The notes under the pieces: generated by a model
What the model saw: the letters and a program-made list of their open reading frames with translations, nothing else
Told to the model about the DNA's origin: nothing
Database searches by the model: none
Sequence record: MG592671.1
Length of the DNA stretch: 64,000 nt
Direction: 5' to 3' (one strand)
Shown: in pieces, positions 1-64,000 of the stretch
Position numbering within the stretch: position 1 is the first letter of the stretch
How the letters are laid out: each line of letters starts with the position of its first letter
Made by a program: the position numbers and the translations under genes

Positions 1-23
1 TCATTCGATACGCGAGTTGTCAT
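1..23 (-). CDS. 5' end of a minus-strand gene running off the window
   Basis: ATG at 23 (minus strand) with SD AAGGAG (CTCCTT at 31-36); divergent from the tailspike gene. Confidence 0.55.
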
Positions 24-85
24 ATCTCTTCTCCTTATGTAGAACTACATTACCAATCCTACAATTTTAAATAATATTATAATGA

Positions 86-132
86 TATTTATTCGCACTA
101 GTAAATAAAAGTACGAATAAATATTGTAAATA
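86..132. promoter_or_regulatory. Divergent late-type promoter region (RTAAATA)
   Basis: GTAAATA at 101 and 126 on +, ATAAATA at 86-92 on -; resembles T4 late TATAAATA. Confidence 0.45.
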
Positions 133-158
133 TTCCAATATATTATGGAGAATTGAAT

Positions 159-2300
159 ATGAAAACATTTCCTCTTCAGAGTGATATGCTAAATGCGTAT
201 CTTGCTGAAAATGTTTCTGCAGGCGTAGTAATTACTACACTTGGTGGAACTGCTATTAATGACGGAGAAGGTGCAACGTGGGTTACTACAGGAAATGTTA
301 TTCCTGGTAATGCAGGCACTATTGTAAATGACAAAGCATACGACCAACGTGGTAACGAACTTAGTGCATTTGTCACAGTTAATAATTCTGAAGCAATAAG
401 CCTTAAATCATTTGGGGTAGTTGGCGATGGTGTTACAGATGACACAGCTGGTATCACTGCGGCAATATTAGCCGCAGAAGGTAAGACTCTCTACATACCA
501 GAAGGGGATTATAATTACTATAACGACTATACTAGGGATGCAATCAACGTTAGTAATATAACTATTCATTGTGATGGTTTTATTATAACTCCTAGAGGGC
601 TGCGACTAGAAGGAGATAGTATAACAATTATCGGAGGCAAATACGGAAGAACTGATAAGTCAACAAACACAAACACAAACTATGAATGTGGTATAGCTGT
701 GGTCGGTAACTACAACAGCATTTCCAAAATTGAGTGCTTGAATGTTGATGGTCCAGGATTAATATTTACTGGGACTTTTGGCCACATTGATCAATGTCAC
801 TTGCACGACAATCAAATGGGCGCATTGATGGGAAGTGCTTGTTCTCATGTTACCGTCGAAAACTGTAACATTCATAATAACGATGTTACTAATAATTCAG
901 GCGCTGACGGCCTAAACATTCAACGAAATACTGATAACATCACTGTTAGAAATAACCGTATCTATGAAAATGGCGAACATGGAGTTTACTTCCAAGGGAT
1001 GCGATCGCAGTTTCTAGGAAATGAAGTCTATCGTAACCATAGCGCTGGTATTAAATTTGGATCTCACCCAACTGGTCAAGCACCAAAAGAGATTATGCTG
1101 CCAATATCAGGTGACCTAGGAGACGGCATTATTGAGCAACAAGGTGGTCATACTATACTCATAGAAGGAAATAGTTGTTATGATAACCCAGGCGACAACA
1201 TTTACATCCAGCCTTCATTTAAACATGTGGAGATTTGCAACAACCGTTGCTGGAACACAAATATTGAAACAGTTCCAGTACACGATGGCATTAAGTTGAC
1301 ATATTTTTCAGGGGAAGGGGAAACAGATGAGTTAGAGGAATTGCGTGATATTAAAGTATACGGTAATTCTCTTATTGATTGTAATATATTTTCTGAATGT
1401 AATGGTACTGAGATTTTCGATAATTATGTTGAAGGTTCTATAACTTTATCAGCTTCTGACGGTGGCAAAACCGGACAAGTCAATAATCTAACTTGGCATA
1501 GAGTATCAAGAAACGTGGTCAAATATCGATCTGATGGTGGTGGTGGTATTATTCTTTGGAATAGGAGTGATAATGGATGTATTGCTGAAGATAACGACAT
1601 AATGTCTTTTGTTACTGGTGGCGGGGAACGAGATAGTATAAACCTCAAAGGGAACTTAATAAGAGAACTTCAAGACTCGATTGACTTCACACGTTTCAAC
1701 ACATTTGATGGAAATGAAGTACATATTGTAGGTAATATTGCACTAAACAGAGGTGATATAAGTTTTGGTTTCTCTAACTCATTTAGCGGAAATAGAATTT
1801 TTGGCCCTGACAGAACAGATAATCATGTTATTTCAGCATCATTTAATTCAACAACTAGTGATTATGGAATTTTTTCTGATAACTACATTTATGCTCCTCA
1901 AGCTGATAGAACAATCTATATGTGGGGTGATAATGTTACCGTGACCGGTAACGTACTTGAAAACCCAGGCGCTTCTATAGCTATTGATTATTATGGTAAT
2001 GGTGGAACATTTAGTGGAAACAACGCGTTGAGTGGTTACTTGAACTTACGAGAAGACGGTAGCACATTTGCTAGCGGTAACAATTTCTGGACTAATAACC
2101 AAGATACAGCAGGCGCACGCTTTATGACTAATATGTCAGTTGGTAATAATAAGGATATACAACAAGATACATCAGCGCCAACATCAAGACCTGAGTTCAT
2201 TGGTCAAATGTTTATTGATACTACAGCAGGAAACGTGTACATTTCAGTGGACAATGACGCATCTGGTGTTCCAGGTGGTTGGAAACTAGTAACAAATTAA
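159..2300 (+). CDS. Tailspike / right-handed beta-helix (pectate-lyase-like) depolymerase
   Basis: FGVVGDGVTDDTAGI motif, many parallel beta-helix repeats (NNRIYENG, GNEVYRN), SD GGAG 8 nt before ATG159. Confidence 0.8.
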   Translation: MKTFPLQSDMLNAYLAENVSAGVVITTLGGTAINDGEGATWVTTGNVIPGNAGTIVNDKAYDQRGNELSAFVTVNNSEAISLKSFGVVGDGVTDDTAGITAAILAAEGKTLYIPEGDYNYYNDYTRDAINVSNITIHCDGFIITPRGLRLEGDSITIIGGKYGRTDKSTNTNTNYECGIAVVGNYNSISKIECLNVDGPGLIFTGTFGHIDQCHLHDNQMGALMGSACSHVTVENCNIHNNDVTNNSGADGLNIQRNTDNITVRNNRIYENGEHGVYFQGMRSQFLGNEVYRNHSAGIKFGSHPTGQAPKEIMLPISGDLGDGIIEQQGGHTILIEGNSCYDNPGDNIYIQPSFKHVEICNNRCWNTNIETVPVHDGIKLTYFSGEGETDELEELRDIKVYGNSLIDCNIFSECNGTEIFDNYVEGSITLSASDGGKTGQVNNLTWHRVSRNVVKYRSDGGGGIILWNRSDNGCIAEDNDIMSFVTGGGERDSINLKGNLIRELQDSIDFTRFNTFDGNEVHIVGNIALNRGDISFGFSNSFSGNRIFGPDRTDNHVISASFNSTTSDYGIFSDNYIYAPQADRTIYMWGDNVTVTGNVLENPGASIAIDYYGNGGTFSGNNALSGYLNLREDGSTFASGNNFWTNNQDTAGARFMTNMSVGNNKDIQQDTSAPTSRPEFIGQMFIDTTAGNVYISVDNDASGVPGGWKLVTN

Positions 2301-2303
2301 TAG

Positions 2304-2326
2304 AAAACCCGCTCAGCGGGTTTTTT
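2304..2326 (+). terminator. Rho-independent terminator
   Basis: AAAACCCGC-TCA-GCGGGTTTTTT. Confidence 0.9.
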
Positions 2327-2398
2327 ACTGACTAAATTCCAGCAACATAACCACAATATTGTGTTAATATAAGTTATAATTTTACAAGAGATTTTGCT

Positions 2399-2965
2399 AT
2401 GAAAACCGCTATACTTTTTTTCGGACGAACTCAACCGTGTGTTCACAAAGGTCACGAAATGATCTTCGACAAAATGCGTAACGAGTGGCTAAAAGATCCG
2501 CAGAACTCTTCGTATTTCATCTATCTTACTATGACTGTAAATAGAAATTCCCCGATTCCTTATAAAACTAAGTTAGATATCTCTAAGCAGTTAGTTCCGC
2601 TTCATGCTTCTCGATTTGTCGATGAGCATCCAGGCAACCTTATCTCTGTATTAAAGGACTTGCAAGAAAATTATACTGATATAAAAATTTATACAGGATC
2701 TGATCGTTCTCTTGGATTAAGCTATGTGTACGATTATAACGGGAAAGAGTATAATTTTAATTCTATAGAAGTTGTGAATGCAGGTGAACGTAATATATGG
2801 TCTACAGGTGTAGACGGCATAAGCGGTACTAAACTCCGCGAGTGTATACGAAATAAAGATTTAGATGGTTTTATTGATGGTATTCCTAGAACCCCTAAAG
2901 AGAAGGCATCTGAAGTATTCAATACTCTATCAAATGAAATGAATGTTGTGTCAAAGGCTAGTTAA
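2399..2965 (+). CDS. HxGH-class cytidylyltransferase-like nucleotidyltransferase
   Basis: FGRTQPCVHKGH, GSDR and ISGTKLR motifs typical of phage cytidylyltransferases. Confidence 0.75.
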   Translation: MKTAILFFGRTQPCVHKGHEMIFDKMRNEWLKDPQNSSYFIYLTMTVNRNSPIPYKTKLDISKQLVPLHASRFVDEHPGNLISVLKDLQENYTDIKIYTGSDRSLGLSYVYDYNGKEYNFNSIEVVNAGERNIWSTGVDGISGTKLRECIRNKDLDGFIDGIPRTPKEKASEVFNTLSNEMNVVSKAS

Positions 2966-4134
2966 TGATATCAGATAAAGATTTAGACATCAAAGTAAAA
3001 CGTAATTTTTGTAATTATAGTGGTCATTTAGAAGAAGAATATGAGTACTATGATAGTGTTGATGACCATGGCAAGCATGTTGAGGTTAAGCATGGATACT
3101 ACCACATGTACAGCTCAGATTGTCCCACATTTATACAGAATGACTATATCTACAGACATAACAAACTCCACGGCCACCAAAAAGAATATGAATGGGATTT
3201 CGAAAATCGCTTAGAAGCTGAAGGTGAATTTGACAATGGGGTTAAAGTAGGAGTTCATAAAAGCTACAATTACGTTCGACTTAATAATTTCAACGATGAC
3301 AAAGTCTTTGTTGAAATTAGAATGTGTGCATATGTTAATGGCAAGTTGCACGGAGTTTCTCAGGAGCAACTAGAAGATGGTACTGTTATTAGCGAAGCTA
3401 TCTACAATAACGGCGTTTTAGAGTCTATGTGGGAAAAGGACAGTTCCTCTGGTTATAAATTACTTGATAAAGCTTTTTGTAAACTTGGTAATAAAAAATT
3501 AGGAGCATCGTGGGATAGAGGCGAGCTTACTGCTAAGTGGGAAGCTACGATGGGATGCGACGATTTACATAACGAAGTGTACATTACCAAATATGAAGAT
3601 TACGAGACTGGGCCAGGTGGTAAGAATTTTTTAAGAACGTATGTTGAGTTTGATGAGAACAGCAACGCAACAACTGCCAAGACTTTTTACTCTTCTGGGG
3701 CAATCAACGAAGTATACACTGTGGTTAATAATCCATTTAGAAAGTTGCAAACTTCCCCTACAAATGCAATACACTACCATACTTCACCAGAAAACAGCCC
3801 AGGAGCGCCTTGGTTTGGTAACATCCCATATCTACCAGATGAATTTCGTCGTCAAGGCCTACAGCGAGTCGAGTATTACGAAAATGGAAATGTTAAGATG
3901 GCTAACATGATAGATGGTAGAAAGTTTCTAGGAGAATTTCGCTTTTACGATGCACTTGGTAATCTTGTTGAGCATGCATATTATCATCAAGGACAAGATG
4001 TTACTAATGATGTTCTTGAGATCGCAGAATGTGATACACTTGATGACATTAGTGAGGAAGCTGAGGTTTTTCTAACACTCCAATATGGTGCGTTACTCTT
4101 AACTCCTAAGGAGTTATTATGTCCTCTGAAGTAA
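2965..4134 (+). CDS. MORN-variant/YwqK-like repeat protein
   Basis: Repeats such as EGEFDNGVKVG, YVNGKLHG, YYENGNVK. Confidence 0.6.
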   Translation: MISDKDLDIKVKRNFCNYSGHLEEEYEYYDSVDDHGKHVEVKHGYYHMYSSDCPTFIQNDYIYRHNKLHGHQKEYEWDFENRLEAEGEFDNGVKVGVHKSYNYVRLNNFNDDKVFVEIRMCAYVNGKLHGVSQEQLEDGTVISEAIYNNGVLESMWEKDSSSGYKLLDKAFCKLGNKKLGASWDRGELTAKWEATMGCDDLHNEVYITKYEDYETGPGGKNFLRTYVEFDENSNATTAKTFYSSGAINEVYTVVNNPFRKLQTSPTNAIHYHTSPENSPGAPWFGNIPYLPDEFRRQGLQRVEYYENGNVKMANMIDGRKFLGEFRFYDALGNLVEHAYYHQGQDVTNDVLEIAECDTLDDISEEAEVFLTLQYGALLLTPKELLCPLK

Positions 4135-4463
4135 AAGTTAGATTCACAGTACATCCACTTTTCGAGATGTATGAAGAAGATTACAATATTAGACAAGTAT
4201 CGGTGAAGATTGACAGCGATCGTATTGCTGTCATTAATTGCCAAAAAACAAAAGATAAATGGGGCGAGCCTAAATTTGTTATACTAAAAGGACAACTTAC
4301 CTATAGAGAAATGACTGGCTTAGGGTTCGCAATGCAACGCGCCCAAAAGATTATGATGTCTATAGGTCAACTTGTAGTAAGTACAGCTGACTTAGAGCTT
4401 TTAATAGAGAAGGCTGACGGGGAGACTCACGGACCATGCCATGCCCTATCCAACGACGAATAA
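4119..4463 (+). CDS. hypothetical protein
   Basis: ORF coupled to its neighbours. Confidence 0.7.
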   Translation: MSSEVKVRFTVHPLFEMYEEDYNIRQVSVKIDSDRIAVINCQKTKDKWGEPKFVILKGQLTYREMTGLGFAMQRAQKIMMSIGQLVVSTADLELLIEKADGETHGPCHALSNDE

Positions 4464-4723
4464 TGAATATTCTTCAAACACAGCATGAAATATGTGTGGA
4501 AGTAAAACACATTACTAAACGATATACTATGAAACACTCATACCGTAGTGTTGACTCGTTGAATATTCCTAGTGAGTGGATAAAAGTTATATACTTGATC
4601 AGCAGTACTGAGTTGTCAGAATACACTGAAGAGCAAATCATAAACGCAGTAAATCTACTGTCAGAAAAATCAAATGTATCTTTACATGTAGACGGTAAGC
4701 GTCTACGTTATAAGAAGGACTAG
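4463..4723 (+). CDS. hypothetical protein
   Basis: TAATG overlap places the start at 4463. Confidence 0.65.
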   Translation: MNILQTQHEICVEVKHITKRYTMKHSYRSVDSLNIPSEWIKVIYLISSTELSEYTEEQIINAVNLLSEKSNVSLHVDGKRLRYKKD

Positions 4724-4727
4724 CTAT

Positions 4728-5048
4728 ATGTACAAAACATTACCGTATACGTCAGTTTATGACGTGATGATTGAATGGAAAGCAGCAGTTATTATCAAGC
4801 AGAACTTTGCTCTTAAAAACAACTCCAGAGATGATTGCGATCGTGATTTGATTATCCCTGAAGTTATAGAGACTCGCGTTGTTCCAGGTAAAAACAAAAC
4901 AAGAACCATCAGACGAAAGGCTGAAACTTTAGATGATTTATTTGTCGCGCATTCTCAAAAATTATCGCAACCGTATTCTACAACTGTAGACATTATTGAA
5001 AGAGATCTACGAGATGTAGTGCGAACAATGACACTAGGTTACGATTAA
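4728..5048 (+). CDS. hypothetical protein (C-terminal tag family)
   Basis: ORF; ends RDVVRTMTLGYD. Confidence 0.65.
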   Translation: MYKTLPYTSVYDVMIEWKAAVIIKQNFALKNNSRDDCDRDLIIPEVIETRVVPGKNKTRTIRRKAETLDDLFVAHSQKLSQPYSTTVDIIERDLRDVVRTMTLGYD

Positions 5049-5078
5049 TGTAATTGTATCTATAATATGTGTTATAAC
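5049..5078 (+). promoter_or_regulatory. Phage promoter (variant)
   Basis: TGTAATT-N14-TGTTATAAC. Confidence 0.55.
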
Positions 5079-5113
5079 AATGTACAACATAACAAAACGT
5101 AAGGAGCTTGCGT

Positions 5114-5377
5114 ATGTCCAAAATTATCAAGGCTGAAGAGGCCACTCGAGCTATATTGAAGTTCTCAGGTCAGTACGGCCTAAAATCTGTAACTCTAACA
5201 ACCACTCTAGCGCAACGTTGCCAAAGTGTAGGTACTCTTACTTTGTATGCTGAGTCAGATGACGCGTATCCTGTTGTTTTGGAAGATGTGCGTTACCCAA
5301 ATGTTGTTGTTCGAAGTGTAGCACAAATGCTCCGTATCAATTTTTATTTGCGATACGATCATACCGAAATGGCGTAG
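5114..5377 (+). CDS. hypothetical protein
   Basis: SD AAGGAG at 5101. Confidence 0.7.
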   Translation: MSKIIKAEEATRAILKFSGQYGLKSVTLTTTLAQRCQSVGTLTLYAESDDAYPVVLEDVRYPNVVVRSVAQMLRINFYLRYDHTEMA

Positions 5378-5441
5378 CACGCCATTCTATGGCCTAGAAC
5401 CACCGGGCCTCCATTAACTAAGGACAATAAGGATTACCAGG

Positions 5442-5996
5442 ATGGTTTATTTGTGTTATATTTCTAAAGGAATGTCGGTAAAAGAAGTTTCGGAAATGCT
5501 TGGATATGATAAGCATAACCCTATAAAGCAAGAAATATACCAGCAACTAATAGATGGTGCTAAGTTTAAAAAGTGGGATACAGAAGCTCGATCAAAAAAA
5601 GGCGCGAAAGGCAGTATGCGTTTTGTAAAACTCATTGATATCAATTCTGATGATGTTGAATCTTGGCTTTTCACTCTAGGACTTGAGGATTCTACATTCT
5701 TCCCTTTAGGAGTTATAGACGTTACTGGTGAAGAACTAGTTAATGAACGTGATGACGAACTAAGCAACATCCATTGGAGTATTCAACCTGAACTGAGTAA
5801 AATGGTTGTTGAGTATTATACAAAGTATCCTAAGACAGAAATTGTGTATCGTGGAGGCTGGAATCGTGATATTGACTACAGTCTTAGAAACAGGTTGTCC
5901 GCACATTACAATACTCGCTATAGAGAAGAAGAAACAAAAATCAAGAAAAAGTATGCCAACACAATCACCCAATATATGAAAAAATTTGACCTATGA
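5442..5996 (+). CDS. hypothetical protein
   Basis: 184-aa ORF coupled to the next gene. Confidence 0.7.
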   Translation: MVYLCYISKGMSVKEVSEMLGYDKHNPIKQEIYQQLIDGAKFKKWDTEARSKKGAKGSMRFVKLIDINSDDVESWLFTLGLEDSTFFPLGVIDVTGEELVNERDDELSNIHWSIQPELSKMVVEYYTKYPKTEIVYRGGWNRDIDYSLRNRLSAHYNTRYREEETKIKKKYANTITQYMKKFDL

Positions 5997-6442
5997 AAAA
6001 ATATCTACATTGGTGCATCAGCACATCCAGCAAAATGTATAAGAAATACGGAACTAAGTATATTCTAATACTCACTGGTTCAATCACTGGCCTAAACGTT
6101 ATTATCGGGGCTTTATTTTTGTATTTGTTTGAGCACAATGTAGACAATGCGCTAATCAACTCATATAGTTCAGCTTTATGGATGAACTGGATGGTAGCTA
6201 CAACTGTAGGTTTTGGGGATTACTATCCTATATCTACAGGAGGTAAAATAGTTACTGGTATCTCAAGTGCAATTGGCATAGGAATGTTTGGGTTATTCAC
6301 TTCTGTAGTATCAGGTATTCTAATGGAACATACTGATGATAGTATTAGAAACAGAGAACTAAAAGAACAAAATGCTAGAATTGAAATTGAACTTAACGAG
6401 GTCAAGAAGATCCTAGTAAGCTTTACCAAAGATAAAAAATAA
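5993..6442 (+). CDS. Two-TM potassium channel (KcsA/Ion_trans_2-like)
   Basis: TM1, pore helix ALWMNWMVA, filter TTVGFGDYYP, TM2 GIGMFGL, C-terminal coiled coil. Confidence 0.9.
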   Translation: MKKYLHWCISTSSKMYKKYGTKYILILTGSITGLNVIIGALFLYLFEHNVDNALINSYSSALWMNWMVATTVGFGDYYPISTGGKIVTGISSAIGIGMFGLFTSVVSGILMEHTDDSIRNRELKEQNARIEIELNEVKKILVSFTKDKK

Positions 6443-6457
6443 GGTTAATGCGTTAAA

Positions 6458-6793
6458 ATGAGCAATTTTGAAAAGTTTTATCCTGCATTATATAACTGGT
6501 GTTCTCGTCACCCCTCACATATGTTAAGTTCTAATTGTGCATTTAAAAATCTAATGACTAAGGATTTAGGCGATTTGCCTGGATTTGCAGATTGTGGGAT
6601 TAGAACTGTGTACGCTAGAGCAGCCCAAGATCCATTTGCAATCAAATATACCTATCATATAGGAGATGTCAACTCACGTAAGAGTATTAACGTGGTGATA
6701 TCTATGGGAATTGAGTTCCATAGACGTGATGGCAGCACAGCCGCAGCGATTGCAAATGATTTAACATACCAAAATCTTAGGAAGTATACTTAA
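6458..6793 (+). CDS. hypothetical protein
   Basis: ORF coupled to rnlA. Confidence 0.7.
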   Translation: MSNFEKFYPALYNWCSRHPSHMLSSNCAFKNLMTKDLGDLPGFADCGIRTVYARAAQDPFAIKYTYHIGDVNSRKSINVVISMGIEFHRRDGSTAAAIANDLTYQNLRKYT

Positions 6794-7959
6794 TGAAATA
6801 TCAAGAATTATCCACTCGTCAAGAGGAAATCTTTTCTAATCTAACAACTATTTGTAAGGATAGTGACGCATTCTACTTCCAAGATTTCCCAGCAAATGAA
6901 GACGAAGACACAGTGTACCGAATCTTCAATTACCGACAAGCATCATATACTGACTTTTGTATGCCAGATGCGCATGAATGTCGAGGAATTACCTTTGAAG
7001 TATCAATGTATGGTAACCCTATACGTTTAGTATCGATGCCAATGCAGAAATTCTACAATCATTCAGAAACCCCGTTTGCAATGGTACATGATATTTTTGA
7101 TACAGATCCACTACTTCATGTGTCTGAGACTGACGTGAAGGCCGACGGATCTCTGATCAGCTCAGCAATCCACGTAGATGGCATGCTAGTGTTGAAATCC
7201 AAAGGGTCATTTGCCTCAGTCCAAGCAACTGAATCCTTAAAATGGCTCGAGCATCGACCTGAGATATACAACGAGGTGATGCAACTAACCCAAAATGGAT
7301 ATACAGTAAATTTTGAATGGTGTTCACCAGATAATCGTATCATTTTACCATACGCTGAGCCCCATCTTAAAGTGTTAAACATTCGTAATAATTTTACTGG
7401 TGAGTACGAGTCTCGACGTGACATCGGGGTACATTCTCCAGTACTTAAATCTCACATGATTGAACTTGTGTCTCTTCCAGGTAATACTTGGGACGAAATG
7501 ATTGAAACAGTTCGAAAAGAAACTGGTATTGAAGGGTACATTGTCAAGTTTGATAATGGGTTATGGGTTAAAATTAAAACTGACACATACAAAACGTTGC
7601 ATCACTCGAAAGACTCTGTTAATATTCCGCGCCGTTTATTTGAAGCGTGTGTGATGGATGCCACTGATGACCTAAAGGATATGTTTGGGACTGACGAAGT
7701 GGCTATGAAGCTAATTACTGATATGGAAGATTTTGTTCGTCCTATTTATAATGGCATCTGTAATGATGTTGAAACTTTTTATAATGATAACAAAGAGCGC
7801 TCACAGAAAGAATACGCTATTGCTGCACAGGCAGTCTTAGGCAAAGAACTGAACAAGTTTGGCCTAGCTATGTCATTGTACAACGGCAAAGAGATTGACT
7901 ACAAAAGCAATTTGAAGAAGTACTGGAAATCTCTTGGTCTTAAAGATGAGAAAATCTAA
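6793..7959 (+). CDS. rnlA: RNA ligase 1 (T4 RnlA-like)
   Basis: ECRGITF, motif I KADGSLI, EGYIV, VKIK. Confidence 0.9.
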   Translation: MKYQELSTRQEEIFSNLTTICKDSDAFYFQDFPANEDEDTVYRIFNYRQASYTDFCMPDAHECRGITFEVSMYGNPIRLVSMPMQKFYNHSETPFAMVHDIFDTDPLLHVSETDVKADGSLISSAIHVDGMLVLKSKGSFASVQATESLKWLEHRPEIYNEVMQLTQNGYTVNFEWCSPDNRIILPYAEPHLKVLNIRNNFTGEYESRRDIGVHSPVLKSHMIELVSLPGNTWDEMIETVRKETGIEGYIVKFDNGLWVKIKTDTYKTLHHSKDSVNIPRRLFEACVMDATDDLKDMFGTDEVAMKLITDMEDFVRPIYNGICNDVETFYNDNKERSQKEYAIAAQAVLGKELNKFGLAMSLYNGKEIDYKSNLKKYWKSLGLKDEKI

Positions 7960-8231
7960 TGCTACAGAACTTTGCCTCTAATATTGAGAAGCCAACGTCG
8001 GCAATGCGAACAGCATATCTCTACGCTTTGAGTATTGGGGCGTTTGATTCTGATAAAGTTTCATATTATGATTTTGAAAGTAGTTCCTTAGATGATAGTC
8101 CCTCGACAGAAATACATAATTCTGTTTTCGAAGCGCTGCATGTTCTTTGGAAAGAAGGTTTTATTATCATAGATAGTGAGGGACCTTTTGAAATGGTACG
8201 CTGGAACAGCGAGGATTATCCTATTGCTTGA
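7959..8231 (+). CDS. hypothetical protein (paralogue of next gene)
   Basis: Shares IGAFD/MGAFD and W-SE/W-SD with 8224-8490. Confidence 0.7.
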   Translation: MLQNFASNIEKPTSAMRTAYLYALSIGAFDSDKVSYYDFESSSLDDSPSTEIHNSVFEALHVLWKEGFIIIDSEGPFEMVRWNSEDYPIA

Positions 8232-8490
8232 AGACTTTGCTAGATCTATCCAACGTTGGACTGATTGCGAAATTGCAGCATACCAACTAGGCATCCATAT
8301 GGGTGCCTTTGATCAAGAAGATGTGCCGTTAAATGACTTTTACGAAGGTGATTTTGATGATGAGTATCTTCATGATCTAAAAATATCACTACTTAGAGCT
8401 CTTAACGCATTAGAGCACGAACGCTATATCGTATATTACATTGGAGAAAGCATGTGGAAATGGCGAAGCGATTTATATCCGTTGGACTAA
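8224..8490 (+). CDS. hypothetical protein (paralogue of previous gene)
   Basis: TTG start chosen by alignment with the upstream paralogue. Confidence 0.6.
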   Translation: MLEDFARSIQRWTDCEIAAYQLGIHMGAFDQEDVPLNDFYEGDFDDEYLHDLKISLLRALNALEHERYIVYYIGESMWKWRSDLYPLD

Positions 8491-8708
8491 TAGCTCTAGC
8501 ATTGGTCGGGTGTGGTAAAACTGAAATAGCTGAAGAAAAGTTTACTAAAGTTGAACTTGAATCAAATGATATGGTATTCACTGAGTTCTCACGATCTATG
8601 TCAGTGCTGCAGATAACTGCAAATGGAATGCCGTGTATAGTTTATAACCACATGTCAAACAAGGCAGGCATCACTTGTGATTGGACGAAATATAACCCCG
8701 GCCCATAG
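8460..8708 (+). CDS. Lipoprotein
   Basis: Signal peptide with lipobox LVGC. Confidence 0.65.
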   Translation: MAKRFISVGLIALALVGCGKTEIAEEKFTKVELESNDMVFTEFSRSMSVLQITANGMPCIVYNHMSNKAGITCDWTKYNPGP

Positions 8709-8964
8709 AGGCGTATACATCTACGAAGAAGTAGATGATAAAACTGTGATTATCGAGCTTAAAAACCAATTTTACCGAGGTGATTTATTTGACTGGCTTA
8801 ACAGTATAGAATGTTTCGCGCAAACCATACGTGATTATGAACAGCCAATAATGCATGAGAAAGAAGATAGAGACAAACTTGGTATTTGGAAAAGGTTTAG
8901 AGTAACCGAACTCATTGAAATTAAGGGATATGACGTAGTTACTTTAGTTATGTTAGGACTGTAG
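8677..8964 (+). CDS. hypothetical protein (C-terminal tag family)
   Basis: Ends YDVVTLVMLGL; start uncertain. Confidence 0.6.
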   Translation: MIGRNITPAHRGVYIYEEVDDKTVIIELKNQFYRGDLFDWLNSIECFAQTIRDYEQPIMHEKEDRDKLGIWKRFRVTELIEIKGYDVVTLVMLGL

Positions 8965-9013
8965 CAGAGACCTAAAAAATACACAATAGCAACATATTTT
9001 ATTGGCGGATATC

Positions 9014-9406
9014 ATGAAGAAAAAAGCTTCTGTTTGTTTGATACAAAATAGCGAAGGCGCAGTGCTACTATTGAAGCGGTCGCCTAATGATCGATCATAT
9101 CCTAACACTTGGTGCTTACCTGGAGGTAAGCTTGACGAAGGGGAAGACTTTGAAGACGCGTGTATCAGAGAAACACACGAGGAAACTGGACTAATAGTCA
9201 ACCCATGGGAGCGGAGTATTTCATATGAAATACCAGGTTTCGAAGTACGAATTTTTGATGCATTAGAGGTTGACGGTGAAATAATTAACTTCCCTACTAA
9301 CGAACACTCAGAGTATAAGTGGGTTCCTAAATCGGAACTTTCTCAGTACGAGGTTCCTCAAATGACTACCACATACCTTAAATGGAGATTAGGTCCTTAT
9401 GACTAA
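9014..9406 (+). CDS. Nudix hydrolase (MutT-like)
   Basis: Nudix box GGKLDEGEDFEDACIRETHEETG. Confidence 0.9.
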   Translation: MKKKASVCLIQNSEGAVLLLKRSPNDRSYPNTWCLPGGKLDEGEDFEDACIRETHEETGLIVNPWERSISYEIPGFEVRIFDALEVDGEIINFPTNEHSEYKWVPKSELSQYEVPQMTTTYLKWRLGPYD

Positions 9407-9959
9407 AAACAAAGAACGTTTTGAATTATTGAAAGAACGCAACATCATCCTTACTGGCAACGTTGCAGAAGCAAACTGTGCAGAACTGGTGCAAAAAATC
9501 ATTGACATCAATCTTAAAGACGATGTAATGGAAGAAATGGAAGTCGGATACGTTCGCGAACCAATCAAACTAACAATTGATTCGTACGGTGGTTGCTGTT
9601 ATAGTGGTAATGGTCTTATTGGTACAATCCTTACATCAAAGACTCCAGTGTGGACTTACTGTCATTCTAAAGCCATGAGTATGGGACAATTGACTTTCAT
9701 CGCAGGAGAGCGACGTTTTATTGGACCACAAGCAACTATTATGTTTCATGGTGTTGCAACAGGTGCCACTGGATACCTCCCAGCAGTTGAAACTAAATTG
9801 GAAGAAGGTCGTCGTTTAGAAGAAAAAGGTACAAAACTAACAGTGGCTCGCACTAAGGTATCTCGTGATAAACTAGAGGGTGTTATCAAAGAGAAGACGG
9901 AATGGTTTTTTGATGCCGAACAAGCAATTGAGTACGGCTTTGCTACGGATCTCCTATAA
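9399..9959 (+). CDS. clpP: ClpP-like protease
   Basis: IDSYGG, AMSMG catalytic Ser, IMFH. Confidence 0.85.
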   Translation: MTKNKERFELLKERNIILTGNVAEANCAELVQKIIDINLKDDVMEEMEVGYVREPIKLTIDSYGGCCYSGNGLIGTILTSKTPVWTYCHSKAMSMGQLTFIAGERRFIGPQATIMFHGVATGATGYLPAVETKLEEGRRLEEKGTKLTVARTKVSRDKLEGVIKEKTEWFFDAEQAIEYGFATDLL

Positions 9960-10228
9960 TGTCAGAATTTACTATCCAGGAAACCCAAAAAGCAGTAGTT
10001 CGTTCGATGACGCCAGAACTAAAAACTCGGCCCAGCTCGATGATGGAAGGATACACTATCTTTGAGTTTAGAGCAGGATCTCATTGGACAGTCTCGCGTG
10101 TCCATGCAATCATTGAAGAATTTGAAATTGAGTTTCTTGAATTAGAGTGTAAACTAAACGTGTTTAGCTTCCAAACAAAACAAGGTGATGAGTTACTAGC
10201 CCACTTTACATTATTAGGATTGTTATGA
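9959..10228 (+). CDS. hypothetical protein (C-terminal tag family)
   Basis: Ends DELLAHFTLLGLL. Confidence 0.7.
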   Translation: MSEFTIQETQKAVVRSMTPELKTRPSSMMEGYTIFEFRAGSHWTVSRVHAIIEEFEIEFLELECKLNVFSFQTKQGDELLAHFTLLGLL

Positions 10229-10458
10229 ACAAATTAGATACTATTCGTGTGGCACCAAGTATTTTTCCTAATCACTCAGTGGTTATGGTACCTCCTTACA
10301 AGAAAGGTGAGTTCGAGGAATTTGTAGAAATGGCTGGTATAGACGCCACACTGCTTTCTGGTCCTAAACGTCAAGGTTCTATATACCAACAACATGTGTA
10401 TTGTTATCGAGTGCATGACGTTCACCACGTTACAATATCTTTAGAATACGGTATTTAA
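10225..10458 (+). CDS. hypothetical protein (C-terminal tag family)
   Basis: Ends HHVTISLEYGI. Confidence 0.7.
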   Translation: MNKLDTIRVAPSIFPNHSVVMVPPYKKGEFEEFVEMAGIDATLLSGPKRQGSIYQQHVYCYRVHDVHHVTISLEYGI

Positions 10459-10461
10459 TTC

Positions 10462-10508
10462 TGTTACAACTCCTGCGTTGTGTGTTATAATAATACAGCA
10501 GAGGAGTT
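10462..10508 (+). promoter_or_regulatory. Phage promoter with SD-occluding inverted repeat
   Basis: TGTTACA-N14-TGTTATAAT; AACTCCT (10468) pairs with AGGAGTT (10502). Confidence 0.75.
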
Positions 10509-10513
10509 TAGCT

Positions 10514-10963
10514 ATGAAGAAAATTTTAATCCCGTTTATATTAGCGTTTTCAGGTTCAGTATTTGCCCACCCAGTAAACGACATTGTGTCAGCTTCTAAT
10601 GATTTGGATAATAATATGCCAAAGATTGAGACGTGTTACGAAGTGATCAAAACTGAACCTTCTTTGGTTTCCACATCTACAGAATGTGACTACGTCGCAG
10701 AAAGCGGTGCGCGTATACTAGAAATCCTAGTTGCTTCTCTAGAAGAAGAAGGAATTGAAGTTACTAAAGAAAATAGACGTGAGCTATTAGGAATTGCTTG
10801 GGGTGAATTAAATCTATTCGAATTCATTGACGTATCAACTACTGCTCTTAAAGAAAGTGTTGAAGAGACAAGTAAGTACGTCGCTAAAAATCATCCTGAG
10901 ATGGTTATGAAGTATCTAACAAAGGATACCATACAAAAACTTGAGCAAGGAGGCATCATTTGA
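10514..10963 (+). CDS. Exported hypothetical protein
   Basis: Signal peptide MKKILIPFILAFSGSVFA; SD GAGGAG. Confidence 0.75.
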   Translation: MKKILIPFILAFSGSVFAHPVNDIVSASNDLDNNMPKIETCYEVIKTEPSLVSTSTECDYVAESGARILEILVASLEEEGIEVTKENRRELLGIAWGELNLFEFIDVSTTALKESVEETSKYVAKNHPEMVMKYLTKDTIQKLEQGGII

Positions 10964-11178
10964 TGTCTTTTAAGCATTAAAAACTCTAGCCTATAAAGAG
11001 TTACTAACTTCTACTTTTGTATTGTTGATAACAACGTGGTATTGAGTTCAGACGCTGATGAGATATGATTAACGTTCGTGATTTTATAAAGAATATCTCC
11101 TAACTAAACTACCTGATGGCATACCATTACAGTTAGACAAGCTACTTATATTACCTTATCATTGGAGTTGGCAGTTGA
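10963..11178 (+). pseudogene. Decayed ORF
   Basis: Broken frames; one fragment reads QATYITLSLEL, resembling the C-terminal tag. Confidence 0.3.
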
Positions 11179-11375
11179 TCACAAATGGAATGAAAACTTT
11201 CGTAGAAGGTGATGATACAATAGTATATGCTAGTTCAGAATACTTTATTGAAGAGCTTGAAATTTATGCATTGCGTCTTCAAATTAGCTATGATATACAA
11301 TATTGTAATTCAGGATGGACTATTAAAATGTCACATGAAGATTTTAAACAATTTAAACTACGGTTTGATTTATGA
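11175..11375 (+). CDS. hypothetical protein
   Basis: Ends EDFKQFKLRFDL. Confidence 0.6.
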   Translation: MITNGMKTFVEGDDTIVYASSEYFIEELEIYALRLQISYDIQYCNSGWTIKMSHEDFKQFKLRFDL

Positions 11376-11611
11376 ATGGTGTACCAGTAAGTATTTACAG
11401 ACACCAAGATCCAGATAAAATGGTTCTTGTTCTGGATGGCTTTTATTATATGCCAGAAATTCAAAAAGCACTTGCTGACTTTTGTCCAGGACACAAGCTT
11501 ATAGAAGCCAGTCTTTGGCACAAGTCAGTTGAAATAAACAAAGAGCATTTAGATGGGCTTCGAGTTCATCTAGCATTAGTGAATATCGCCTCAAAGGAGA
11601 TCACAGAGTGA
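11372..11611 (+). CDS. hypothetical protein
   Basis: ATGA coupling to its neighbours. Confidence 0.65.
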   Translation: MNGVPVSIYRHQDPDKMVLVLDGFYYMPEIQKALADFCPGHKLIEASLWHKSVEINKEHLDGLRVHLALVNIASKEITE

Positions 11612-12552
11612 AAACTTTATTTTTGCCAATCGGCATGCAGGCATCCGGAAAAACAACCTGGGCTAAAGAGCTTTGTAAGCACATGAACCGTAAAGGTTCG
11701 CAAAATCGTTTAGCATTGATCTCTCGTGATGAATATCGTGATATGCTTGCCGGTGGTATCGAGAACTACACGTTCGGTAATAAGTTCAGCACTGAAGTTG
11801 AATCAATGATTACTGATGCTGCGGTTCATCAAGCTGAATTAGCTGTTGCTAAAAACTTGAACATCGTTATTGCTGACATGAACTTAAACCCAGCAACTCA
11901 ACGTTCTTGGGAAAAGTTCGCTAAGAAGAACAACATGAAAGTTGAGAAGAAAGACTTTTATGCTGAGTGGCTAGCAACTGAAGGTTCTAAATTTGACCTA
12001 CTTGTTGCTGAAGATAAGTATCTTGAACTTATGATCGAGCGTGACTTGAAGCGTCCTAACTCACTTGGTCATGAAGTTCTTACTAATACCTTCAATAAGT
12101 ATCTTCGATCTGAGCTTATCCAACACGAGCATATCCCAGGTCTACCTTCAGCAGTTATCTTTGATGTAGATGGTACACTGGCAGAAATGAATGGTCGTAT
12201 GCCATACCAATGGAAACGTGTTGGTGAAGATACAGTTCGTGAAAATGTTGCTCGTGTACTTCGAATGCACCACGCAGCTGGTGATAAAATTATCATCCTT
12301 AGCGGTCGTGATGGATCATGCCAACCAGAAACTGAGAAGTGGTTGAAAGATAATAATCTACACTATGATCATATCTGGATGCGAGCTCCAAAAGATCAAC
12401 GCAAAGATTCAATTATCAAAAATGAACTTATCGATGATCATGTAAACGGAGTATTTAATGTTCATTGCGTTTACGACGATAGAGATCAGGTAGTTCTAGT
12501 ACATCGTCGTAAAGGATTAGACTGTTTTCAAGTAGCACCTGGCGCATTCTAA
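11608..12552 (+). CDS. pseT: Polynucleotide 5'-kinase/3'-phosphatase (T4 PseT-like)
   Basis: Walker A GMQASGKTT; HAD motifs FDVDGTL and YDDR. Confidence 0.92.
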   Translation: MKTLFLPIGMQASGKTTWAKELCKHMNRKGSQNRLALISRDEYRDMLAGGIENYTFGNKFSTEVESMITDAAVHQAELAVAKNLNIVIADMNLNPATQRSWEKFAKKNNMKVEKKDFYAEWLATEGSKFDLLVAEDKYLELMIERDLKRPNSLGHEVLTNTFNKYLRSELIQHEHIPGLPSAVIFDVDGTLAEMNGRMPYQWKRVGEDTVRENVARVLRMHHAAGDKIIILSGRDGSCQPETEKWLKDNNLHYDHIWMRAPKDQRKDSIIKNELIDDHVNGVFNVHCVYDDRDQVVLVHRRKGLDCFQVAPGAF

Positions 12553-12594
12553 TAAAATGATATAATATCTATGTTAATTTAATATAGAATTATT

Positions 12595-12781
12595 ATGCTA
12601 AAGAAAAATAAATGCTTGTAAATTGTGCGGCGGTACAATTTACAAGCATCAAACATATTGTACTATGGAATGTTTTAAAACATTTATTAACCTGCCTGAT
12701 GAAAATGGCGAATCTCAAGCTAAAATAAAAATAAAAAGAATAGGAAAAGCTACGAGAGAATATCTGTCAAAAACGGATTAA
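12595..12781 (+). pseudogene. Frameshifted remnant of a Zn-finger (HNH-type) endonuclease
   Basis: CKLCG...YCTMEC is out of frame with ATG12595. Confidence 0.45.
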
Positions 12782-12931
12782 CCATAGAACAAATCGAGTT
12801 AACAATTAGAGAGATGGTATAAGGTACAACAAAGATGATTATATCCATTAACTTGATTTGCTTCTTTATAGATTATAGACGCAGCAATAACTCCTAAAAT
12901 TTGTATTATAACATTTAACTAGGTATATGAT

Positions 12932-13216
12932 ATGCTCACGCCACATATGATTGAACATATGTTTGTTGAAACAAAAGGAAAATTTAGCTTCATCTGTTTC
13001 AAGAGAGCTGAAAATACAGTCGAAAAACGTACTGTTAGGCAGTTGTTGAGCTACCTTGGTATATCATTTCACTTTATTCCTGGTAGCTATGTACACGAAA
13101 ATCTTGTGCAGGGAGCAGATTCTGAAATAAGTTCTGATAATATCAAATGTGATTCTTGCTCTTGCTATCAGATAAAAACTGAAGACTTGGCACACCTTGC
13201 ACTAATGGGTTTATAA
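12932..13216 (+). CDS. hypothetical protein (C-terminal tag family)
   Basis: Ends EDLAHLALMGL. Confidence 0.7.
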   Translation: MLTPHMIEHMFVETKGKFSFICFKRAENTVEKRTVRQLLSYLGISFHFIPGSYVHENLVQGADSEISSDNIKCDSCSCYQIKTEDLAHLALMGL

Positions 13217-13443
13217 TGACAGAAAAAGAATTAGTGGTTCTTATTAAACATCTTATGGAAAGAGAACCACATTTCCCTTATTCCCATATCTCTGCTGGTG
13301 TTCCGTTAACACTTAATGCATGTCTGACATTTGCTATTGAGTATTGGCAAGACATTCCTACAAGGGGTGTCTTTGAAAAGCACACAATCTATGGAACATT
13401 TGCTATGTGGCTTAGAGATCGTGACTGGGGGAAAAACTTATGA
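13216..13443 (+). CDS. MTE-family small protein
   Basis: MTEKE start and central YWQDI. Confidence 0.7.
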   Translation: MTEKELVVLIKHLMEREPHFPYSHISAGVPLTLNACLTFAIEYWQDIPTRGVFEKHTIYGTFAMWLRDRDWGKNL

Positions 13444-13715
13444 GTTTAGATCTACAAGGATCTATTAGTTGGATTACTGGCAACGACCCTTACCATTATC
13501 ATGATGAAGATGAGTTCTGTTCTAGACTAAAACAACAAATCAGATACACTAGTCGTATTTCACAAGATGAATTCTACGGTAAAGATTATGTGATCAAAGA
13601 ATATAATAATCTATTCCACTTTGCAGAATACGGTTGTTATTTTTGGGAATCGTGGAACGGTTATAGTATGGATATCTTCTGGCGCCCAGTAAAGCTGGAT
13701 CCTCTGTTTAGCTAG
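13440..13715 (+). CDS. hypothetical protein
   Basis: ATGA coupling. Confidence 0.7.
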   Translation: MSLDLQGSISWITGNDPYHYHDEDEFCSRLKQQIRYTSRISQDEFYGKDYVIKEYNNLFHFAEYGCYFWESWNGYSMDIFWRPVKLDPLFS

Positions 13716-13720
13716 GCAGT

Positions 13721-13750
13721 AGCAATACTACCTTATTAACGTGTTATAAT
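13721..13750 (+). promoter_or_regulatory. Phage promoter driving the MTE array
   Basis: GCAATA-N14-TGTTATAAT (core at 13742). Confidence 0.7.
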
Positions 13751-13761
13751 AAAGTATAATT

Positions 13762-13977
13762 ATGTCAAATGAAGATCTTCTTTTAGAGAATTTAAATCTC
13801 TGTTTTGCGATTATTGAGACTAATATTGTAACTATTAGTGGTCCTATTATTGGAGTTGGTTCTCTTATAGATAAAGATTTGGCAGAGAAATCACTTTCTA
13901 TGGTGTATATAATACTTACTCGTATTCTCGATGGAGAATGCCACGGTATGAAATGGGAAGAGTTTGCTTATGACTGA
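13762..13977 (+). CDS. First small ORF of the tandem array
   Basis: Its stop lies inside ATGACTGA. Confidence 0.65.
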   Translation: MSNEDLLLENLNLCFAIIETNIVTISGPIIGVGSLIDKDLAEKSLSMVYIILTRILDGECHGMKWEEFAYD

Positions 13978-14245
13978 CGAAGAAACACTTGAATTATTAA
14001 AATTTTTTATATATAAACTTAAAACAGGCAACCTCACAACAAAAATCAACATCAATGAGCGCTTAACATTTATATTGGGAGGGGGAGAAATCCAAGTTCC
14101 TTCTACTGATACTGCCTTCGATCAAAGTATTATTGCTCGATGGTGTAGAGCTTACAATACAGAAATCCATCGTGTTGAATATAAACCTCATAGATGTGAA
14201 TTACATCCAGTAGTTAAGCAAAAACGTACGGACTGGCAGCAATGA
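13970..14245 (+). CDS. MTE-family small protein
   Basis: MTDEE. Confidence 0.7.
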   Translation: MTDEETLELLKFFIYKLKTGNLTTKININERLTFILGGGEIQVPSTDTAFDQSIIARWCRAYNTEIHRVEYKPHRCELHPVVKQKRTDWQQ

Positions 14246-14439
14246 CGGAAGATCAAATATATAATACTATTAAACATTTAGTAGAAGATCTAAGGATTAA
14301 CTCCAACAATAAAAGTATTGTATGGCAGATCAATTTATCGTTCATAGCAATAATGGAACAATCATCTAATATTGTCATTAATGAATGGTATTATGTTATT
14401 GATTATGCTCTGAAGCATAGGATGTCGTTGCATGACTGA
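14242..14439 (+). CDS. MTE-family small protein
   Basis: MTEDQ. Confidence 0.7.
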   Translation: MTEDQIYNTIKHLVEDLRINSNNKSIVWQINLSFIAIMEQSSNIVINEWYYVIDYALKHRMSLHD

Positions 14440-14641
14440 AGAACAACTTCAAACAATTGTTTCGTCCCTTTCTTGTGATTTAGAACAATGGCATAGCTAC
14501 ACAAGACTAGGGTATCAAATAGAACTCCAAACTGTTATGATTTATTGGAACGATATCCTTATTGACCGAGGATATTTGTGGCCTGATTTCCGTCAATGGA
14601 TGGCTAACAACAAACATAAATGGGTTAGATTTGATGACTGA
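14432..14641 (+). CDS. MTE-family small protein
   Basis: MTEEQ, IYWNDI. Confidence 0.7.
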   Translation: MTEEQLQTIVSSLSCDLEQWHSYTRLGYQIELQTVMIYWNDILIDRGYLWPDFRQWMANNKHKWVRFDD

Positions 14642-14867
14642 AAAACAACTATACATTTTAATAAAATATATAAGTTCCAGAGCTAGTTATAACTCCATAG
14701 TAACTACTAGTTTCTGGGGCCAGACATTGTTTATTCTTTCTCAACACTGGCAAGATATCAACTTAGGACTAGGTGATATAGGGGAAAAGTTAGAATCTCC
14801 TGATAATCTAATAGTCCTATATAAGGCATGGGCTGCTACTAAATGTCCCTCAGGATATTACCTATGA
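14634..14867 (+). CDS. MTE-family small protein
   Basis: MTEKQ, QHWQDI; start moved to ATG14634. Confidence 0.7.
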   Translation: MTEKQLYILIKYISSRASYNSIVTTSFWGQTLFILSQHWQDINLGLGDIGEKLESPDNLIVLYKAWAATKCPSGYYL

Positions 14868-15049
14868 CTGAAAAACAATTCTTAATAGCTTTCACTGGCT
14901 CATTTCACTTAGTTGAGATGGGCAATTGGAGTGCTTGGTTTATAACTCAACTGTGTGAAAATTGGCATGCAGATATGGATTTGGATCCATCCGAAACTTT
15001 GTACTCTACAATTGTAGATGCTTTTTGTTATAGTGGGTATATGTCATGA
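14864..15049 (+). CDS. MTE-family small protein
   Basis: MTEKQ, ENWHAD. Confidence 0.7.
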   Translation: MTEKQFLIAFTGSFHLVEMGNWSAWFITQLCENWHADMDLDPSETLYSTIVDAFCYSGYMS

Positions 15050-15246
15050 CTGAGGATTTGGTAGCAAGATTAGTTATCATGTTAAGTGATGAACTTAAAC
15101 CAAGCACTATTACAACTCATCGTGAAGATCTCAATCGTCAACTAATCGCAGTTTTAATATTTTGGCCTGAGATGAAATGCCTGACTATAAGTCAAGCATT
15201 AGGTGATATTCGTAAATGGGTAGATAAGGTGTTATGTCATGACTGA
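15046..15246 (+). CDS. MTE-family small protein
   Basis: MTEDL, IFWPEM. Confidence 0.7.
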   Translation: MTEDLVARLVIMLSDELKPSTITTHREDLNRQLIAVLIFWPEMKCLTISQALGDIRKWVDKVLCHD

Positions 15247-15436
15247 AGATATAGCTACTGAGATTTGTATGAGGCTAACTAGAGATCTCAGTAGATTTCG
15301 ACATCGTCCTAGATGGGTGAAAACTTGTGCTTGGTACTTACAGACTCTTATAGAGACGTGGCCTGAAAGTAAGGCAACTACCATTATTGAATTTCTTGAT
15401 GAGCATATAGAACCTGATGGTGAACGTGATGTCTGA
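15239..15436 (+). CDS. MTE-family small protein
   Basis: MTEDI, ETWPES. Confidence 0.7.
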   Translation: MTEDIATEICMRLTRDLSRFRHRPRWVKTCAWYLQTLIETWPESKATTIIEFLDEHIEPDGERDV

Positions 15437-15641
15437 AGAACAGTTTTATAACGTAGCTCACTTTTATATCGACCTGCATGATTATCTTCAAAATTACCCA
15501 GAACGTCCATACCCTGTGATGCTTGCAACATTATGCAAACACTGGAAAGATATCATTATTGTTGAAGACTGGATGGTCATTGAGGAATTCAAAGACTGGG
15601 TTGATGATAACGAAGATAAAATAGTGGTATTCCATGACTGA
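15429..15641 (+). CDS. MTE-family small protein
   Basis: MSEEQ, KHWKDI. Confidence 0.7.
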   Translation: MSEEQFYNVAHFYIDLHDYLQNYPERPYPVMLATLCKHWKDIIIVEDWMVIEEFKDWVDDNEDKIVVFHD

Positions 15642-15837
15642 AGATAATGCTAATGATATTTTAGTTGAGCTTGTTAAGACACTTGAAAAAGACATAACCA
15701 ATACGAATACTATTACAATAAATCGTTTGTTCTACTTCACTCAAAATTGGCCATCAATAAAGACGATCGATGTATTCCATTATTGTATGTATCATAGTGG
15801 TATATATTATAAAGAGGAGCAACTCATCAATGACTGA
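15634..15837 (+). CDS. MTE-family small protein
   Basis: MTEDN, QNWPSI. Confidence 0.7.
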   Translation: MTEDNANDILVELVKTLEKDITNTNTITINRLFYFTQNWPSIKTIDVFHYCMYHSGIYYKEEQLIND

Positions 15838-16042
15838 AGATCAATTTGTTGGTATTTTAGACCTTCTTTTGTGGTCGTATCAGTTTGGAGAAACTGCTGA
15901 TTCTAGAGATGATAAAGCTTATTCTCTTAATAGAATATATTATCTAGCTGAAAACTGGCATTCATTAGATAGAATGACCTGTGCTGAATACATGACTTGG
16001 TACAGCCAAAATAGTACCCACCTACATAAACTTATTAATTAG
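15830..16042 (+). CDS. MTE-family small protein
   Basis: MTEDQ, ENWHSL. Confidence 0.7.
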   Translation: MTEDQFVGILDLLLWSYQFGETADSRDDKAYSLNRIYYLAENWHSLDRMTCAEYMTWYSQNSTHLHKLIN

Positions 16043-16085
16043 GAACGTCCTGCTCCGCATTAACTACCAAATAAAGAAAATTAAT

Positions 16086-16361
16086 ATGGCAAAAGCTAGA
16101 CCTAATGTGGATGTCTGTCTTGAGCATATATGCACTTACAATAATGAATATCAAACGTGTGGTCGACCTAAATTATCTGATATTTTGTCAGGAAGTCCAA
16201 CAACAACGTCGATGATTACAGAAGATAAGATGGCTATTGTTGCTATGTATCGTTATTTTGGATGTAAAATTTATGGAACTCTGAAGCAAAAGATTAAGAT
16301 CCATTATAATGCTCATGAAGAACTTGATCAAGTAACACTTACACTTGGAGGCTCACTATAA
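16086..16361 (+). CDS. hypothetical protein (C-terminal tag family)
   Basis: Ends EELDQVTLTLGGSL. Confidence 0.7.
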   Translation: MAKARPNVDVCLEHICTYNNEYQTCGRPKLSDILSGSPTTTSMITEDKMAIVAMYRYFGCKIYGTLKQKIKIHYNAHEELDQVTLTLGGSL

Positions 16362-16678
16362 TGGACTTAGAAGAATTTGTTAAATTCGTTCAAATAGCTA
16401 AAGACTTCAATAATGAATATATTGAAGTAAAAGATTCATATAGACGCCAATGCTCTATAAAAGATCTTACTCACAAAATTGATAACTGGACTGCTTCTAG
16501 TATGTTCAAGATTTTAGCCCAGGAAAAGCTAGATAGACTTCTTAAGTATCAGTCTTGTCTAGAATATTTCAAATGCCATACACCAGAAGCGTGTATCCGT
16601 AATGCTGATTATATAATTGCTGATATGTCTGACGAAGACCTTGTTACCCTATCCCTATTAGGAATATTCAATGAGTGA
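16361..16678 (+). CDS. hypothetical protein (C-terminal tag family)
   Basis: Ends DEDLVTLSLLGIFNE. Confidence 0.7.
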   Translation: MDLEEFVKFVQIAKDFNNEYIEVKDSYRRQCSIKDLTHKIDNWTASSMFKILAQEKLDRLLKYQSCLEYFKCHTPEACIRNADYIIADMSDEDLVTLSLLGIFNE

Positions 16679-16865
16679 TTTCTTTCGTTGGGCATACGCC
16701 GTTCTAGCAGTTATTACATATGTTCCTTACGGTTTAATGTGGTACTGCGCTCCAAAAGTTTTTAAACTGCAAAACTTAGATCCATTAGAAGAGTTAGGAT
16801 TTATGATCAGCGCGATCGCAATCACTATTCATAGACTGCTAATAATCACGTATTTTATTATATAA
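16671..16865 (+). CDS. Small membrane protein
   Basis: Two hydrophobic segments. Confidence 0.6.
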   Translation: MSDFFRWAYAVLAVITYVPYGLMWYCAPKVFKLQNLDPLEELGFMISAIAITIHRLLIITYFII

Positions 16866-16871
16866 GGAAAC

Positions 16872-16914
16872 TCTCCAATAGTAATGTTATAATAAAGTAA
16901 TATTCTATTGGAGA
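16872..16914 (+). promoter_or_regulatory. Promoter inside a 10-bp SD-occluding hairpin
   Basis: TCTCCAATAG / CTATTGGAGA flank TGTTATAAT at 16885. Confidence 0.75.
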
Positions 16915-16919
16915 AAATT

Positions 16920-17885
16920 ATGGAAAAGCGACAATTTGTGCATGATTTATCTGAGGATGCGTTTGCGGAGTATCTATCTAGTTTTAAGCATCCTTACTCA
17001 AGAGGCATACAAGGACAGCTAAATTTTGAGAAGCACGTGAATAAATTAGGATGGAGTTTTCCTGAGGATTATTTTTATGATGCAGGGTATAAGAAATTAT
17101 CGTTAATATGCCCTAAAAATCACGTGAGAGAAATGAAACCACAAGACTTTATAAAAACTAAAGATTGCTCACTCTGCTCAGGTATGCAAAAAGAAGGAGC
17201 AGAAGAAAATATAATCAAACTTTTTGAATCAGAAGGTTATAAAAAAGATACCTCGTTCGAATATATTAATAATCACACTAAACTTGATTTAGTATGTCCT
17301 GTAGGACACAGTACGAGAATACTACCACATAGATTTAGGACAGGCACACGCTGTGATATCTGTACAGGGTTCAATAGAGATCTAACAAGACAAAAATTTT
17401 ATGATATATTAGATAATATCGGGTACATAATTGAAGGAGAGTTTGAATATAATAATGGTAAATCTAGAGTTAAGTTGATATGCAATGAAGGGCATAAATT
17501 TGAATCTTGTCCTGAAGATATTAAAAGAGATGTTAGGTGTTCTGTATGCTATATGCCTAAAGGTGAGCGCGAAGTATTAGCATATCTTGAAAAGAACAAT
17601 ATCGAATATAGAACTCAGCAAACTTTTGACGATTGTGTATATCGCAGTAAATTACGCTTTGATTTTAGTATTATTATTAATGGGGAAATGAGGCTTATTG
17701 AATATAACGGAGAGCAACATTATCACTGTAGAGGTTTATTTGATAATGAAGAAGCATTTAAAATCCAACAAATAAAAGATAATATAAAACGTGACTATTG
17801 TAAGAAACATAATATCCCACTTCTTGAAATAAAATACACAGAATTTAGAAACATTAACTTAATCTTAGAAGGTTTTATAAAATGA
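16920..17885 (+). mobile_element. Free-standing homing endonuclease (Zn-ribbon repeats plus PD-(D/E)XK/DUF559-like domain)
   Basis: CP-GH...C-xC repeats; LRFDF, IEYNGEQHY. Confidence 0.75.
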
Positions 17886-18424
17886 GATTTTATGCATTCT
17901 GTAATATGTACATGTCAGGCATCCACGCTGGCATCCAAACAAGTCACTCTTTACATGAGATGTTTGTAAAGTACCAACACGCAGGTTCGCCAAAAACAAA
18001 AGCAGCTCAAGATACTTTGTTTGATTGGGCACGCAACCACAAAACTACTATCGTATTAAACGGTGGTATGCAAGAGAACTTGGAAGATCTGTTTTACTTT
18101 CTAGGCATGGATGCAAACCCTTACCCATTTGCCAAGTTCCACGAAGCTGACTTTAGTCTAAATGGCGCGCTAACAAACGTAGGTATCGTTCTACCAGAAG
18201 CAATATACAAAACAGCGGCAGAGCTACGTCAATTTAAATCTCATGGAAACACACATCGTATCAAAGAACACGATGATGGATCGCTGCACGTATTTCGAGA
18301 CTCGAAAAGAAACATTTTATTAGTTACTGATGACGTGACTGGGGAGAATGCGCATCACGAAGTGTACAGTCCTTGGCAGCATGAGTTGATGCGACGTATG
18401 AATCGTTGCAATCTGATGAGTTAA
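17882..18424 (+). CDS. Possible peptidyl-tRNA hydrolase 2-like protein
   Basis: GIQTSHS, HKTTIVLNGG, F-E...LT-VG pattern recalls the PTH2 fold; tentative. Confidence 0.45.
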   Translation: MRFYAFCNMYMSGIHAGIQTSHSLHEMFVKYQHAGSPKTKAAQDTLFDWARNHKTTIVLNGGMQENLEDLFYFLGMDANPYPFAKFHEADFSLNGALTNVGIVLPEAIYKTAAELRQFKSHGNTHRIKEHDDGSLHVFRDSKRNILLVTDDVTGENAHHEVYSPWQHELMRRMNRCNLMS

Positions 18425-18434
18425 CGGGAGATAT

Positions 18435-18818
18435 ATGAAGGTAACATATAACGACAGGTATACGTTTGATCACCCATTTGACGAAACAACTGAGTTTGAA
18501 CTTAATATACTAGGGACGTTCGAAATAGTTATAGATTTTGACGGAGCCATGTTCTCTAACTCACTATCATGGGAATGCACTGGCGACGACCAGCAATCAT
18601 CGCGTGATGATGAAGAAAGAAGAGACACTGAATCGCGCAATTTTTTATGTACGCACTATATTGATGATTTGGCACTAATGTACCAGATAGTTGATGAATA
18701 TTTGTTCCACGACCTAGAAGGAAAGGAAGCATTACGTTATTTGGAAAATATTCCAAATGATGCTAAGGTTGTTATATTGAATAACTTGTCAGAAAAAGGA
18801 CCAACAAATGAACGATAA
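18435..18818 (+). CDS. hypothetical protein
   Basis: SD GGGAG. Confidence 0.7.
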   Translation: MKVTYNDRYTFDHPFDETTEFELNILGTFEIVIDFDGAMFSNSLSWECTGDDQQSSRDDEERRDTESRNFLCTHYIDDLALMYQIVDEYLFHDLEGKEALRYLENIPNDAKVVILNNLSEKGPTNER

Positions 18819-19254
18819 AGAACGAATAGATTTGCTAAATTCTGCATTCATGTCCGAGTGGCTTGATAGCTATTGCTTTGGTGTAGAAGGTGAAGAAGAT
18901 CAGTTTGAGCTCGTTGTTATTGAAGGTTTAAATCAACGCTTTGTTGCTGTGGTGAACTCTGGCACTTTTATTGATCGTCTTTGGGTAGACTCGGATGGTA
19001 CGGTATGGGCAGCAGGAGGTCAAGATGATCCGTTTTTGCCACAACCAGACTGGGATGTTGATAAGGTGAATGGTAAATGGTACTGTGGTGATGAAATTGA
19101 GCAGGTAGGCGAAAATTTCCAATTCAACTACGGGTGTCATTGGTACTCATCTATGTGTATTCCTAAAGTTAAGTCTTACAGCATCACACCAGAAAGTTAT
19201 GCATACTTGACTACTAAATGGTTTTTAGAGTATCCGGATAAACGAGATGAATGA
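18808..19254 (+). CDS. hypothetical protein
   Basis: SD AAGGA, coupled. Confidence 0.7.
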   Translation: MNDKERIDLLNSAFMSEWLDSYCFGVEGEEDQFELVVIEGLNQRFVAVVNSGTFIDRLWVDSDGTVWAAGGQDDPFLPQPDWDVDKVNGKWYCGDEIEQVGENFQFNYGCHWYSSMCIPKVKSYSITPESYAYLTTKWFLEYPDKRDE

Positions 19255-19544
19255 TGATTGTAACAGTTGACGACCACATACATGCTGACTTCTGTTGTAA
19301 AATGTCTGACTTAGATATCAACTTGGAATACCTAGGGAAGTTTAGGAAAAGTAGGTCATGGTCTAATGAGCTAGGATATTCTGTTCCTAAGCACAGAAGT
19401 GAAACTTATGATGTATACATAACTGCTTATTTTGATGAAAATTATGTGGAATACAGATACAGGACTACTAGCTCGGTAGATGTTGCAACTATTATAATGG
19501 ACAATACATATTCATTTTTATTTGATTGTGGGATTTTAGTATAA
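19251..19544 (+). CDS. hypothetical protein
   Basis: ATGA coupling. Confidence 0.65.
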   Translation: MMIVTVDDHIHADFCCKMSDLDINLEYLGKFRKSRSWSNELGYSVPKHRSETYDVYITAYFDENYVEYRYRTTSSVDVATIIMDNTYSFLFDCGILV

Positions 19545-19554
19545 TAAAAAGGAA

Positions 19555-19596
19555 CTCTACTATAATGTTATACTGTGTTATGGCAAAATAGTAGAG
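19555..19596 (+). promoter_or_regulatory. Promoter variant inside a 9-bp inverted repeat
   Basis: CTCTACTAT / ATAGTAGAG flank TGTTATACT. Confidence 0.55.
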
Positions 19597-19658
19597 ATTT
19601 TGTCTGTACAAAACGTTGATTCGTTAAAATATCAACACTCCCACTCTAAGGGAAGAAC

Positions 19659-20310
19659 ATGAAAATAAAACAGGTAAACGATATGAGTAATAAAGGAGTT
19701 GATCCGACACGAAGGGGTCCTATGGATTTCTTTATGTCGGATCCGTGAATAATGTCCACATTTTTGGCACAAGAATGTAATTACATATTGCAATCGTCCT
19801 TTTTCAGATGTGGATAGTATGAACACTGCATTATCTCACCAATGGAATCAAACAGTTGGGGAAAATGATACTGTTTATATTCTCGGTGATTGGTGTTTTT
19901 ACGGCCCTAATAATGTGCAAAAAGTTGCAGACCATATGAACTCTCTTAATGGAATGAAGAAGTTTGTATTTGGTAACCATGACCACAAAGGCATGATTCG
20001 TAAGCTAGTCAAGGATGGACTAGTCCCTAAATTGGAGATTTTAGGCGATCGAGCAGAGATAAAAAGCTTCGATTCTAAGGGCAACAAATACGATATTACC
20101 CTTTGTCATTACGCACACAGAACTTGGAATAAGAGTCATTATGGCTCGATGATGTTGTATGGCCACTCGCACGGAACTCTTCCAGGATTAGGGAGATCTA
20201 TGGATGTTGGTGTTGATGTAAAGCATAGACTTTACGGTGATTGGGCTCCTTTTAGTATAGACCAAATTATCGATCAAATTGGCAATATTCCAATACATAA
20301 TCCAGTGTAA
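19659..20310 (+). CDS. Calcineurin-like metallophosphoesterase split by a 13-nt coding gap
   Basis: 5' frame ends ...FFMSDP-stop (19748); the +1 frame resumes (P)HFWHKN... then ILGD, GNHD, CHY, YGHSH. Confidence 0.7.
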
Positions 20311-20448
20311 ATCTATAGAACACAATTTTAGAAATTACAATGGCACTACTAAATTTATTATACTGGGTGATATTACTAATATCACCCTTTCTTGTATCAG
20401 GGATGTTAATCATGCTTTGTTTGATCTGAGCATGATATAGGAGGAAAG

Positions 20449-21591
20449 ATGGCAACAGGTAATTACATACCAGAAAAATTTTATGTTGGTAGGCAATCGC
20501 GTGGACAAAATTCAATTGTAGGATTCATGACACCTATAACGAAAGACTCAGCGTTTAGCGGGCGTAAGGCAACAGTTAACAAGTGGTCTGACGATAATCT
20601 ACCTAAACTTGAAATCGAAAACAAATCTCAGAAAGGGTTCCGTGTCGTAGATAATGTTTCTCGACATAGTACATCAAATGTATTATGGAGAGTACTACAC
20701 CCACGTGGCTTTGAGATTGAAATTTCAAGTGGAAACTTCATGCACCTAATTCAAGAATGTAAAATTGATGAAGGTGAATTTGAAAACTCATTATTGTTTG
20801 TACGTTGCGGAAAAGAAAACTACTTAACATTTGAGGGATCGTCAGTTCACGCAGAAGCTCATGCAGTTGCAGATATTGATAATAAAGTACCAATAAAAAA
20901 CGTTCAAATTGGTGATTCTATTTTACTCAAAGATGGCACTGACGCTATCTATTACGGGAGCGCTCATTTTGTAACGGTTAGTCCGTATCGAACTAATGAA
21001 CTTGGCAACTCTGCAAGACGTCACGTATATAAAGTGACTCGTTCTGATGGTAGCATTTCTTATGTAGCTCGTAGTTCCCTTCATATCTCTAAGGTACAGA
21101 ACAAAGTTCAAACTCCTATTGATAAGCAAGTTGCGTTTGATCACTTGGAAGATATTTTCAAGAATCCTGTAAAGAATGTATCGTTTGATATGTACGATTA
21201 CAATGACATTGTTGGTATATTCCAAAAGCCACTCAAAGAATTGGATATGGTATACAAAACTCGTACTATCACCAAAGCAGAATATAAGTCTGCTATTGCT
21301 CGTAGAAGTGGTGAATGGCGTTATGTTATGATGGTAGGATCAGATCGCTATAGAAAGTATAGTGGTCGTCGTTATCACTATAGCCAATCAAAGCGCCCAG
21401 TTAGCACAGCAACGTCTATTGAGTGCGTAAAGATTCTTGGTGACGGCAACACAACTCCTTGGCGTATCGAAGAAGAGACAGTAACCAATTCTGGTACTTG
21501 GCACACTCATACATACAATGAAGAAGTTGAGTATCAAATTGAGCCTACTGATGTAACATCGTATGAAGTTATTGAAATAGAGCGCAAGTAA
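20449..21591 (+). CDS. hypothetical protein
   Basis: 380-aa ORF; SD AGGAGG. Confidence 0.8.
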   Translation: MATGNYIPEKFYVGRQSRGQNSIVGFMTPITKDSAFSGRKATVNKWSDDNLPKLEIENKSQKGFRVVDNVSRHSTSNVLWRVLHPRGFEIEISSGNFMHLIQECKIDEGEFENSLLFVRCGKENYLTFEGSSVHAEAHAVADIDNKVPIKNVQIGDSILLKDGTDAIYYGSAHFVTVSPYRTNELGNSARRHVYKVTRSDGSISYVARSSLHISKVQNKVQTPIDKQVAFDHLEDIFKNPVKNVSFDMYDYNDIVGIFQKPLKELDMVYKTRTITKAEYKSAIARRSGEWRYVMMVGSDRYRKYSGRRYHYSQSKRPVSTATSIECVKILGDGNTTPWRIEEETVTNSGTWHTHTYNEEVEYQIEPTDVTSYEVIEIERK

Positions 21592-21625
21592 CACCGTCGC
21601 TTATAATGTTACAATATTATAAGCG
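21588..21625 (+). promoter_or_regulatory. Promoter variant inside a 10-bp inverted repeat
   Basis: CGCTTATAAT / ATTATAAGCG around TGTTACAAT; GTAACA upstream. Confidence 0.55.
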
Positions 21626-21651
21626 CATTAATTAATCTCAAGGAGGAGCTA

Positions 21652-22464
21652 ATGAATTTACAAGAATATTGCAAAAAGAACAAACTCTTTATGCCAGGCG
21701 ACCAAATACGTGCTAAAACATTTGGAGATATTCGTGCAAATTTAAGTGTAGCTGGTTATGAGCTTGACATAGAGTATGATTATACTGGTAACAGAGTTGA
21801 ATCTTGTCTAGCAACTCATAGTAAATTTAAAGATATTAATATCACAATAAACGATAGTCGAAAATTACGCGATTGGTCAACCATTTCAAACACAACTGGT
21901 GAACTTAGTGAAATGCGTTTTTTTACACGAATTGGTAGCTATAAACGAACAATTCGACTCCCTATTTCATGCTATGATATACAGTTTCACGAAAAGTACA
22001 CGCCAGAACAGCGCTTAAAAAAATATAACATCTGTGTTACGGAGTTAACGCAAGAATTACAAAACACAACTAAACCTCAAGAAAAAACACAGCAAAAGGA
22101 ATCTGCTATGAATTTGAATTTTAATGCCCAAGATATCTTAGACCAAAATAAAGAAGCTGCCATGACTGCCGCAAAGATTGAAGTTGGAGAAGCTGCGGTC
22201 GCGCAACTTGTAAAGTTAGTAAAACCTAAACTGCCAATGATGGCTCGCGGATATGCAGATCTTCCAATGTTTGATATTTTAGTTGCAAACCTTGTAGTTA
22301 TGGCTATTCGACAGTACGCTCCACAAAATGAAAAGGCCTTGGTAGTTGCAGATGCAATGCTGTTGTCTGCAATGCAAAAACAAATGAAAGAATTTAATAT
22401 CCCTGGTATGATCGACGAGTTTGTATCTAAAGTTGATGTATCAGCAATTACGAAAGGTGACTAA
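21652..22464 (+). CDS. hypothetical protein with likely internal start at 22108
   Basis: SD AAGGAGG; second SD AAGGA before in-frame ATG22108. Confidence 0.75.
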   Translation: MNLQEYCKKNKLFMPGDQIRAKTFGDIRANLSVAGYELDIEYDYTGNRVESCLATHSKFKDINITINDSRKLRDWSTISNTTGELSEMRFFTRIGSYKRTIRLPISCYDIQFHEKYTPEQRLKKYNICVTELTQELQNTTKPQEKTQQKESAMNLNFNAQDILDQNKEAAMTAAKIEVGEAAVAQLVKLVKPKLPMMARGYADLPMFDILVANLVVMAIRQYAPQNEKALVVADAMLLSAMQKQMKEFNIPGMIDEFVSKVDVSAITKGD

Positions 22465-22559
22465 TGTCAGGATTAATATGTTTCGTATTAGGAATCTTTA
22501 TTGGGTGGGTTTGTGGTTGGGCACTACGAGCTACCCCTATAGACGACTTAGAAAAATAA
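22464..22559 (+). CDS. 31-aa membrane microprotein
   Basis: MSGLICFVLGIFIGWVCGWALRATPIDDLEK; TAATG coupling. Confidence 0.55.
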   Translation: MSGLICFVLGIFIGWVCGWALRATPIDDLEK

Positions 22560-22575
22560 ACTATAAGGGAATTTT

Positions 22576-23370
22576 ATGAAATTTAGAATTTTAAGTGATC
22601 TACATACGGAATTTAGTAGGTACGAAGTTCCCACACGGCAAGGTGATTTAGAAACAGTATTGATACTTGCTGGAGATATTGGCATGTTTAAAAGAAAATC
22701 AGCATATGCTGATTTTCTAGAGGATTGTTCTGTTAAATTTAAGCATGTGGTAGTTGTTCCTGGAAATCACGAATATTATAAAACTAATATTGGTCGTGGA
22801 TCCTTTCATGTTCGGGAATTAATTGAAGGCATTACAAATATCAGTATCTTAGAAAAAGAAACTGTTATTGTAGATGATGTTGCTATTATTGGTGCTACCC
22901 TATGGACTGATTTTGGTAGAGACGAATTAGTCCGTTTTAAAGCCCAAGAAGTAATGAACGACTACAGACAAATCCGTTATGGTCCAGAAGCTGTTCCTTG
23001 GCAGAAGAAATTACATACTAATGACACTTTAGCTATGCACTTCGAGCACAAGAAGTTTATCTTTAGTGAGGTCCAGAAGCATAAAAACGATGGTTTAAAA
23101 ACTGTCGTTATCTCTCATCACGGGCCATCCACAAAATCAATTGATACTGATTATATTGGTGACGAGCTGAACTACGCATATATCTCAGATCAGTCTGAAG
23201 ATATATTTGATTATGCTCCTAACTTATGGATTCATGGACATGTTCATCAAAATTTCGATTACGAAATAGGTGATACAAGAGTAGTTTGTAATCCGCGCGG
23301 ATACCCTAATCGCATCGGTGGTGGTTTTGAGAATCCTAATTTTGATGACTTCTTTAGTGTGGAAATCTAA
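22576..23370 (+). CDS. Metallophosphoesterase
   Basis: SDLH, AGD, PGNHE, SHH, HGHVH. Confidence 0.9.
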   Translation: MKFRILSDLHTEFSRYEVPTRQGDLETVLILAGDIGMFKRKSAYADFLEDCSVKFKHVVVVPGNHEYYKTNIGRGSFHVRELIEGITNISILEKETVIVDDVAIIGATLWTDFGRDELVRFKAQEVMNDYRQIRYGPEAVPWQKKLHTNDTLAMHFEHKKFIFSEVQKHKNDGLKTVVISHHGPSTKSIDTDYIGDELNYAYISDQSEDIFDYAPNLWIHGHVHQNFDYEIGDTRVVCNPRGYPNRIGGGFENPNFDDFFSVEI

Positions 23371-23735
23371 TGGTACTTTATATCTGGAATGATTTTAAAA
23401 ATGATGGTAAACTTACATATACATTCAAGCCAAGTAGTAAGCTGAAATATAAACAACTTATGATGGCTGACCGTTCAATGCTGTTCAAATCTAATGTCAT
23501 TATTTCTAGTGATGATACAGGATTTCGTATTCTAAAATCCAGATATCAAGACGATAAAGGAACAGTGTCTAGTAGAGGAATTATTGTCCCGTTTCCTGAT
23601 CAAGAATTAGTATCATACAGCAAGCCTTTGACTCCTAAAATGTTAGAGGCTTTGTTTTGGATTGGTGAAGAAGGCGCGTACGATTTTATGCGTCATATAA
23701 GTAAGAACTACAACGATATTGTTACAGCTCTGTAA
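23370..23735 (+). CDS. hypothetical protein
   Basis: TAATG coupling. Confidence 0.7.
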   Translation: MVLYIWNDFKNDGKLTYTFKPSSKLKYKQLMMADRSMLFKSNVIISSDDTGFRILKSRYQDDKGTVSSRGIIVPFPDQELVSYSKPLTPKMLEALFWIGEEGAYDFMRHISKNYNDIVTAL

Positions 23736-23749
23736 AATTGTGTTATAAT
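23720..23749 (+). promoter_or_regulatory. Phage promoter
   Basis: TGTTACA-N14-TGTTATAAT. Confidence 0.75.
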
Positions 23750-23784
23750 AACAAGTAAGTAAAATAATTTAGGAACATAAAAAT

Positions 23785-24486
23785 ATGTCTAGCTTTTTTC
23801 CGATGGTAGTAGAGTCAACAAATTCCGGTGAACGTGTAATGAGCATTGATTCGTGTCTTTTGAAAGAACGAATTATTGTTATTGATGGTGGTGTTGATCC
23901 TCAGCTTTCAAAGCTTGTCAATTCACAGTTGCTTTATTTAGATAGTATTAGCAACGAGGATATCAAAATCCATCTCAAGTCTCCAGGTGGATGCGTCCAC
24001 TCCGGTATGTCTATCCAAGATACTATGGATATGTGTCGATCTGATATTGTTATTATTGGCTCTGGTGAGCTATGCTCAATGGGTTGCTACCTATTATCAA
24101 TGGGCACGCCAGGAAAGCGTTTTGTTACTAAACGAGCTCAGATCATGGCCCACCAAGTATCTAGTGGAACTAGTGGCCACATTGAGGATCAGAGAGCTTC
24201 ATTCAATCATACAGACAAGCTTAATGATCTCTTAGGTAAAGAAATTGCAAACGCCGCTGGGATGTCACATAGTCAATATCTCAAGTATGTAGATCGTGAT
24301 TTCTGGGCATCTGCTGAAGAAGCAGTATTGTTCGGCAAGACTGGGTTTGCTGATGGAGTGATTACTGGTGAGCGTTCAGATGACGGTGAACTACTTATCA
24401 AACGTCGTAGTGACCTAGAAGCTCCAGTTAAAAAGAAACCTAGAGCTAAAAAAGTACCAGCTAAAAAGAAAGATACAACGGAGTAA
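23785..24486 (+). CDS. clpP: ClpP protease proteolytic subunit
   Basis: LLKERII, LKSPGG, LCSMG, IMAHQ, DRDF. Confidence 0.92.
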   Translation: MSSFFPMVVESTNSGERVMSIDSCLLKERIIVIDGGVDPQLSKLVNSQLLYLDSISNEDIKIHLKSPGGCVHSGMSIQDTMDMCRSDIVIIGSGELCSMGCYLLSMGTPGKRFVTKRAQIMAHQVSSGTSGHIEDQRASFNHTDKLNDLLGKEIANAAGMSHSQYLKYVDRDFWASAEEAVLFGKTGFADGVITGERSDDGELLIKRRSDLEAPVKKKPRAKKVPAKKKDTTE

Positions 24487-24489
24487 ACA

Positions 24490-24813
24490 ATGGCAAAGAA
24501 AGGACTCAAGTATAAATTAGTTAGGGATAATATTCCTAACATTATTATGGAAGATGGTAAAACTCCTATCACTAAGGAGCTTCAAACAGATAAGCAGAAA
24601 CGAGACGCTTTATTTAAGAAGCTCCAAGAAGAGTCTATAGAGTTGAAAAATGCTCCTCCTAAGGAACGCGCGGAAGAAATGGCAGATATCCTCGAAGTCC
24701 TCGGAGCAATAATGTTGCACGATAATATTGATTCTGATGAAGTTTTTGATATCCGTGAGAATAAAGCCAAAGAAAAAGGCGCTTTTGTTAAATTCATATC
24801 TCTTGGTAAATAA
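24490..24813 (+). CDS. MazG/PRA-PH-like nucleotide pyrophosphohydrolase
   Basis: KLVRDNIP, KLQEE..E, EEMADILE. Confidence 0.8.
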   Translation: MAKKGLKYKLVRDNIPNIIMEDGKTPITKELQTDKQKRDALFKKLQEESIELKNAPPKERAEEMADILEVLGAIMLHDNIDSDEVFDIRENKAKEKGAFVKFISLGK

Positions 24814-24814
24814 A

Positions 24815-25549
24815 ATGAATATCATTATAGATGAAGTAACTCATAAAGAATTACAAAAATATGTTATTGAGACTATAGAGTTTGGTTCTACTATGAAAGG
24901 GACCAGCACAGTCAACTCAGATCATGATTATTTACATATTATATATCCGTCTAGCACTTGGCAAAAATCCCCAGTAAACACTAATCATCTGCTACAATAC
25001 AAGGATGATGGGGCTGACCACATTTATTGTGATCCTGTGAATTTCGTAAAGTGCTTATTAGATGGGGATAGTACAATTTTTCACGAGATGCTTCGCTATA
25101 ATGTACTTAATGATACTTGTATTAGTTTCTTGAACAAGTATAAATTTGAGCATTACAAAACTCTCAGAGCATATTTAGGAATTGCACGCCGAGACCTCAA
25201 AGAGGTATCTAAATTATTCAATAATAACGAAGTAAAGTCTCGTAAAAAGCTAAATTTTGCGATCGAATCTCATAACTACGTTTGTGAGGTTCTAAATGCA
25301 ACTCAACGTCAATACACACTGCCAATGATCAACACAATACATGACTTGCGAGTAGTATTATCAAGTGTTCAAAAAAGCTTAGATATATTACGTAATGATA
25401 TCAATCTTAAATTGCAATCTGGCACTATTTCCAGAACTATATCAAAAGAAGAACTGCATGATATCCAGTCAGAGTTAAATGCATTCAACGTAGCTTTTTA
25501 TAGTTCTGGATTAAGTTTCTTTTACGATAGTCATATATTAGGAAACTAG
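24815..25549 (+). CDS. Pol-beta-type (RlaP-like) nucleotidyltransferase
   Basis: FGSTMKG...SDHDY. Confidence 0.65.
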   Translation: MNIIIDEVTHKELQKYVIETIEFGSTMKGTSTVNSDHDYLHIIYPSSTWQKSPVNTNHLLQYKDDGADHIYCDPVNFVKCLLDGDSTIFHEMLRYNVLNDTCISFLNKYKFEHYKTLRAYLGIARRDLKEVSKLFNNNEVKSRKKLNFAIESHNYVCEVLNATQRQYTLPMINTIHDLRVVLSSVQKSLDILRNDINLKLQSGTISRTISKEELHDIQSELNAFNVAFYSSGLSFFYDSHILGN

Positions 25550-25581
25550 TGTAGTGGTTAATATAAAGTATCATGACATTG

Positions 25582-25590
25582 TGTTATAAT
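25582..25590 (+). promoter_or_regulatory. Phage promoter core
   Basis: TGTTATAAT. Confidence 0.65.
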
Positions 25591-25619
25591 AAGTAAGTAA
25601 ATTATTACGAGGTGCTATA

Positions 25620-26057
25620 ATGGCAACAGACATGTATTCCCAGGGTTACTCGCAATTTAATAAAGAGCCAGTACCTGATTCAACTGTAAAGAGTAATCCA
25701 CCTCAATGGAGAGCTGGATATCGAGCCGCTGAGAAAGCGAGTGAAGCTAGAAACAAAATTGCAATCAAGCCAACAAAGGTAGATCGTGTAAATTATGGCT
25801 CGCTGACCATCACTTGGTCTCTTATCACGTTTATTACATCAACACCTAGATTCCATATTTTCGATAGACAGCCTAAGCTGTATCCTATTTTAGCTGAGAT
25901 CCGAAAATCTATCTATGATGATAGAGATAAGATTAATGGCATAAAAGAATTAGTTAAATGCGCTGATAAAAAATTCGATTCTATTCTCCAATGGGGCTAT
26001 GATGAAGGCATTCTGACTATTTCTGATTGTGAGCTTAGAGGCTACACGCCAAAATAG
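25620..26057 (+). CDS. hypothetical protein
   Basis: SD GAGGT. Confidence 0.7.
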   Translation: MATDMYSQGYSQFNKEPVPDSTVKSNPPQWRAGYRAAEKASEARNKIAIKPTKVDRVNYGSLTITWSLITFITSTPRFHIFDRQPKLYPILAEIRKSIYDDRDKINGIKELVKCADKKFDSILQWGYDEGILTISDCELRGYTPK

Positions 26058-26060
26058 ATA

Positions 26061-26084
26061 GGAAAAGGGGCTTTGCCCCTTTCC
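26061..26084 (+). terminator. Terminator-like hairpin
   Basis: GGAAAAGGGGC-TTT-GCCCCTTTCC. Confidence 0.65.
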
Positions 26085-26124
26085 ATTTATATTAAATAAT
26101 TATATCAAAAAAGGAGATATAATT

Positions 26125-26289
26125 ATGAGAATGCTAACAAACGAACAACTCAACGATCCAGATTTTTTCAATAATGATGAATACAATGCTGAGAAAGAGG
26201 CTTCTTATCAACGGGCATTAGATTTCTACAATAGTTTACGAGCTAATGCTAAAATTCAAAGGATGAAAAATGCACGAAAAGGAAATTAA
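26125..26289 (+). CDS. 54-aa hypothetical protein absent from the ORF track
   Basis: SD AAGGAG; MRMLTNEQLND... Confidence 0.65.
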   Translation: MRMLTNEQLNDPDFFNNDEYNAEKEASYQRALDFYNSLRANAKIQRMKNARKGN

Positions 26290-26716
26290 AGTTTTCATGA
26301 GTGTTTGTGAAGAGTTCGCAACATTATCTCATTGTATTTCTAAGAAAGTGGCAGTTGTTGCAGTAAAAGATAGACGAATAATTGCAACAGGAATTAACGG
26401 AACAATACCTGGGCAAAAGAATTGCGATTGTTGCTACAACGATGGCGACTTCACTAGGGAAGAACATCATGAGTGGTCACTTAAAAATGAAGTGCATGCT
26501 GAAGTAAACATGATTGCATATTGCGCAAAACACGGCATTTCCTTAGAAGGGGCCACTGTGTTTTCAACGTTACAGCCATGTGCAGACTGTTCTAAAGCCT
26601 TAGCAGTTAGCGGAATTTCTAAGGTAATATATAAAGATGAATATGCTTTTACTCCTCCTGAGGCATCAGTAGTATTAAAAAGTGCAAATATTATCGTATC
26701 AAAATTTAAAGAGTGA
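26270..26716 (+). CDS. dCMP deaminase
   Basis: HAEVN, PCADC, ATGING. Confidence 0.92.
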   Translation: MHEKEIKVFMSVCEEFATLSHCISKKVAVVAVKDRRIIATGINGTIPGQKNCDCCYNDGDFTREEHHEWSLKNEVHAEVNMIAYCAKHGISLEGATVFSTLQPCADCSKALAVSGISKVIYKDEYAFTPPEASVVLKSANIIVSKFKE

Positions 26717-26719
26717 TAT

Positions 26720-27109
26720 ATGAAAGAGTTATTATTTGAAGTTTACGGACATTTAATGTCAGACGCATTTAATTTCCTGTGGTGGGAGATTTATGCATAC
26801 TGGGGAACTGTAGTGATGATCTTTGTTGTTGATAACACGCTTCGACATCGATATAATAAGAAACTCAAAATAGAACACGATGCACAAAAGACCGATATGG
26901 ATCATCGCCTAGATGCTGCTAGAGTAGAAATTAATAAGCTTAAACACGAAGTTCAGTGGTATATAATGCGTGATGGTGGAGTTGGATCTGTTATGGATAT
27001 CAAGGATTACCATGTTAAAGTTGCAACTATGTCTTATTCCAAAGGTGATCCGTTGGAACTTAATTACTCATACAAGTTAACAACTAATTTCCCTATTTTA
27101 AAAGGTTAA
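26720..27109 (+). CDS. Membrane-anchored hypothetical protein
   Basis: N-terminal TM plus coiled coil. Confidence 0.65.
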   Translation: MKELLFEVYGHLMSDAFNFLWWEIYAYWGTVVMIFVVDNTLRHRYNKKLKIEHDAQKTDMDHRLDAARVEINKLKHEVQWYIMRDGGVGSVMDIKDYHVKVATMSYSKGDPLELNYSYKLTTNFPILKG

Positions 27110-27113
27110 AATA

Positions 27114-27374
27114 ATGACACTTATATATCTAGTTGCATTTATCCTGTCATTTTTGATATGTATTTTTTCTATATTGACTGTAATTGTTAAACGAGCACAA
27201 TTCACATCATTTTCCATTGAATGGGATTTTCCCAAAAAGAAATATGTTGTATATCGACAGTCATGTGGTGGATTACTGCGTAAAGTGATAGTTGATGATA
27301 ATAGCGTTATGTTCTTCGATACAAAAGAAGAAGCACTAAAATTCATTGAGACAATTAAACCTGTACGAATTTAA
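27114..27374 (+). CDS. Membrane-anchored hypothetical protein
   Basis: N-terminal TM. Confidence 0.65.
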   Translation: MTLIYLVAFILSFLICIFSILTVIVKRAQFTSFSIEWDFPKKKYVVYRQSCGGLLRKVIVDDNSVMFFDTKEEALKFIETIKPVRI

Positions 27375-27376
27375 AT

Positions 27377-27402
27377 AAAAGCCACTCTAGAGTGGCTTTT
27401 TT
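27377..27402 (+). terminator. Rho-independent terminator
   Basis: AAAAGCCACT-CTAG-AGTGGCTTTTTT. Confidence 0.9.
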
Positions 27403-27464
27403 AATGACTACACATTACTAATGGATAAATAATTGCAATTATACTTATTTTTAAGGAGATTATA

Positions 27465-28322
27465 ATGGCTAAATCTGTAGCTGGGGTTAACAAATACCCC
27501 TTCGGAACAACCGGAATACGTATAGCCGCAGCATCAATGACGTCTGACTCTGGAACAGTCGTGTCAATAACTGGCGAGAAATGTATACTTAAACAAGCAT
27601 CATCATCGCAGTATAAAATTATTGCTGATAGCGCTGGAACATATACTATAGATACAGTTACGTTCACAGCAACCACAACAGCCCCTGATGCGGGTGGCGG
27701 AACTATTGCATTTAACATAGACAATATTTCGTTTACAGTGGCATATGATGAAGACACTACTAGTGATGAACTTGCGACAGAGGCTGCAAGAGTTGCCAAT
27801 CTAGCTGGAATAGCAGCAGTAGCATCTAATGACGTCTGTACGTTCACTCATACTGTAATTGGCCCTCAGCCACAAATTACATACACCATTAACGACAATG
27901 ATGATCTTGCTCCGCCAGTTCTCGATGTCACATCAGTTCCTGGCCTTGCTGAAGTGTTCACAGAAGTTGTGCGCCCTAAAAGTATAGGCAAGCAAGAATT
28001 ACTTTTTGATATTATGTCTTATGGTATAGCTCCTGCAGACACAGACAGTGAAGTCGCAACAAAACTATTTGAAACTCCAGGATCTTTTGCTATACGAGTG
28101 TGGAAGCGTGATATTAACGGTGATCCTGTCCAAGCTGGATACATATATGAATTAGGCCAAAAAATAGTATCTATTGCTGTTCCTAGCACTGGTATTGAAA
28201 CAGATCTAACAGATACATATGTTACTGGCTCGTATGAGTTAGTTAGTATGTCTGCTGGTGTTCCAGTAATCCCTGCGGGATCTAAATCTAAGTATTTCAT
28301 AGAAAGTCGTTTAGCCAGCTAA
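27465..28322 (+). CDS. Probable virion structural protein
   Basis: Thr/Ala/Val-rich beta composition; ATAAATA at 27425; SD AAGGAG. Confidence 0.55.
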   Translation: MAKSVAGVNKYPFGTTGIRIAAASMTSDSGTVVSITGEKCILKQASSSQYKIIADSAGTYTIDTVTFTATTTAPDAGGGTIAFNIDNISFTVAYDEDTTSDELATEAARVANLAGIAAVASNDVCTFTHTVIGPQPQITYTINDNDDLAPPVLDVTSVPGLAEVFTEVVRPKSIGKQELLFDIMSYGIAPADTDSEVATKLFETPGSFAIRVWKRDINGDPVQAGYIYELGQKIVSIAVPSTGIETDLTDTYVTGSYELVSMSAGVPVIPAGSKSKYFIESRLAS

Positions 28323-28341
28323 ATATTTGTAATTCCACCTC

Positions 28342-28376
28342 AAAAAAAGAGCTACTTTAAAGTAGCTCTTTTTTTT
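28342..28376. terminator. Bidirectional terminator between convergent genes
   Basis: A7-GAGCTACTTT/AAAGTAGCTC-T8. Confidence 0.9.
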
Positions 28377-28377
28377 G

Positions 28378-29136
28378 TTATCTAATAACAAAATCCGCAT
28401 ATTGGACAACTAGTCCTTCAGTGTTATCCCCTGATACCCTAACATCAATAACATCGCCAGTGCTTAATGACGTTACTGCAAACAATGATTCTGAATTAAC
28501 ATTATTCACTCCACGAGTTGAGAAAATAGTAGGAATCGTGATAGGCGATCCATTCTTAAACACATTAATTCGGTATTCATCAGTGCCACCAGCGCCAGAA
28601 GTACAAACTATTTTTGCATCGATGTATACTGGCGTGCCACTAGCATCAGGACCGGTGTATGTGAGAGATCCGTCAACGCTATTTTGATCAAAATTTCTTA
28701 TAAATGTTGTTGAGAACCCAGTACTAGCACCAGTAACTATTTTTGTATATTCGCTAACATCGCCTGTTGTTGGTGTTAGTGTTGTGTTTTGATCTTCAAC
28801 CCATGCATGTGCGTAGCATACTCGGTGCTCTATGTATGCCCATGCTCCTTGAGATCCGTCAGTAGTATACATGTGGAGCTCATCCGTATCAGTATTAAAT
28901 ACAACTAGACCATCAGATGCTTCAGTTAGGGCATCGCGTTCTAACGTAGTTACGTTAGGGATCACAACACCTCCTGATATGTCTCCTGATTCCCCTAAAA
29001 TAGTTTGCACGCCATCAACAACATTAACCACGCTACCGTTTGGAAAAATATAAAGACCATTCTCTAAATTACTATCATCCAGTCTTTTATTTTTTTCTGC
29101 CACTAATTTTTTGTATAATGATCGATTATTACTCAT
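28378..29136 (-). CDS. Probable fibre/structural protein with a C-terminal beta-sandwich
   Basis: SD AAAGGAG before ATG29136; IPNVTTLERDAL...GLVVFNTD motif; C-terminal LSTGDVIDVRV. Confidence 0.55.
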   Translation of the reverse strand: MSNNRSLYKKLVAEKNKRLDDSNLENGLYIFPNGSVVNVVDGVQTILGESGDISGGVVIPNVTTLERDALTEASDGLVVFNTDTDELHMYTTDGSQGAWAYIEHRVCYAHAWVEDQNTTLTPTTGDVSEYTKIVTGASTGFSTTFIRNFDQNSVDGSLTYTGPDASGTPVYIDAKIVCTSGAGGTDEYRINVFKNGSPITIPTIFSTRGVNNVNSESLFAVTSLSTGDVIDVRVSGDNTEGLVVQYADFVIR

Positions 29137-29191
29137 ATTATCTCCTTTGTGTGCGTATTGCACCAAAGCAAGTACGACTTATAATATCAAC

Positions 29192-29203
29192 TATTTATAA
29201 ATA
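29192..29203. promoter_or_regulatory. Palindromic bidirectional late promoter
   Basis: TATTTATAAATA is its own reverse complement and gives TATAAATA on both strands. Confidence 0.7.
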
Positions 29204-29235
29204 CGATTAATAGAGTTTTATTTAGGGTTTAAACC

Positions 29236-29619
29236 ATGGAAAATGAAAGAGAATCAAAGTTTAGTGAGTGGGCTAAACTGCTAGTGCCGGTTCTACTTCC
29301 AATGCTTATCATGGGATGTATATATCTGTCTAATGTTGTGATGTCACAAGGTACGCAAATTACCAAGTTAAAAACACATATGGATACACGCGCTATTTTG
29401 ATTACAAAATATGAAGCGACGTTTGATCAAATAGGAACAGATTTACAGCGCATTGATTTAAACATTTCGAAGCTAGAGTCTCGAATCACTGTAACTGAGC
29501 AATCACAAGGGAAGATCGTTAGTATTTTAGATGATCTTAACAAAACACTGGAACGTATAAATGTTACAGTTGGTAAGTTAGAAACACGCTTGGATTACAC
29601 AGAAAAATCTGGAGGGTAA
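29236..29619 (+). CDS. Holin-like TM plus coiled-coil protein
   Basis: Single N-terminal TM, long coiled coil, late promoter. Confidence 0.45.
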   Translation: MENERESKFSEWAKLLVPVLLPMLIMGCIYLSNVVMSQGTQITKLKTHMDTRAILITKYEATFDQIGTDLQRIDLNISKLESRITVTEQSQGKIVSILDDLNKTLERINVTVGKLETRLDYTEKSGG

Positions 29620-29620
29620 T

Positions 29621-29878
29621 ATGAAACCAATTACTCTTTTGATTATTACTTTCTTGCTGGCAACGTTGCCAGCAAGAAGTATAGCCCAAGACTTGCAATC
29701 ACACAAAAATGATGTTAGTGATAGGGTCGAGACTATCGAAGAAAAAATAGCTAAGTTGGAAAAAACACATATAGAACTTAAAGAAACTATATCTAGACTA
29801 GAAAAAAAAGTTGATGATACTAATCGTAGATTGACTATTTTAACTGGCACTTATTACGGAGCATCAGGGGGAAACTAA
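29621..29878 (+). CDS. Exported coiled-coil protein
   Basis: Signal peptide then heptad repeats. Confidence 0.55.
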   Translation: MKPITLLIITFLLATLPARSIAQDLQSHKNDVSDRVETIEEKIAKLEKTHIELKETISRLEKKVDDTNRRLTILTGTYYGASGGN

Positions 29879-30834
29879 TGAGGTACATTTTAAGTTTACT
29901 CGCTGGTGTGACTTTTTTATCGCATTCTGCAGAGGTATATCGCACTGAAAATTCTGTTGTGAATGCGAACGCGTATATTGAATATTCAGTTATGACCGGA
30001 CACGATCCAACAGAAAGCCCTTACATATCTGATAGTAAAGACCGAGATATATTAGGAGTGTCTGGGGTATATGTTTATGATATTAATACTGCATTCCTAG
30101 GCTCAGTGATGCGAGATACCACTAAAGATAAATGGGAACATCACTTTGCTGGCGTTAACATATCAGATACAAATACGAGCTGGACTGTTCTATACGGAAA
30201 ACAACCGTCAATATACGATGTTCAGGCAGGAAAAGGTGATTATAGCTACAAATTAGGTGGTGTGACTGTAGGTGGTGAACTAGGTGGCGGTATAACAGAC
30301 AACACCATACGCTCAACACTAGTCGAAAATCGTCTTGCTTTTGGGGTTTCGCATAGTTTTGGATACAAATCTATTGATAACATCACAGCTTTTGCGGCAA
30401 GATACGCGTTTGATGATGTTACAGTGAGTATTGGGTATCTATCAGGGCTAAGCTTTACTAAAAAAGGCTATGATAACATAGACATTGACAGAAAATATAA
30501 ATTATCATCTACTGCATACCAAACCGGGATAGCTTATACTAAAGACAAGTTGTCATTAGGTGCGTCAATTGAAAAGGCTAATATTGGGAGATGGAATGTT
30601 CTATCTTACGAGGTTGGTGTGCGATATTTTGTATCAGATAAAATGTCGTTTGCTTCCACATATGGAAACAGAGATGCCACATTCAAGAAAACACAGTCTG
30701 ATATTTCCACAAATCAAATAACATTTGGCACTGGATATAAAGTACACCCTAATGCTGAACTGTATGCTGAAGTTAGACAAGATTTTTATGGAAGATACAG
30801 TGCTAGTGCTATAGGAACTAAAATATATTTTTAA
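29878..30834 (+). CDS. Outer-membrane porin (OmpU/OmpC-like)
   Basis: Signal peptide, mature N-terminus AEVY, YGKQ, amphipathic strands, terminal KIYF. Confidence 0.8.
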   Translation: MRYILSLLAGVTFLSHSAEVYRTENSVVNANAYIEYSVMTGHDPTESPYISDSKDRDILGVSGVYVYDINTAFLGSVMRDTTKDKWEHHFAGVNISDTNTSWTVLYGKQPSIYDVQAGKGDYSYKLGGVTVGGELGGGITDNTIRSTLVENRLAFGVSHSFGYKSIDNITAFAARYAFDDVTVSIGYLSGLSFTKKGYDNIDIDRKYKLSSTAYQTGIAYTKDKLSLGASIEKANIGRWNVLSYEVGVRYFVSDKMSFASTYGNRDATFKKTQSDISTNQITFGTGYKVHPNAELYAEVRQDFYGRYSASAIGTKIYF

Positions 30835-30839
30835 CGTTC

Positions 30840-30863
30840 AAAACCCGTTACACGGGTTTTTTT
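30840..30863 (+). terminator. Rho-independent terminator
   Basis: AAAACCCGT-TAC-ACGGGTTTTTTT. Confidence 0.9.
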
Positions 30864-30944
30864 GTGACTATACGAATAGGTTATTGTTTTTTGCGTCAAT
30901 AAAAAATGTTATAACAAAATATATTATTTTACTTAGACTATAAA

Positions 30945-31601
30945 ATGAACATATTAAAAAATATCATTGTTAAGATGTTAATAGTAACAGGTTTATGCAC
31001 TGTGGGCCTAATGTCTATAGTAGGGTATGCAGTTTTTAAGGATTATATTGACACCACTCAATATGACATATCTGAGGCTATGGGAGCATCAAACGTTTAC
31101 GTTGATGGGAATGTCATAGTGATTGATGGCATTCTAGATGAATTTACCCTACCGCAAGTAAAGAATGTATTTTACGATAATATTAAGACTAATAATATCA
31201 ATACATTGTCTATAAAAAGTAATGGCGGCTCTGTTAACGCTGGATTAGAAATCGCAGATTTCGTTCATCAACACCAACTCAACACATTTGCTCCAAAAGA
31301 TTGCCACTCTGCATGTACGTTGGTGTTCACCGCTGGGATAAAAAAGACTATAACATTTGATACTGTTATGGGATTTCATGCACCAGGATGGCAGTTTAAA
31401 GAGAAATCATATTCAAAAGATACAGTAGGTGAGTTTGTCGCTACTGTTAACGATTATGCTGGTAAAATGATGAAACATTATATTGATAGTGGCATGTCGA
31501 CATCATTTGTTGCATCAATGTTCTCAACACCTTTTGAGGAAATTGAGTATTATAATGCAACTGAATTACTGAAAAACAAGGTTGCAAATTCTATACAGTG
31601 A
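30945..31601 (+). CDS. Membrane-anchored ClpP/crotonase-fold peptidase-like protein
   Basis: N-terminal TM, SNGGSV, CHSAC, GFHAP. Confidence 0.7.
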   Translation: MNILKNIIVKMLIVTGLCTVGLMSIVGYAVFKDYIDTTQYDISEAMGASNVYVDGNVIVIDGILDEFTLPQVKNVFYDNIKTNNINTLSIKSNGGSVNAGLEIADFVHQHQLNTFAPKDCHSACTLVFTAGIKKTITFDTVMGFHAPGWQFKEKSYSKDTVGEFVATVNDYAGKMMKHYIDSGMSTSFVASMFSTPFEEIEYYNATELLKNKVANSIQ

Positions 31602-31608
31602 GAGATAC

Positions 31609-31770
31609 ATGGATGATTTAGAGATATATGTCAATGCCACATGTCATGGACAATTTTTAGACGAAATAGGCATTGATATTCAAATATCCTATGCTGAAGA
31701 TGATGATGCTTGGATAGAACATGCATTAGAATATGGGGTTAACCCTGAATTAGAACTAAGGGAGTCTTAG
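31609..31770 (+). CDS. hypothetical protein
   Basis: Short ORF upstream of NadM-Nudix. Confidence 0.5.
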   Translation: MDDLEIYVNATCHGQFLDEIGIDIQISYAEDDDAWIEHALEYGVNPELELRES

Positions 31771-31771
31771 T

Positions 31772-32848
31772 ATGAAACAAGAAAAAGTTTACGCTTATAT
31801 TGGGCGTTTCCAAGGAGCTCATAACGGGCACTACGACACAACAATCCAATCGCTAGCGAAGTGCGATCACTTAGTTATTGTTGTTGGGTCTTATGAGAAA
31901 GCCAGAGATCCAAAAAACCCATTCCAATTTAAAGAAATTAAAGCAGTTCTAGAAGAGATGCTAGAGCCAACAATTTCTTCATACCGTTCAATGGGAATTA
32001 GTAAAAAACTATCAATCGTGCCAGTCCACGATTACGTTTACAACAATACCAAGTGGCTATCAGAAGTACAATCACAAGTATCATCTGTTACTAATTCATC
32101 AGATATTACACTTACTGGGTATAACAAAGATGAAAGCTCTTTTTACTTAAAGTTTTTCCCGCAATGGAAACAAGACTTTTTGAAGGAAAGTGTTCAAGGT
32201 ATCGACGCAACAACAATCCGCAATTCTTTCTTTGGCGAAGGTAAAATCGAATACGATATGCTACCTGATGCTACTGCGAAATTCCTTGCTAATTTCAAAT
32301 TGAACCACCAATATGTTTACGATATTATACGTGCTGAACATAAGTGTGTTCTTGATTACAAAGAAGATCATAAAGATATGCCATGGCAAGCTCCGTTCTT
32401 GACTGGTGATGCTGTTGTAACGTGCGCAGGTCATATTCTACTAATCGAGCGCGGGGAGTTCCCAGGCAAAGGTCTATGGGCATTACCAGGTGGTTTCTTT
32501 AAGAACCAAGTAGATGCAACTATACCAGGCGATAAAGTGGATTACGATCAAATTGATTCAGCAATCCGTGAACTACGTGAAGAAACAAAACTAAAAGTGC
32601 CATATCCAGTTCTGCGCGGTTGTATCCGTGAGAGTGTTGATTTTACGCACCCAAATCGTTCTTTGCGCTGGCGTATCATGACTAAGGCATCGTACATCGT
32701 TTTGAACGATACTACGTTACCGCGTGTACGTGGATCCGATGATGCTAAGAAAGCTATGTGGATTCCGATCAACGACGTGAAAACGAATCGTAGTAAGTTC
32801 TTCGAAGATCATGTACATATCATTGATACGTTTTTAGGCGTACTGTAA
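31772..32848 (+). CDS. nadM: Bifunctional NMN adenylyltransferase / ADP-ribose Nudix hydrolase (NadM-Nudix, NatV-like)
   Basis: IGRFQGAHNGH; ALPGGF...AIRELREET; FEDH. Confidence 0.92.
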   Translation: MKQEKVYAYIGRFQGAHNGHYDTTIQSLAKCDHLVIVVGSYEKARDPKNPFQFKEIKAVLEEMLEPTISSYRSMGISKKLSIVPVHDYVYNNTKWLSEVQSQVSSVTNSSDITLTGYNKDESSFYLKFFPQWKQDFLKESVQGIDATTIRNSFFGEGKIEYDMLPDATAKFLANFKLNHQYVYDIIRAEHKCVLDYKEDHKDMPWQAPFLTGDAVVTCAGHILLIERGEFPGKGLWALPGGFFKNQVDATIPGDKVDYDQIDSAIRELREETKLKVPYPVLRGCIRESVDFTHPNRSLRWRIMTKASYIVLNDTTLPRVRGSDDAKKAMWIPINDVKTNRSKFFEDHVHIIDTFLGVL

Positions 32849-32855
32849 AACTTGT

Positions 32856-32877
32856 TAGGGGCTTCGGCCCCTACTTT
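32856..32877 (+). terminator. Terminator with cUUCGg loop
   Basis: TAGGGGC-TTCG-GCCCCTA-CTTT. Confidence 0.8.
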
Positions 32878-32891
32878 AAAGAGATAGTTTT

Positions 32892-33053
32892 ATGATTAAA
32901 AACAAAGAAAGTGCTATGGGCAGATTTGATGAAATCTGCTTTGAGATTAGAGAATCTCAGGAACTTCTTCCTTGGTCAAAACAGATGGATGATGACATTT
33001 ATCTGTTAGCAAATCAAAAATTAATTGAAGAAATATTTTCAGAAGCGCTATAG
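32892..33053 (+). CDS. 53-aa hypothetical protein absent from the ORF track
   Basis: MIKNKESAMGRFDEIC... Confidence 0.55.
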   Translation: MIKNKESAMGRFDEICFEIRESQELLPWSKQMDDDIYLLANQKLIEEIFSEAL

Positions 33054-33081
33054 CTTCTTACTTTACTTTAAAGAGATTAAA

Positions 33082-33444
33082 ATGAATCTAAAAGAAAAAG
33101 CTCTAGAATATCTAGCTGAGTTCCAACGCAGTGATCTGTACGCAAGTATATACAAAGCTGACCCATATGAACTGTTCTTCGGTATTATCTTCTCTGTGTT
33201 TATGGCACTATTTTTGGCGCTAGCTGGCATAGTATTATATTCAGGATCACATATGCCAATTTCAGCCACAATCATATTAATGCCATTTATGTGCATGATG
33301 GCGGTAGGTATCATACATGGACTGGATGCACAATCAATCTCAGCCCGAAAAGTGTTTTGGGGTGGTATTTTATTGTATGTGGTTTCTCATGCTTTAGGAA
33401 CAATTGGCTTTGGTACAATCATTTTATGTAAGGCACTATTCTAA
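33082..33444 (+). CDS. Membrane protein
   Basis: Three hydrophobic segments. Confidence 0.65.
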   Translation: MNLKEKALEYLAEFQRSDLYASIYKADPYELFFGIIFSVFMALFLALAGIVLYSGSHMPISATIILMPFMCMMAVGIIHGLDAQSISARKVFWGGILLYVVSHALGTIGFGTIILCKALF

Positions 33445-33767
33445 TGTGGGTATTTGATCAAATCGTTAACGAAATATTCCTGTCAATATTTGTAATTGTA
33501 TTTTTCGTAGTTACTATATGGATGCTATGTTTATCAACAACGTATGTGACTACTGGCCCAGATAAGCCAGGAGAATCATATTACGAAGAGCGCAGAGCTA
33601 AGAACTCAGGAAAACTCCAAGAGCTGGATCCGTTAGAGATTCAAGGAATTGGTGGCAACGCACAAGTAGAACATTTACCAGAATCTCAAGAGTATCCTCC
33701 TATCCCACCAGTAAAAGATCCAAAAACTGCAGATACTAAGGTTGAACTCACTATAAACTTTAGATAA
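33444..33767 (+). CDS. Membrane-anchored protein
   Basis: N-terminal TM, Pro-rich tail. Confidence 0.65.
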   Translation: MWVFDQIVNEIFLSIFVIVFFVVTIWMLCLSTTYVTTGPDKPGESYYEERRAKNSGKLQELDPLEIQGIGGNAQVEHLPESQEYPPIPPVKDPKTADTKVELTINFR

Positions 33768-33811
33768 TGTTATAAAACCTGCTTTATGTGTTATAATACA
33801 GTATAAGCAGG
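33768..33811 (+). promoter_or_regulatory. Phage promoter inside an inverted repeat
   Basis: TGTTATA-N14-TGTTATAAT; CCTGCTT/AAGCAGG. Confidence 0.7.
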
Positions 33812-33831
33812 CATTAATAAAAGGACACGCA

Positions 33832-34020
33832 ATGGACATTGCATCAATTTATGCTGGTGGTATAATACCGTGTATTATATTATTCTCAATAATTATAGTA
33901 AAGCTAAAATCTAAGAATATGGATAATTACTTAGACTATGTGTATGGATGCGGTGCTATATTAACGTGGCCAATATCGGCTGTTATCATTAGTTACTTAA
34001 TAATCACTAAGGTGAAATAA
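33832..34020 (+). CDS. Small membrane protein
   Basis: Two TM segments. Confidence 0.6.
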   Translation: MDIASIYAGGIIPCIILFSIIIVKLKSKNMDNYLDYVYGCGAILTWPISAVIISYLIITKVK

Positions 34021-34021
34021 T

Positions 34022-34392
34022 ATGTTTGGTTTATCTGTAAGTTCAATGCTTATGCTTTATCTTGTTAACGTTGTTGTTGTCTACGTTGTACTTGCTGGCT
34101 TTATGCCAACTTGGTTAGGAGCTAAAATCAATTACAGAGGCAAAAGTCTCCGCTTAATGCTTATGGCACTTGGGTGGCTGCCACTAGCTATTGGCTCTAT
34201 GGTCTACATGTCAATTCGCAAAAATCGTGATATTGATAGTATGCATGAAGAGTTAGAGGCAACTCGCGAAGAGGCAGAAAAGAAAGACCTAAAAAAGCAG
34301 TAAAGTTTGACGAAGAGGCAGAATTCGTACAAACTGAAGAAAATCTAACTAAGAAAGAAGAAAAGCTTTCTTGGTGGCAAAAACTGCCATAG
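34022..34392 (+). CDS. Two-TM protein with a probable -1 frameshift extension (zero-frame stop at 34303)
   Basis: A_AAA_AAG at 34291-34297 plus a downstream hairpin; the -1 frame is open to 34392. Confidence 0.55.
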
Positions 34393-34463
34393 CAACATAA
34401 CAAAAATAGGGTACTAATGTACTCTATATTAACTTCATTCTCAAACAACTAGGGGAGTCCATT

Positions 34464-35204
34464 ATGTTTGAAGCGCTACAGGGCTTATATCAAGCCTCGC
34501 TAGAACCAGTAATCACTTTAGGGTGGCCACTTAGCACGTTAGATTTTATCATCCTAGCGTTCAACCTCACTTGTGTTTATCTTGTTGGTAAAAACAATAT
34601 TTTAAATTACCCGATCGGGATGGTCGCAATTGTTGCTTACACTTTCATGTGTTTCAGCTTTGGTTTTTATAGTGAATTCTTCCTGCAAATTTATTTCTTC
34701 ATTGCCAGCATTATTGGTTGGTATATGTGGCGTGACCGCGGCTTATTCGAAACACTGCAACCACGTTATATTGGAATTCCTAGTTTAGTTGGTGTTATTG
34801 TAATGTGGGCTGGATGTGCTGCTATTTTAGGCACAAACATTGACGCATTATTTGCAGGATTTGTTGAACTAATTGCTCCAGTCCTAACAGTGCTGAACAG
34901 TGGTGTGCCTATTGAATACGTGCATTCTCCTGCTGCTTATCCTTACATTGACGCATTCACAACTGTTGGTCAAGTTATTGCCATGATCATGATGATGCGT
35001 AAATTTGTTGAAAGTTGGTACATTTGGTTGACTATCAATGCAGTAAGCGCACCAATGTTTTACCTCAAAGGTGGTTACGGAATTACAATCATGTTCACGT
35101 TGTTCTTCTTAAACGCCATGCTAGGTCTTTATCGTTGGCGCAAGCTAGAAAAAGAACACCGTAAAACTGAAATGCTATCGCCAATTTCCCACTTACACTC
35201 GTAA
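34464..35204 (+). CDS. pnuC: Nicotinamide riboside transporter
   Basis: NYPIG, SEFFLQIYF, IGWYMW, YPYIDAFTT, ESWYIW. Confidence 0.92.
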   Translation: MFEALQGLYQASLEPVITLGWPLSTLDFIILAFNLTCVYLVGKNNILNYPIGMVAIVAYTFMCFSFGFYSEFFLQIYFFIASIIGWYMWRDRGLFETLQPRYIGIPSLVGVIVMWAGCAAILGTNIDALFAGFVELIAPVLTVLNSGVPIEYVHSPAAYPYIDAFTTVGQVIAMIMMMRKFVESWYIWLTINAVSAPMFYLKGGYGITIMFTLFFLNAMLGLYRWRKLEKEHRKTEMLSPISHLHS

Positions 35205-35210
35205 TACAAA

Positions 35211-35230
35211 GCCTAGAATTTGTTCTAGGC
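35211..35230 (+). other. Intergenic hairpin
   Basis: GCCTAGAA/TTCTAGGC, no U tract. Confidence 0.5.
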
Positions 35231-35253
35231 CATTAACTTAACAGGGATTAATT

Positions 35254-36267
35254 ATGAAAAAAGGGTTAGCTTTTGGTAAGTATTGGCCAATGACTGTTGG
35301 TCATGAATACTATTTGAAAGAATCTGCAACCAAGGTAGATGAACTTACTATTATTGTTTGCGGTAATGAAACTCAGAGATTTATGGATATCACGCCACGT
35401 GATAGACATATTGCGATGATCAGATTCGTTGAGGATTACATACCTAATGGTAAGGTTATCTTCTTCGATGATATTGATATGCCACAAGGAGCTGCAACTC
35501 CAGAAGAAAGTTTGGAAACTTCTAGTGTGTGGGCTGAAAAGTTTAAAGAATTGGCTCCTGGAACTACTCACGTTTGTACTTCTGAACGATATGGTGATGA
35601 AGTAGCAGAGTTTATGGGCATTGAACATATTTGTATTGACGAACAGCGATCAACAGTTAACATCTCAGCAACGATGATACGTAATGACGTTTTTCAGTAT
35701 TGGCACATGATGAATGAATACATGCAGAAGTGCTGCACTTTTAAAGTTTGTGTTTATGGCCCAGAAAGCTGTGGTAAAACCACAGTAGCTAAAAAACTAG
35801 CCAAATTATTCGACGCACAGTTTATTCCAGAACATGCACGAATGATTCTCCCTGATATGAATCTTACTAAAGAGGTTTTTGAGGATATTGCTATTGGGCA
35901 GTACGCTAGGGTGTTCGAGGCTCCTCCAGAAAAGTTAATACAAATTTGCGATACAGACTTAAACATTACAACAGCATATGCTGAGTGGTATCTGAATAAC
36001 GTTCCGAATATAGTGAGCAAATTACAGTCTAAAGAGAAGTATGATTTATATGTGATGTTGGCGCCTACCGTTGAATGGGTAAACGATGGACTTCGTGACA
36101 TACATCATGATAATCATCGACAATACATGTTTCAACGACTGCTCTCTTCAATGAAAGCTACTGGAACTCCATATGTTATTATTGACGATAAGAACTACTC
36201 AGACCGCCTCAGTAAAGCAGTAGAGCGTGTTGGAGTGGAATTATTCAAACGAGGGCTACAAAATTGA
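35254..36267 (+). CDS. nadR: NadR-like NMN adenylyltransferase / ribosylnicotinamide kinase
   Basis: FGKYWPMTVGH, SATMIR, Walker A GPESCGKTT, CDTD; no HTH domain. Confidence 0.9.
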   Translation: MKKGLAFGKYWPMTVGHEYYLKESATKVDELTIIVCGNETQRFMDITPRDRHIAMIRFVEDYIPNGKVIFFDDIDMPQGAATPEESLETSSVWAEKFKELAPGTTHVCTSERYGDEVAEFMGIEHICIDEQRSTVNISATMIRNDVFQYWHMMNEYMQKCCTFKVCVYGPESCGKTTVAKKLAKLFDAQFIPEHARMILPDMNLTKEVFEDIAIGQYARVFEAPPEKLIQICDTDLNITTAYAEWYLNNVPNIVSKLQSKEKYDLYVMLAPTVEWVNDGLRDIHHDNHRQYMFQRLLSSMKATGTPYVIIDDKNYSDRLSKAVERVGVELFKRGLQN

Positions 36268-36749
36268 AAACAACAGATATTTGCATTGAGCAGCTCACGA
36301 CAGACATTCGTGAAATTATTCTTCCTATCGTCCATAAACATGAATGGTCTCCAACTGAAATGCTTGCTCTTGCAATCACACTAGATAATAGCATCGATGA
36401 TTTCGTAAAGACAATCAAAATTGCAAAAGAAAAATGTACTGATGTCGTTGTGTTGTTTGGTTCTCCGCGATTTGTTGGCAACGAAGCAACAAAGCCTGAT
36501 ATGATCGACACTTATGATATCGGCTCAACTCGCTCATCCTTTATGGGAGAAGAACACTTCAAAAACAATTCAGCAAACTTCACTCAAGAAGTGACGTACG
36601 AAGATATTGTTGCACAATCAGCAGATCATATCCTAGATCATTTTTCTATGGGACGTTGTTCTCGAGAAATGATAATTTGTGTTGAGTACTTTGTGAAAGA
36701 AATCCGAGATTCGATTACTAAAGTAAATTATCGTATCCCAAAAGAATAA
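36264..36749 (+). CDS. hypothetical protein
   Basis: TTG start overlapping nadR. Confidence 0.6.
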   Translation: MKTTDICIEQLTTDIREIILPIVHKHEWSPTEMLALAITLDNSIDDFVKTIKIAKEKCTDVVVLFGSPRFVGNEATKPDMIDTYDIGSTRSSFMGEEHFKNNSANFTQEVTYEDIVAQSADHILDHFSMGRCSREMIICVEYFVKEIRDSITKVNYRIPKE

Positions 36750-36756
36750 ATGGTAG

Positions 36757-36783
36757 CTCCTAGTAAATAACATAAACTAGGAG
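36757..36783 (+). promoter_or_regulatory. Late-type promoter within an SD-occluding hairpin
   Basis: CTCCTAGT/ACTAGGAG around GTAAATA (36763). Confidence 0.65.
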
Positions 36784-36789
36784 AAAACT

Positions 36790-37008
36790 ATGAATAAAGA
36801 AATGAAACTTTTGATAGACGAGTATGCTGAATCTGTTATAACTGAGCTTGAAGAGTCTCTTGCAGACACAACTCAGAAAATAGGAGACCAAACAGCAGCA
36901 AACGAACTTCAAAAAAAGTTAAAAAAAGCTAAACCGCAATCTGCCAAAAAGCCAAGAGAGCAAAAAATTGGTGCATTTTCACCATTCTCAGCTGATACTC
37001 GCGGATAA
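36790..37008 (+). CDS. Small, probably late protein
   Basis: SD GGAG; late-type promoter. Confidence 0.7.
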   Translation: MNKEMKLLIDEYAESVITELEESLADTTQKIGDQTAANELQKKLKKAKPQSAKKPREQKIGAFSPFSADTRG

Positions 37009-37067
37009 GAAAACTTGCTTGAAGAATGTTCTTCAAGCTTTTTATAAACACTAAGGGAGTCTTAGTT

Positions 37068-38555
37068 ATGAAAAATGAAAATCCTATTGTTCGTTCTGTA
37101 AATCCAACTGTTGAGTACAATACAATACTTGACATCGATTCGTATAAAGAGTTGCACGGAGCTATGCTTCCTGGAGGTGTTGTTAATCTCTCAGCAAGTA
37201 TTATCCCTCGTAAACCTAATGCTCACGCAACGCATGTAGTTGCAATGGGTCATCAGTATTATATTCGCCGCTATCTGCAAAGAGCCATCACTCAGGAGAT
37301 GATTGATGAGGCTGCAATTGAGATTGATGAGCAAGGTTACGAGTTTAACCGCGCGCGTTGGAATTATATTTTAAATCGCTACAAAGGTAAACTTCCTCTG
37401 GAGGTACGAGCAGTCCCTGAAGGGACAGTGCTTCCAGTTGGAGTTCCATCAGTAGTTATCGAGACTACTGATAAAAAGTGTGCGTGGCTTGTTGGTCGTA
37501 TTGAAACAGCAATACAACGCAACGAGTGGAAGTTCAGTACAGTGGCGAGTATTTCTCGTGCTGTTAAAACTTATCTTCAAGATGTTATGGAAGATATGGA
37601 AGGTTACCGAGACGTGCCATTCCACCTCCACAACTTTGGAGATCGTGGGGCTGACGCGTACGAAGCTGCAATAATAGCTGGCATGGCACATCTTACGCAA
37701 TTTAGCGGTACAGATTGTCTATCAGCGAACAAGCACATCAAATGGCTATATAATACTAATAAGCCGTACGGCTCATCTGTTATCGCAACAGAGCATAGCG
37801 TAATGTGTGCCTGGTCTGACCCAGAAGCACGTGATGACTATAAAGCTGCGGTGATGGCTGTTGATCTGCTAGAAAAGGCGGTAGAACGTTTCGAGAATAC
37901 TGGAAAAGGCGTGCCTATAGTGTCTGTTGTTATCGACACATACGATGCATATCGATTCACTCGTGATTACATTGGTGGGTATCTAAAAGATCGCATTGTA
38001 GCGCTTGGTGCTCGCGGCGGGCGTTTGGTATGTCGTCCTGATTCAGGCGATGCAACTACTATGCCAATTGAGATCATTGAAATCTTAATGGATAAGTTTG
38101 GTTACGAAACTAATGAGAAAGGTTTCCGCAATCTTCCTAGCTACATTGGAGTAATCCAAGGTGATGGTATCAACCAAACTAGCTTACGCACAATTGTTGA
38201 TAATCTGTATAAGAGCAAAATGTCTCTACAAAATCTTGTATTTGGAATGGGTTCAGGCCTAGTCCATGATGCAGGGCGTGATGAGTTCAGTTTTGCTATG
38301 AAGGCAACTGCTCGTCAAATGGAAGATGGGACTTGGGTTGACATGTTTAAAGATCCGATTACTGACCATAAAAAGAAATCGCTGAAAGGCCGTTGTACTA
38401 CTTTCAAATGTAATGCAACAGGTAAGATCTTTGCTGATCGTATTGGCAGTCAAAGCGATAACAGCAGCGTGGTTGATATGATGGAAATTGTATACCGTGA
38501 TGGTAACATCCTGGTTGAATATGATTTTGACCAAGTTCGCGAAGCTTCAAAATAA
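37068..38555 (+). CDS. nadV: Nicotinamide phosphoribosyltransferase
   Basis: DIDSYK, LHNFGDRG, ATEHS, RPDSG, QGDG, KSLKGR. Confidence 0.93.
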   Translation: MKNENPIVRSVNPTVEYNTILDIDSYKELHGAMLPGGVVNLSASIIPRKPNAHATHVVAMGHQYYIRRYLQRAITQEMIDEAAIEIDEQGYEFNRARWNYILNRYKGKLPLEVRAVPEGTVLPVGVPSVVIETTDKKCAWLVGRIETAIQRNEWKFSTVASISRAVKTYLQDVMEDMEGYRDVPFHLHNFGDRGADAYEAAIIAGMAHLTQFSGTDCLSANKHIKWLYNTNKPYGSSVIATEHSVMCAWSDPEARDDYKAAVMAVDLLEKAVERFENTGKGVPIVSVVIDTYDAYRFTRDYIGGYLKDRIVALGARGGRLVCRPDSGDATTMPIEIIEILMDKFGYETNEKGFRNLPSYIGVIQGDGINQTSLRTIVDNLYKSKMSLQNLVFGMGSGLVHDAGRDEFSFAMKATARQMEDGTWVDMFKDPITDHKKKSLKGRCTTFKCNATGKIFADRIGSQSDNSSVVDMMEIVYRDGNILVEYDFDQVREASK

Positions 38556-38585
38556 CTTGCACGGAAATTTTACTTATGTGCACCT

Positions 38586-38610
38586 ATAAGCCCACAGTGT
38601 GGGCTTATTA
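38586..38610 (+). terminator. Terminator-like hairpin
   Basis: ATAAGCCCAC/GTGGGCTTAT. Confidence 0.7.
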
Positions 38611-38627
38611 TTAATTAGAGAGATGAT

Positions 38628-38918
38628 ATGCCACCACTTACTGATACTGAATTAGAATATTGGCGAATTGCTGCTAATAACACCCTCTTCAAGTGCAATC
38701 TTTCTACCCAGGCAACAACACATAAAGTAGTGCCGATTGATTCAACGTTCGTAACTGATAAAACAAACGAAACTATTTCGTTTAGTCTTATGATGGATTT
38801 AGTTGAGTACTTTAATATGCGCCCTCACACACGAGACGGTATAATTGCAGGGTATGGTTTACAACAAACTCATCTTAGCAAAATGATCAAAAAAAACTAC
38901 TTGAAAGCGACCAAGTAA
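38628..38918 (+). CDS. hypothetical protein
   Basis: ORF. Confidence 0.65.
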   Translation: MPPLTDTELEYWRIAANNTLFKCNLSTQATTHKVVPIDSTFVTDKTNETISFSLMMDLVEYFNMRPHTRDGIIAGYGLQQTHLSKMIKKNYLKATK

Positions 38919-38943
38919 CTGTTACATTAATGATAGGTTAATT

Positions 38944-39255
38944 ATGCAATATATCTTAACATCTGAAGAGTACCAAGATCTTAAAAATCGAGCCGAACAG
39001 TCTGTACCTAACAACAAGTTACTTACTGAGTGTGTTAAAATTGCAACTACGACTCCTATCCTATATTGGAATAATACAGAACCAAGAATTTGGGGATGCC
39101 CGCATGCGGATTTAGCTCTTCCTGTTGATAAGAGAAAGAAATGGGATGAATTAGGTTGGCACTGGGATGAGGCTCAAGACATCGAATGGTGCGATTATTG
39201 TGACGAATGTATTGTCCAGCATATATGCCCTGCTACTAAATCATGGAGTAAGTGA
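38944..39255 (+). CDS. Cys-rich hypothetical protein
   Basis: WCDYCDECIVQHIC. Confidence 0.7.
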   Translation: MQYILTSEEYQDLKNRAEQSVPNNKLLTECVKIATTTPILYWNNTEPRIWGCPHADLALPVDKRKKWDELGWHWDEAQDIEWCDYCDECIVQHICPATKSWSK

Positions 39256-39863
39256 TGAAACACGTTGTACTGGTACACGGGCTGTTTATGCACGGAACTG
39301 TAATGAAAGTTATGGAATCTCGTTTTTCTAAGTTGGGGTATATAGTCCACAATTTTAGCTATAATTCGTTTAATCCAGATGCAGCAGTTGATAAGCTACG
39401 CCAATATTGTGATTTAATAGATCTACACGGAAATGTATATTTTGTAGGGCACTCATTAGGTGGGATAGTAATTGACAAATTTATGGAAACGTCGTATGAC
39501 AGATATATGTTTAACGACTGTTGTGTTGTAACTTTAGGAACGCCACATAAAGGATCATCTATTGCGAATAGAGTAGACTCGATACCCATACTACGTTGTG
39601 TCTTAGGGAAGTCAGCCCCTGTCTTGACTGCAGGAACATCTAGCAAAAACTACGATTTAGGGTGTATTGCTGGAACATGCGAGGTTGGAATAGCTGTATT
39701 CTCTAAAGAACCAAATGATGGCACTGTGACTGTCGCAGAAGCGATTACTCCGTTTTCTATTGACAGCCTTGAAATTAATTTAAGCCACACTGCGCTTGTA
39801 TATTCTAATAAAGTAGTGGAACAGGTCCACTACTTTATTAATAATCGTAAATTTAAAAAGTAG
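39252..39863 (+). CDS. Alpha/beta hydrolase (esterase/lipase)
   Basis: VHGL, GHSLGG, LGTPH-GS, NDGTV, SH. Confidence 0.88.
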   Translation: MMKHVVLVHGLFMHGTVMKVMESRFSKLGYIVHNFSYNSFNPDAAVDKLRQYCDLIDLHGNVYFVGHSLGGIVIDKFMETSYDRYMFNDCCVVTLGTPHKGSSIANRVDSIPILRCVLGKSAPVLTAGTSSKNYDLGCIAGTCEVGIAVFSKEPNDGTVTVAEAITPFSIDSLEINLSHTALVYSNKVVEQVHYFINNRKFKK

Positions 39864-39871
39864 GAGAAAAA

Positions 39872-39964
39872 ATGAAAAAAATTTCTGTTTTGACTTATGA
39901 CGATTCTGACGAGGCTTGTGGGATGTGCGGGAATTGGGGATGGGGAAATTGTCCTAATTGCTAG
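39872..39964 (+). CDS. 30-aa CxxC...CxxC microprotein
   Basis: SD AGGAG; MKKISVLTYDDSDEACGMCGNWGWGNCPNC. Confidence 0.6.
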   Translation: MKKISVLTYDDSDEACGMCGNWGWGNCPNC

Positions 39965-40215
39965 AACAATTCATCCATAGTTTCCTGCTCATGATAAGAA
40001 CTTACACGTTCTTGCACATCAGATAACTCTTTTCTCAAAAAACGAATTTCGTCGTATTGGCGATCTAATTCGTCCTCTAAGTACTGGATTTGTTCAGAAA
40101 CATTAGGTTTCTGAACGCTTCCATCATTAAAAAAGTACACTCTGTACAAAACACCTAAACCTATAAAAACTACCATTAATGATAAAAATATATCGGATAT
40201 TTTATTAAAGTTCAT
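39961..40215 (-). CDS. TM plus coiled-coil protein (spanin-like?)
   Basis: N-terminal TM; downstream of the holin-like gene. Confidence 0.45.
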   Translation of the reverse strand: MNFNKISDIFLSLMVVFIGLGVLYRVYFFNDGSVQKPNVSEQIQYLEDELDRQYDEIRFLRKELSDVQERVSSYHEQETMDELF

Positions 40216-40217
40216 GT

Positions 40218-40667
40218 TTACGCTCTCTTAGCAATACTTGCGCCAAAATAAGTGCCGGTAATTATTTGAAAAGAGTCAACAACCACAGGATGCATGACAA
40301 AACCTTTAAGCTCAGTCCATACTACTTTAGTTGTTGTGGTGTCAATTAATCCAAATAGATACTTACCACCTTCTGTTACGGTTTCTGGTGAAAAGATAGG
40401 CAATGTGGGATCAATGATAGGTGCAAAGACTACAAATGCTACTAAGGAAGTCATTACCAACGCAATAACTCTGCGCGTAATCCCGAACCACATGTTCTCT
40501 TTAGCCATATCGTTAGACTTGTCTATGTTTTCTTGGCGTTTTGCAGATAATCCTATGATCATCTCTTGTTGCACTCTCTTATTCTCCATACTAATAGAAA
40601 ACAATTTAGTTACTGCTCCGAAGATTCCGCCACAAATCAATGGGAGTAGATCCATTAATATACTCAT
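40218..40667 (-). CDS. Holin-like membrane protein
   Basis: Multi-TM, C-terminal TGTYFG-S-AK; GTAAATA on the minus strand at 40694-40700. Confidence 0.55.
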   Translation of the reverse strand: MSILMDLLPLICGGIFGAVTKLFSISMENKRVQQEMIIGLSAKRQENIDKSNDMAKENMWFGITRRVIALVMTSLVAFVVFAPIIDPTLPIFSPETVTEGGKYLFGLIDTTTTKVVWTELKGFVMHPVVVDSFQIITGTYFGASIAKRA

Positions 40668-40700
40668 ATCAAACTCCTTATATGGATACTAGGTATTTAC

Positions 40701-40973
40701 ATGAAACTTGAAACTGATGCAGATTTCGAATACTATAATTATTGCCAAGCAGTATCAACGCTAATAGTCCACCACAAAGATTCTTTAGATTTTGCATCTA
40801 AAAACAGACCAGATACTTCTCTTGAATTAGAATTAGCTCTATCATTAGAACCACACAAGTACACTAAAGAAGAATGGTGGGATGTGCTTAACAATAATAT
40901 TGTTATGTTCGCTTTACTCGATGAGCGCATTAGTAAAATTATCCCAAATTATATCAAATGGGCTAGAGAGTAA
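40701..40973 (+). CDS. hypothetical protein
   Basis: Contains LELELALSLEP. Confidence 0.65.
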   Translation: MKLETDADFEYYNYCQAVSTLIVHHKDSLDFASKNRPDTSLELELALSLEPHKYTKEEWWDVLNNNIVMFALLDERISKIIPNYIKWARE

Positions 40974-41242
40974 TGTCTTCACCACTACACAAACTCCTAA
41001 TAGCTAGAATGTTATTATTTCGACCAAAGTCTATTGGTCGAAATATACAAAGAGCTCACTTAGTTGACTTAGAGCCTTGTGTTGATTTTGTAATGTCGCT
41101 ATTTGATAATGATTACACTACAGAAGATAGAATACAAGAAATAGAAGAAGCTGAGATAACTCTTGCTTTGTTGAATCCACAATTCAGTACAATAATGAAT
41201 GGCGCAATAAAAGATTACAAAGCTGATGGGATTGAGCGATAA
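40973..41242 (+). CDS. hypothetical protein
   Basis: Contains EAEITLALLNP. Confidence 0.65.
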   Translation: MSSPLHKLLIARMLLFRPKSIGRNIQRAHLVDLEPCVDFVMSLFDNDYTTEDRIQEIEEAEITLALLNPQFSTIMNGAIKDYKADGIER

Positions 41243-41266
41243 CATGGAGTAAATATTCATGTAAAA

Positions 41267-41275
41267 TGTTATAAT
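41267..41275 (+). promoter_or_regulatory. Phage promoter core
   Basis: TGTTATAAT. Confidence 0.65.
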
Positions 41276-41312
41276 AAAATAACAAAACGCAACAATAAAA
41301 GAAGGAACTTTT

Positions 41313-42698
41313 ATGAGTACTAAACACTTTGTTTTGGATACGAATATCCTACTGCACGATCCAGGCGCAGTGACATCTTTTGATGAGCACACTGTTGTAA
41401 TACCTATGGTAGTGTTGCAGGAGTTGGATAATATCAAACAGCAAAAGACTCGTGATGTATGTCGCGAAGCTCGAGTAGCTATCCGACAAATTGAAGATAT
41501 TGTTGGCGATGCAAGTCACCAAGAAATCTTAGCTGGTGTTCCAATTGGTGCAACAATCCCAGGTATACCTGATACTGCTAAGTTGACGATCTTCCCTGAT
41601 CACTCAACTGATTTTTCGATGGAACCTTTCATCCAAGATCCAATCAACGATGACATTATCATCAACGTTGCTCTAAAGATGCAACAAGATGGCATTGATG
41701 TTGTTCTAGTTTCAAATGATATCAATATGCGTTTGAAAGCTAAAGGTTGTGGCATGGAACGAGTTGAATCTTATTCTTCAGACAAAACTGTTGATGATGT
41801 AGATCTACTTCCTCGTGGTCATCGTGAACTAGAATTTAACTTCTGGGATGCAGTTGGCGCAGCACCTAAATCATACGTTGACGAGTATCGCATTTACTAC
41901 CACGTTGATGCAAGTCTTTTCCCTGAAGATACTATTCTAAATGAATATTTCTATAGTGAAGACCAAGGTGTTATGTTCCGTGTTAAAGGACATGATGAAG
42001 ATGGTTTGCTAATTGTAGAAGATATTACTTATCAGAAAGCACTTGATAAGAAGATTTGGGGCATTCATCCTAAAGATGAAGGACAAGCTATAGCAGTCCA
42101 TTCCTTGCTAGATCAAGAACAAGCACTAACAACTTTGCTTGGCCCAGCTGGTACAGGTAAAACTCTTGTTACTATCGCCACAGCACTTGAAATGGTATTC
42201 GAGAAGAAACGTTATGATAAGATCATCTTTACTCGTTCTATGCAATCTCAGTTCGAAGACATTGGCTTTTTACCAGGCAGTGAGGCAGAGAAGACCATGC
42301 CATGGTGTGGTGGAGCATTTGATAGCTTGGAGTTCCTACATAAGAACGACAACGATCCACAAAGCTCAGTAGAGTTCTTGCTAGAACAAGGTAAGCTACA
42401 GTTCCGTGCGTTGAACTTCATTCGTGGACGTTCATTCCAGGACACAATTTTGATCATTGATGAAGCGCAGAACTTATCTGCTACACAGATCAAAACAATT
42501 CTATCTCGTGCAGGTAAGAACTGTAAGGTTGTATTACTTGGCAACTTAGCTCAGATTGATAATCAGTACGTATCTCCACTATCAAGTGGTCTTACTTACG
42601 CAGTTGAAAAGACTAAAATGTACCACGGTGCATCAGTTATTCAACTAGAAGGTGTTATCCGTTCAGAGTTAGCTGACTTCGTTGAGAAAAACTTTTAA
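41313..42698 (+). CDS. phoH: PhoH-family ATPase with an N-terminal PIN domain
   Basis: VLDTNILL, GPAGTGKT, RGRS, IIDEAQN, LLGN--QID. Confidence 0.93.
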   Translation: MSTKHFVLDTNILLHDPGAVTSFDEHTVVIPMVVLQELDNIKQQKTRDVCREARVAIRQIEDIVGDASHQEILAGVPIGATIPGIPDTAKLTIFPDHSTDFSMEPFIQDPINDDIIINVALKMQQDGIDVVLVSNDINMRLKAKGCGMERVESYSSDKTVDDVDLLPRGHRELEFNFWDAVGAAPKSYVDEYRIYYHVDASLFPEDTILNEYFYSEDQGVMFRVKGHDEDGLLIVEDITYQKALDKKIWGIHPKDEGQAIAVHSLLDQEQALTTLLGPAGTGKTLVTIATALEMVFEKKRYDKIIFTRSMQSQFEDIGFLPGSEAEKTMPWCGGAFDSLEFLHKNDNDPQSSVEFLLEQGKLQFRALNFIRGRSFQDTILIIDEAQNLSATQIKTILSRAGKNCKVVLLGNLAQIDNQYVSPLSSGLTYAVEKTKMYHGASVIQLEGVIRSELADFVEKNF

Positions 42699-42702
42699 GA
42701 TA

Positions 42703-42722
42703 AAAAGCCGCTAGCGGCTTTT
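42703..42722 (+). terminator. Terminator
   Basis: AAAAGCCGC-TA-GCGGCTTTT. Confidence 0.75.
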
Positions 42723-42739
42723 ATTTTGGGGTTAGATAA

Positions 42740-42769
42740 TGTTACAGCCCTAAAATTAAATGTTATAAT
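42740..42769 (+). promoter_or_regulatory. Phage promoter
   Basis: TGTTACA-N14-TGTTATAAT. Confidence 0.75.
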
Positions 42770-42825
42770 AAAAAGTAAGCAAAACAAACTAACAAGTTTT
42801 TAAAATAAACAAAAGGAAAGCGCAA

Positions 42826-43107
42826 ATGGCAAAAGATAATTCTCGTCAGGCTGCAATGAATAACTCAGAACGTGTTGCATCGCTTAAATCCCTGCGAAAA
42901 GCTGGTGTTATCGATCGAGCTACTTTTCGAATGATTGCAAAGCAGAAAGGCCTAAGTTGTGCTCGCACGCCAATCACTAACACTGGCGGTAAAGATGGTG
43001 GTCATCGTGTTCCAGAAATGCCTAAGTTTTTAGATGTGGACGGCAAAGAAGACAACACCCGTTGGGTGAGTGTTGGCTCTCAGCCAGCAGTGCGTTTCAC
43101 TAAGTAA
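42826..43107 (+). CDS. Small basic protein
   Basis: SD AAGGA; co-transcribed with the downstream structured RNA. Confidence 0.7.
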   Translation: MAKDNSRQAAMNNSERVASLKSLRKAGVIDRATFRMIAKQKGLSCARTPITNTGGKDGGHRVPEMPKFLDVDGKEDNTRWVSVGSQPAVRFTK

Positions 43108-43719
43108 TACTGATAGTGCTTGGAGTTAAATCCCAGGCATTACTAGAACTGGTTCTAATCACCAGTAGAGGCTCGAGACTCTAAAACGTTAGCAGCTCCT
43201 CCTACTGTGAGGCTTAAGGTGAAACTGAAAAGTCTCTCAGTAAGATACAGGACGTAGTAAAAGTACGAAGTGTAACAGAATGCGCAGTCTGATCAATAAG
43301 AGAGGTTGCTATAGCTGCGGACTGGTATAACTGGTATATTCTAGTAATAGATATATTAGATCAGTTTAGTGGCAACGTGGGTTCGACTCCCATGTGAGAT
43401 CACACTAAGTATTAGAGGAGATACGTCGCTCCTAGTGTTGACGGCATAACTTACTTGCCAGAGCTGAATAAATGTCATGTAGTACCGCTGTCCGAAAGGA
43501 CAGCACATTAACAGAATTTTATAAATATCATTGTACTTAATTAAAAGAATTTAAAACAAGGAAATTGTCGATGCACGTATCAGTTACTAAATCTAGTTCG
43601 TTTAGTAAGGGAACTAAATGGTTCTCCTGGATACTAGTGCCTGAAAATTGTCGACTGATAGCATAACCTCCTTTTTGTTTTGCGCTATTAAGCCGATGAT
43701 TGTTTCATCGGCTTATTTT
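43108..43719 (+). ncRNA. Large (~610 nt) structured non-coding region with a T-arm, ending in a terminator
   Basis: No ORF in the track; more than 12 helices including 10-bp long-range pairs, a GAAA tetraloop and GGGTTCGACTCCC. Confidence 0.7.
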
Positions 43720-43733
43720 ATGACTTGAATAAA

Positions 43734-43772
43734 TGCAATGCACCCTACATAATATGTTATAATAATATGTAG
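43734..43772 (+). promoter_or_regulatory. Phage promoter inside an inverted repeat
   Basis: TGCAATG-N14-TGTTATAAT; CTACATA/TATGTAG. Confidence 0.65.
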
Positions 43773-43796
43773 ACGTTAACTAAGTAGGTATTAGCA

Positions 43797-44507
43797 ATGA
43801 GCACAGAGATTAGTGAATTCCCTTACGTTAGACCAGAGCAGCGCGTGTCAGCACATTTTGCTAAGAACTGGACATTTAATTTTCCCTATCGTTCAGCTGG
43901 GATGTTCAACTATGGATCTAAAGTTTATGGCAACAAGAAGCCAAGCGATATTGACGTAATTGCTGTATTTGTTGGTAATGTTGATTATTGCGAACAACAT
44001 AAAGTTGAAGATATAAACAACATCGGCACTTTCATCGACGTCACGTTGTATAGTGAAAAAACCTTCCTAGAGAAAGTTAACGAACACGAGATTTCAATAT
44101 TAGAATGTGTGTTTGCCAAAAAGAAAAATATATTAGTTCCGATAAGTTTGTACTTAGAACGACAACTGAAGCATTTTGTAATTGACAAGTCTACTCTACG
44201 TAGAGCAATTTCCAAGAAAGCAAGTAACTCTTATGTAAAAGCTAAGAAAAAACTTTTAGTTGAAGCGGACTACGATTTGGAATGTTCGCTGAAAAGCTTA
44301 TGGCATTCGATTCGTATTTTAGACTTTGGTTCACAGCTTGCTGAATCAAGCACTATCGACGAATTTGATTCAGTTAATTGGATATTTAAAGATATACTAG
44401 ATACATATATCAGCACAGAGTGTAACTGGGAAGAGATTCATAAAAAGTATAAGCCAATTTATAATGAGTTTGCAAGTACATTTCGTGAAACTTGTCCAAA
44501 GGAATAA
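43797..44507 (+). CDS. Pol-beta-type nucleotidyltransferase
   Basis: YGSKVYG...SDIDVIAV. Confidence 0.75.
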   Translation: MSTEISEFPYVRPEQRVSAHFAKNWTFNFPYRSAGMFNYGSKVYGNKKPSDIDVIAVFVGNVDYCEQHKVEDINNIGTFIDVTLYSEKTFLEKVNEHEISILECVFAKKKNILVPISLYLERQLKHFVIDKSTLRRAISKKASNSYVKAKKKLLVEADYDLECSLKSLWHSIRILDFGSQLAESSTIDEFDSVNWIFKDILDTYISTECNWEEIHKKYKPIYNEFASTFRETCPKE

Positions 44508-44509
44508 TT

Positions 44510-44791
44510 ATGTGTGGAGCAGCCGCAGCAATACATCTTCTACATCAGCGAGCTCGTGAAGAAGAAAATCAAAGACAGACACGTTCAATGTTTCCGTCAG
44601 ATGAAAAAATATCAGGTGTTGTCCATAAAATATTTCAACCTAAAGTTGATGAAGCTAAAAAACTTCTTGGTGAGATTGACAAGCTAACACAACAGGCTGA
44701 ATTAGCTGAATTAGAAGCTAAACTCGCACAGAACGAGAAGTATACATTTCCTACTTTTTCTGTACAAGATATTCAGAACTTACGAAAATGA
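44510..44791 (+). CDS. hypothetical protein
   Basis: ORF. Confidence 0.65.
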   Translation: MCGAAAAIHLLHQRAREEENQRQTRSMFPSDEKISGVVHKIFQPKVDEAKKLLGEIDKLTQQAELAELEAKLAQNEKYTFPTFSVQDIQNLRK

Positions 44792-44961
44792 CATTACATA
44801 GCACGTTCCCTTATGGTAGTAAAATCCTTATTATCTTTAAAGATGGATCACAGCTTGTAACGAAGTTTCGTGATTCAAAGTCAGGTAAAATTATTACTGA
44901 TGATGGCACATTTTTGAAAACAGATATTAGAAGCACTGGCTTTTATAAGGCTAAGAAATGA
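44788..44961 (+). CDS. 57-aa hypothetical protein absent from the ORF track
   Basis: ATGA coupling on both sides. Confidence 0.6.
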   Translation: MTLHSTFPYGSKILIIFKDGSQLVTKFRDSKSGKIITDDGTFLKTDIRSTGFYKAKK

Positions 44962-45038
44962 ATATTTTGTATTTACATCTAGTAATCTATGCGCCGATAA
45001 TTTATTATGTGCTTGTATGCATTGAAGATGTGGAGTAA
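44958..45038 (+). CDS. 26-aa hydrophobic microprotein
   Basis: ATGA coupling. Confidence 0.45.
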   Translation: MNILYLHLVIYAPIIYYVLVCIEDVE

Positions 45039-45044
45039 TTTTAC

Positions 45045-45236
45045 ATGATTGATATTATTGTTGATCACTTAACATCTCAACTTCCACTTATGCTCATAAT
45101 GATACCATTTGCGTTATTGCTTGGTTGGGTCATGAAAGAATTTGATGATGTTGAGGGAGAACATTACGAATCACTTGAACGTGATTACGAAATGTTAGCG
45201 TATTTGGATAAAAATAAGCCAAAAGATGGCAAGTAA
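45045..45236 (+). CDS. Small membrane protein
   Basis: One TM; SD GGAG. Confidence 0.6.
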   Translation: MIDIIVDHLTSQLPLMLIMIPFALLLGWVMKEFDDVEGEHYESLERDYEMLAYLDKNKPKDGK

Positions 45237-45441
45237 TTTTATCAAAGTCTGGTGTGAATATAATATCAGCGGATCGTTTGGTGGAAACAACAACGAAGAA
45301 GTGTTAGAGTACAACGGTGATTCAGAAGTTGACGATATTGATCAACTAGTTCTTGATTTTATGAAGCGCAAAACAAACCTAACAGAAGAAGAGCTAGAAG
45401 ATCTTCATGGTTGGGAATGGCTTGTAATGGAAGAACTATAA
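45226..45441 (+). CDS. hypothetical protein
   Basis: ORF. Confidence 0.65.
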   Translation: MASNFIKVWCEYNISGSFGGNNNEEVLEYNGDSEVDDIDQLVLDFMKRKTNLTEEELEDLHGWEWLVMEEL

Positions 45442-45450
45442 TAAAAAATT

Positions 45451-45542
45451 GGCGGGTTGGTAGAGTTTGGCTTATTGCACCTGACTTGAAATCAGGCGAA
45501 CCTTAAACGGTTCCGAGGGTTCGAATCCCTCACCCGCTTCCA
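45451..45542 (+). tRNA. tRNA-Ser(UGA)
   Basis: Class II cloverleaf, loop CTTGAAA, CCA; discriminator U. Confidence 0.9.
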
Positions 45543-45544
45543 AT

Positions 45545-45620
45545 GCAGGGATAGCTCAGTAGGTAGAGCACGTGATTGAAAATCACGGTCGCGCCAGTTC
45601 AATTCTGGCTCCTTGCACCA
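45545..45620 (+). tRNA. tRNA-Phe(GAA)
   Basis: 76 nt, loop TTGAAAA, CCA. Confidence 0.92.
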
Positions 45621-45723
45621 ACAGTGCGTACTCCTCTAATACACCTCGGTAATATTACGTTTACGCCTTCTTAATTTGTTAGTCTGTGATGGAAAAGAAA
45701 AATAATCTCAAGGAGATAAAACA

Positions 45724-45930
45724 ATGGCTAAATCCTATGTACAGATCAAGTACCTTACAGTAAGCGAACTTGATAAACTAAATGACAAGCGTTTAGTGGA
45801 AGTGCTAAAAGTTGCTCGTAAACACTTCAAGATTCTTGAAGCTGGTGAATTTACTGTTGACGAAGTTGCGTCAGCTGAAACATACCACAACCAAGTCAAA
45901 GCTATTAGCGAGACTCGTAGTAACGTATAG
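45724..45930 (+). CDS. hypothetical protein
   Basis: SD AAGGAG. Confidence 0.7.
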   Translation: MAKSYVQIKYLTVSELDKLNDKRLVEVLKVARKHFKILEAGEFTVDEVASAETYHNQVKAISETRSNV

Positions 45931-45942
45931 TAATCTACGTAC

Positions 45943-46031
45943 AGGGAATGTTCTTGTCAGCGGTCTCCAAAACCGTCGAGAATAAACAGACTTGTGGTGC
46001 TCTAGGGGTTCGATTCCTCCATTCCCTGCCA
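45943..46031 (+). tRNA. Atypical tRNA-Trp(CCA) lacking a normal D-arm
   Basis: Acceptor AGGGAAT/ATTCCCT-G-CCA, loop CTCCAAA, T-loop TTCGATT; only ~10 nt where the D-arm should be. Confidence 0.65.
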
Positions 46032-46047
46032 AATTTTATAAGATATT

Positions 46048-46269
46048 ATGAAAAGTTATAAAAGTAATTGCTTATTTGAAGCAATAAAACTACGATTTAA
46101 AATACCTAACAGTTCATTTAAAATGAAGTGGACAGAACAAAGTTGGATATTCCCTCATTGTTATGTTGAGACCGAAACGCATAAGATTGCTTTTGTTGGA
46201 TTATATTCCGATGAACCACCTTTAGCCCATTTTTGGTACATAGGTAGAATAAAAAGTAGATTGAAATAA
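46048..46269 (+). CDS. hypothetical protein
   Basis: ORF between tRNAs. Confidence 0.6.
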   Translation: MKSYKSNCLFEAIKLRFKIPNSSFKMKWTEQSWIFPHCYVETETHKIAFVGLYSDEPPLAHFWYIGRIKSRLK

Positions 46270-46272
46270 TTC

Positions 46273-46362
46273 GGAGGCATGGCAGAGCGGCTTATCGCGC
46301 ACCCCTGCTAAGGGTGTAGACCTTAATAGGTCTCGTTGGTTCAAATCCAACTGCCTCCGCCA
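46273..46362 (+). tRNA. tRNA-Ser(GCU)
   Basis: Class II, loop CTGCTAA, G73-CCA. Confidence 0.93.
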
Positions 46363-46364
46363 AT

Positions 46365-46453
46365 AGAGAGATGACTGAGTGGCTTAAGGTACTCGCTTGG
46401 AAAGCGAGAGGAGGCATAGCTTCCCGCAGGTTCGAATCCTGTTCTCTCTGCCA
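46365..46453 (+). tRNA. tRNA-Ser(GGA)
   Basis: Class II, loop TTGGAAA, G73-CCA. Confidence 0.93.
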
Positions 46454-46478
46454 ATATATTTTTAAACAAGGACTTAAT

Positions 46479-46724
46479 ATGTTCGTAGTAATTTTTGGTC
46501 AACCAGGTTGCCCATTCTGCACAAAAGCAGTAGATCTAGCTGAAAAATATAAAACAGAGCGCGATGATTTCAACTATCGTTATGTTGATATCAAAGCAGA
46601 AGGCATTAGCAAAGCTGATCTTTCAAAAACAGTAGGTGAAGAAGTGACCACAGTGCCACAAATCTTCATTGATCAAACACCAATTGGTGGTTACACGCAA
46701 TTTGAAGCATACAATTTAGACTAG
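46479..46724 (+). CDS. grxA: Glutaredoxin 1
   Basis: GQPGCPFC, TVPQIF, IGGY; start corrected to ATG46479. Confidence 0.93.
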   Translation: MFVVIFGQPGCPFCTKAVDLAEKYKTERDDFNYRYVDIKAEGISKADLSKTVGEEVTTVPQIFIDQTPIGGYTQFEAYNLD

Positions 46725-46738
46725 GAGTAAAACAGCAA

Positions 46739-47194
46739 GTGGAACACGTCATTACGTTCCTTCAGGATTACCTGTCCTGGATCATGAACGGTGTATCGAT
46801 GGTGGCAGCATATTGTCTTTCTAATCAGAGAGCAGTCGTTGGTCGATACTTAGGTGCAACAGGTGCATCTCTTTTTATATTATACGGCGTGGTGACAAAT
46901 CAGCCTGCTTTTGTGGTAGCTGATATCATCTTCCTGTACATTTACATTAGTGCAGTTTTGAAGTTCAATAAGAAACGAGATTCTTATCGTGAAAAAGCAG
47001 CGGATGATGAAGAAACTATTGCTCAAATGCGAAAGATCATCAAACGTGCTAATACAATTGAATTAGAAATTCTTGAAACACGTATTGGTAAGCAAACGAA
47101 AAAGAAACTTGAACTCCGTAAATCATTACAGAAGCAACTTTATATTCTGTTGAAGATTGGCGAAAAGATTGAAAATGACATCGAGGACGAGTAA
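46739..47194 (+). CDS. Membrane protein with a C-terminal coiled coil
   Basis: Three short TM segments; SD AGGAG. Confidence 0.65.
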   Translation: MEHVITFLQDYLSWIMNGVSMVAAYCLSNQRAVVGRYLGATGASLFILYGVVTNQPAFVVADIIFLYIYISAVLKFNKKRDSYREKAADDEETIAQMRKIIKRANTIELEILETRIGKQTKKKLELRKSLQKQLYILLKIGEKIENDIEDE

Positions 47195-47208
47195 AATCGT
47201 CCTTTTTT
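47184..47208 (+). terminator. Terminator
   Basis: AGGACGA-GTAAAA-TCGTCCTTTTTT. Confidence 0.75.
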
Positions 47209-47223
47209 GTGACTAAAATTTAT

Positions 47224-47342
47224 GGGCTCATGGCGAAGCGGGATCGCGATTTAGTTTAGTACCTAGATCTAGGAGTACGCATCCGCAACACTCTTAACCG
47301 GCATGATCGGTGACGTTGGTTCGAATCCAACTGAGTCCACTA
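47224..47342 (+). ncRNA. tRNA-like RNA with G3.U70/A73 and a replaced anticodon arm
   Basis: GGGCTCA/TGAGTCC-A-CTA, D-arm and T-arm present. Confidence 0.65.
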
Positions 47343-47349
47343 TTAACTT

Positions 47350-47568
47350 GTCGAGCTGGAAAACAAAGCCTCTGAAACTGTAAAGCCTCCACAAGGTTAA
47401 CAGATTGTAGAAGATTCGTTATACTAAGAGAATCAGGGGAGATAATGTTTGGTCAGAGTAACAAATAGATATGGAATATTAGAGGAAAAGCTAGTAGACA
47501 GTGGAACTACTTGCAGAACTCTTTTAAGACGTTGAAACTACGGGGTTCGATTCCTCGTCTCGGCACAA
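47350..47568 (+). ncRNA. 219-nt RNA with tRNA-like termini
   Basis: GTCGAG/CTCGGC-A-CAA; T-arm CGGGG-TTCGATT-CCTCG. Confidence 0.55.
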
Positions 47569-47572
47569 AAAA

Positions 47573-47664
47573 GGAATACAATCGAAAAAGGGCTTGTAGT
47601 AGGCACTGAGACCCAGAAGCCCTGAAATACCCATTCAGATCGTCTGTAAGCAGTGCTGTATTCC
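47573..47664 (+). ncRNA. 92-nt pseudoknotted RNA element
   Basis: GGAATACA/TGTATTCC, AGGGCTT/AAGCCCT, GCACTG/CAGTGC. Confidence 0.55.
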
Positions 47665-47674
47665 TATTAACTAT

Positions 47675-47969
47675 GCCCCTGATGTTCAATACTTGAATAA
47701 GGGAATCCCTGTAAGGCTGGAGTCACCCGGAGAGACAGATTACGATACTATATCACTCACTAATACACTGGATCCAGATCGCGTGTTCGTGACTGTGACG
47801 GTAGTATAGTACGTGTCGTAAAGAGATGATTCCTGTGATACGGTATAAGCTGGTGTAGAACTCGCTCGTGAAGGTAGACTGAAAGCGGACCAAGTGTGAC
47901 TACTTGGCAAAATCCAGGAGTATGTTGAGACTATGAGTTGGGTGGTTCGATTCCACGCCAGGGGCAACA
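47675..47969 (+). ncRNA. ~295-nt RNA with tRNA-like termini
   Basis: GCCCCTG/CAGGGGC-A, T-arm GTGG-TTCGATT-CCAC, internal helices. Confidence 0.65.
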
Positions 47970-48032
47970 ATTCAGGATAACGCAAACGCATTATCCTCAT
48001 TAATATGTGTTAATATAATACAACAACATTAT

Positions 48033-48103
48033 CCCCGTTCCCTAACGTGACACTACAGAAATAATAGAGTTGCTGGACGTTCGAATCGTCAAGCGGGGTC
48101 TAA
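48033..48103 (+). pseudogene. Degenerate tRNA-like element
   Basis: CCCCGTT/AGCGGGG and GACG-TTCGAAT-CGTC only. Confidence 0.45.
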
Positions 48104-48131
48104 TCATCCTTAATATCAAAGGTACTTCATA

Positions 48132-48869
48132 ATGGATAATATCCTTCTGTTCGCTGGACACAACACGTCAAAACGTGGCGGCATGGCCGATTTCGTTGCT
48201 GCATTTAGTTCTGTTTATGCAGCACAAAAGTTTATTGAAAACGAGAACACCCAACACACCCTGCTTGACACACTCCCAAGTTTACAGTGGGCACATTTGT
48301 ATAACACAAATGAAGGTCGTATTGTGCAGAAAGGCAAGATCGAGATCTGGGGTCGTGAAGATATTGGAAATGAAGATGATGAAGAGACTAAGTTCACATG
48401 GTCACCGTGTGATGATGAAAAGGATCTTCAACCTCTAATGGTTCAAGCAGCTAACGACAATAGTGCTCGTGAAAAGGCCGAAGAAGAACGTATTGCTAAA
48501 GAAGAAGCAAAACTTGCTGCTGAACAGGCTATTGAAGATTCGGTTGCTAATACTATCATTCGCGTAGTTCCCTTTGATCTAGGCGTTATTGACTCTGTAG
48601 TTGATGAAATTGAAGTTCAATTAGAGTTTGCATTTAATCTTGAAGCAATGAAGCAAGAAGGTGAAATCACCAATCGACACGTAAAAGTATTGACTATTTC
48701 ATTTTCAGATGAAGATAAAGCTCTACTTGAGAGTATGGGTGGTCCTAGTGCGCCAGGTCATTGGGTAAGTAAAGCTCAGCAGCATTTTGATGACGAAATG
48801 ATCATGGCATTTTTTGAAAACGAAGTTCTAACCGAGGACGAAGTTAGCTCAGTAGCAGAGGTAGCTTAA
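48132..48869 (+). CDS. Acidic hypothetical protein
   Basis: 245-aa ORF. Confidence 0.8.
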   Translation: MDNILLFAGHNTSKRGGMADFVAAFSSVYAAQKFIENENTQHTLLDTLPSLQWAHLYNTNEGRIVQKGKIEIWGREDIGNEDDEETKFTWSPCDDEKDLQPLMVQAANDNSAREKAEEERIAKEEAKLAAEQAIEDSVANTIIRVVPFDLGVIDSVVDEIEVQLEFAFNLEAMKQEGEITNRHVKVLTISFSDEDKALLESMGGPSAPGHWVSKAQQHFDDEMIMAFFENEVLTEDEVSSVAEVA

Positions 48870-49237
48870 TGGCTGACTTTACTTATGAAGATGCTATAGC
48901 ATCACCTGAGGGCACTACCTTTTGGGTATGTGCTCACTCTCGTAGGGATGTCACTAAGAAAGCACAGCGTTATCAAGAACCACAGCAAGCAGTTGTGGTA
49001 AGTGACGGTGCAGTAATTCGTGGATCGAATTTTCTTGTCCTTCTTAATAACAAGGGCAATATGACCAAGAAGAAAGTCATTCGCACATCTACTTATATCT
49101 ATGATGATAAGGATGAGTGTGCAGCTAGATTCAATGCGTTAAGTATTGAGATTCGAGATCGCTATATGGATTACTCTCGATACGTGGCAGAACAAGCTAC
49201 AGCGCTGAGCAAGCTAATTGACAAATACAGCAAATAA
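48869..49237 (+). CDS. hypothetical protein
   Basis: TAATG coupling. Confidence 0.75.
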   Translation: MADFTYEDAIASPEGTTFWVCAHSRRDVTKKAQRYQEPQQAVVVSDGAVIRGSNFLVLLNNKGNMTKKKVIRTSTYIYDDKDECAARFNALSIEIRDRYMDYSRYVAEQATALSKLIDKYSK

Positions 49238-49460
49238 CGGGATATACTGAAAAGGGCATCTCCGAAGCTATCATCCTAGGAAATGTGGCGATCATTGTTG
49301 TCGGTTATTAGGTATATTCAAGTCTACTCCGAAAGCACGGGCTGACGCGGGAGCGTTGGGCGAAGTAGAGGTTCAATTCCTCTAGCACACTTGATAACAA
49401 ATCGGGAGAGTGTGTTCTGGGTGAAATATTAGGGTGCGAGTCCCTTAAGTAGACGCCCGT
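49237..49460 (+). ncRNA. 224-nt structured RNA with a permuted tRNA-like domain
   Basis: T-arm followed by GCACACT/AGTGTGT hairpin; closed by GTCTACT/AGTAGAC and ACGGG/CCCGT. Confidence 0.6.
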
Positions 49461-49485
49461 AATTAACTACATGGAAGGATCAAAT

Positions 49486-49929
49486 ATGGCAAAGGTAATT
49501 GTCTCTACAGAACGAGAAACTATTTCGGAATACTCTTCTTCAGAGAAATATGGCGATTGGAGCTCAGACCACACTTATCGAGTTACTGGAGTGCGCTTGT
49601 GCTCATCGATAGATGATGCATGGGAAGAAACTTTCGAACTAGGTGATGTTAAAGCTGGCGACGAAGTTCATGTCTTATCTATTGTATACGGAACTGGCGA
49701 CAGTTTTGGCAAATCATCTGGTAATGGCGAAGTGGTAATGGTTTACAAGAGCCGTGCCTTAGCTGAGCAGGCATACAGTATGTATGATGAAAAGTCTGGC
49801 GATTACTCGATCAAACTCCCGTTTGAAACTCCTAAAGGCACTGAATTCCGCGCTATTAGCAACCCAGCAGCTGGATATTTTGAGTGCTTGGAAAGTCTAG
49901 ATCTAGAAACATTCATTGTCGGAAACTAA
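49486..49929 (+). CDS. hypothetical protein
   Basis: SD GGAAGGA. Confidence 0.75.
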   Translation: MAKVIVSTERETISEYSSSEKYGDWSSDHTYRVTGVRLCSSIDDAWEETFELGDVKAGDEVHVLSIVYGTGDSFGKSSGNGEVVMVYKSRALAEQAYSMYDEKSGDYSIKLPFETPKGTEFRAISNPAAGYFECLESLDLETFIVGN

Positions 49930-49938
49930 CAATTTACT

Positions 49939-50853
49939 CTAATGTTTTATCCCTAGTTTTTCAAGTAACACCTGTTTGACATTATCATCGTATCTAATAC
50001 GTAATATATTTCCGAGTTCTTCAGCTTTGGCAGTTTTCACTGTATCTCGATGTTGAGCTCTATTAAATCCATCTGTATCTTTATGAAAGATTGGGACAAA
50101 TTCATAGTGCTGTTTGCCATCATACTCAACAAATAGATTATAATCAGGCAGATAGAAATCATAGTAATACTTACAATCAACATCGTTAACTCTGTATTGC
50201 TGAATATAAGTAATATTATTATCATCTAAGATCTTTTTAGTTTCAAGCTCACCTTTAGAAGTTCTACAATTAGGACAGCCTGATTTCATACTTATATGGG
50301 CACTGCCTTGTTGATAAAAAATTCCATGTTTAGAGCAAATAATAGGATGTCTATCATCATATGCGCTATAATCAATCAGTGAATAATCATACAAATCACC
50401 ATGAACATCTTTAGCTTTTTGAATAAATTCTTCTTGTGTTAGAGTATTTGATTTATTTCTTGATAGTTGCCCACAGACTTGACAACTGTGTTTGCCGTTG
50501 ATGAGATTATCAGGAGTCATTTCGAATTCTCCATGTTCAGAGCAGATTATCACAACTTTTGTGTGGGCTCCTTTATATACAACCTTACTAAGATCATATT
50601 TTTCACCATGAATCTTTTTGAAGTTCTCTATAAATTGTTCTTGCGTGATACTATTATTAGGTATAAAACAATCAGGACAGGAACCAGTTCTAGCACCTAA
50701 ATGATTTCTAGCCATACAAGAAAATTCTCCATGATCTGGGCATATTATAGTTACGGCACTTTGTCTGTTTTTGAAATTTTCTATTAACGAGTAATCAAAT
50801 CTATCGCCAAATTTACTTTTGGCTTTATTGATGAACTTTTCTAAATTAGTCAT
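49939..50853 (-). mobile_element. Free-standing homing endonuclease (CPxHGEF repeats plus DUF559-like domain)
   Basis: Three ICxxHGxF...CxxC repeats; YDFYL, VEYDGKQHY; antisense insertion. Confidence 0.8.
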
Positions 50854-50899
50854 GGTATAATCCTTATGTTATATCATATTTATAAAAAGGAGTGAGCCC

Positions 50900-51736
50900 G
50901 TGGGCAGCTGGTATGAAACTGACTTTCTTACAAATCTACCTATTCAAGACGATGATGAAGTGATGGTGTTCTTCTTAGAGCAACAACATGGATTAGTTCC
51001 TACAAGTTCTATAACTTATTCACATGATATATATCGACCTATAGGTATTCCTATTCAAGGGTGGTATGACGATTACGGTCGTTATAAACTTAATGAGGGT
51101 GATATAGTATATGATCATATGCTAGAACATCTACGTTCAAAAGTTATGCCTATGGAAGAAGGTTCTAATAGATATCACGAAAAAGCAGTAATCCCAGAAA
51201 CTATGACATGGGAAAACGTTTTCGAGAATATCCATGAAGAACGGCTAAAGACTCACTCGCACTACAACGGTTCTAAGAATCACATTGTTGAAGTAGCAAT
51301 TCATAGAAGCATTTATGATATGATGTCAGAAGAATGCACTACTTGGAAAGGCACTCAAACTTGGAACGATGAATACCAAGATCTAAAGGCCAAAATAGCT
51401 AAAGCTCGTGAAGATATTGATAACGGAACTCCTGAGAGAATTGCTAGTGCTATTATGCGAATGGAAATAGGAGAAATCCTAGGCAGGTTCGCACCATTTG
51501 ATAGTGTTTCTTTCAAAGACATGTATTATGCAGCAGTTGATGATGGGCAAGAAGATCATTATCTAAGAGCACTTGCTAAAATGAAAGTATTCAATACAAA
51601 CTTATCCATGTTGCGTAAATCTTGGATGCCACAAGCTGGCACAGGATCACAGGATGCTGAATTTGAATTACACATAAAACTAAATGGTGTAGTAACAATG
51701 TTTGCTCATAATAAGAAGAGGAGTTACGATGAATAA
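50900..51736 (+). CDS. hypothetical protein
   Basis: GTG start; SD AAGGAG. Confidence 0.75.
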   Translation: MGSWYETDFLTNLPIQDDDEVMVFFLEQQHGLVPTSSITYSHDIYRPIGIPIQGWYDDYGRYKLNEGDIVYDHMLEHLRSKVMPMEEGSNRYHEKAVIPETMTWENVFENIHEERLKTHSHYNGSKNHIVEVAIHRSIYDMMSEECTTWKGTQTWNDEYQDLKAKIAKAREDIDNGTPERIASAIMRMEIGEILGRFAPFDSVSFKDMYYAAVDDGQEDHYLRALAKMKVFNTNLSMLRKSWMPQAGTGSQDAEFELHIKLNGVVTMFAHNKKRSYDE

Positions 51737-51983
51737 TCCCGGCTATCATGTTACCCTTATAGATAAAGGTTCACTAGGTGAGCTTTCAAAGATCTTAGAG
51801 GAAATCAACGAAGCTATTGATGCGGAAAAACAGGGTTGTAAAATTATGACCCTTATTGAACTATCTGATATGATAGGAGCAACAAAGCGCTACCTTGAAA
51901 AACATCATCCTGATATAACACTTGACGATTTGCTAACAATGGCAGATATTACACGTCGCGCATTTGAGAACGGACACAGATAA
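51729..51983 (+). CDS. MazG-like all-alpha pyrophosphatase-like protein
   Basis: SKILEE..E..DA and IELSDMIGA acidic pattern. Confidence 0.5.
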   Translation: MNNPGYHVTLIDKGSLGELSKILEEINEAIDAEKQGCKIMTLIELSDMIGATKRYLEKHHPDITLDDLLTMADITRRAFENGHR

Positions 51984-52540
51984 TGAATATAGACACATCG
52001 CTTATTTTTCAGGCCATAAAACACTACGAAGAGTATGGCTATAATATGGTCACTGTTCCTATGTTAGTAGATGAAGAAGCATCTAGGCTAACAAAGCCTA
52101 AGGGATGCAAAGATCTATATCATAAAGATAAAGTCTACGTAGCATCTGCTGAACAGAGTTTTATCCAGTTGTATAACGAAGGTGAGCTAATGACAGGAAA
52201 ATATATGGCATTAACTCCTTGTTATAGAGATGAACCTGAATTAGATGATACACACTTCAATATCTTTTTGAAGCTAGAACTAATCAAAGTTTATCGAGAA
52301 GGCTATAAACCAGGTGCCTCTGTTGTGTTAGATGATGCATATGATTTCTTTAAGCCATTAGCAAAATACAACACAAAACTTGTTAGTTTTGGAAATAATA
52401 ATCACGATATAGAAATAAATGGACTGGAAGTAGGCTCGTATGGATATCGTCAGTTCTCTGATGGTACATGGTACGTTTACGGAACAGGAATAGCTGAGCC
52501 AAGACTTAGTTACGCATTAGGGAAATCCAATGACGAATGA
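51983..52540 (+). CDS. Stand-alone class II aminoacyl-tRNA synthetase-like catalytic core
   Basis: VASAEQ, motif 2 PCYRDE..H..F-KLE, IEINGLEVGS, motif 3 GTGIAEPRL; no anticodon-binding domain. Confidence 0.7.
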   Translation: MNIDTSLIFQAIKHYEEYGYNMVTVPMLVDEEASRLTKPKGCKDLYHKDKVYVASAEQSFIQLYNEGELMTGKYMALTPCYRDEPELDDTHFNIFLKLELIKVYREGYKPGASVVLDDAYDFFKPLAKYNTKLVSFGNNNHDIEINGLEVGSYGYRQFSDGTWYVYGTGIAEPRLSYALGKSNDE

Positions 52541-52763
52541 TGAATACTTTGAATACCTGCATGATCTACAAAAGCAGGGATATATGATATACGATAATTC
52601 TCGTATGGTTCAGGACTTTATCTCAATTGAAAAAATTGATGGAGTATGGAGGTATTTTTATCACGAAGACACTGAAGGTGAAATAGACTGTGATATGGAT
52701 GGATGCTTTACTGTATACAAGGATGTCACTGCTGAAGTAAAGCAATCAACTACAATGTTATAA
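52530..52763 (+). CDS. hypothetical protein
   Basis: ORF. Confidence 0.6.
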   Translation: MTNDEYFEYLHDLQKQGYMIYDNSRMVQDFISIEKIDGVWRYFYHEDTEGEIDCDMDGCFTVYKDVTAEVKQSTTML

Positions 52764-52797
52764 TATAGTAATAATAAAATATTAGTAGAGAAATATT

Positions 52798-53817
52798 ATG
52801 AAACATTATACTTATTGGATTATAGATACTGTAAATGCTATGTATTACCACGGTGTTCATAGCGATAATGATCCAGAAAATATCCATCACTACTCTGGGT
52901 CTTCTAAGTCACTGACATCAGCTATTCAACAATACGGAATATCAAATTTTATAAAGAGAGTTGAGCGTTATTTTGATACTAGGGAAGCAGCTAATAAGTG
53001 GGAAGCAACAGTACATAAGCGATTAGATGTAAAAAACCATAATAAATTTTATAACAATAATAATGCATCAGAAGATTTTACTGCCTACAATAAAGTTACA
53101 GTTAGAGATACAAGCGGTAATATATTTTCGGTAGATAAAAATGACAAAAGATATATTAGTGGTGAACTTGTTCATAATAATTTAGGTAAGCACATTGTAA
53201 TTGATTCAAATGGTGATGCGTTTAAAATATTAGCTAGTGATGAAAGATTTGTAAGTGGGGAGCTAAAAGACAGATTATCAGGAAAAGTTATCGTCAAAGA
53301 CGAAAACGATAATAATATTTTAGTAGAAACTACAGATACAAAATATTTAAGAGGTGAATACACCCACATTAATGCTGGTGTGGTAACAGTTAAGGATACA
53401 AACGGAAATACTATGCGGGTTTCAACAGACGATCCTAGATATATTTCAGGAGAGCTTGTTCATCTAACCACAGGGCGTGTGACTGTAAAAGATAAAGCAG
53501 GAAATCACATACAAGTAGACATTGATGATCCAAGAATTGATAATGGCGAGTTTACATATCTACAAGTTGGTAAAGTTCCAGTCAAAGATGAGAATGGTAC
53601 TATATTCCAAGTTGATGCCACTGACCCTAGATATATTTCAGGGGAATTAACACATCATCTTAAGGGGATTTCCAATAGTCACAAAGATAGAATTTGGATA
53701 ACTAATCCTATATTAAAGAAGAACAAGCGCGTTCTTAAAGATGATTTGGATTCTTGGTTACTGAAATCTGATTGGACTAAAGGTCGTAAAACTTACGCAA
53801 AAATAAAGGAATTATAA
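52798..53817 (+). mobile_element. GIY-YIG (Seg-like) homing endonuclease with six ~32-aa repeats
   Basis: HYTYWI...YYHGVH...YSGS; repeats VKD--G----V---DPRY-SGEL; own promoter at 52756. Confidence 0.8.
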
Positions 53818-55067
53818 TGTCTAAAGAAATAAAGAATGTAATAGTACAGCATTATGCTGGTAGCATATCTTATGGCACATCACTTCCTACGAGTGATACT
53901 GATATCCGCGGTATCTTCTGTGCTGGTGAAGAAAATATACGTACGCCGTTCTTTCCTATCCGTGAACAAACACTAGAAGATGAAGAAGATGGTAAGCTAT
54001 ATGAGCTTAGTAATTTCCTTAAGTTATACACTGATGGTAACCCGAATATCCTAGAATCTCTATGGGTAGATGATAGACACATCATTGAAGGTTCAGAAGC
54101 ATACGATATTCTTACTGAACACAGGCAAACTCTGCTGTCTAAAAAGGTTGCATTCACTTATAGCGGCTACGCTATTTCGCAACTACATCGTATCAAAGGC
54201 CACAACAAGTACATCAATAACCCAGCTAAAGAGACGCCACCACGTCAAATTGACTTTGTGAAGCTAGTTCATAACTTTACAGACAAAAAGATCTTTAAGA
54301 TCAATATGGAAGATATCCAAAACGGATACAGGTTAATACCATACGGTGGTGATTTATTTGGTGTTTATGAATCCCCGGGTTCCCAAACATTCGATCACTT
54401 GTTCACATTGAACACTAATTGTGATGCAGATCTAAGTGGCTTCTACACAAAGACTCGAACATTCACAGATAAGATAGCTGGATTCATTACAGGTAATCCT
54501 GATTTTGGAACACGCAAACTCCCACTGTTCATTGTATCGTTTAACCGTGAAGGTTACAAGAAATCAAAAGAGCATTGGAAATCTTACTGGAGCTGGAAGC
54601 GTAATCGTAACGAAGCACGACGTTTGCTTGAAGAAGAAAACGGATACGATACAAAACACGCTCAACATTTGGTAAGACTGCTGAATATGGCTGAAGAAAT
54701 CCTAACTGATGGTATAGTAAAAGTGTTCCGCCCTGATCGAGAATTATTATTAGATATTCGACATGGTAAGTTCTCTTTTGATGAGCTTATGGAAATGGTT
54801 GAAGGTAAGGATGAATACATCCGTGGAGAGTTGTACAAGAAATCTCCGCTACCAAAAGCACCTGATATCAAACTAGCTTCTAAAGTTCTCATAGATGCTC
54901 AAGATTGTTTCTGGAAAGAGCCAACAAAAGAAAAGCGTATTCAGAAAGCCAAAGATCGCATGTTTGATCGTCATCAAAAAGAAGAAGATCGCCGTGAAGC
55001 ACGTTTCTGTGAAAACATGGAACGACTACAAGAAAATCTGAAAGGTGATGATAATGAATCAGAATAG
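53817..55067 (+). CDS. RlaP-like (Nuc-transf) Pol-beta nucleotidyltransferase
   Basis: AGSISYGTSLPTSDTDIRGIF, GNPNILE, YDTKHAQHLVRL. Confidence 0.85.
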   Translation: MSKEIKNVIVQHYAGSISYGTSLPTSDTDIRGIFCAGEENIRTPFFPIREQTLEDEEDGKLYELSNFLKLYTDGNPNILESLWVDDRHIIEGSEAYDILTEHRQTLLSKKVAFTYSGYAISQLHRIKGHNKYINNPAKETPPRQIDFVKLVHNFTDKKIFKINMEDIQNGYRLIPYGGDLFGVYESPGSQTFDHLFTLNTNCDADLSGFYTKTRTFTDKIAGFITGNPDFGTRKLPLFIVSFNREGYKKSKEHWKSYWSWKRNRNEARRLLEEENGYDTKHAQHLVRLLNMAEEILTDGIVKVFRPDRELLLDIRHGKFSFDELMEMVEGKDEYIRGELYKKSPLPKAPDIKLASKVLIDAQDCFWKEPTKEKRIQKAKDRMFDRHQKEEDRREARFCENMERLQENLKGDDNESE

Positions 55068-55431
55068 TAGAGATTCACTTAGGAGTACTCTTAATGAGTA
55101 CTTCAGACTCTGTAATTCCTGTGAACAAGCAGGTATTGACATTGATGATGTCCATAATGACATTACAAAAACAGTCACTCAAGAAGGTGGTCCACAGAAG
55201 CTAGAAGATTTTCTAGTGAATACTGTTTGCTGTCCTAGCTGTGAAGGCGAGGCTGGCGAGAGTGTTGCTGATGGACACGACTGTTGGGGAAAAACAGAGT
55301 TCAGTTTTATCCCTTGTTTCAAATGTGACGGTAAAGGCTTTTTACCAGCTGATTATAAAGAACAAGAGAAGAACGAACGACGTAAAATGTACATACAGCT
55401 TCGTGAAGAATTTGGACACGAAGATATTTAA
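55054..55431 (+). CDS. Protein with a DnaJ-type CxxCxG zinc finger
   Basis: CPSCEG, CFKCDGKG. Confidence 0.7.
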   Translation: MNQNSRDSLRSTLNEYFRLCNSCEQAGIDIDDVHNDITKTVTQEGGPQKLEDFLVNTVCCPSCEGEAGESVADGHDCWGKTEFSFIPCFKCDGKGFLPADYKEQEKNERRKMYIQLREEFGHEDI

Positions 55432-55464
55432 TGTAATAAAGTCATAAAAATATGTTATAACATA
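55432..55464 (+). promoter_or_regulatory. Phage promoter variant, palindromic
   Basis: TGTAATA-N14-TGTTATAAC; TATGTTATAACATA palindrome. Confidence 0.6.
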
Positions 55465-55519
55465 TAGTAAGCAGACAGGCTGCTAACTAAAACTTATAAC
55501 ATATTCAAAAGAGGCTACT

Positions 55520-56077
55520 ATGTCAAAAGCTAAAAAGGCTGCAGAGGCTACTAGTAAAGCAACAAAAGGCGCTGTGAAAGGTGTCGGTAAAGGTTTATTA
55601 GGTGGACTCCAGTCAATCTGGAAATTCGGCGGTAAGTGGTTGTTACTAGCGAACGCATTCTCGTTCTTATGCGTTGCGGGAATTTATAACTGGATTGCAC
55701 CAGAGTATACAGTTGTTGGATACTTCCAAAATGCAATACAAAGTGGCGATCCACTATCGAATATGGTAGGTATGTCAATTGTAACGTTGCTCTTATTTGG
55801 CGCAATTGGCTATATGGCTAATAACACTAAGCGATCTTTAGGTTGGATCGGGTTAATCTTTATGTCAACACTCATCGGTCTTGTTGGTTTTTGGATGTTC
55901 ACACTTGGCACTTTTGATGGCGCGAGTACTGCATTCCTAGCAACTATTGCACAGATAGGTGTTTCTTTTGTGTTAGCTTTCGGCCTAGTGTACGCTAAAA
56001 TCGATAAGATTATAACCGGTCGTGTCAATACTGACTCCTACGATGTGGGCGGTGATGACGATGACGATGATCGATAA
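55520..56077 (+). CDS. Four-TM membrane protein
   Basis: Hydrophobic helices; acidic tail. Confidence 0.75.
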   Translation: MSKAKKAAEATSKATKGAVKGVGKGLLGGLQSIWKFGGKWLLLANAFSFLCVAGIYNWIAPEYTVVGYFQNAIQSGDPLSNMVGMSIVTLLLFGAIGYMANNTKRSLGWIGLIFMSTLIGLVGFWMFTLGTFDGASTAFLATIAQIGVSFVLAFGLVYAKIDKIITGRVNTDSYDVGGDDDDDDR

Positions 56078-56088
56078 TTGATCACTAA

Positions 56089-56111
56089 AGGGGAGGACTT
56101 GTCCTCCCCCT
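56089..56111 (+). terminator. GC-rich hairpin
   Basis: GGGGAGGAC/GTCCTCCCC. Confidence 0.6.
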
Positions 56112-56137
56112 ATTAACTTAATGTACGAGATTTAAAA

Positions 56138-56563
56138 ATGTCAAAATTAATTACTAACCTAAATAGTGATAACTTCGATTTTGAGGATATCCTGTACTTA
56201 AAAACCCGTTTAAAATTCAAGTTCAAAAATGAACCTGAAGTAAATGTAGACCTTAGTTTCTACCCTCATGATCGAGATTATGGATTCACAAAACGTTTCA
56301 AAAATTCATCCAAATGGGAAGAATATATGAGTATTCTTCGTAAAGCTAAAAACATTCTCAAAGAAGGACTAGTTGAAAATCTAGAACTTGAAACATACTC
56401 AACTGGTTATTACGCTGTTGATTCTGAGCATCGAACAATCTCACGTAAAGGAATGAGCGCAGTGATTAATAGCGAATGGAACGAACGTTATCGTATTGAT
56501 ACGCCAATTGAATCTGCGGAAGAAGTAATTTTGTGGACTAAAATGGTTCTTTTAGGCAAATAA
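56138..56563 (+). CDS. hypothetical protein
   Basis: ORF. Confidence 0.7.
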   Translation: MSKLITNLNSDNFDFEDILYLKTRLKFKFKNEPEVNVDLSFYPHDRDYGFTKRFKNSSKWEEYMSILRKAKNILKEGLVENLELETYSTGYYAVDSEHRTISRKGMSAVINSEWNERYRIDTPIESAEEVILWTKMVLLGK

Positions 56564-56571
56564 AGATTTAA

Positions 56572-56665
56572 ACACATGACAACAGAGTTATTTGGTTCAA
56601 ATCCAGGCTTGGCGGGTAAGACTGCATTGAAGCTTATTATTGGTATAAAGCACTACGTTATGTGT
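56572..56665 (+). ncRNA. 94-nt circularly permuted tRNA mimic (YrlA-like topology)
   Basis: Terminal stem ACACATGAC/GTTATGTGT; the T-arm precedes the D-arm. Confidence 0.55.
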
Positions 56666-56694
56666 CATTAACTTATAATATAACGAGCGTTTAA

Positions 56695-57117
56695 ATGTTT
56701 TGGAATGAAAATAAAAAGTGCGATACGTCTACAGATAATAATGTACTGCCAAAATATCGTAATCCAGATAATGAATTATACGGAACGTACGTTGTTGTTA
56801 GACCAAATATGTCAATAGACGATCTCGTTGCAATCCAAGATTGGGTTAAAGAGCATCCTAATTTGACACTAGTAACAATGCCAGTTGCTGACATCCTTGC
56901 TAATGCAAAAAGAAATGGCCAAGCACACGTATGTATTGATACTATTGGTAATGTTTCATCTGACATGAATCCCCATAAAGAGTTTCGCGAACTAACGTTA
57001 CATTTAAAGCCTACTGTATATTGGTATAATGTTGAGCCTGCTGTTATTGAGGTTCTAGGCAAGAAGTATGATAAGACTCAATTAGAAGAAGCTCTTAGAA
57101 ATATCGATTCAAAGTAA
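56695..57117 (+). CDS. hypothetical protein
   Basis: ORF. Confidence 0.7.
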   Translation: MFWNENKKCDTSTDNNVLPKYRNPDNELYGTYVVVRPNMSIDDLVAIQDWVKEHPNLTLVTMPVADILANAKRNGQAHVCIDTIGNVSSDMNPHKEFRELTLHLKPTVYWYNVEPAVIEVLGKKYDKTQLEEALRNIDSK

Positions 57118-57132
57118 CGCCGGAGGCAATGA

Positions 57133-57606
57133 ATGCAAGAGATCGAGCGTAAGTTTTTACCAGCACCTGGTGCAGTAATCCCGTTTACTTCAGATAATGA
57201 AGAAATCATCCAAATGTACATCCATGAAGAAGGCGAAGATACTGTATGTCGTTTACGTCTTATTGATGGCCACAAAGCGTTAATCACTCAGAAAGACAAA
57301 AGTCTAGATGGCGGGTTCTCATGTAATGAGCTTGAATCTCGTATCCCATATCATATAGGGTTAGTGATGTATGATGCGTGTGGTAATCCGCCTATCATCA
57401 AAGAACGTTATCGTATCCCACACGGCGAGTTAACTTTCGAAGTAGATGTATTTTCTGATCACAATAAAGGCTTAGTCCTTATTGAAATCGAAATGCCTTC
57501 TAAAGATACAGTTATCACGTTACCTGACTGGGTAGGCGAAGAAGTAACTTTAGATCCACGTTATAAAAACGTTAATCTAATAAAAAATCCATATGAACTA
57601 TGGTAA
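57133..57606 (+). CDS. CYTH (triphosphate tunnel metalloenzyme) protein
   Basis: QEIERKFL, RLR, K-RY, EVD-F, IEIE, EEVT-DPRYKN. Confidence 0.9.
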   Translation: MQEIERKFLPAPGAVIPFTSDNEEIIQMYIHEEGEDTVCRLRLIDGHKALITQKDKSLDGGFSCNELESRIPYHIGLVMYDACGNPPIIKERYRIPHGELTFEVDVFSDHNKGLVLIEIEMPSKDTVITLPDWVGEEVTLDPRYKNVNLIKNPYELW

Positions 57607-57612
57607 ACTAAT

Positions 57613-57785
57613 TTAAGCAGCAACTCGTGGTAGGGGAATGTAGACCCGCCTTGGGGAATCTAGGAGAGCTCAGAGGATACTTGCGGCACAGTTGAAGAGT
57701 GTTCCCTAATTCACGGGACGTGTAGCCTTAATGGCGAAGTGTAGACTGTTACTGGTTCAAGTCCAGTCCATCGAACGCTGCTTAA
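57613..57785 (+). ncRNA. tRNA-Leu-like RNA, copy 1 (expanded anticodon domain, extended acceptor)
   Basis: TTAAGCAGC/GCTGCTTAA; T-arm ACTGG-TTCAAGT-CCAGT. Confidence 0.6.
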
Positions 57786-57789
57786 TAAA

Positions 57790-57950
57790 ATGAAATACAG
57801 CAACTCGTTGTGGTGAAACTGGTAGACGCGCCTGGTTGGTACCTGCGTTGACTACCCCTGTAAAAAAAGGGGTCATAGACAATGGGACGCCCGGGATCCT
57901 TGTGAAAGGGGAGTGCAGGTTCGAGTCCTGTCTTCGAACGCTGTGTTCAT
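57790..57950 (+). ncRNA. tRNA-Leu-like RNA, copy 2
   Basis: D-arm GTGGTGAAACTGGTAGACGCG, V-arm, T-arm GCAGG-TTCGAGT-CCTGT; shares terminal motifs with copy 1. Confidence 0.65.
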
Positions 57951-57953
57951 ACT

Positions 57954-58063
57954 TGAGAAGATCATAAACAAAATTTGGTACGCGCTTCAGTTGTGAGGTT
58001 CAATTCCTCGAGGTTCTAGGTGACCAACGTCGACGTAGAGGTTCGAATCCTCCTTTTCAACCA
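57954..58063 (+). ncRNA. 110-nt CCA-ending tRNA-like RNA with two T-loops
   Basis: TGAGAAG/CTTTTCA-A-CCA. Confidence 0.6.
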
Positions 58064-58077
58064 AAAAATAATAGGAT

Positions 58078-58500
58078 ATGAGTATGAATCTTAATGAAAT
58101 CGAATTAGTCCCTAAAACTAAAACATTTTATGTTCGTTATACATCCAATCAGACTGGCGTGTATAAAATTGTTGGTACTTCTGAAGAAACATTTAAAAAT
58201 ATTCTTGTTGAACAGCACACAAAAATGCATAGAGCTAAACGATACGTTGATGAGTATCAAACAGAAGTTAACACTGCTCAACGCAAAATGAATAAACTTC
58301 GTGATGATTGTGATTTCACACATTACTACAATCAAGCACAGGATGATCGTAGTAACTATGAATACTACCTGGATCAACAAATGCCAAAATTCAAAAAGGC
58401 AGAAAAAGAATTCAATTTCTATTTTGATCAGATTAATCCAGATGCTGGCGAGTATATTACGCTGATGATGTGTTATGACGCAGAGTGGGTTTTTGAATGA
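58078..58500 (+). CDS. Coiled-coil hypothetical protein
   Basis: SD AGGA. Confidence 0.7.
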   Translation: MSMNLNEIELVPKTKTFYVRYTSNQTGVYKIVGTSEETFKNILVEQHTKMHRAKRYVDEYQTEVNTAQRKMNKLRDDCDFTHYYNQAQDDRSNYEYYLDQQMPKFKKAEKEFNFYFDQINPDAGEYITLMMCYDAEWVFE

Positions 58501-58577
58501 AAAAAGATTTTGCTGAATTGTTTATAGGGTTTGTTTTAGTTATGTTCGCTATAGCTATATTGCTTGAAGTTACGTAA
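58497..58577 (+). CDS. 26-aa membrane microprotein
   Basis: ATGA coupling; single TM. Confidence 0.5.
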   Translation: MKKDFAELFIGFVLVMFAIAILLEVT

Positions 58578-58647
58578 TGTTACGCAATCGTAATAAAATG
58601 TTATAATAATACATAAGCAGTTAGCAACAAGAGCTGCTTAGTAAATT
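58578..58647 (+). promoter_or_regulatory. Promoter plus 5' leader hairpin (duplicated at 59775-59828)
   Basis: TGTTACG-N14-TGTTATAAT; ATAAGCAGTTAGCAAC. Confidence 0.7.
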
Positions 58648-58723
58648 GGGCCTTTAGCTCAGTGGTTAGAGCAGTCGACTCATAATCGATTGGTCCGGGG
58701 TTCAAGTCCCTGAAGGCCCACCA
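58648..58723 (+). tRNA. tRNA-Ile2(CAU)
   Basis: 76 nt, loop CTCATAA; body resembles enterobacterial ileX rather than Met tRNAs. Confidence 0.85.
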
Positions 58724-58843
58724 AACCTAGATAGATTTCTAGCTTTGCGACCTTGCGAGTTGCGAAGTGCTACTGAAAAGTAGGGGTAAGCTAAACTCGT
58801 ATCAAGTGTTGCCTACTCGGAGCACTTAAATGGAAAAGCGTCA

Positions 58844-59302
58844 ATGTACTTTCCAGCCTGCATGCGAGGATTAACTAGAGAGGTTCTTATGTCTGTCCAA
58901 GCATCTTGGGAAAAAGATTTTGAAGAAAAATATGGCTTTGAGCATATTTTTGAAGAGAACATGATCCAAGCTATAAAGGTTTATTTCCAGTTCGGATTAG
59001 AACCAGGATCTTGTACTACTTGTATTCTTCGTGGTGAACTAGAAGAAGCTCGTGCAAGAGCACATCCTCACTTATTACGATGTGAATTTAATTCAGCTGT
59101 AACTAACATTGAGCGTTTGTATCATACAATTCGTGAGTTGCTTGGTGAAATGGTTCTTGAATATAGCTTAGATCCGAATCACGGATATAAGTTTCCAGGG
59201 ATAAATAATATTCCAGAACATGAACAAGCGATGATATTTTTAGAATCGCCGTTGTTACAGTATTGGATGAAAGAAGCTGCTGACGCGGAGTTTATTAGAT
59301 AG
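58844..59302 (+). CDS. hypothetical protein
   Basis: ORF; start uncertain. Confidence 0.7.
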   Translation: MYFPACMRGLTREVLMSVQASWEKDFEEKYGFEHIFEENMIQAIKVYFQFGLEPGSCTTCILRGELEEARARAHPHLLRCEFNSAVTNIERLYHTIRELLGEMVLEYSLDPNHGYKFPGINNIPEHEQAMIFLESPLLQYWMKEAADAEFIR

Positions 59303-59309
59303 GTTCTAT

Positions 59310-59534
59310 ATGGGCAAGACATATAAGGATACCGGTAAGTATTATCTCGGTAAAAATAAAGATATTCCAAAATATCTAAAAGATAAACTTCCTGAAGGTC
59401 GCTTCGGACATGCTGCTGGGCTTCGTTGGGGAAATTCTCGTAAAAACAGAGCGAAAGATAGTCAAATATTAAATCAGATTGAACGTTCTCAATTAAATCG
59501 AAAAATTGGTAAAGATGATGACTCAAGCTCATAA
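59310..59534 (+). CDS. Small basic protein
   Basis: MGKTYKD; K/R-rich. Confidence 0.65.
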   Translation: MGKTYKDTGKYYLGKNKDIPKYLKDKLPEGRFGHAAGLRWGNSRKNRAKDSQILNQIERSQLNRKIGKDDDSSS

Positions 59535-59787
59535 AACTATTGGTGCTTTAGTTGAACTACACGATGATGTATTTGACTTAGAGGGCTATAAAGATTATTA
59601 TACACACCTTGTTCATTTGCGTGGTGTGGTATTTGAAGTTCAAAATTGTGATGGCGCGCATACGCACGTTATTGATAGAAATAGTGGCGTAGAATTTGGC
59701 CTACATTCAGAGAATTTCAAAACTATTTCAAAAGAAAAGAAAAAAGCTTACGATAAAGCACAACGCTTCGTAAATAAAATGTTATAA
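59515..59787 (+). CDS. hypothetical protein
   Basis: ORF. Confidence 0.65.
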   Translation: MMTQAHKTIGALVELHDDVFDLEGYKDYYTHLVHLRGVVFEVQNCDGAHTHVIDRNSGVEFGLHSENFKTISKEKKKAYDKAQRFVNKML

Positions 59788-59828
59788 TTAATTATAAGCA
59801 GTTAGCAACGTAGACTGCTTGATAAATT

Positions 59829-59916
59829 GGAGGTATTGGGGAGTAGACAAACCCAAGGGACTGTAAATCCCTCGCTTACGAGAGTAGCTACGGTGGTGCA
59901 AATCCATCTACCTCCA
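59829..59916 (+). tRNA. tRNA-Tyr(GUA)
   Basis: Loop CTGTAAA, long V-arm; T-loop TGCAAAT; 3' CAA rather than CCA. Confidence 0.85.
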
Positions 59917-59972
59917 CAAACTGTTGTCATATAAAATGTTATAATAACTATATACTAATATAGGGATTTATA

Positions 59973-60848
59973 ATGTATTATATGACAAGAGATGAAAGTT
60001 GGAAACAACCTAACGGCAAATATAAGTGTCCAGAATGTGATAAAGAATATAGTGCAAAAGGTATAATGAGTCATTATATTTCACAGCATACTGACCAAGA
60101 AGGTTTTGCTAAAAAAGCAGAGCAAGATAAAGCTAATAATAATTCTAGATTATCTGCGTATAAGAAAGATCCAACTAAATGTAATCAATGTTTAGCTGTT
60201 TTATCATATGACAAACGCAAAAATAAATATTGTTCACATAGTTGTGCTGCTAAATCTTCAAACGCCTCAAGAAGCAAAGTTGATACATCAGGAACTAAAG
60301 ATTGTAACTGTATATCTTGTGGTAATACTATTAAGATAGCAAAAAATGCATCAGCAACGCGATCTAAATGTGTGAAATGCAAGAAGCCAAAAACTGCAAA
60401 AAAACCTAAAAATAACCCAGTTAAAGATAAAAACCCAGGCGAGCACACTAAGGTTAAGCCGTGCATTATATGCGGTAAGTATCATACTAAAATATCAGGA
60501 AAATATTGCAATATATGCCAACCTAATGTTAGGCTTTATAGGGCAAGAGCTGAATTTACATTTAATGTATATGACTATCCAGATAGATTCAATATTGCTC
60601 TTATTGACCAATATGGATGGTATTCCCCTGGCGGTAAAAAGAAAACTAAAAATATTAACGGTATCTCAAGAGATCATAAATATTCAGTATCAGAAGGATT
60701 TGCTAACAAAGTAGACCCTAAATTATTATCTCATCCAGCAAATTGTGAGATAATGTTACAGCTGGATAATGTTAAAAAGAGACATCGTAGTTCTATTACT
60801 TTAGATGAGTTAAAACAGCTAATCGAAGAATGGGATAAAAAACATTAA
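59973..60848 (+). mobile_element. HNH-type homing endonuclease with zinc fingers, inserted in the tRNA cluster
   Basis: CPEC, CNQC..YCSHSC, SRDH...HPANC...N; own promoter at 59937. Confidence 0.7.
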
Positions 60849-60858
60849 AATAAATTGT

Positions 60859-60934
60859 TGGGGTATAGCTCAATTGGTAGAGCACCTGGTTTTGATCCAG
60901 GTTGTTGGAGATTCGAGTTCTTCTACCCCAGCCA
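60859..60934 (+). tRNA. tRNA-Gln(UUG)
   Basis: 76 nt, loop TTTTGAT, G73-CCA. Confidence 0.9.
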
Positions 60935-60936
60935 TT

Positions 60937-61011
60937 GGATGAGTAGCTCAGAGGCAGAGCGGGGAGCTGTTAACTCCTAGGTCGGGATTTCGAAATTCCC
61001 CTCGTCCGCCA
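60937..61011 (+). tRNA. tRNA-Asn(GUU)
   Basis: Loop CTGTTAA, G73-CCA. Confidence 0.88.
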
Positions 61012-61022
61012 ATTAACAAAAT

Positions 61023-61099
61023 CGGAACTTAGCTCAGTTTGGTAGAGTACACCGTTTGGGACGGTGTTGTCAGAAGTTCGAATCTTCTAGTTCCGACCA
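61023..61099 (+). tRNA. tRNA-Pro(UGG)
   Basis: Loop TTTGGGA, C1-G72, A73-CCA. Confidence 0.92.
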
Positions 61100-61101
61100 A
61101 T

Positions 61102-61186
61102 GGAAGTATCACTTAGTGATGGCAATCAACTTTACAAGTTAGTGAAGCATTGTTGATAAGCCCACGGAGGTATGTGTCTTCCGCCA
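61102..61186 (+). pseudogene. Degenerate tRNA-like element (Val UAC-like loop)
   Basis: GGAAG/CTTCC-G-CCA, loop TTTACAA, no T-arm. Confidence 0.4.
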
Positions 61187-61236
61187 ATCCTGGTGTCACT
61201 TAACCGGACACCTTGACCTCTTCGGAGGTCAAAATC

Positions 61237-61319
61237 GCTGGTATCGCATAGTGGCAATTGCAATACACTTGTAATGTATCGGGAAACCTTCGTCAGTTCG
61301 AGTCTGACTACCAGCACCA
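61237..61319 (+). tRNA. tRNA-Thr(UGU) with an enlarged variable arm
   Basis: Loop CTTGTAA; 12-nt V region CGGGAAACCTTC; CCA. Confidence 0.88.
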
Positions 61320-61322
61320 CTT

Positions 61323-61399
61323 CTTCCGTTCGTCTAGTTGGCCTAGGACACTGCCCTTTCACAGCGGCAACAGGGGTTCGAATCCCCTACGGAAGACCA
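61323..61399 (+). tRNA. tRNA-Glu(UUC)
   Basis: Loop CTTTCAC, CCA. Confidence 0.88.
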
Positions 61400-61468
61400 A
61401 TTTCTAGTAACAATGCGCTCGAAGATTGCCTTAAGGCGCGAATTGAGACATTACGCTAGAATTATTTT

Positions 61469-61501
61469 AAACCTTAAGAATTTGATTCTTAGGGTTTTTT
61501 T
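61469..61501 (+). terminator. Terminator closing the tRNA cluster
   Basis: CCTTAAGAAT-TTG-ATTCTTAGGG-T7. Confidence 0.85.
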
Positions 61502-61526
61502 ATGACTAAAATAATAGGATTAGATA

Positions 61527-63533
61527 ATGGATTTTCATGATTTGAAAGTTGCGGTATCCAAGCAGTTCGATTTTATGGCTTCAAAAAGCACTAATTTATT
61601 TGCATCCAAAGCATCTCGTGACGAGCTTTGGAATACATATCTAGGTTCTTTCCCTGAAGGTACCAATCCAATCTATAAAGAGCGTCCAACATATGACTGT
61701 AATTGCTGTAAGCAGTTCATTCGTGCAGCAGGAAATGCACTAGCTATCATTGATGGTGAAGTTGTTTCTATCTGGGACGTGCAAATTGGTGGTTACTACC
61801 AAGTAGTTGTTGATGCAATGGCGGCACTAGTTCGAGAAAAAGGCATTGGTTCTGTATTTCTACATGCTGAGAGTGCTGTAGGTACTGACTTCAACATGCA
61901 ACAAATTGAAGGTGAGCCAGTAAAACGTTGGGATCACTTCCATCAAGTTCTTCCTCGCTATTCTGTAGTAACTGATGGTTCAATTGGTAAGAAGAAAGGT
62001 GATTCTTCAAGTAACCGCGCAGTATTAGAGCGTTCACTAGTTGAACTAACTGATGAAGCAGTTGATGTTGTTCTAGAACTTATTGATCAGAAATCACTTT
62101 ACCGTGGTGAAGAACACAAGCGCACTGTTACGACTCTTCAAACATTGAAGCGAGAATACCTACAGGCTGAAAACAAAGACTTGTATCTTTGGACTAAATC
62201 AGTTGAACTAGGTCGTGTATCAGCTTTCCGTAACACTGTAATCGGGTCTCTTATTCAAGATCTATCAGAAGGCATTGACCTTGAAGTTGCAGTGAAAAAG
62301 TTCGAAGTAAAGGTTGCGCCACAGAACTACAAGCGTCCAACAGCTCTTGTAACGCAGTCTATGGTAAACAACGCTCAAGCTAAAGTTGAAGAACTTGGTG
62401 CCGCTCGCTCACTACCACGTCGTCGTGCCGTAACAACTGATATCACTATCAACAACGTACTGTTCGCTGATCGCTCTGCTAAAGAGTCAATGGGTGAGCT
62501 AATGGACATCCTAGGAACTTCGGTTAAACGAAATACTCCTAAGATGGATAAAGTAGATGAAGTATCTATCCAGGACTTCATTGATAATATCCTGCCTAAA
62601 GCAGACTCATTAGAAGTAATGGTAGACAACAAGCACACTAACAACTTTGTTAGCCTTATTGCTCCAGAAAACGCTGATGCGCCAAATATCCTTAAGTGGG
62701 ATAACAACTTCTCTTGGTCATACAACGGTGAAGTTGCTGACTCAATGAAGGAGCGTGTGAAAGCTGCTGGTGGTCAAGTAACTGGCGACTTACGCTTCTC
62801 CATCCAGTGGAACGATGATGTGCAAAACCGTAATGATCTTGATGCTCACTGTAAAGAGCCAGGTGGTAACGAGATTTACTTCAATAACAAAGGCCGTCGA
62901 CACGCTTCATCAGGCATGCTTGATGTTGACATTATGTCTCCAGGCGATAAAGTAGCTGTTGAGAACATCATTTATTCTGATCGCAATAAAATGCCAGAAG
63001 GGGATTACAACTTCTTTGTAAACAATTACTCCGGCTCAAGCGGTGAGAACTTTACTGCTGAGATTGAATTCGATGGCACAATACATACACTTAATTTTGT
63101 AGGTCGTTGTTCAGGTCGTATGCAAGTTGCAACCGTAAACTATTCACGCACTGAAGGCTTCACAATCAAAGAGCACCTACCAAGTGCAACTGCTTCTAAA
63201 GAAGTATGGGGCGTAACAACCAATGCTTGGACTAAAGTGCAAATGGTTATGAACTCGCCTAACCACTGGGATGGCGAAGAAACTGGCAACAAGCACTTCT
63301 TCTTCATGTTAGAAGGTTGTAAGGATCCTGATACGTCACGTGGCTTCTACAATGAATTCTTATCCGCTGAACTAAATGAACACCGTAAGGTATTCGAGTT
63401 ATTAGGTGGCAAGATGCGTGTTCAGCCTACAAACGAGCAGTTGAGCGGTGTTGGCTTCTCAAGCACATCACGCAACGAGGTACTTGTAAAAGTATCTGGC
63501 GCATTCAACCGCGTTGTGAAAGTAAAATTCTAA
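61527..63533 (+). CDS. Large hypothetical protein with a YfaP/DUF2135-like C-terminal domain
   Basis: DLRFSIQW, DLDAH, LDVD, AVENI; N-terminal CNCCK. Confidence 0.65.
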   Translation: MDFHDLKVAVSKQFDFMASKSTNLFASKASRDELWNTYLGSFPEGTNPIYKERPTYDCNCCKQFIRAAGNALAIIDGEVVSIWDVQIGGYYQVVVDAMAALVREKGIGSVFLHAESAVGTDFNMQQIEGEPVKRWDHFHQVLPRYSVVTDGSIGKKKGDSSSNRAVLERSLVELTDEAVDVVLELIDQKSLYRGEEHKRTVTTLQTLKREYLQAENKDLYLWTKSVELGRVSAFRNTVIGSLIQDLSEGIDLEVAVKKFEVKVAPQNYKRPTALVTQSMVNNAQAKVEELGAARSLPRRRAVTTDITINNVLFADRSAKESMGELMDILGTSVKRNTPKMDKVDEVSIQDFIDNILPKADSLEVMVDNKHTNNFVSLIAPENADAPNILKWDNNFSWSYNGEVADSMKERVKAAGGQVTGDLRFSIQWNDDVQNRNDLDAHCKEPGGNEIYFNNKGRRHASSGMLDVDIMSPGDKVAVENIIYSDRNKMPEGDYNFFVNNYSGSSGENFTAEIEFDGTIHTLNFVGRCSGRMQVATVNYSRTEGFTIKEHLPSATASKEVWGVTTNAWTKVQMVMNSPNHWDGEETGNKHFFFMLEGCKDPDTSRGFYNEFLSAELNEHRKVFELLGGKMRVQPTNEQLSGVGFSSTSRNEVLVKVSGAFNRVVKVKF

Positions 63534-63541
63534 TTCCAATG

Positions 63542-63562
63542 TGAGGTGTTCCGAGCACCTCA
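63542..63562 (+). other. Intergenic hairpin
   Basis: TGAGGTGTT/AGCACCTCA. Confidence 0.5.
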
Positions 63563-63593
63563 TTCACTTAAAATAAAATAAAAGGGTTCTATT

Positions 63594-63983
63594 ATGACTA
63601 ATATTTTCGCTCTGGCTACTCGCCAAAAACTTCGTTTCCCTACACATAAAGGCAACGCAACAGTTGAAGACTTGTGGGATCTACCACTTGACTCAGCTCG
63701 AGGCACATCAATCAACAGCTTGTATGTTGAGATTGATGCAGCTCTAAAAGAAACACAGGTATCTGGTCTAGTTGCTAAGCCAACTAAAGGTTCTGAAGTT
63801 CTAACTCTAAAACGAGATATCTTGAAAGAGATTTTTGAAGTTCGTGATGCTGAACAAGAAGCTGCTAAAGCTGCTCAAGATGACAAGGCTCATAACCAAC
63901 GCATCCTGGCTCTTATTGCAGAGAAGGAACTTGCTGCTGAAGGCGAACTTTCGATTGACGAATTGAAAGCTAAGTTGAAGTAA
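63594..63983 (+). CDS. Helical hypothetical protein
   Basis: KLRF...VEDLWDLPL; SD AAGGG. Confidence 0.75.
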   Translation: MTNIFALATRQKLRFPTHKGNATVEDLWDLPLDSARGTSINSLYVEIDAALKETQVSGLVAKPTKGSEVLTLKRDILKEIFEVRDAEQEAAKAAQDDKAHNQRILALIAEKELAAEGELSIDELKAKLK

Positions 63984-64000
63984 GTTATAATTAGGGAAGA

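Follow-up and report, generated by a model that had tools for sequence, protein, structure and literature searches.

Jumbo phages carry hundreds of small ORFan genes that offer no handle for study, and a terminal peptide shared among their products supplies one. The question raised by the stretch of DNA analysed here (the window, 64,000 nucleotides) is whether its small proteins do share such a peptide and what the peptide may be for. The window comes from Vibrio phage 2.275.O (MG592671.1, 349 kb), a giant marine Rak2-like jumbo phage. It had been proposed from the letters of the window that unrelated proteins end in an acidic-TLxLxG tag, a portable helix that would serve capsid packaging, docking to a common partner or degradation by the phage ClpP paralogues. 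The numbers attached to that proposal are ORF start coordinates, and every C-terminus that it quoted was found as written.

The shared C-terminal tag was confirmed, in a stronger form than had been seen. When the final 20 residues of 406 non-paralogous proteins from the whole phage were searched for motifs de novo, the consensus SDEELVTLELL emerged; the unfitted seed-stage score was 45.7 for C-termini, whereas 12 shuffles gave 21.3-27.9 and segments taken from N-termini or protein interiors gave 19.4-23.3. The motif is a 13-residue C-terminal peptide, h-[SPN]-[DE]-[DE]-x-x-V-T-[LIYW]-x-L-[LM]-G, with a subgroup terminating in VTYELL-stop, and is common to about twenty otherwise dissimilar small proteins of the phage. 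Searching C-termini genome-wide with the position matrix revealed a clear enrichment: a match of at least 12 bits ending 0-8 residues before the stop codon is present in 17 proteins, compared with a mean of 0.10 proteins (maximum 1) in 200 tail shuffles. Of the leave-one-out matches that reach 12 bits, 13 fall in the C-terminal zone and 8 outside it, which corresponds to a 33-fold excess in rate, and at least ten good internal copies lie 12-102 residues from the stop. Conservation is limited to the 13 columns, those upstream carrying about 0-0.7 bit. The third residue is E in 14 of 26 copies and D in 8 of 26; between 0 and 8 residues follow the Gly, and the tails read GL, GLL or ELL at some carriers and IFNE, INE, GWE or YEPYIRK at others, with polar end residues on some of them. 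The copies in the window are listed below; scores are leave-one-out unless stated.

4048..4089, plus strand: motif ISEEAEVFLTLQYG in the MORN-repeat CDS 2965..4134 (389 aa), followed by 14 residues; 11.3 bits, p=0.01
5004..5042, plus strand: doubtful member DLRDVVRTMTLGY-D-stop, CDS 4728..5048 (106 aa); 1.2 bits, p=0.11
8920..8958, plus strand: half-motif ...DVVTLVMLG-L-stop, CDS 8677..8964 (95 aa); 2.0 bits
10181..10219, plus strand: motif QGDELLAHFTLLG-LL-stop, CDS 9959..10228 (89 aa); 6.3 bits, p=0.05
10411..10452, plus strand: doubtful variant VHDVHHVTISLEYG-I-stop, CDS 10225..10458 (77 aa); string present, -2.0 bits
11546..11584, plus strand: weak variant HLDGLRVHLALV, CDS 11372..11611 (79 aa); 9.9 bits, p=0.009
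13172..13210, plus strand: motif IKTEDLAHLALMG-L-stop, CDS 12932..13216 (94 aa); 15.1 bits, p=0.0005
16314..16352, plus strand: motif HEELDQVTLTLGG-SL-stop, CDS 16086..16361 (91 aa); 11.2 bits, p=0.001
16625..16663, plus strand: motif MSDEDLVTLSLLG-IFNE-stop, CDS 16361..16678 (105 aa); 22.7 bits, p=0.0005
41138..41176, plus strand: internal copy EIEEAEITLALL, CDS 40973..41242 (89 aa), 21-22 residues from the stop; 13.8 bits in a whole-protein scan
56513..56557, plus strand: doubtful member SAEEVILWTKMVLLG-K-stop, CDS 56138..56563 (141 aa), picked up in the de novo run; 1.7 bits

Among the ends originally quoted, those of the genes starting at 16361, 12932, 2965, 16086 and 9959 are supported, the 8677 protein has only half of the motif (the VTLxMLG core is present and the acidic half absent), and 10225 and 4728 are doubtful. 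As for the segments described as similar, those in the 11372 protein, whose scored 12-mer ends 9 residues before the stop, and in the 40973 protein held up, and those in 11175, 40701 and 58078 did not; the member in CDS 56138..56563 had been missed. The 16361 protein has no homologue among 5.8 billion proteins. The orthologues P0003, P0004 and P0005 of the 2965 protein keep the segment at 27-36% overall identity, with V368, Y374 and G375 invariant.

A terminal peptide in tightly packed genes could be a by-product of nucleotide signals that serve the following gene, namely its Shine-Dalgarno sequence (SD), start codon or promoter, or a chance outcome of AT-rich composition. Of the 15 Gly-containing carriers, 8 do have a GGA or GGAGG Gly codon that belongs to the SD of the next, overlapping gene, among them the 9959 gene (GGA) and the 16086 gene, where the GGAGG coding for G-G is the SD of the next gene, and tightly coupled genes show a genome-wide enrichment of Gly over their final 6 residues (0.103 vs 0.060). 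However, the information at codon positions 1, 2 and 3 of the motif is 0.79, 0.92 and 0.16 bits, and third-position identity (0.36) equals the codon-usage expectation (0.30-0.39). Conservation at the peptide level is thus borne out, which means that neither a Shine-Dalgarno sequence nor another DNA signal accounts for the motif. In six carriers no gene starts within the next 19 nt, and the 8677 gene is followed by no start within 37 nt, so its Gly is not an SD by-product; furthermore, the V-T-L-x-L core sits upstream of the SD, shuffles predict 0.1 proteins where 17 were observed, and phage 121Q, whose genes are packed in the same way and whose GC content is 34%, gave no match in 378 ORFs. The probability that we leave to a nucleotide origin is negligible: it is refuted for the core motif and explains, in part, the final Gly only.

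The proteins that bear the motif include MORN-repeat proteins (196-389 aa), two tandem paralogue families and singletons without detectable similarity outside the motif; besides the MORN-repeat proteins there are carriers predicted to be helical, small ones predicted to be alpha/beta, and ORFans. A true MORN_2 protein is NVP2275O_371 (PF07661, 52.8 bits; cut-off 29.6), and the 2965 protein, with 19.9 bits to the same profile (cut-off 29.6), has VNGKLHG-type repeats in common with it (BLASTP 1e-4); the MORN_2 assignment holds for two carriers only, most carriers being devoid of MORN repeats. The families 192-195 and 447-453 are true tandem paralogues, and in both the motif is the best-conserved part: it contributes 4 of the 12 invariant columns of family 192-195, and in family 447-453 its columns are the sole invariant ones besides the start Met. 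When the profiles of the two families were compared, only the last 26 columns aligned. The view that the upstream parts are unrelated is consequently correct for some carriers and wrong for the tandem paralogues, and since adjacent carrier pairs number 10 against 0.87 expected, much of the sharing may reflect common descent.

The portability of the tag was nevertheless upheld: MORN-repeat proteins, singletons and two separate paralogue families all bear it, as do non-homologous small proteins from a metagenomic relative. In the syntenic metagenomic contig L054, LSDEDKVTLVLLGWKSQ-stop (28.6 bits) closes a 96-aa ORF and MMTLELCV-stop a 78-aa ORF, and neither product has a homologue in Vibrio phage 2.275.O. 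The orthologues of the MORN carriers in other phages, at 27-36% identity, retain the motif inside a conserved C-terminal module of about 35 residues; it is absent from the general bacterial MORN_2 proteins among the search matches. No C-terminal motif was found in the 378 ORFs of the related phage 121Q, nor among the 929 ORFs examined in other related loci, both viral and metagenomic.

A possible explanation, to which we give a lesser but real chance, is common descent: the motif would be the last remaining structural element of one tandemly expanding lineage-specific superfamily that diverged past recognition, kept because folding requires it as a terminal strand or a capped helix, and it would have no common partner. 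The tandem clustering, the true paralogy of the two families, the internal copies and the size of the carriers (18 of 21 have 70-120 aa, compared with 30% of all genes) are consistent with such an origin, as are the ESM Atlas models of the 9959 and 12932 proteins (pLDDT 0.67 and 0.61), which have ACT-like folds as nearest matches over their full length and place the segment within the fold at low confidence. These fold matches are weak, however (TM 0.58-0.67 for proteins of about 90 aa), folding constraints should have kept other core elements besides the 13 surviving columns, the tail is shared with MORN-repeat proteins and helix-predicted proteins, and the L054 carriers lack homologues in this phage. 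That the tag is a helix, as the original prediction held, is not established: its hydrophobic moment peaks at 150-160 degrees, which is strand-like, and the structure models are of low confidence, including the all-helical AF2 single-sequence model of the 16361 protein (pLDDT 47.6).

Two functional alternatives draw on phage T4. The T4 capsid targeting sequence (CTS) is an address label of about 10 residues on the unrelated, fast-evolving small proteins IPI, IPII and IPIII and on Alt, encoded in variable gene clusters, and we take the motif to be similar in being a short peptide common to otherwise unrelated fast-evolving small proteins. A C-terminal counterpart that targets internal proteins to the capsid, possibly cut by the prohead protease, would fit the T4-like head module with prohead protease that the phage encodes, the location of carriers 447-453 right after the major capsid gene, from which no terminator was found to separate them, and the start of the motif, h-x-[DE], which we regard as loosely like the T4 L/I-x-E cleavage site. 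The T4 signal, however, is N-terminal, finishes with a protease site of the strict form L/I-x-E and belongs to proteins that are made late and packaged into the virion, whereas the motif is C-terminal, with D about as often as E at the would-be P1 position. The TATAAATA late promoters sit ahead of structural genes in this phage, and none occurs between record positions 81065 and 153192, a 72-kb stretch in which most carriers, including all those of the window, are located; the capsid packaging first proposed is disfavoured because the window carriers lie in this stretch devoid of T4-type late promoters. In addition, the capsid gene of GAP32 is not followed by a cluster of this kind, and the motif is absent from 121Q; we consider capsid targeting very unlikely. 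Even less probable is a sliding-clamp-binding tail. The C-terminal position, the T-h-x-L-L pattern and the clamp loader encoded by the phage (phrog_168) speak for it; clamp-binding tails (T4 gp43, gp33 and gp55; E. coli Pol IV QLVLGL) are likewise short hydrophobic C-termini found on several proteins, which use them to dock on a single hub, and the T/Q-L-x-L-L pattern presumably resembles the T4 gp33/gp43 tails and the QLxLxL motif of E. coli and other bacteria. The T4-type DNA polymerase of the phage (phrog_262), though, ends in NNTDLFDW-stop and not in the motif.

The reading that we favour, tentatively and at somewhat less than even confidence, is that the motif is a portable, clade-specific C-terminal peptide under selection which acts as a docking or address tag for a common partner. 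Selection keeps it on MORN-repeat proteins and on a fast-turning-over set of small proteins, most of them non-late. One shared partner would offer a hydrophobic groove or an edge strand to which the acidic cap and the amphipathic V-T-L-x-L-L stretch attach, while the variable N-terminal bodies may perform different jobs.

A candidate for such a partner, as a lead only, would be the phage Clp machinery, which comprises ClpP twice (PF00574), ClpS (PF02617) and a ClpA-type ATPase with Clp_N, two AAA modules and an IGV docking loop. Two carriers, one of them CDS 9959..10228, are translationally coupled to ClpP1 (9399..9959). For the phage Clp system the tail may be a degron or a docking element. 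It could mark its carrier for timed degradation, or it could act like an F-box, as the handle of an adaptor that brings in bound targets. The ssrA-type and other apolar tags read by ClpXP or ClpAP, with SspB or ClpS as adaptor, are also C-terminal, with a polar or acidic stretch before an apolar end, a layout that we assume the motif resembles. It differs from them in not always being at the extreme end and in a sequence unrelated to AANDENYALAA, and its internal copies count against a strict C-terminal degron, which would need none. Relatives with the same Clp genes have no motif: the lead is weakened because 121Q has ClpA and ClpS, and Rak2-like relatives have ClpP, yet 121Q is without the motif. 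In L054, ClpP1 and its two coupled carriers are missing at that position. It is as a speculation, and a doubtful one, that we put forward that a small clade of marine Rak2-like jumbo phages plugs changing small effectors and MORN-repeat scaffolds into one hub through the 13-residue tag, and that this hub could be the phage ClpA/ClpP/ClpS, with the tail either timing the removal of early proteins or, like an F-box, handing over host targets to be destroyed. In its logic only, we see a likeness to the poxvirus PRANC/F-box-like module of ankyrin-repeat proteins: a variable repeat or binding domain, in this phage MORN repeats or small domains, is joined to a short C-terminal docking element beginning L-P-x-E; the poxvirus module is a three-helix element of 40-50 residues, compared with 13 for the motif, and bacteria, as far as we know, have no Skp1/SCF. 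To our knowledge, no programmable virus-encoded targeting system of such a kind has been described in bacteriophages.

The motif groups about 20-25 ORFans into one functional set and predicts a single common partner. If it controls packaging, localisation or turnover, it would be a transplantable tag, and if the partner is the phage Clp machinery, it would give the first indication of substrates for phage-encoded ClpA/ClpP/ClpS. Even as a structural relic, the tail would be all that still marks a large gene expansion specific to this lineage.

Two other resemblances were dismissed. The H-x-T-x strand of 2H phosphoesterases (LigT-like; HVTLAFLG) has a spacing identical to the h-T-h-x-h-h-G of the motif, and IMG/VR pattern matches such as ELHVTLAFLG are probably, in our judgement, this strand. 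These enzymes are bilobed, measure about 180 aa and contain two H-x-T/S-x motifs; they were ruled out since only 3 of 26 copies have His at the catalytic His position and the carriers, of 77-116 aa, have one terminal copy per protein. The first helix of sigma-70 region 4 or of an HTH (L-P-x-x-x-R-x-V-x-x-L-x-x-x-G) was likewise ruled out, the proteins ending 0-8 residues after the Gly and giving no Pfam HTH or sigma matches. As a separate observation, a second large protein of the phage ends in NNNDLFGW-stop, a tail shared with the DNA polymerase, and this DLFxW-type tail, present on both proteins, appears a better candidate for clamp binding than the motif.

The C-terminal motif of Vibrio phage 2.275.O is a real, peptide-level and clade-specific element, which confirms and extends the original prediction made from the window. 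The window corresponds, with 100% identity, to positions 124001-188000 in the 348,911-bp genome of Vibrio phage 2.275.O._10N.286.54.E11 (MG592671.1). The major capsid gene of this phage shows 77-79% DNA identity to its counterparts in GAP32, in 121Q-like phages and in further Rak2-like jumbo phages. Using a codon-usage filter, 484 genes were called on the whole genome, compared with 489 annotated CDS, and a de novo ZOOPS search of 20-residue C-terminal segments, taken from 406 proteins so that each BLAST paralogue group was represented once, recovered the motif with the consensus SDEELVTLELL. The fully fitted ZOOPS likelihood is subject to over-fitting and lacks discriminating power. The seed-stage score before fitting has it: the C-termini reach 45.7, compared with 21.3-27.9 for 12 shuffled sets and 19.4-23.3 for segments taken from the N-terminus, the middle and the sub-terminal region. 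With a leave-one-out scoring matrix of 12 columns and 16 instances, 13 matches of at least 12 bits ended 0-8 residues before the stop codon and 8 lay elsewhere, a 33-fold excess per position. Without leave-one-out, a C-terminal match was present in 17 proteins, against a mean of 0.10 (maximum 1) in 200 tail shuffles. Chance and composition as the source of the motif are ruled out by these shuffles and positional controls.

All the C-termini originally quoted are present in the sequence. Among the proteins listed there, here named by ORF start in the window, 16361, 12932, 2965 and 16086 are supported and 9959 weakly so, 8677 matches in its second half only, and 10225 and 4728 are doubtful; of the segments described as similar, 11372 is weak, 40973 is a good but non-terminal copy, and 11175, 40701 and 58078 fail. 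Good internal copies number ten or more, including those in 067, 198, 124, 036, 303 and 40973 and a second copy in 073. The whole genome also yielded new members with a terminal copy, including:

NVP2275O_039, outside the window, ending in LSDDERVTLALMGY-stop
073, outside the window
Tandem genes 192-195, outside the window, ending for example in LPDEDQVTLTLLGASL-stop
447, 448 and 450-453, outside the window, directly 3' of the capsid gene; four of them end in VT[YW]ELL-stop

Conserved sequence is limited to 13 columns, L-[SPN]-[DE]-E-x-x-V-T-[LIY]-x-L-[LM]-G, with L (25/26), T (20/26) and V (18/26) as the strongest residues, and the 24 columns upstream have an information content of about 0-0.7 bit per column. 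In the core, the hydrophobic moment has its maximum of 0.31 at 150-160 degrees (0.20 at 100 degrees), and Chou-Fasman parameters favour helix at positions 1-5 and, slightly, strand at positions 6-11; the helix originally proposed is therefore not established. AF2 models computed without alignment gave an all-helical 16361 protein with a helical tail (pLDDT 47.6) and a 9959 protein with the tail in coil (pLDDT 50.6), both too weak to place the tail. In the ESM Atlas, the 16361 model is helical, and the nearest structures to the models of 9959 (pLDDT 0.67) and 12932 (0.61) are ACT-like alpha/beta folds, matched over the whole length with a TM of 0.58-0.67; these predicted models give a hint, not a proof, that the two proteins of about 90 residues may adopt an ACT-like fold. 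The H-x-T-x strand of 2H phosphoesterases, sigma-70 region 4 and F-box helix 1 were ruled out as identities of the tail on their defining features.

An SD or other DNA signal read in frame was also considered as the source of the core motif. In 8 of the 15 Gly-containing carriers the GGA/GGAGG of the final Gly is the SD of the overlapping downstream gene, so that this residue is partly dual-coded, and genome-wide the frequency of Gly in the last six residues is 0.103 when the next gene starts within 12 nt versus 0.060 otherwise (proteome 0.063), because GGA/GGAG of the SD is read as Gly codons. Six carriers have no start codon within 19 nt downstream. Information at codon positions 1, 2 and 3 amounts to 0.79, 0.92 and 0.16 bits (25 instances), and where an identical residue is four- or six-fold degenerate, the third positions agree with a frequency of 0.36, codon usage predicting 0.30-0.39. 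Phage 121Q, with the same architecture and 34% GC, has no C-terminal match of at least 8 bits in 378 ORFs (first 197 kb) and only four weak matches at other positions. For the core motif, such an artefact is ruled out by the distribution of information over codon positions, by the synonymous variation and by the comparison with 121Q. C-terminal matches were likewise absent from 828 ORFs of 26 IMG/VR loci (10-bit listing threshold) and from 101 ORFs (8 bits) at three metagenomic loci where a related PNKP/HAD gene occurs.

A word-indexed database queried with protein 16361, the C-terminal portion of 2965 and the tail of P0024, a 122-aa MORN protein, returned the queries alone; a tblastn search among phages with the tail of 2965 gave only the query itself; IMG/VR anchored on ClpP1 gave no relatives; and a back-translated motif scan of IMG/VR produced 37 singletons, several resembling 2H phosphoesterases, with no per-contig clusters and no enrichment at ORF ends. 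Exhaustive phmmer with the 2965 protein recovered three orthologues, P0003 (35% identity), P0004 and P0005 (both 27%), together with P0024. All four keep the tail (ISEESMVFLTINYG, LTSDDLVFFVLQYG, ITEDDIVYLTLLYG and TDEEQMLIKLKYGMK-stop), conservation in the orthologue alignment is highest over its last 45 columns, and the contigs are syntenic with the window. For this window region, relatives are limited to short contigs from metagenomes:

L054, ENA RIIS20-1 scaffold_280
L052, Logan SRR29257532
L053, TARA scaffold_41063

The 12.1-kb L054 carries orthologues of eleven window genes; between its RNA ligase and PNKP/HAD genes the ClpP1 block is missing.

The carriers were originally described as unrelated, which holds in that several architectures are represented and fails in that much tandem descent is found among them. 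They cluster (10 adjacent pairs versus 0.87 expected) and are small, 18 of 21 having 70-120 aa versus 30% of genes (P = 2e-7), with unremarkable charge and hydropathy. BLASTP and phmmer detect similarity between carriers only inside tandem clusters: genes 192-195 are paralogues with 22-26% identity, and 447, 451, 452 and 453 have an N-terminal NPF...EN..LY signature in common. With 20 carriers as queries, Pfam and PHROGs yielded only MORN_2 and, for the 2965 protein, two PHROGs of unknown function. The 2965 protein shares its repeats with NVP2275O_371, a true MORN_2 protein; by eye, similar repeats occur in 072, 073 and 395, with no Pfam call.

The tail may act as a portable tag, serving for docking or as an address label, towards one common, putative partner; we give this tentative reading slightly less than an even chance. 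In its main rival, which appears less likely, the carriers would form a tandem superfamily that is diverging rapidly, and the tail would be the last structural element still conserved in it. Both tandem families (192-195 and 447-453) are most conserved in the tail, and hhalign aligns only their last 26 columns; five aligned window carriers have no common core beyond the tail. Two L054 ORFs that have no homologue in phage 2.275.O bear it as well, one of 96 aa that ends in LSDEDKVTLVLLGWKSQ-stop and scores 28.6 bits, and one of 78 aa that ends in MMTLELCV-stop, in keeping with the portability first proposed. Tail conservation in these relatives is the strongest evidence for a portable element selected across a small clade and not just recent duplication.

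As to the partner of such a tag, capsid targeting, proposed originally as packaging, is disfavoured by the late-promoter map and by the would-be cleavage residue, which is a mixture of D and E. The positions of TATAAATA, a T4-type late promoter octamer, provide a usable late-gene map of the phage: across the whole genome 17 of 24 copies are intergenic versus 2.7 expected, and copies sit 12-54 nt upstream of structural genes. One example is:

Window 29192-29203, both strands, TATAAATA late promoter

No copy occurs in record 81065-153192, which contains the window carriers and 192-195, and no terminator was found between the capsid gene and family 447-453; scans for sigma-70 promoters and terminators were at chance level. 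The 2019 RNA-seq libraries contained 71-91% of the words sampled from window 8600-16700, with contigs 100% identical to the window, which is compatible with carrier transcription or with DNA carry-over. X6 and X7, which among the RNA libraries have the weakest phage signal, show a sharp depth peak at window 10494-10664. The peak directly follows a sigma-70-like promoter whose -10 is extended (10463-10491) and is probably an immediate-early transcript for NVP2275O_227. Clamp-binding tails resemble the motif; binding to the clamp is nevertheless disfavoured, because the T4-type DNA polymerase (record 325611-328610, L007:40611-43610) and NVP2275O_468 (record 330216-332006, L007:45216-47006; 596 aa, no PHROG match) share a different tail, NNTDLFDW-stop and NNNDLFGW-stop, respectively, whose DLFDW/DLFGW is probably the sliding-clamp-binding motif of the phage.

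The phage Clp system is a lead for the partner, not a conclusion. The Clp set comprises:

Window 9399-9959, ClpP1
Window 23785-24486, member of the Clp set
Window 30975-31601, member of the Clp set
L006:36105-38321, minus strand, member of the Clp set
L002:32577-32933, member of the Clp set

In favour of this lead, the phage has genes for two ClpP, for ClpS and for a ClpA-type ATPase whose loop reads IGV; translation of the 9959 and 10225 genes is coupled to that of ClpP1; and the tail has the acidic-then-apolar C-terminal layout of ssrA-type tags. However, ClpA and ClpS are present in 121Q, which lacks the motif, ClpA and ClpP are found across Rak2-like phages, and L054 has no ClpP1 at the syntenic position. 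The set is complete, with both ClpP recognized as PF00574; a third, ClpP/crotonase-like ORF is not recognized by Pfam. The docking loop of the phage ClpA reads IGV where E. coli has IGL. ClpA and ClpP2 show 47-48% identity across Rak2-like phages, and ClpP1 is far more divergent (70 versus 144 bits to PF00574).

Two RNA features were also noted. The tRNA at window 47224-47339 matches the full Rfam model (37.8 bits) with 62 nt in place of the 17-nt anticodon arm; ARAGORN makes no call, GenBank gives tRNA-OTHER with anticodon TTA, and it may be intron-containing or suppressor-like. Outside the window, in a gene-poor stretch, GenBank annotates an ncRNA 'CRISPR spacer 1' at record 93922-93974.

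Follow-up and report, generated by a model that had tools for sequence, protein, structure and literature searches.

Hyperplastic regions of T4-type phages, which are reshaped by promoter-early stem-loop (PeSL) shuffling, carry small, non-essential early genes, most of them ORFans, between conserved genes, and short boundary motifs mediate the shuffling (PMC2839356, PMC4122927). Poxvirus gene accordions, including K3L arrays, repeat one small gene head to tail within a large dsDNA virus (PMC6115191, PMC9973261), and Bacillus phage G holds ~35 copies of a zinc ribbon, a small domain multiplied in one jumbo-phage lineage, whose role is unknown or guessed (PMC7824862). In prokaryotic genes coupled by overlap, the upstream TGA falls within or just after the next ATG, the 4-nt ATGA being the commonest arrangement (PMC10666635, PMC12548453, PMC3887535). 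The vibriophage locus described here resembles each of these systems in part: it consists of small early ORFans flanked by conserved genes, arranged head to tail in a large dsDNA virus, with one small domain multiplied in one jumbo-phage lineage, and its upstream TGA codons lie within or just after the next ATG. Like the poxvirus accordions, it may be read as a product of host-virus conflict. We propose, with a probability of roughly 0.6, that it represents an old tandem family of three-helix proteins particular to this lineage, organized as a coupled early operon whose products are modules with separate partners.

The array belongs to Vibrio phage 2.275.O._10N.286.54.E11 (MG592671.1; genome 349 kb), whose record is 100% identical to the analyzed window, a stretch of 64,000 nucleotides in which each coordinate equals the record coordinate minus 124,000. 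The phage is a Rak2/GAP32-like jumbo vibriophage, and the array sits in an accessory, non-structural part of its genome, far from the head genes and among genes for nucleotide metabolism and RNA repair. GenBank labels the ORFs of this region NVP2275O_232-244, every one of them 'hypothetical'. GAP32 has nine unrelated ORFans in the slot that runs from pseT to the phosphoesterase/ClpP genes, and the location of the array fits a variable region, with small early ORFans between conserved genes. A foreign origin of the array was rejected on composition, which is native (GC 32-38%). No known RNA families were found in 12000-17500.

Ten ORFs of 61-91 aa follow one another on the + strand, the strand of all features placed at 13216-16914, from 13970 to 16042, and their N-termini read, in order, MTDEE, MTEDQ, MTEEQ, MTEKQ (twice), MTEDL, MTEDI, MSEEQ, MTEDN and MTEDQ. 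The ORF coordinates confirm the first-pass annotation of this DNA, made from the sequence alone, in describing ten consecutive small ORFs that start MT(E/D) or MSE, plus a further copy at 13216. This separate copy (NVP2275O_232, 75 aa, 13216-13443), which starts MTEKE with ACA rather than ACT as its Thr codon, is part of the transcription unit that precedes the main array. Between it and the array are an unrelated 91-aa ORF (13440-13715), a promoter-like extended -10 element (13742-13750) and a hydrophobic 71-aa ORF (13762-13977; GRAVY +0.40), the first past the promoter motif, whose end overlaps ORF 13970 by 8 nt.

Family membership was assessed with leave-one-out profile HMMs (Z = 570 six-frame segments). 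Values of E ≤7e-5 were obtained for the 13216 copy (2.8e-5) and for ORFs 14242 (14242-14439, 65 aa; 6.1e-6), 14432 (14432-14641, 69 aa; 1.1e-5), 14634 (14634-14867, 77 aa; 2.2e-5), 15239 (15239-15436, 65 aa; 3.7e-6), 15429 (15429-15641, 70 aa, the one starting MSE; 2.8e-5), 15634 (15634-15837, 67 aa; 1.9e-7) and 15830 (15830-16042, 70 aa, the last member; 7e-5). The start of ORF 15429, placed at 15417 in GenBank, was picked from the family alignment and from the gene call made for Logan contigs. ORF 15046 (15046-15246, 66 aa) scored 0.038, and the most divergent, ORF 14864 (14864-15049, 61 aa), scored 0.21; the latter is a probable member from its N-terminus, Trp motif and array position. On these profiles, we take nine of the ten array ORFs and the 13216 copy to be true paralogs, 14864 only probably so. 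ORF 13970 (13970-14245, 91 aa) was not accepted as a demonstrated member: its HMM E values were 0.96 and 3.4, and its hhalign match was limited to residues 1-21 (P 0.0056). Family-like in its N-terminal helix only, it is perhaps a copy that has degenerated or is chimeric; a single-sequence AlphaFold model, too weak to settle the fold (pLDDT 54), has a helix at residues 3-18 and then strands. ORFs 13762 and 13440 were rejected (HMM E 35 and ~30; hhalign E 0.34 and 0.28, respectively). The original estimate of about 11 divergent paralogs at this locus therefore holds for nine array ORFs and the 13216 copy, and does not extend to the doubtful 13970 or the unrelated 13762.

Searching the whole 2.275.O genome with a 13-sequence HMM returned 11 copies at E ≤2e-11, the next best match being 0.12. 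The eleventh, NVP2275O_176 (record 104171-104407), lies outside the window, 34 kb upstream, and had been detected at E 1.6e-6 before joining the model. A weak match at 4418-4720 went from E 4e-4 to 0.12 with the larger model and was judged to be chance. Scans of all members against Pfam, PHROGs and NCBIfam, and a profile search of PDB sequences with the family, gave no matches, and the family appears to be a lineage-specific expansion that is new to the databases searched.

The AlphaFold model of ORF 14432 is a three-helix bundle (pLDDT 81.7, pTM 0.67), with helices at residues 3-19, 26-41 and 49-59. With this model, Foldseek found only a 77-aa entry in BFVD (TM 0.71, probability 0.98), probably paralog 14634, and no useful match in the PDB (best E 8.7). 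Structure prediction had been suggested as a check on a common helical fold, and these results support one. The family proteins are thus predicted to be small (61-78 aa), mostly acidic three-helix bundles; pI ranges from 4.1 to 6.5 in the ten window copies, but NVP2275O_176, with a pI of 9.3, is basic and shows that acidity does not hold across the family. Hydrophobic core columns are conserved across the family, whose members resemble one another along all three helices. In the 13 aligned sequences the first three residues vary little or not at all; the Trp of the central motif, which had been described as common to most copies, is present in 12 of them and missing from 14242. Past the Trp motif is a segment that is hypervariable even between orthologs. 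In the comparison of 15429 with its outside ortholog, P0011, only 1 of 15 residues in columns 42-56 is identical, whereas the C-terminal tail keeps 13 of 14, and 15046 and its ortholog P0012 have the same pattern of variable segment and kept tail. With a single 558-bp contig of a relative to set its rate, this segment may instead be weakly constrained. Given conserved core residues and a hypervariable stretch beyond the Trp motif, we favor the view that each paralog is a binding module with one partner of its own.

The promoter-like element at 13742, TGTTATAAT, occurs 21 times in the window compared to 6.6 expected (none of 100 shuffles reached 21), mostly in gaps ahead of + strand genes or tRNAs. 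The next exact copy after 13742 is at 16885, and the interval from 13750 to 16872 contains neither an exact promoter motif nor a significant stem-loop. Downstream of the last family member are three small unrelated ORFs (16086-16361, 16361-16678 and 16671-16865), without Pfam or PHROG matches, and then a stem-loop (16872-16914; MFE -19.9 kcal/mol, z -4.5, with none of 200 shuffles folding as well) that encloses the next TGTTATAAT (16885-16893). These features suggest that the 13742 motif likely serves one early operon, that ORFs 16086-16865 are probably on the same transcript as the array, and that the stem-loop is the likely downstream limit of the transcription unit. The idea that all copies follow the 13742 promoter is borne out to the extent that the element matches a recurrent motif, but the 13216 copy lies upstream of it. 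At the upstream edge of the block, a sigma70-like promoter motif (12558) is accompanied by a stem-loop (12612-12649). As in PeSL regions, pairs of a sigma70-like motif and a strong stem-loop thus bracket the block; such pairs are found at its edges only, and none between array genes. SD-like sequences precede only 4 of the 10 array starts, which would fit coupled translation, although other genes, with 8 of 17 and 11 of 18 starts, do not differ significantly. Every one of the ten junctions has the same-strand stop/start overlap by which coupled operons are recognized.

In the mechanism that we propose, nine or ten copies and a few unrelated small ORFs would probably be transcribed as one operon from the extended -10 element at 13742, a motif match to host-sigma70-like promoters. 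Translation would probably pass from gene to gene by termination-reinitiation, as the geometry of the 4-nt and 8-nt overlaps suggests. The Met-Thr-Glu/Asp N-terminus may be read as a helix N-cap, and the junction was inherited with each tandem duplication. The partners of the individual modules would most likely be host proteins encountered early in infection, whether the outcome is takeover or counter-defense. An anti-defense role would fit the small, acidic products and their early position, features that are not specific to it, and there was no sequence or fold similarity to anti-defense families in Pfam, PHROGs, NCBIfam, PDB sequences, PDB folds or BFVD.

All ten junctions, from 13762 to 16042, overlap, seven by 8 nt and three by 4 nt, so that the array differs from the usual coupling in its preference for the much rarer 8-nt form. 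Elsewhere in the genome, 8-nt overlaps number 5 among ~465 annotated junctions (Fisher P 9e-11), and these ~5 use TAA. The sequence ATGACTGA is present at eight of the ten array starts, the other two being ATGACGGA and ATGTCTGA, and only nine further + strand copies occur in ~347 kb genome-wide (Poisson P ~7e-16). It carries TGA in both other frames, as had been noticed at the outset; the 14-nt TATGTCATGACTGA, for example, supplies the stop of ORF 14864 in one frame, with a 4-nt overlap, and the stop of ORF 15046 in the other, with an 8-nt overlap. When an upstream tail gains an indel, the junction thus changes from one of these two forms to the other, and the chain of genes stays coupled as tails change frame.

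These properties led the first-pass annotation to a different explanation, an accordion or cassette store of fast-evolving anti-defense genes in which the junction is the recombination site and cassettes may be added, lost or reordered with coupling kept. The DNA is alike over 14-26 nt in junctions of several copies, which could support exchange as the boundary motifs of PeSL regions do, and the stops in both other frames, the early location and the small, mostly acidic products also fit. The junction can nevertheless be accounted for more simply. Among Thr codons the phage prefers ACT (47.5%), synonymous choice at codons 2 and 3 is without significant enrichment (P 0.08 and 0.21), and the solitary copies (13216 and NVP2275O_176) keep Met-Thr-Glu while using ACA. 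Because protein conservation and codon bias suffice to explain the conserved junctions, a special DNA-level signal of the sort first supposed is not supported; ATGACTGA is conserved Met-Thr-Glu/Asp with the preferred ACT codon, and not an insertion device.

The relatives of the family also bear on the accordion. When 1.84 billion representatives were searched with the profile, only two outside proteins came up, P0011 and P0012, adjacent and with overlapping junctions on one 558-bp metagenome contig (ENA ERZ23498370). Identity is 53% for 15429/P0011 and 55% for 15046/P0012, or about 49% per pair in the family alignment. Past their first residues, copies within the phage are only 9-29% identical to each other, and near-identical pairs are absent. 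Since orthologs are closer (about 50%) than paralogs, the duplications long predate the split between this phage and its relative, and the recent amplification that an accordion implies is not seen. Poxvirus accordions, in contrast, have near-identical, recent copies whose number varies in populations. Logan contigs L002 and L003, from separate sequencing runs of the same phage, are 100% identical to the window over 14902-16876. The one observation in favor of exchange is neighbor order: on the contig the 15429 ortholog is followed by the 15046 ortholog, whereas the window has 15046, 15239, 15429. On a single 558-bp contig this is a hint of rearrangement, and it could alternatively result from differential loss of old paralogs. 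Other searches added no relatives. A word-indexed search of 5.8 billion proteins gave self matches only, by a method that missed the ortholog; scans of IMG/VR, JGI metagenomes and GTDB genomes with two members, two ortholog pairs and the neighboring pseT found no related loci; and DNA searches of GenBank phages returned only the phage itself. Taken together with the lack of similarity to any known anti-defense or other family, the data make the cassette store possible but unlikely, and we regard the array, from its pattern of identities, as an old, maintained family rather than a recent accordion.

Two further proposals keep the common scaffold and assign it a different use. The first is that the copies are specificity variants of one inhibitor scaffold, one for each variant of a host defense or takeover target, with frame-proof junctions at which related phages could recombine to permute, gain and lose members and still express the operon. 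We hold this to be quite unlikely; if true, phages would have in the scaffold-variant repertoire an equivalent of the immunity-gene arrays of bacteria. The second, also doubtful, is that the paralogs are subunits of one hetero-oligomer whose proportions are fixed by the overlaps. Unidirectional gene pairs that overlap show tight coupling, and their products are often subunits of a heteromeric complex (PMC10666635). The 4-nt and 8-nt overlaps that make up every junction, together with the conserved hydrophobic core columns and Trp, are consistent with such an assembly. However, paralog surfaces are almost wholly different, and one segment differs strongly even between orthologs, which is unexpected for fixed interfaces. 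Both the 13216 copy and the copy at record 104171-104407 lie outside the operon, one with its own SD-like sequence, and the occurrence of two unrelated coupled arrays in the same genome makes coupling look like a habit of the genome more than a mark of complexes.

It is very improbable that the copies are redundant leftovers of old duplications, drifting neutrally and without individual roles. Their extreme divergence, the absence of the family from all other known phages, and the possibly degenerate or chimeric ORF 13970 would agree with this, but all ten recognizable window copies are intact, with start, stop and core columns kept despite 9-29% identity, and the Trp in all but 14242. In addition, two intact orthologs persist in a relative at about 50% identity, and unconstrained ORFs of this age in a 37% GC genome would have gained stops. 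Least credible of all is a place for the copies inside the virion, as proteins of the T4 IP type whose N-terminus is a capsid-targeting signal: although the first three residues are (near-)invariant and the phage encodes a prohead core protease, T4 IP loci share only an N-terminal capsid-targeting peptide, whereas here the similarity covers the whole fold and the conserved N-terminal stretch is just 3-5 residues, the upstream motif is sigma70-like, as before tRNAs, with no TATAAATA-type motif nearby, and the array is remote from the head genes.

The array can be placed among the known systems as follows. PeSL-region genes are unrelated to each other and are separated as promoter-terminator cassettes, whereas the array genes are mutual paralogs whose internal boundary is a coding start/stop overlap. 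The zinc ribbons of phage G differ from the array fold, which is a three-helix bundle without metal ligands and without homologs in the databases searched. Immunity arrays of bacterial polymorphic toxin systems (PMC3482391) are likewise tandem sets of small, divergent proteins, each thought to neutralize a different partner; they are bacterial and lie beside toxin genes, and with no toxin partner or homology here the comparison is one of analogy only. Further parallels are in the phage's own genome, where NVP2275O_157-173 (record 98,681-103,604) and NVP2275O_192-195 (record 110,950-112,275) are also coupled, tandem, same-strand sets of divergent paralogs with a conserved terminus beside the junction. 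Their products have ~100-110 aa, their overlaps are of 4 nt or 1 nt, and it is the C-terminal end that is conserved, not the N-terminal one. Kinship of the array family with either set was rejected (hhalign probability <1%), as was any relationship of ORFs 12932, 16086 and 16361 to NVP2275O_192-195 going past a C-terminal motif that they share.

The array is real. As a gene-family expansion, however, it is of a kind ordinary in phages, and its value for now is descriptive. Jumbo phages are rich in ORFans, and tandem families are among the few places where scaffold and variable residues can be told apart from sequence alone. This family offers a clean example: its eleven copies have one small, confidently predicted fold, in which a single Trp hardly varies and one segment is hypervariable. 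Together with NVP2275O_157-173 and NVP2275O_192-195, it brings to three the unrelated coupled arrays in one genome, suggesting that tandem expansion under coupling is a general route to new small proteins in this lineage.

The array at 13970–16042, ten consecutive plus-strand ORFs of 61–91 aa that all start MT(E/D) or MSE, lies in a coupled and probably early operon and encodes a lineage-specific family of small proteins, with a predicted three-helix fold, that is old and has been maintained. These ORFs, named here by their start positions, were found as the first-pass annotation had claimed, together with an eleventh ORF with an MTE start at 13216. Because pairwise BLAST connects only a few pairs, homology was judged by leave-one-out profiles, in which eight copies scored E values of 7e-5 or lower against the profile of the other nine, ORF 15046 scored 0.038 and ORF 14864 scored 0.21. 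In a genome-wide six-frame scan, NVP2275O_176 (record 104,171–104,407; E 1.6e-6 before entering the model) was recovered as a further copy beyond the window; this gene is solitary, with an SD-like sequence of its own. A 13-sequence model scored all 11 genomic copies at no more than 2e-11 and the best of the remaining segments at 0.12. Met1 and Glu3 are present in 13/13 of these sequences and Thr2 in 12/13; the shared central motif described earlier was also recovered, with its Trp in 12/13, and at eight more columns 12 or more of the sequences carry a hydrophobic residue. The pI is 4.1–6.5 for the ten copies in the window and 9.3 for the solitary copy. GenBank starts NVP2275O_242 at 15417 (74 aa), but the ATG at 15429 (70 aa, 8-nt overlap) is favoured by the family alignment, by an orthologue from outside the phage and by a gene call made independently.

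The suggestion of about 11 paralogues beginning at 13762 was upheld by the profiles as regards paralogy, but not at its upstream end. ORFs 13762 and 13440 were rejected as members, being unrelated by comparison with the family, and ORF 13970 was not recruited by the family models (E 0.96 and 3.4). Only the first 21 residues of ORF 13970 align to the family in hhalign, and its weak single-sequence model (pLDDT 54) places strands after an N-terminal helix. The ORF is a chimera or else a family copy that has degenerated.

AlphaFold2, given the ten-copy alignment, predicted a three-helix bundle (helices 3–19, 26–41 and 49–59; pLDDT 81.7, pTM 0.67), in agreement with the helical character attributed to the members. 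Foldseek of this model against the PDB gave no significant match (best E 8.7), and the sole convincing match in BFVD was an unnamed 77-aa entry (TM 0.71, probability 0.98, 23% identity), which is most likely paralogue 14634, independently modelled, since length and identity agree. The family had no match in Pfam, PHROGs, NCBIfam or PDB sequences.

When 1.84 billion representative proteins were searched exhaustively with the profile, only two matches came from outside the phage: P0011, which shares 53% identity with 15429, and P0012, which shares 55% with 15046. Each is the clear reciprocal best partner of its window copy. Paralogues within the phage are only 9–29% identical, which indicates that the duplications long predate the split from the source of P0011 and P0012. 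In both orthologue pairs the segment right after the Trp motif is almost wholly replaced. For 15429 and P0011, 1/15 positions agree in this segment and 13/14 in the C-terminal tail. The genes for the two outside proteins are adjacent on one 558-bp ENA contig, 15429-like then 15046-like, with 8-nt then 4-nt overlaps, whereas the window order is 15046, 15239, 15429. This is the single sign that array order is not invariant, and it fits block duplication and loss, junction exchange, or differential loss of older paralogues. The comparison of order across relatives therefore yielded a difference, but the proposed shuffling at the junction is just one of three causes that fit, and the contig is one weak hint of it. 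The anti-defence role proposed for these proteins is a guess. The accordion reading, also proposed, is not supported, and a recent accordion is ruled out by the low paralogue identity and the age of the duplications.

All junctions from 13762 to 16042 overlap, seven by 8 nt and three by 4 nt. About five 8-nt overlaps were counted elsewhere in the annotation (Fisher P 9e-11 for the array excess), and their stop codon is TAA; in 16 large genes sampled, the stop was TAA or TAG and never TGA. ATGACTGA is the start of 8/10 array ORFs, and only nine other copies occur on the plus strand in ~347 kb, just one of which starts an annotated gene. An 8-nt junction supplies the upstream gene with its two final codons and its stop, giving (His/Asp/Asn/Tyr)-Asp-stop in 6/7 cases and Asp-Val-stop in the seventh, ATGTCTGA at 15429; the same 8 nt encode the downstream Met-Thr-Glu/Asp, or Met-Ser-Glu at 15429. 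The junction does stop both other frames, as had been stated, and this is visibly used at TATGTCATGACTGA, where the same 14 nt terminate ORF 14864 with a 4-nt overlap and, read in the other frame, ORF 15046 with an 8-nt overlap. DNA similarity from junction to junction extends over 14–26 nt and in some copies takes in an AGG(A/T)G that resembles an SD sequence; SD-like sequences precede 4/10 array starts versus 8/17 and 11/18 starts elsewhere, a difference that is not significant.

ACT and GAA are the commonest Thr and Glu codons of the phage (47.5% and 65%), and their use at the starts (8/11 and 9/11) shows no significant synonymous excess (P 0.08 and 0.21). Copies 13216 and NVP2275O_176, the two without a preceding gene that terminates at the second TGA, keep Met-Thr-Glu with ACA as the Thr codon. 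The junction motif therefore results from conservation of the protein N-terminus combined with codon bias, and was inherited with each duplication; it is a by-product through which the chain, incidentally, tolerates changes of frame. Apart from the array, a ATGACTGA at 46371 falls within tRNA-Ser (46365–46453), which makes an ORF listed at that site probably spurious; 45451–61399 contains three clusters with eleven tRNA genes in total.

The extended -10 motif TGNTATAAT occurs 21 times in the window versus 6.6 expected (0/100 shuffles reach 21), 17 of them on the plus strand, mostly in gaps before plus-strand genes and tRNAs (e.g. 10483, 12558, 13742, 16885, 23741, 42761, 58599 and 59780). Most copies have the form TGTTATAAT, often with GTTACA ~14 nt upstream, and they probably represent a sigma70-type promoter class of the phage. 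Near the array the exact motif is found at 12558, 13742 and 16885 and is absent from the stretch between 13750 and 16885. Stem-loops were found at 12612–12649 (17-bp perfect stem, z -6.6) and at 16872–16914 (z -4.5), the latter enclosing the motif at 16885; no strong stem-loop was found at 13700–13765 or 16036–16095. Based on these positions, a single transcription unit likely runs from 13742 to ~16870 and would contain ORF 13762, the array and another three small ORFs. The claim of one promoter for all copies is thus borne out in that a motif precedes the array, but copy 13216 belongs to the preceding unit. The 379-nt gap at 12553–12931 is without an annotated gene. Directly downstream of the operon is a homing endonuclease gene (16908–17885; PHROG 559, 'HNH endonuclease', E 7e-54), with two minus-strand paralogues at record 173,942–174,868 and 228,899–230,050.

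The window matches the genome of Vibrio phage 2.275.O._10N.286.54.E11 (MG592671.1, 348,911 bp), which infects V. cyclitrophicus, at 100% identity, and subtracting 124,000 from a record coordinate gives the window coordinate. Every gene of the array locus, NVP2275O_234-244, carries the annotation 'hypothetical protein'. Among jumbo myoviruses the phage is distantly related to the Rak2/GAP32 group, with ~36% identity between the pseT products, and no close relative was found among GenBank phages, IMG/VR contigs, JGI metagenome contigs or GTDB genomes. Fourteen paralogous pectin-lyase-fold (tailspike-like) genes form two clusters (record 119–126 kb and 227–272 kb), typical of Rak2-like phages with branched fibres. 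The array, whose composition is native to the phage, lies in the accessory, non-structural part of the genome, among RNA ligase, pseT, MutT, ClpP, phosphoesterase and NAD salvage genes and tRNAs.

Two more coupled tandem arrays, of families unrelated to the MTE family, lie outside the window. The larger (NVP2275O_157-173, record 98,681–103,604) has at least 11/17 consecutive ORFs (~100 aa) that are paralogous, with 4-nt or 1-nt overlaps and a conserved basic C-terminal tail ending Arg-Arg-Arg-Gly-Ile-Gly. The other (NVP2275O_192-195, record 110,950–112,275) has four ~110-aa paralogues with 4-nt overlaps, and one adjacent pair, 71% identical, is the sole recent-looking duplication in these arrays. 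An extreme C-terminal motif, acidic residues then (V)TL(T/S/A)L(L/G/M)G, 1–5 residues and the stop, ends exactly 8/3735 six-frame segments, all annotated plus-strand genes (window 12932–13216, 16086–16361 and 16361–16678; record 28084–28389 and 110,950–112,275). Three of these genes flank the MTE array, on both sides, and have no detectable similarity to the NVP2275O_192-195 family beyond the motif. ClpP and a Clp ATPase are among the proteins encoded by the phage, so the motif might be a C-terminal tag.

The MTE family is new, but its kind is familiar. In GAP32, nine small, mutually unrelated ORFans occupy the syntenic slot after pseT. The promoter motif and strong stem-loop pairs that flank the block, at 12558–12649 and 16872–16914, resemble the PeSL cassettes of T4-type phages.

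Follow-up and report, generated by a model that had tools for sequence, protein, structure and literature searches.

The 64-kb stretch of DNA analyzed here (the window) corresponds to positions 124001–188000 of the genome of Vibrio phage 2.275.O._10N.286.54.E11 (MG592671.1), a 349-kb jumbo phage whose isolation host is Vibrio cyclitrophicus. It contains a phosphoesterase gene that is annotated in GenBank as two CDSs, NVP2275O_252 (29 aa; 'calcineurin-like phosphoesterase superfamily domain protein') and NVP2275O_253 (163 aa, from ATG19819; 'metallo-dependent phosphatase-like protein'). The relevant features are collected in Table 1. The first reading frame, ORF1, is composed of a 21-codon N-terminal extension, which intact homologues do not have, and of MDFFMSDP, the first eight residues of the enzyme; in intact homologues, the Asp of motif I has a median position of 8. 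The second, ORF2, bears the remaining metallophosphoesterase motifs (GD, GNHD, H and GHSH). The ORF2 piece matches the profile of PHROG 547 'phosphoesterase' with E = 5e-40 and has 2,481 homologues at E <= 1e-10, and its score against Pfam PF12850 is 19.4 bits, below the cutoff of 27; the solved structure nearest to the window phosphoesterase is 1XM7. ORF1 and ORF2 were handled as separate pieces throughout. A scan for sigma-70 promoters upstream of the gene gave no significant site.

Table 1. Positions, within the window, of the features that bear on the split phosphoesterase gene
Feature	Position	Strand	Remarks
ORF1	19659..19748	+	29 codons plus UGA
5′ hairpin	19701..19743	+	stems of 9 bp and 10 bp, 1x1 mismatch, UAU loop
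Proposed take-off codon CCG (Pro)	19743..19745	+	proposed from the sequence
Downstream long-range hairpin	19745..19824	+	19745-63 pairs with 19806-24; z −2.6, weaker; encloses gap and landing codon
Proposed undecoded gap, UGA plus AUAAUGU	19746..19755	+	includes the +1-frame TAA 19750-52; no CCN triplet
Proposed landing codon CCA (Pro)	19756..19758	+	13 nt from take-off; first CCN in any frame
ORF2	19759..20310	+	183 codons plus TAA (20308-10); complete
Terminator-like hairpin and T-run	20365..20397	+	closes the transcription unit
tRNA-Pro, anticodon UGG, phage-encoded	61023..61099	+	

In frame 0, the sequence from ATG19659 reads ...MDFFMSD-P (CCG 19743-45) and then TGA (19746-48), whereas the +1 frame reads TAA (19750-52)-TGT-CCA (19756-58)-CAT, that is PHFWHKNVITYCNRPF..., and is open to TAA 20308-10. 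Motif I (D-x-H) is divided between the two, with Asp-x in frame 0 and His in the +1 frame. All coordinates in the preliminary description are right, both for frame 0, from ATG19659 or ATG19722 to CCG 19743 and TGA, and for the resumption at CCA 19756 in the +1 frame, with a TAA just upstream. Its further claim that the first metal-binding motif is cut exactly in two is borne out by concordant observations. When the ORF2 piece was compared with phages by tblastn, all matches (1,437/1,437) began at residue 2, the His of D-x-H, and the alignment with PHROG 547 starts at profile position 37 for the ORF2 piece and at position 30 for an intact relative, so that the residues absent from ORF2 are exactly those encoded in frame 0. 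The junction is collinear as well: in the alignment, a skip from CCG to CAU matches the nearest intact relative residue for residue. Motif I, GD, GNHD, H and GHxH are all present at the locus, and they belong to a single polypeptide only if the gap is skipped; beyond the gap, ORF2 has no second lesion. The product of such a hop would yield the tryptic junction peptide GPMDFFMSDPHFWHK.

CCG is a rare codon here, the proline codons in the long ORFs of the phage being CCA (123), CCT (107), CCG (19) and CCC (4), or 19/253 for CCG. Isoacceptors of the tRNA-Pro(UGG) type, one of which is encoded by the phage itself, can decode CCG and CCA alike. The gap, UGAAUAAUGU, contains no G-rich triplet and hence no mini Shine-Dalgarno sequence ahead of the landing codon. 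A simple +1 frameshift of the prfB type is excluded because the +1-frame TAA (19750-52) falls downstream of the frame-0 UGA (19746-48). A path of termination and reinitiation, via UGA-AUA-AUG19752 and then UAG-U-AUG19819, is present in the sequence, yet its product would be only 163 aa long and would not contain motif I; the UAGUAUG element also occurs in the intact relative, because the conserved D-S-M is encoded there. As for the origin of the insert, templated (quasi-palindrome) copying from the downstream arm at 19808-20 accounts for only 5 of 7 inserted bases and is unconvincing, and there is no copy of the insert or similar sequence elsewhere in the window. When codon scores were used to look in the window for further genes without a start codon, no other clear split gene emerged.

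The preliminary description had named an assembly error among the alternatives, and the source is indeed a single isolate genome. This explanation is unlikely: a separate Logan assembly, from another run accession (SRR8667477), is 100% identical over 5,075 bp, gap included, which argues against an assembler artefact, and an insertion of 13 non-repetitive nucleotides is atypical as an error. As analogous gaps occur in 11 unrelated assemblies (see below), we regard the probability of a sequencing or assembly artefact as almost negligible.

A hairpin of about 20 bp that ends at the take-off codon had also been described, and folding confirms it, with 19 bp between 19701 and 19743. Its predicted free energy is −25.7 kcal/mol (z = −4.7), folds as good were obtained in 0/200 shuffles, and it ranks first of all 51-nt segments on the + strand of the 64 kb. 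The hairpin is stronger as sense RNA because of its four G-U pairs (−25.7 on the mRNA strand vs −19.8 on the complement). The 5′ arm lies within the N-terminal extension, the 3′ arm is formed by the DFFMSD codons, and the last pair is G19701-C19743, in which C19743 is the first base of the take-off codon. ATG19722, the alternative in-frame start of ORF1, is preceded by a Shine-Dalgarno sequence (AAGGGG, 19712-17); since the hairpin sequesters both this sequence and the AUG, 19659 is the more plausible start. The weaker downstream hairpin (Table 1) is not conserved in other gapped genes, and there is no conserved downstream 'barrier' structure across the class described below. A search of Rfam gave no family match.

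No close relatives of the window gene were found in GenBank phages, IMG/VR or JGI metagenomes. The nearest homologue, P0002 on Logan contig L007, shares 75% amino acid identity and is syntenic downstream, and the gene is intact, with neither gap nor extension nor hairpin. Moreover, the Pro/Pro gap of 13 nt is a singleton, unique to the window in every collection searched. The preliminary description proposed conservation of the gap among relatives as a check, and would have counted relatives without the 13 nt against hopping; the nearest relative does lack them, which formally counts against hopping, and similar gaps are present in 11 homologues. Taken alone, the L007 sequence would favour a lineage-specific insertion, but a gapless nearest relative does not discriminate, as cassettes of this kind come and go, T4 gene 60 being an example.

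These comparisons bear on the possibility that the gene is a null allele, in which a 13-nt insertion, accidental or derived from a mobile element, inactivated a dispensable phosphoesterase, with at most trace stop-hopping that has no selected function. The intact closest relative and the uniqueness of the gap speak for this reading. The enzyme is also non-essential in many phages, given that it is absent from most, and hairpins can be mutational hot spots, so that an accidental insertion could have been sited at the hairpin foot. Inactivation leaves unexplained, however, why the strongest mRNA-strand hairpin in 64 kb, arising from a novel extension, ends precisely on the first base of the take-off codon, and it turns the immediate stop and the matched Pro codon ahead of the resume codon into coincidence. 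Nor does it account for the repetition of the architecture, with covariation and complete ORF2s, in the 11 other gapped genes. We consider a null allele rather unlikely.

Gapped genes were sought in two ways: among homologues with no N-terminal motif in the predicted protein, and by DNA patterns and alignment-seeded scans of IMG/VR. This yielded 11 further gapped genes of the same enzyme family from unrelated metagenome assemblies, 12 with the window. Such genes are infrequent, about 2% of the IMG/VR homologues examined being gapped (2 contigs among 133 loci). Three candidates were rejected: P0074/L027 and P0173/L207 are intact genes with mis-called starts, and P0161/L206 has a 1-nt T-run frameshift instead. 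A DNA-pattern scan of GTDB genomes gave only chance matches among the 120 listed, and blastn of a type B cassette against GenBank phages gave no useful match.

The gapped genes fall into several types by take-off codon. At L028, L030, L031 (= L032), L037, L058, L205 and L287, take-off is at the His codon (CAU, followed by UAG, UAA or UGA), with hops of 5, 7 or 8 nt and UAC, AAC, UAU or AAU as the triplet ahead of the resume codon. At the others, as in the window, take-off is at the x codon: Thr in L203, L204 and L208 (ACU-UAG, 5-nt hop, landing at GCU) and Ile in L236 (AUC-UAG, 11-nt hop, landing at AUC, a perfect match). In spite of these differences, the architecture is constant. In all 12 genes the break lies within D-x-H, and a skip restores the motif and the next residue with none gained or lost; a stop stands directly after the take-off codon (12/12); the hop length (5, 7, 8, 11 or 13 nt) is never a multiple of 3 (12/12); and the landing triplet agrees with the take-off codon at two or more positions (12/12). 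ORF2 is complete in every case (12/12, 158–203 codons), at a mutual protein identity of only 34–76%. Among close relatives the length differs, the gap having 8 nt in L030 and 7 nt in L031, and the UAC ahead of the resume codon is kept in both; this combination of variable gap length and constant UAC fits hopping and not a fixed +1 or −1 shift site. Among the gapped genes, only L236 has a GAGG in its gap.

The 5′ hairpin is likewise a property of the class. For each gapped gene we predicted the fold of a 60-nt segment that has base 1 of the take-off codon as its 3′ end, and for intact homologues that of the equivalent segment. A strong hairpin, with a free energy of about −18 to −25 kcal/mol, was predicted in 11 of the 12 gapped genes, L204 having a weak one; in 10 of the 12, the take-off codon contributes its base 1 to the last pair, and in L287 the stem ends one nucleotide short. 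The 81 intact homologues have a mean of −7.8 kcal/mol (sd 4.4), and the difference between gapped and intact genes is significant (Mann-Whitney p = 6e-8); −18 is reached in just 2 of the 81, in both of which the terminal base is unpaired. Several changes in the stem are compensatory. The arms GGGUGUCA/UGACACCC of a gene in which x is Thr correspond to GGAGGUCA/UGACCUCC where x is Leu, which amounts to two double changes; in L028 an A-U pair is replaced by G-C; and when the window, L203 and L208 are compared, the two pairs that adjoin the take-off codon change on both sides.

The preliminary proposal of a hop between synonymous Pro codons, with a 5′ stem-loop, thus receives support at the sequence level from 11 further genes. 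Alternatively, the gap might be cut out of the mRNA by cleavage and re-ligation beside the hairpin. Structure does flank the gap, an RNA end-healing function is conceivable for this phosphoesterase family, and L204 adjoins an Rnl2-type RNA ligase and tRNA remnants. Against excision stand the lack of a match in Rfam and of precedent, as we know of no case in which 5–13 nt are removed from a bacterial or phage mRNA, and excision would give no reason for the in-frame stop at the first position of the gap (12/12) or for the near-cognate landing triplets. The probability of excision is very slight, and removal at the RNA level and artefact are highly improbable even when considered jointly. We conclude that hairpin-assisted programmed ribosome hopping is the probable explanation of the gap in the window gene. 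In the family, hopping is supported by recurrence, covariation and selection, as judged from sequence comparison; for the window's own singleton gap it is the proposed mechanism.

The evidence on selection comes from L030 and L031, which share a block consisting of an HNH remnant, ORF1, the gap and ORF2 that is about 75% identical throughout, between unrelated flanks. For their ORF2s, pN is 0.14 and pS is 0.79 (saturated), a pN/pS ratio of about 0.18. With pN far below pS, the function of ORF2 would have been maintained despite the gap, provided that the gap was present in the common ancestor of the two loci; a gapped ancestor is the parsimonious assumption because position, codons and hairpin are identical. 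On that assumption, purifying selection on ORF2 in this gapped pair is supported. The endonuclease genes of both loci are decayed, their catalytic halves gone, whereas ORF1, the gap and ORF2 are intact.

The decayed genes are part of a more general association with homing endonucleases. An HNH gene ends 11 nt upstream of ORF1 in L028; L030 and L031 have HNH remnants upstream of ORF1 (Pfam PF01844, above its cutoff); a LAGLIDADG gene overlaps the AUG of ORF1 in L037; and in L287 an HNH gene is located one gene upstream. Homing-endonuclease genes or remnants are thus found upstream in 5 of the 12 gapped loci, with a weak sixth case in L236, where an upstream ORF has a weak NUMOD3 motif. Near the window gene, no endonuclease domain was detected in the ORFs from 16086 to 22461, and we propose that the endonuclease was lost or was never beside the gene. 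In the type B loci, the hairpin arms and the take-off region are far more conserved in DNA than ORF2. The gap is probably a scar or an immunity device of a homing-endonuclease cassette.

This association raises the question of whether the whole class could consist of selfish immunity scars of homing endonucleases in dead or dying genes, the hairpin and the stop serving the element at the level of DNA or RNA, for example by blocking cleavage or expression. The endonuclease genes and remnants would be expected under such a scheme, and the high conservation of the type B arms and take-off region relative to ORF2 fits the horizontal spread of a small cassette, which might propagate even where it inactivates a dispensable gene; the intact ORF2s could then be due in part to recent invasion. 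Several observations are difficult to reconcile with dying genes. ORF2 is complete at all 12 loci, and the low pN/pS of the L030/L031 pair is accompanied by saturated synonymous sites; in that pair it is the endonucleases that have decayed while ORF1, the gap and ORF2 have remained intact. The G-U pairs and the compensatory changes indicate an RNA structure of the sense strand, and the stop, which in three independent gap types comes immediately behind the take-off codon, is a translational signal. We judge it quite improbable that the class consists of such scars in dead or dying genes.

Under the hopping model, a fraction of the ribosomes would skip 13 nt and thereby produce one full-length metallophosphoesterase from two frames. 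Translation would begin ahead of the hairpin, with AUG19659 as the probable start, and would melt it. The ribosome would then stand with peptidyl-tRNA-Pro on CCG in the P site and UGA in the A site, where the literature on Asp and Pro ahead of stops suggests that termination would be slow. A C-terminal Pro slows termination. An Asp before the take-off residue is reported to impair release-factor action (bioRxiv 10.1101/2022.08.31.505936). At this point the 3′ arm of the hairpin would be located in the mRNA exit channel and the free 5′ arm behind the ribosome, and re-zipping of the stem would pull the mRNA forward; a forward-driving role of this kind has been proposed for the 5′ stem-loop of gene 60 (bioRxiv 10.1101/2024.12.09.627546). 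The tRNA would leave CCG and re-pair at the first cognate triplet, the CCA 13 nt downstream, and decoding would restart at CAU to give ...SD-P-HFWH..., in which the first metal-binding motif is restored. The ribosome covers roughly 12–15 nt upstream of the P site, and with such a footprint an advance of 13 nt would be about enough to free the whole 3′ arm. The efficiency of hopping may be low, because the nascent peptides have only 9–29 residues and drop-off of peptidyl-tRNA may be high.

Comparison with T4 gene 60, the parallel drawn in the preliminary description, gives a divided picture: the take-off stop, the landing by the same tRNA and the 5′ stem-loop are common to both, and the parallel does not extend to the A-site stem-loop, the nascent-peptide signal or the mini Shine-Dalgarno sequence. 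In both systems a phage enzyme has a catalytic metal-binding motif interrupted by a stop-containing, frame-breaking insert, the stop follows the take-off codon directly, an Asp just precedes the take-off residue, and the landing triplet can be read by the take-off tRNA (CCG/CCA in the window). A 5′ stem-loop is the proposed forward driver in each, the cassette includes an N-terminal extension, close relatives are without the insert, and there is a link to a homing endonuclease that is often decayed or lost. The insert of the gene 60/MobA system serves to protect the site of the element itself, and in many cases the endonuclease has decayed or has been replaced or lost (bioRxiv 10.1101/2022.08.31.505936).

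The differences are equally clear. The gaps in the phosphoesterase genes are 5–13 nt long, compared with 50 nt in gene 60, and there is no take-off or A-site stem-loop, the gap in the window leaving no room for one; the take-off codon here adjoins the 5′ hairpin on its 3′ side, whereas in gene 60 it touches the 5′ side of the gap hairpin. Between the 5′ hairpin and the take-off codon there are 0 nt, compared with 9 nt in gene 60. The nascent chains range from 9 residues (L037) to 29 (window), as opposed to a gene 60 signal located about 14–30 residues from the P site, so that a tunnel signal of the KKYK type is impossible with chains this short; ORF1 shows no resemblance to the nascent-peptide signal of gene 60 (bioRxiv 10.1101/2024.12.09.627546). 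Most phosphoesterase gaps also lack a counterpart of the GAG mini Shine-Dalgarno sequence situated about 6 nt 5′ of the gene 60 landing codon. Finally, gene 60 is a topoisomerase gene adjacent to MobA, whereas the host gene here is a phosphoesterase, there is no sequence homology between the two systems, and no endonuclease domain was detected in the ORFs near the window gene.

Our literature search found no paper on bypassing in phosphoesterase genes. The nearest functional analogue, by comparison of the two systems, is the 10-nt hop in the terminase of Streptomyces phage Hau3, in which a 10-nt insert (7 nt in a prophage) is bypassed at UUA, the hop having been shown by mass spectrometry in a heterologous system (PMC10732093). 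As in the phosphoesterases, a short frame-disrupting block affects few members of a large phage gene family, its removal restores a highly conserved junction, and there is local mRNA structure at the site, with a 5′ stem-loop as the proposed stimulator. The Hau3 terminase differs in having a rare sense codon, UUA, in the A site, for which there is a regulatory rationale, whereas the phosphoesterases always have a stop; it has no reported link to a homing endonuclease, and gene, host and geometry of the structure differ too. The mitochondrial byp elements of Magnusiomyces capitatus are comparable in being short mobile inserts that are tolerated by jumping, with an imperfect landing match and an undecodable A-site codon; they are 27–55 nt long, handled by mitochondrial ribosomes, present in dozens per genome, without a rule for a 5′ hairpin, and dependent on organism-specific features of translation (cited in PMC5009743). 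The synthetic 'stop-hops' and +5/+6 hops in E. coli (Weiss et al. 1987) similarly involve re-pairing a few nucleotides downstream, across a stop, at matched or near-matched codons. Those hops were unprogrammed, inefficient and artificial and had no dedicated stimulator, in contrast to the natural genes with a conserved strong hairpin considered here (as cited in PMC5009743 and PMC10732093).

Weighing these comparisons, we lean, if only modestly, towards the view that phage metallophosphoesterase genes harbor a second natural family of bypass cassettes, independent of T4 gene 60: stop-first gaps of 5–13 nt, planted in D-x-H by homing-endonuclease elements, with the A-site stop and an abutting 5′ hairpin that pulls the mRNA as the signals, and with no need for a nascent-peptide signal or an A-site stem-loop. 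Efficient natural bypass in bacteria and phages currently rests essentially on T4 gene 60 and its homologues, together with the partly tested Hau3 terminase. If the interpretation is correct, a second, unrelated family offers a test of whether forward sliding can be driven by nothing more than mRNA refolding to the rear of the ribosome, and a direct one because the hairpin abuts the take-off codon. Natural variants are on offer for this purpose, with hops of 5, 7, 8, 11 and 13 nt, take-off at His, Thr, Ile or Pro, and landing by a perfect or a two-of-three match. Vibrio phage 2.275.O has been isolated in culture and its host is known, which makes the prediction amenable to bench tests. Short split genes of phages would then not always be pseudogenes, which is a warning for annotators, and an untranslated plug in an essential motif would represent a recurrent route to self-protection for homing-endonuclease cassettes.

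Stop and start codons are chained in and downstream of the gap of the split phosphoesterase gene (UGA-AUA-AUG19752, followed by UAG19815-U-AUG19819), with AUG19752 opening a 21-codon ORF in frame 0. The annotated start of the 163-aa product could therefore receive ribosomes by termination-reinitiation, and the protein made in this way would be without motif I. As regards the proposed hop between Pro codons CCG and CCA, the Pro-UGG gene in the tRNA cluster of the phage is relevant. Ranking just below the 5' hairpin of the split gene in stability are three local RNA folds elsewhere in the window (see table), which are probably terminators.

Features of the phage window and of other loci encoding the same enzyme family
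Sequence	Coordinates	Feature	Detail
Window	12601-12651	Local RNA fold	-23.8 kcal/mol
Window	16920-17882	321-aa ORF	2.7 kb upstream of split gene
Window	19752-19821	Stop/start chain	
Window	22576-23370	Second metallophosphoesterase	2.3 kb downstream of split gene
Window	29632-29682	Local RNA fold	-21.8 kcal/mol
Window	37393-37443	Local RNA fold	-25.3 kcal/mol
Window	45451-61399	Cluster of 11 tRNA genes	Ser x3, Phe, Met, Tyr, Gln, Asn, Pro-UGG, Thr, Glu
L030	1302-1418	Truncated HNH endonuclease remnant	Upstream of a gapped gene
L031	1247-1405	Truncated HNH endonuclease remnant	Upstream of a gapped gene
L037	5618-10225	1,535-aa primase/helicase-like ORF	
L204	1-60	tRNA-like remnant	Upstream of gapped gene
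L204	613-1650	T4 Rnl2-type RNA ligase gene	Directly downstream of gapped gene
L206	230-300	Disrupted homologue	

Two gapped loci from metagenome assemblies, L030 and L031, carry HNH remnants whose N-terminal catalytic halves are gone and which differ from each other mostly at synonymous positions, a pattern suggesting either that they diverged while still functional or that some translation may continue even now. In a third, the 213-kb IMG/VR contig L037, the primase/helicase-like ORF seems to be interrupted by two inserts that resemble inteins and bear LAGLIDADG, and the genome therefore abounds in homing elements. The homologue in L206 (Logan ERR12074541) is disrupted by one extra T within a T-run right after D-T-H, and a partial GGGUGUCA/UGACAC hairpin overlaps its RBS; this may reflect an error in sequencing, mark a site of +1 frameshifting, or represent a relative of the cassette that has decayed.

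Near the split gene, the 321-aa ORF combines a CapR homology domain with a treble-clef zinc finger (DUF4379) and might be a mobile-element gene of the nuclease type. The second metallophosphoesterase, annotated as a 3',5'-cyclic AMP phosphodiesterase (Pfam Metallophos), provides the phage with another enzyme of the superfamily. The RNA ligase gene and the tRNA-like remnant that flank the gapped phosphoesterase gene in L204, another metagenomic locus, hint at a role of this family in RNA end-healing or repair.
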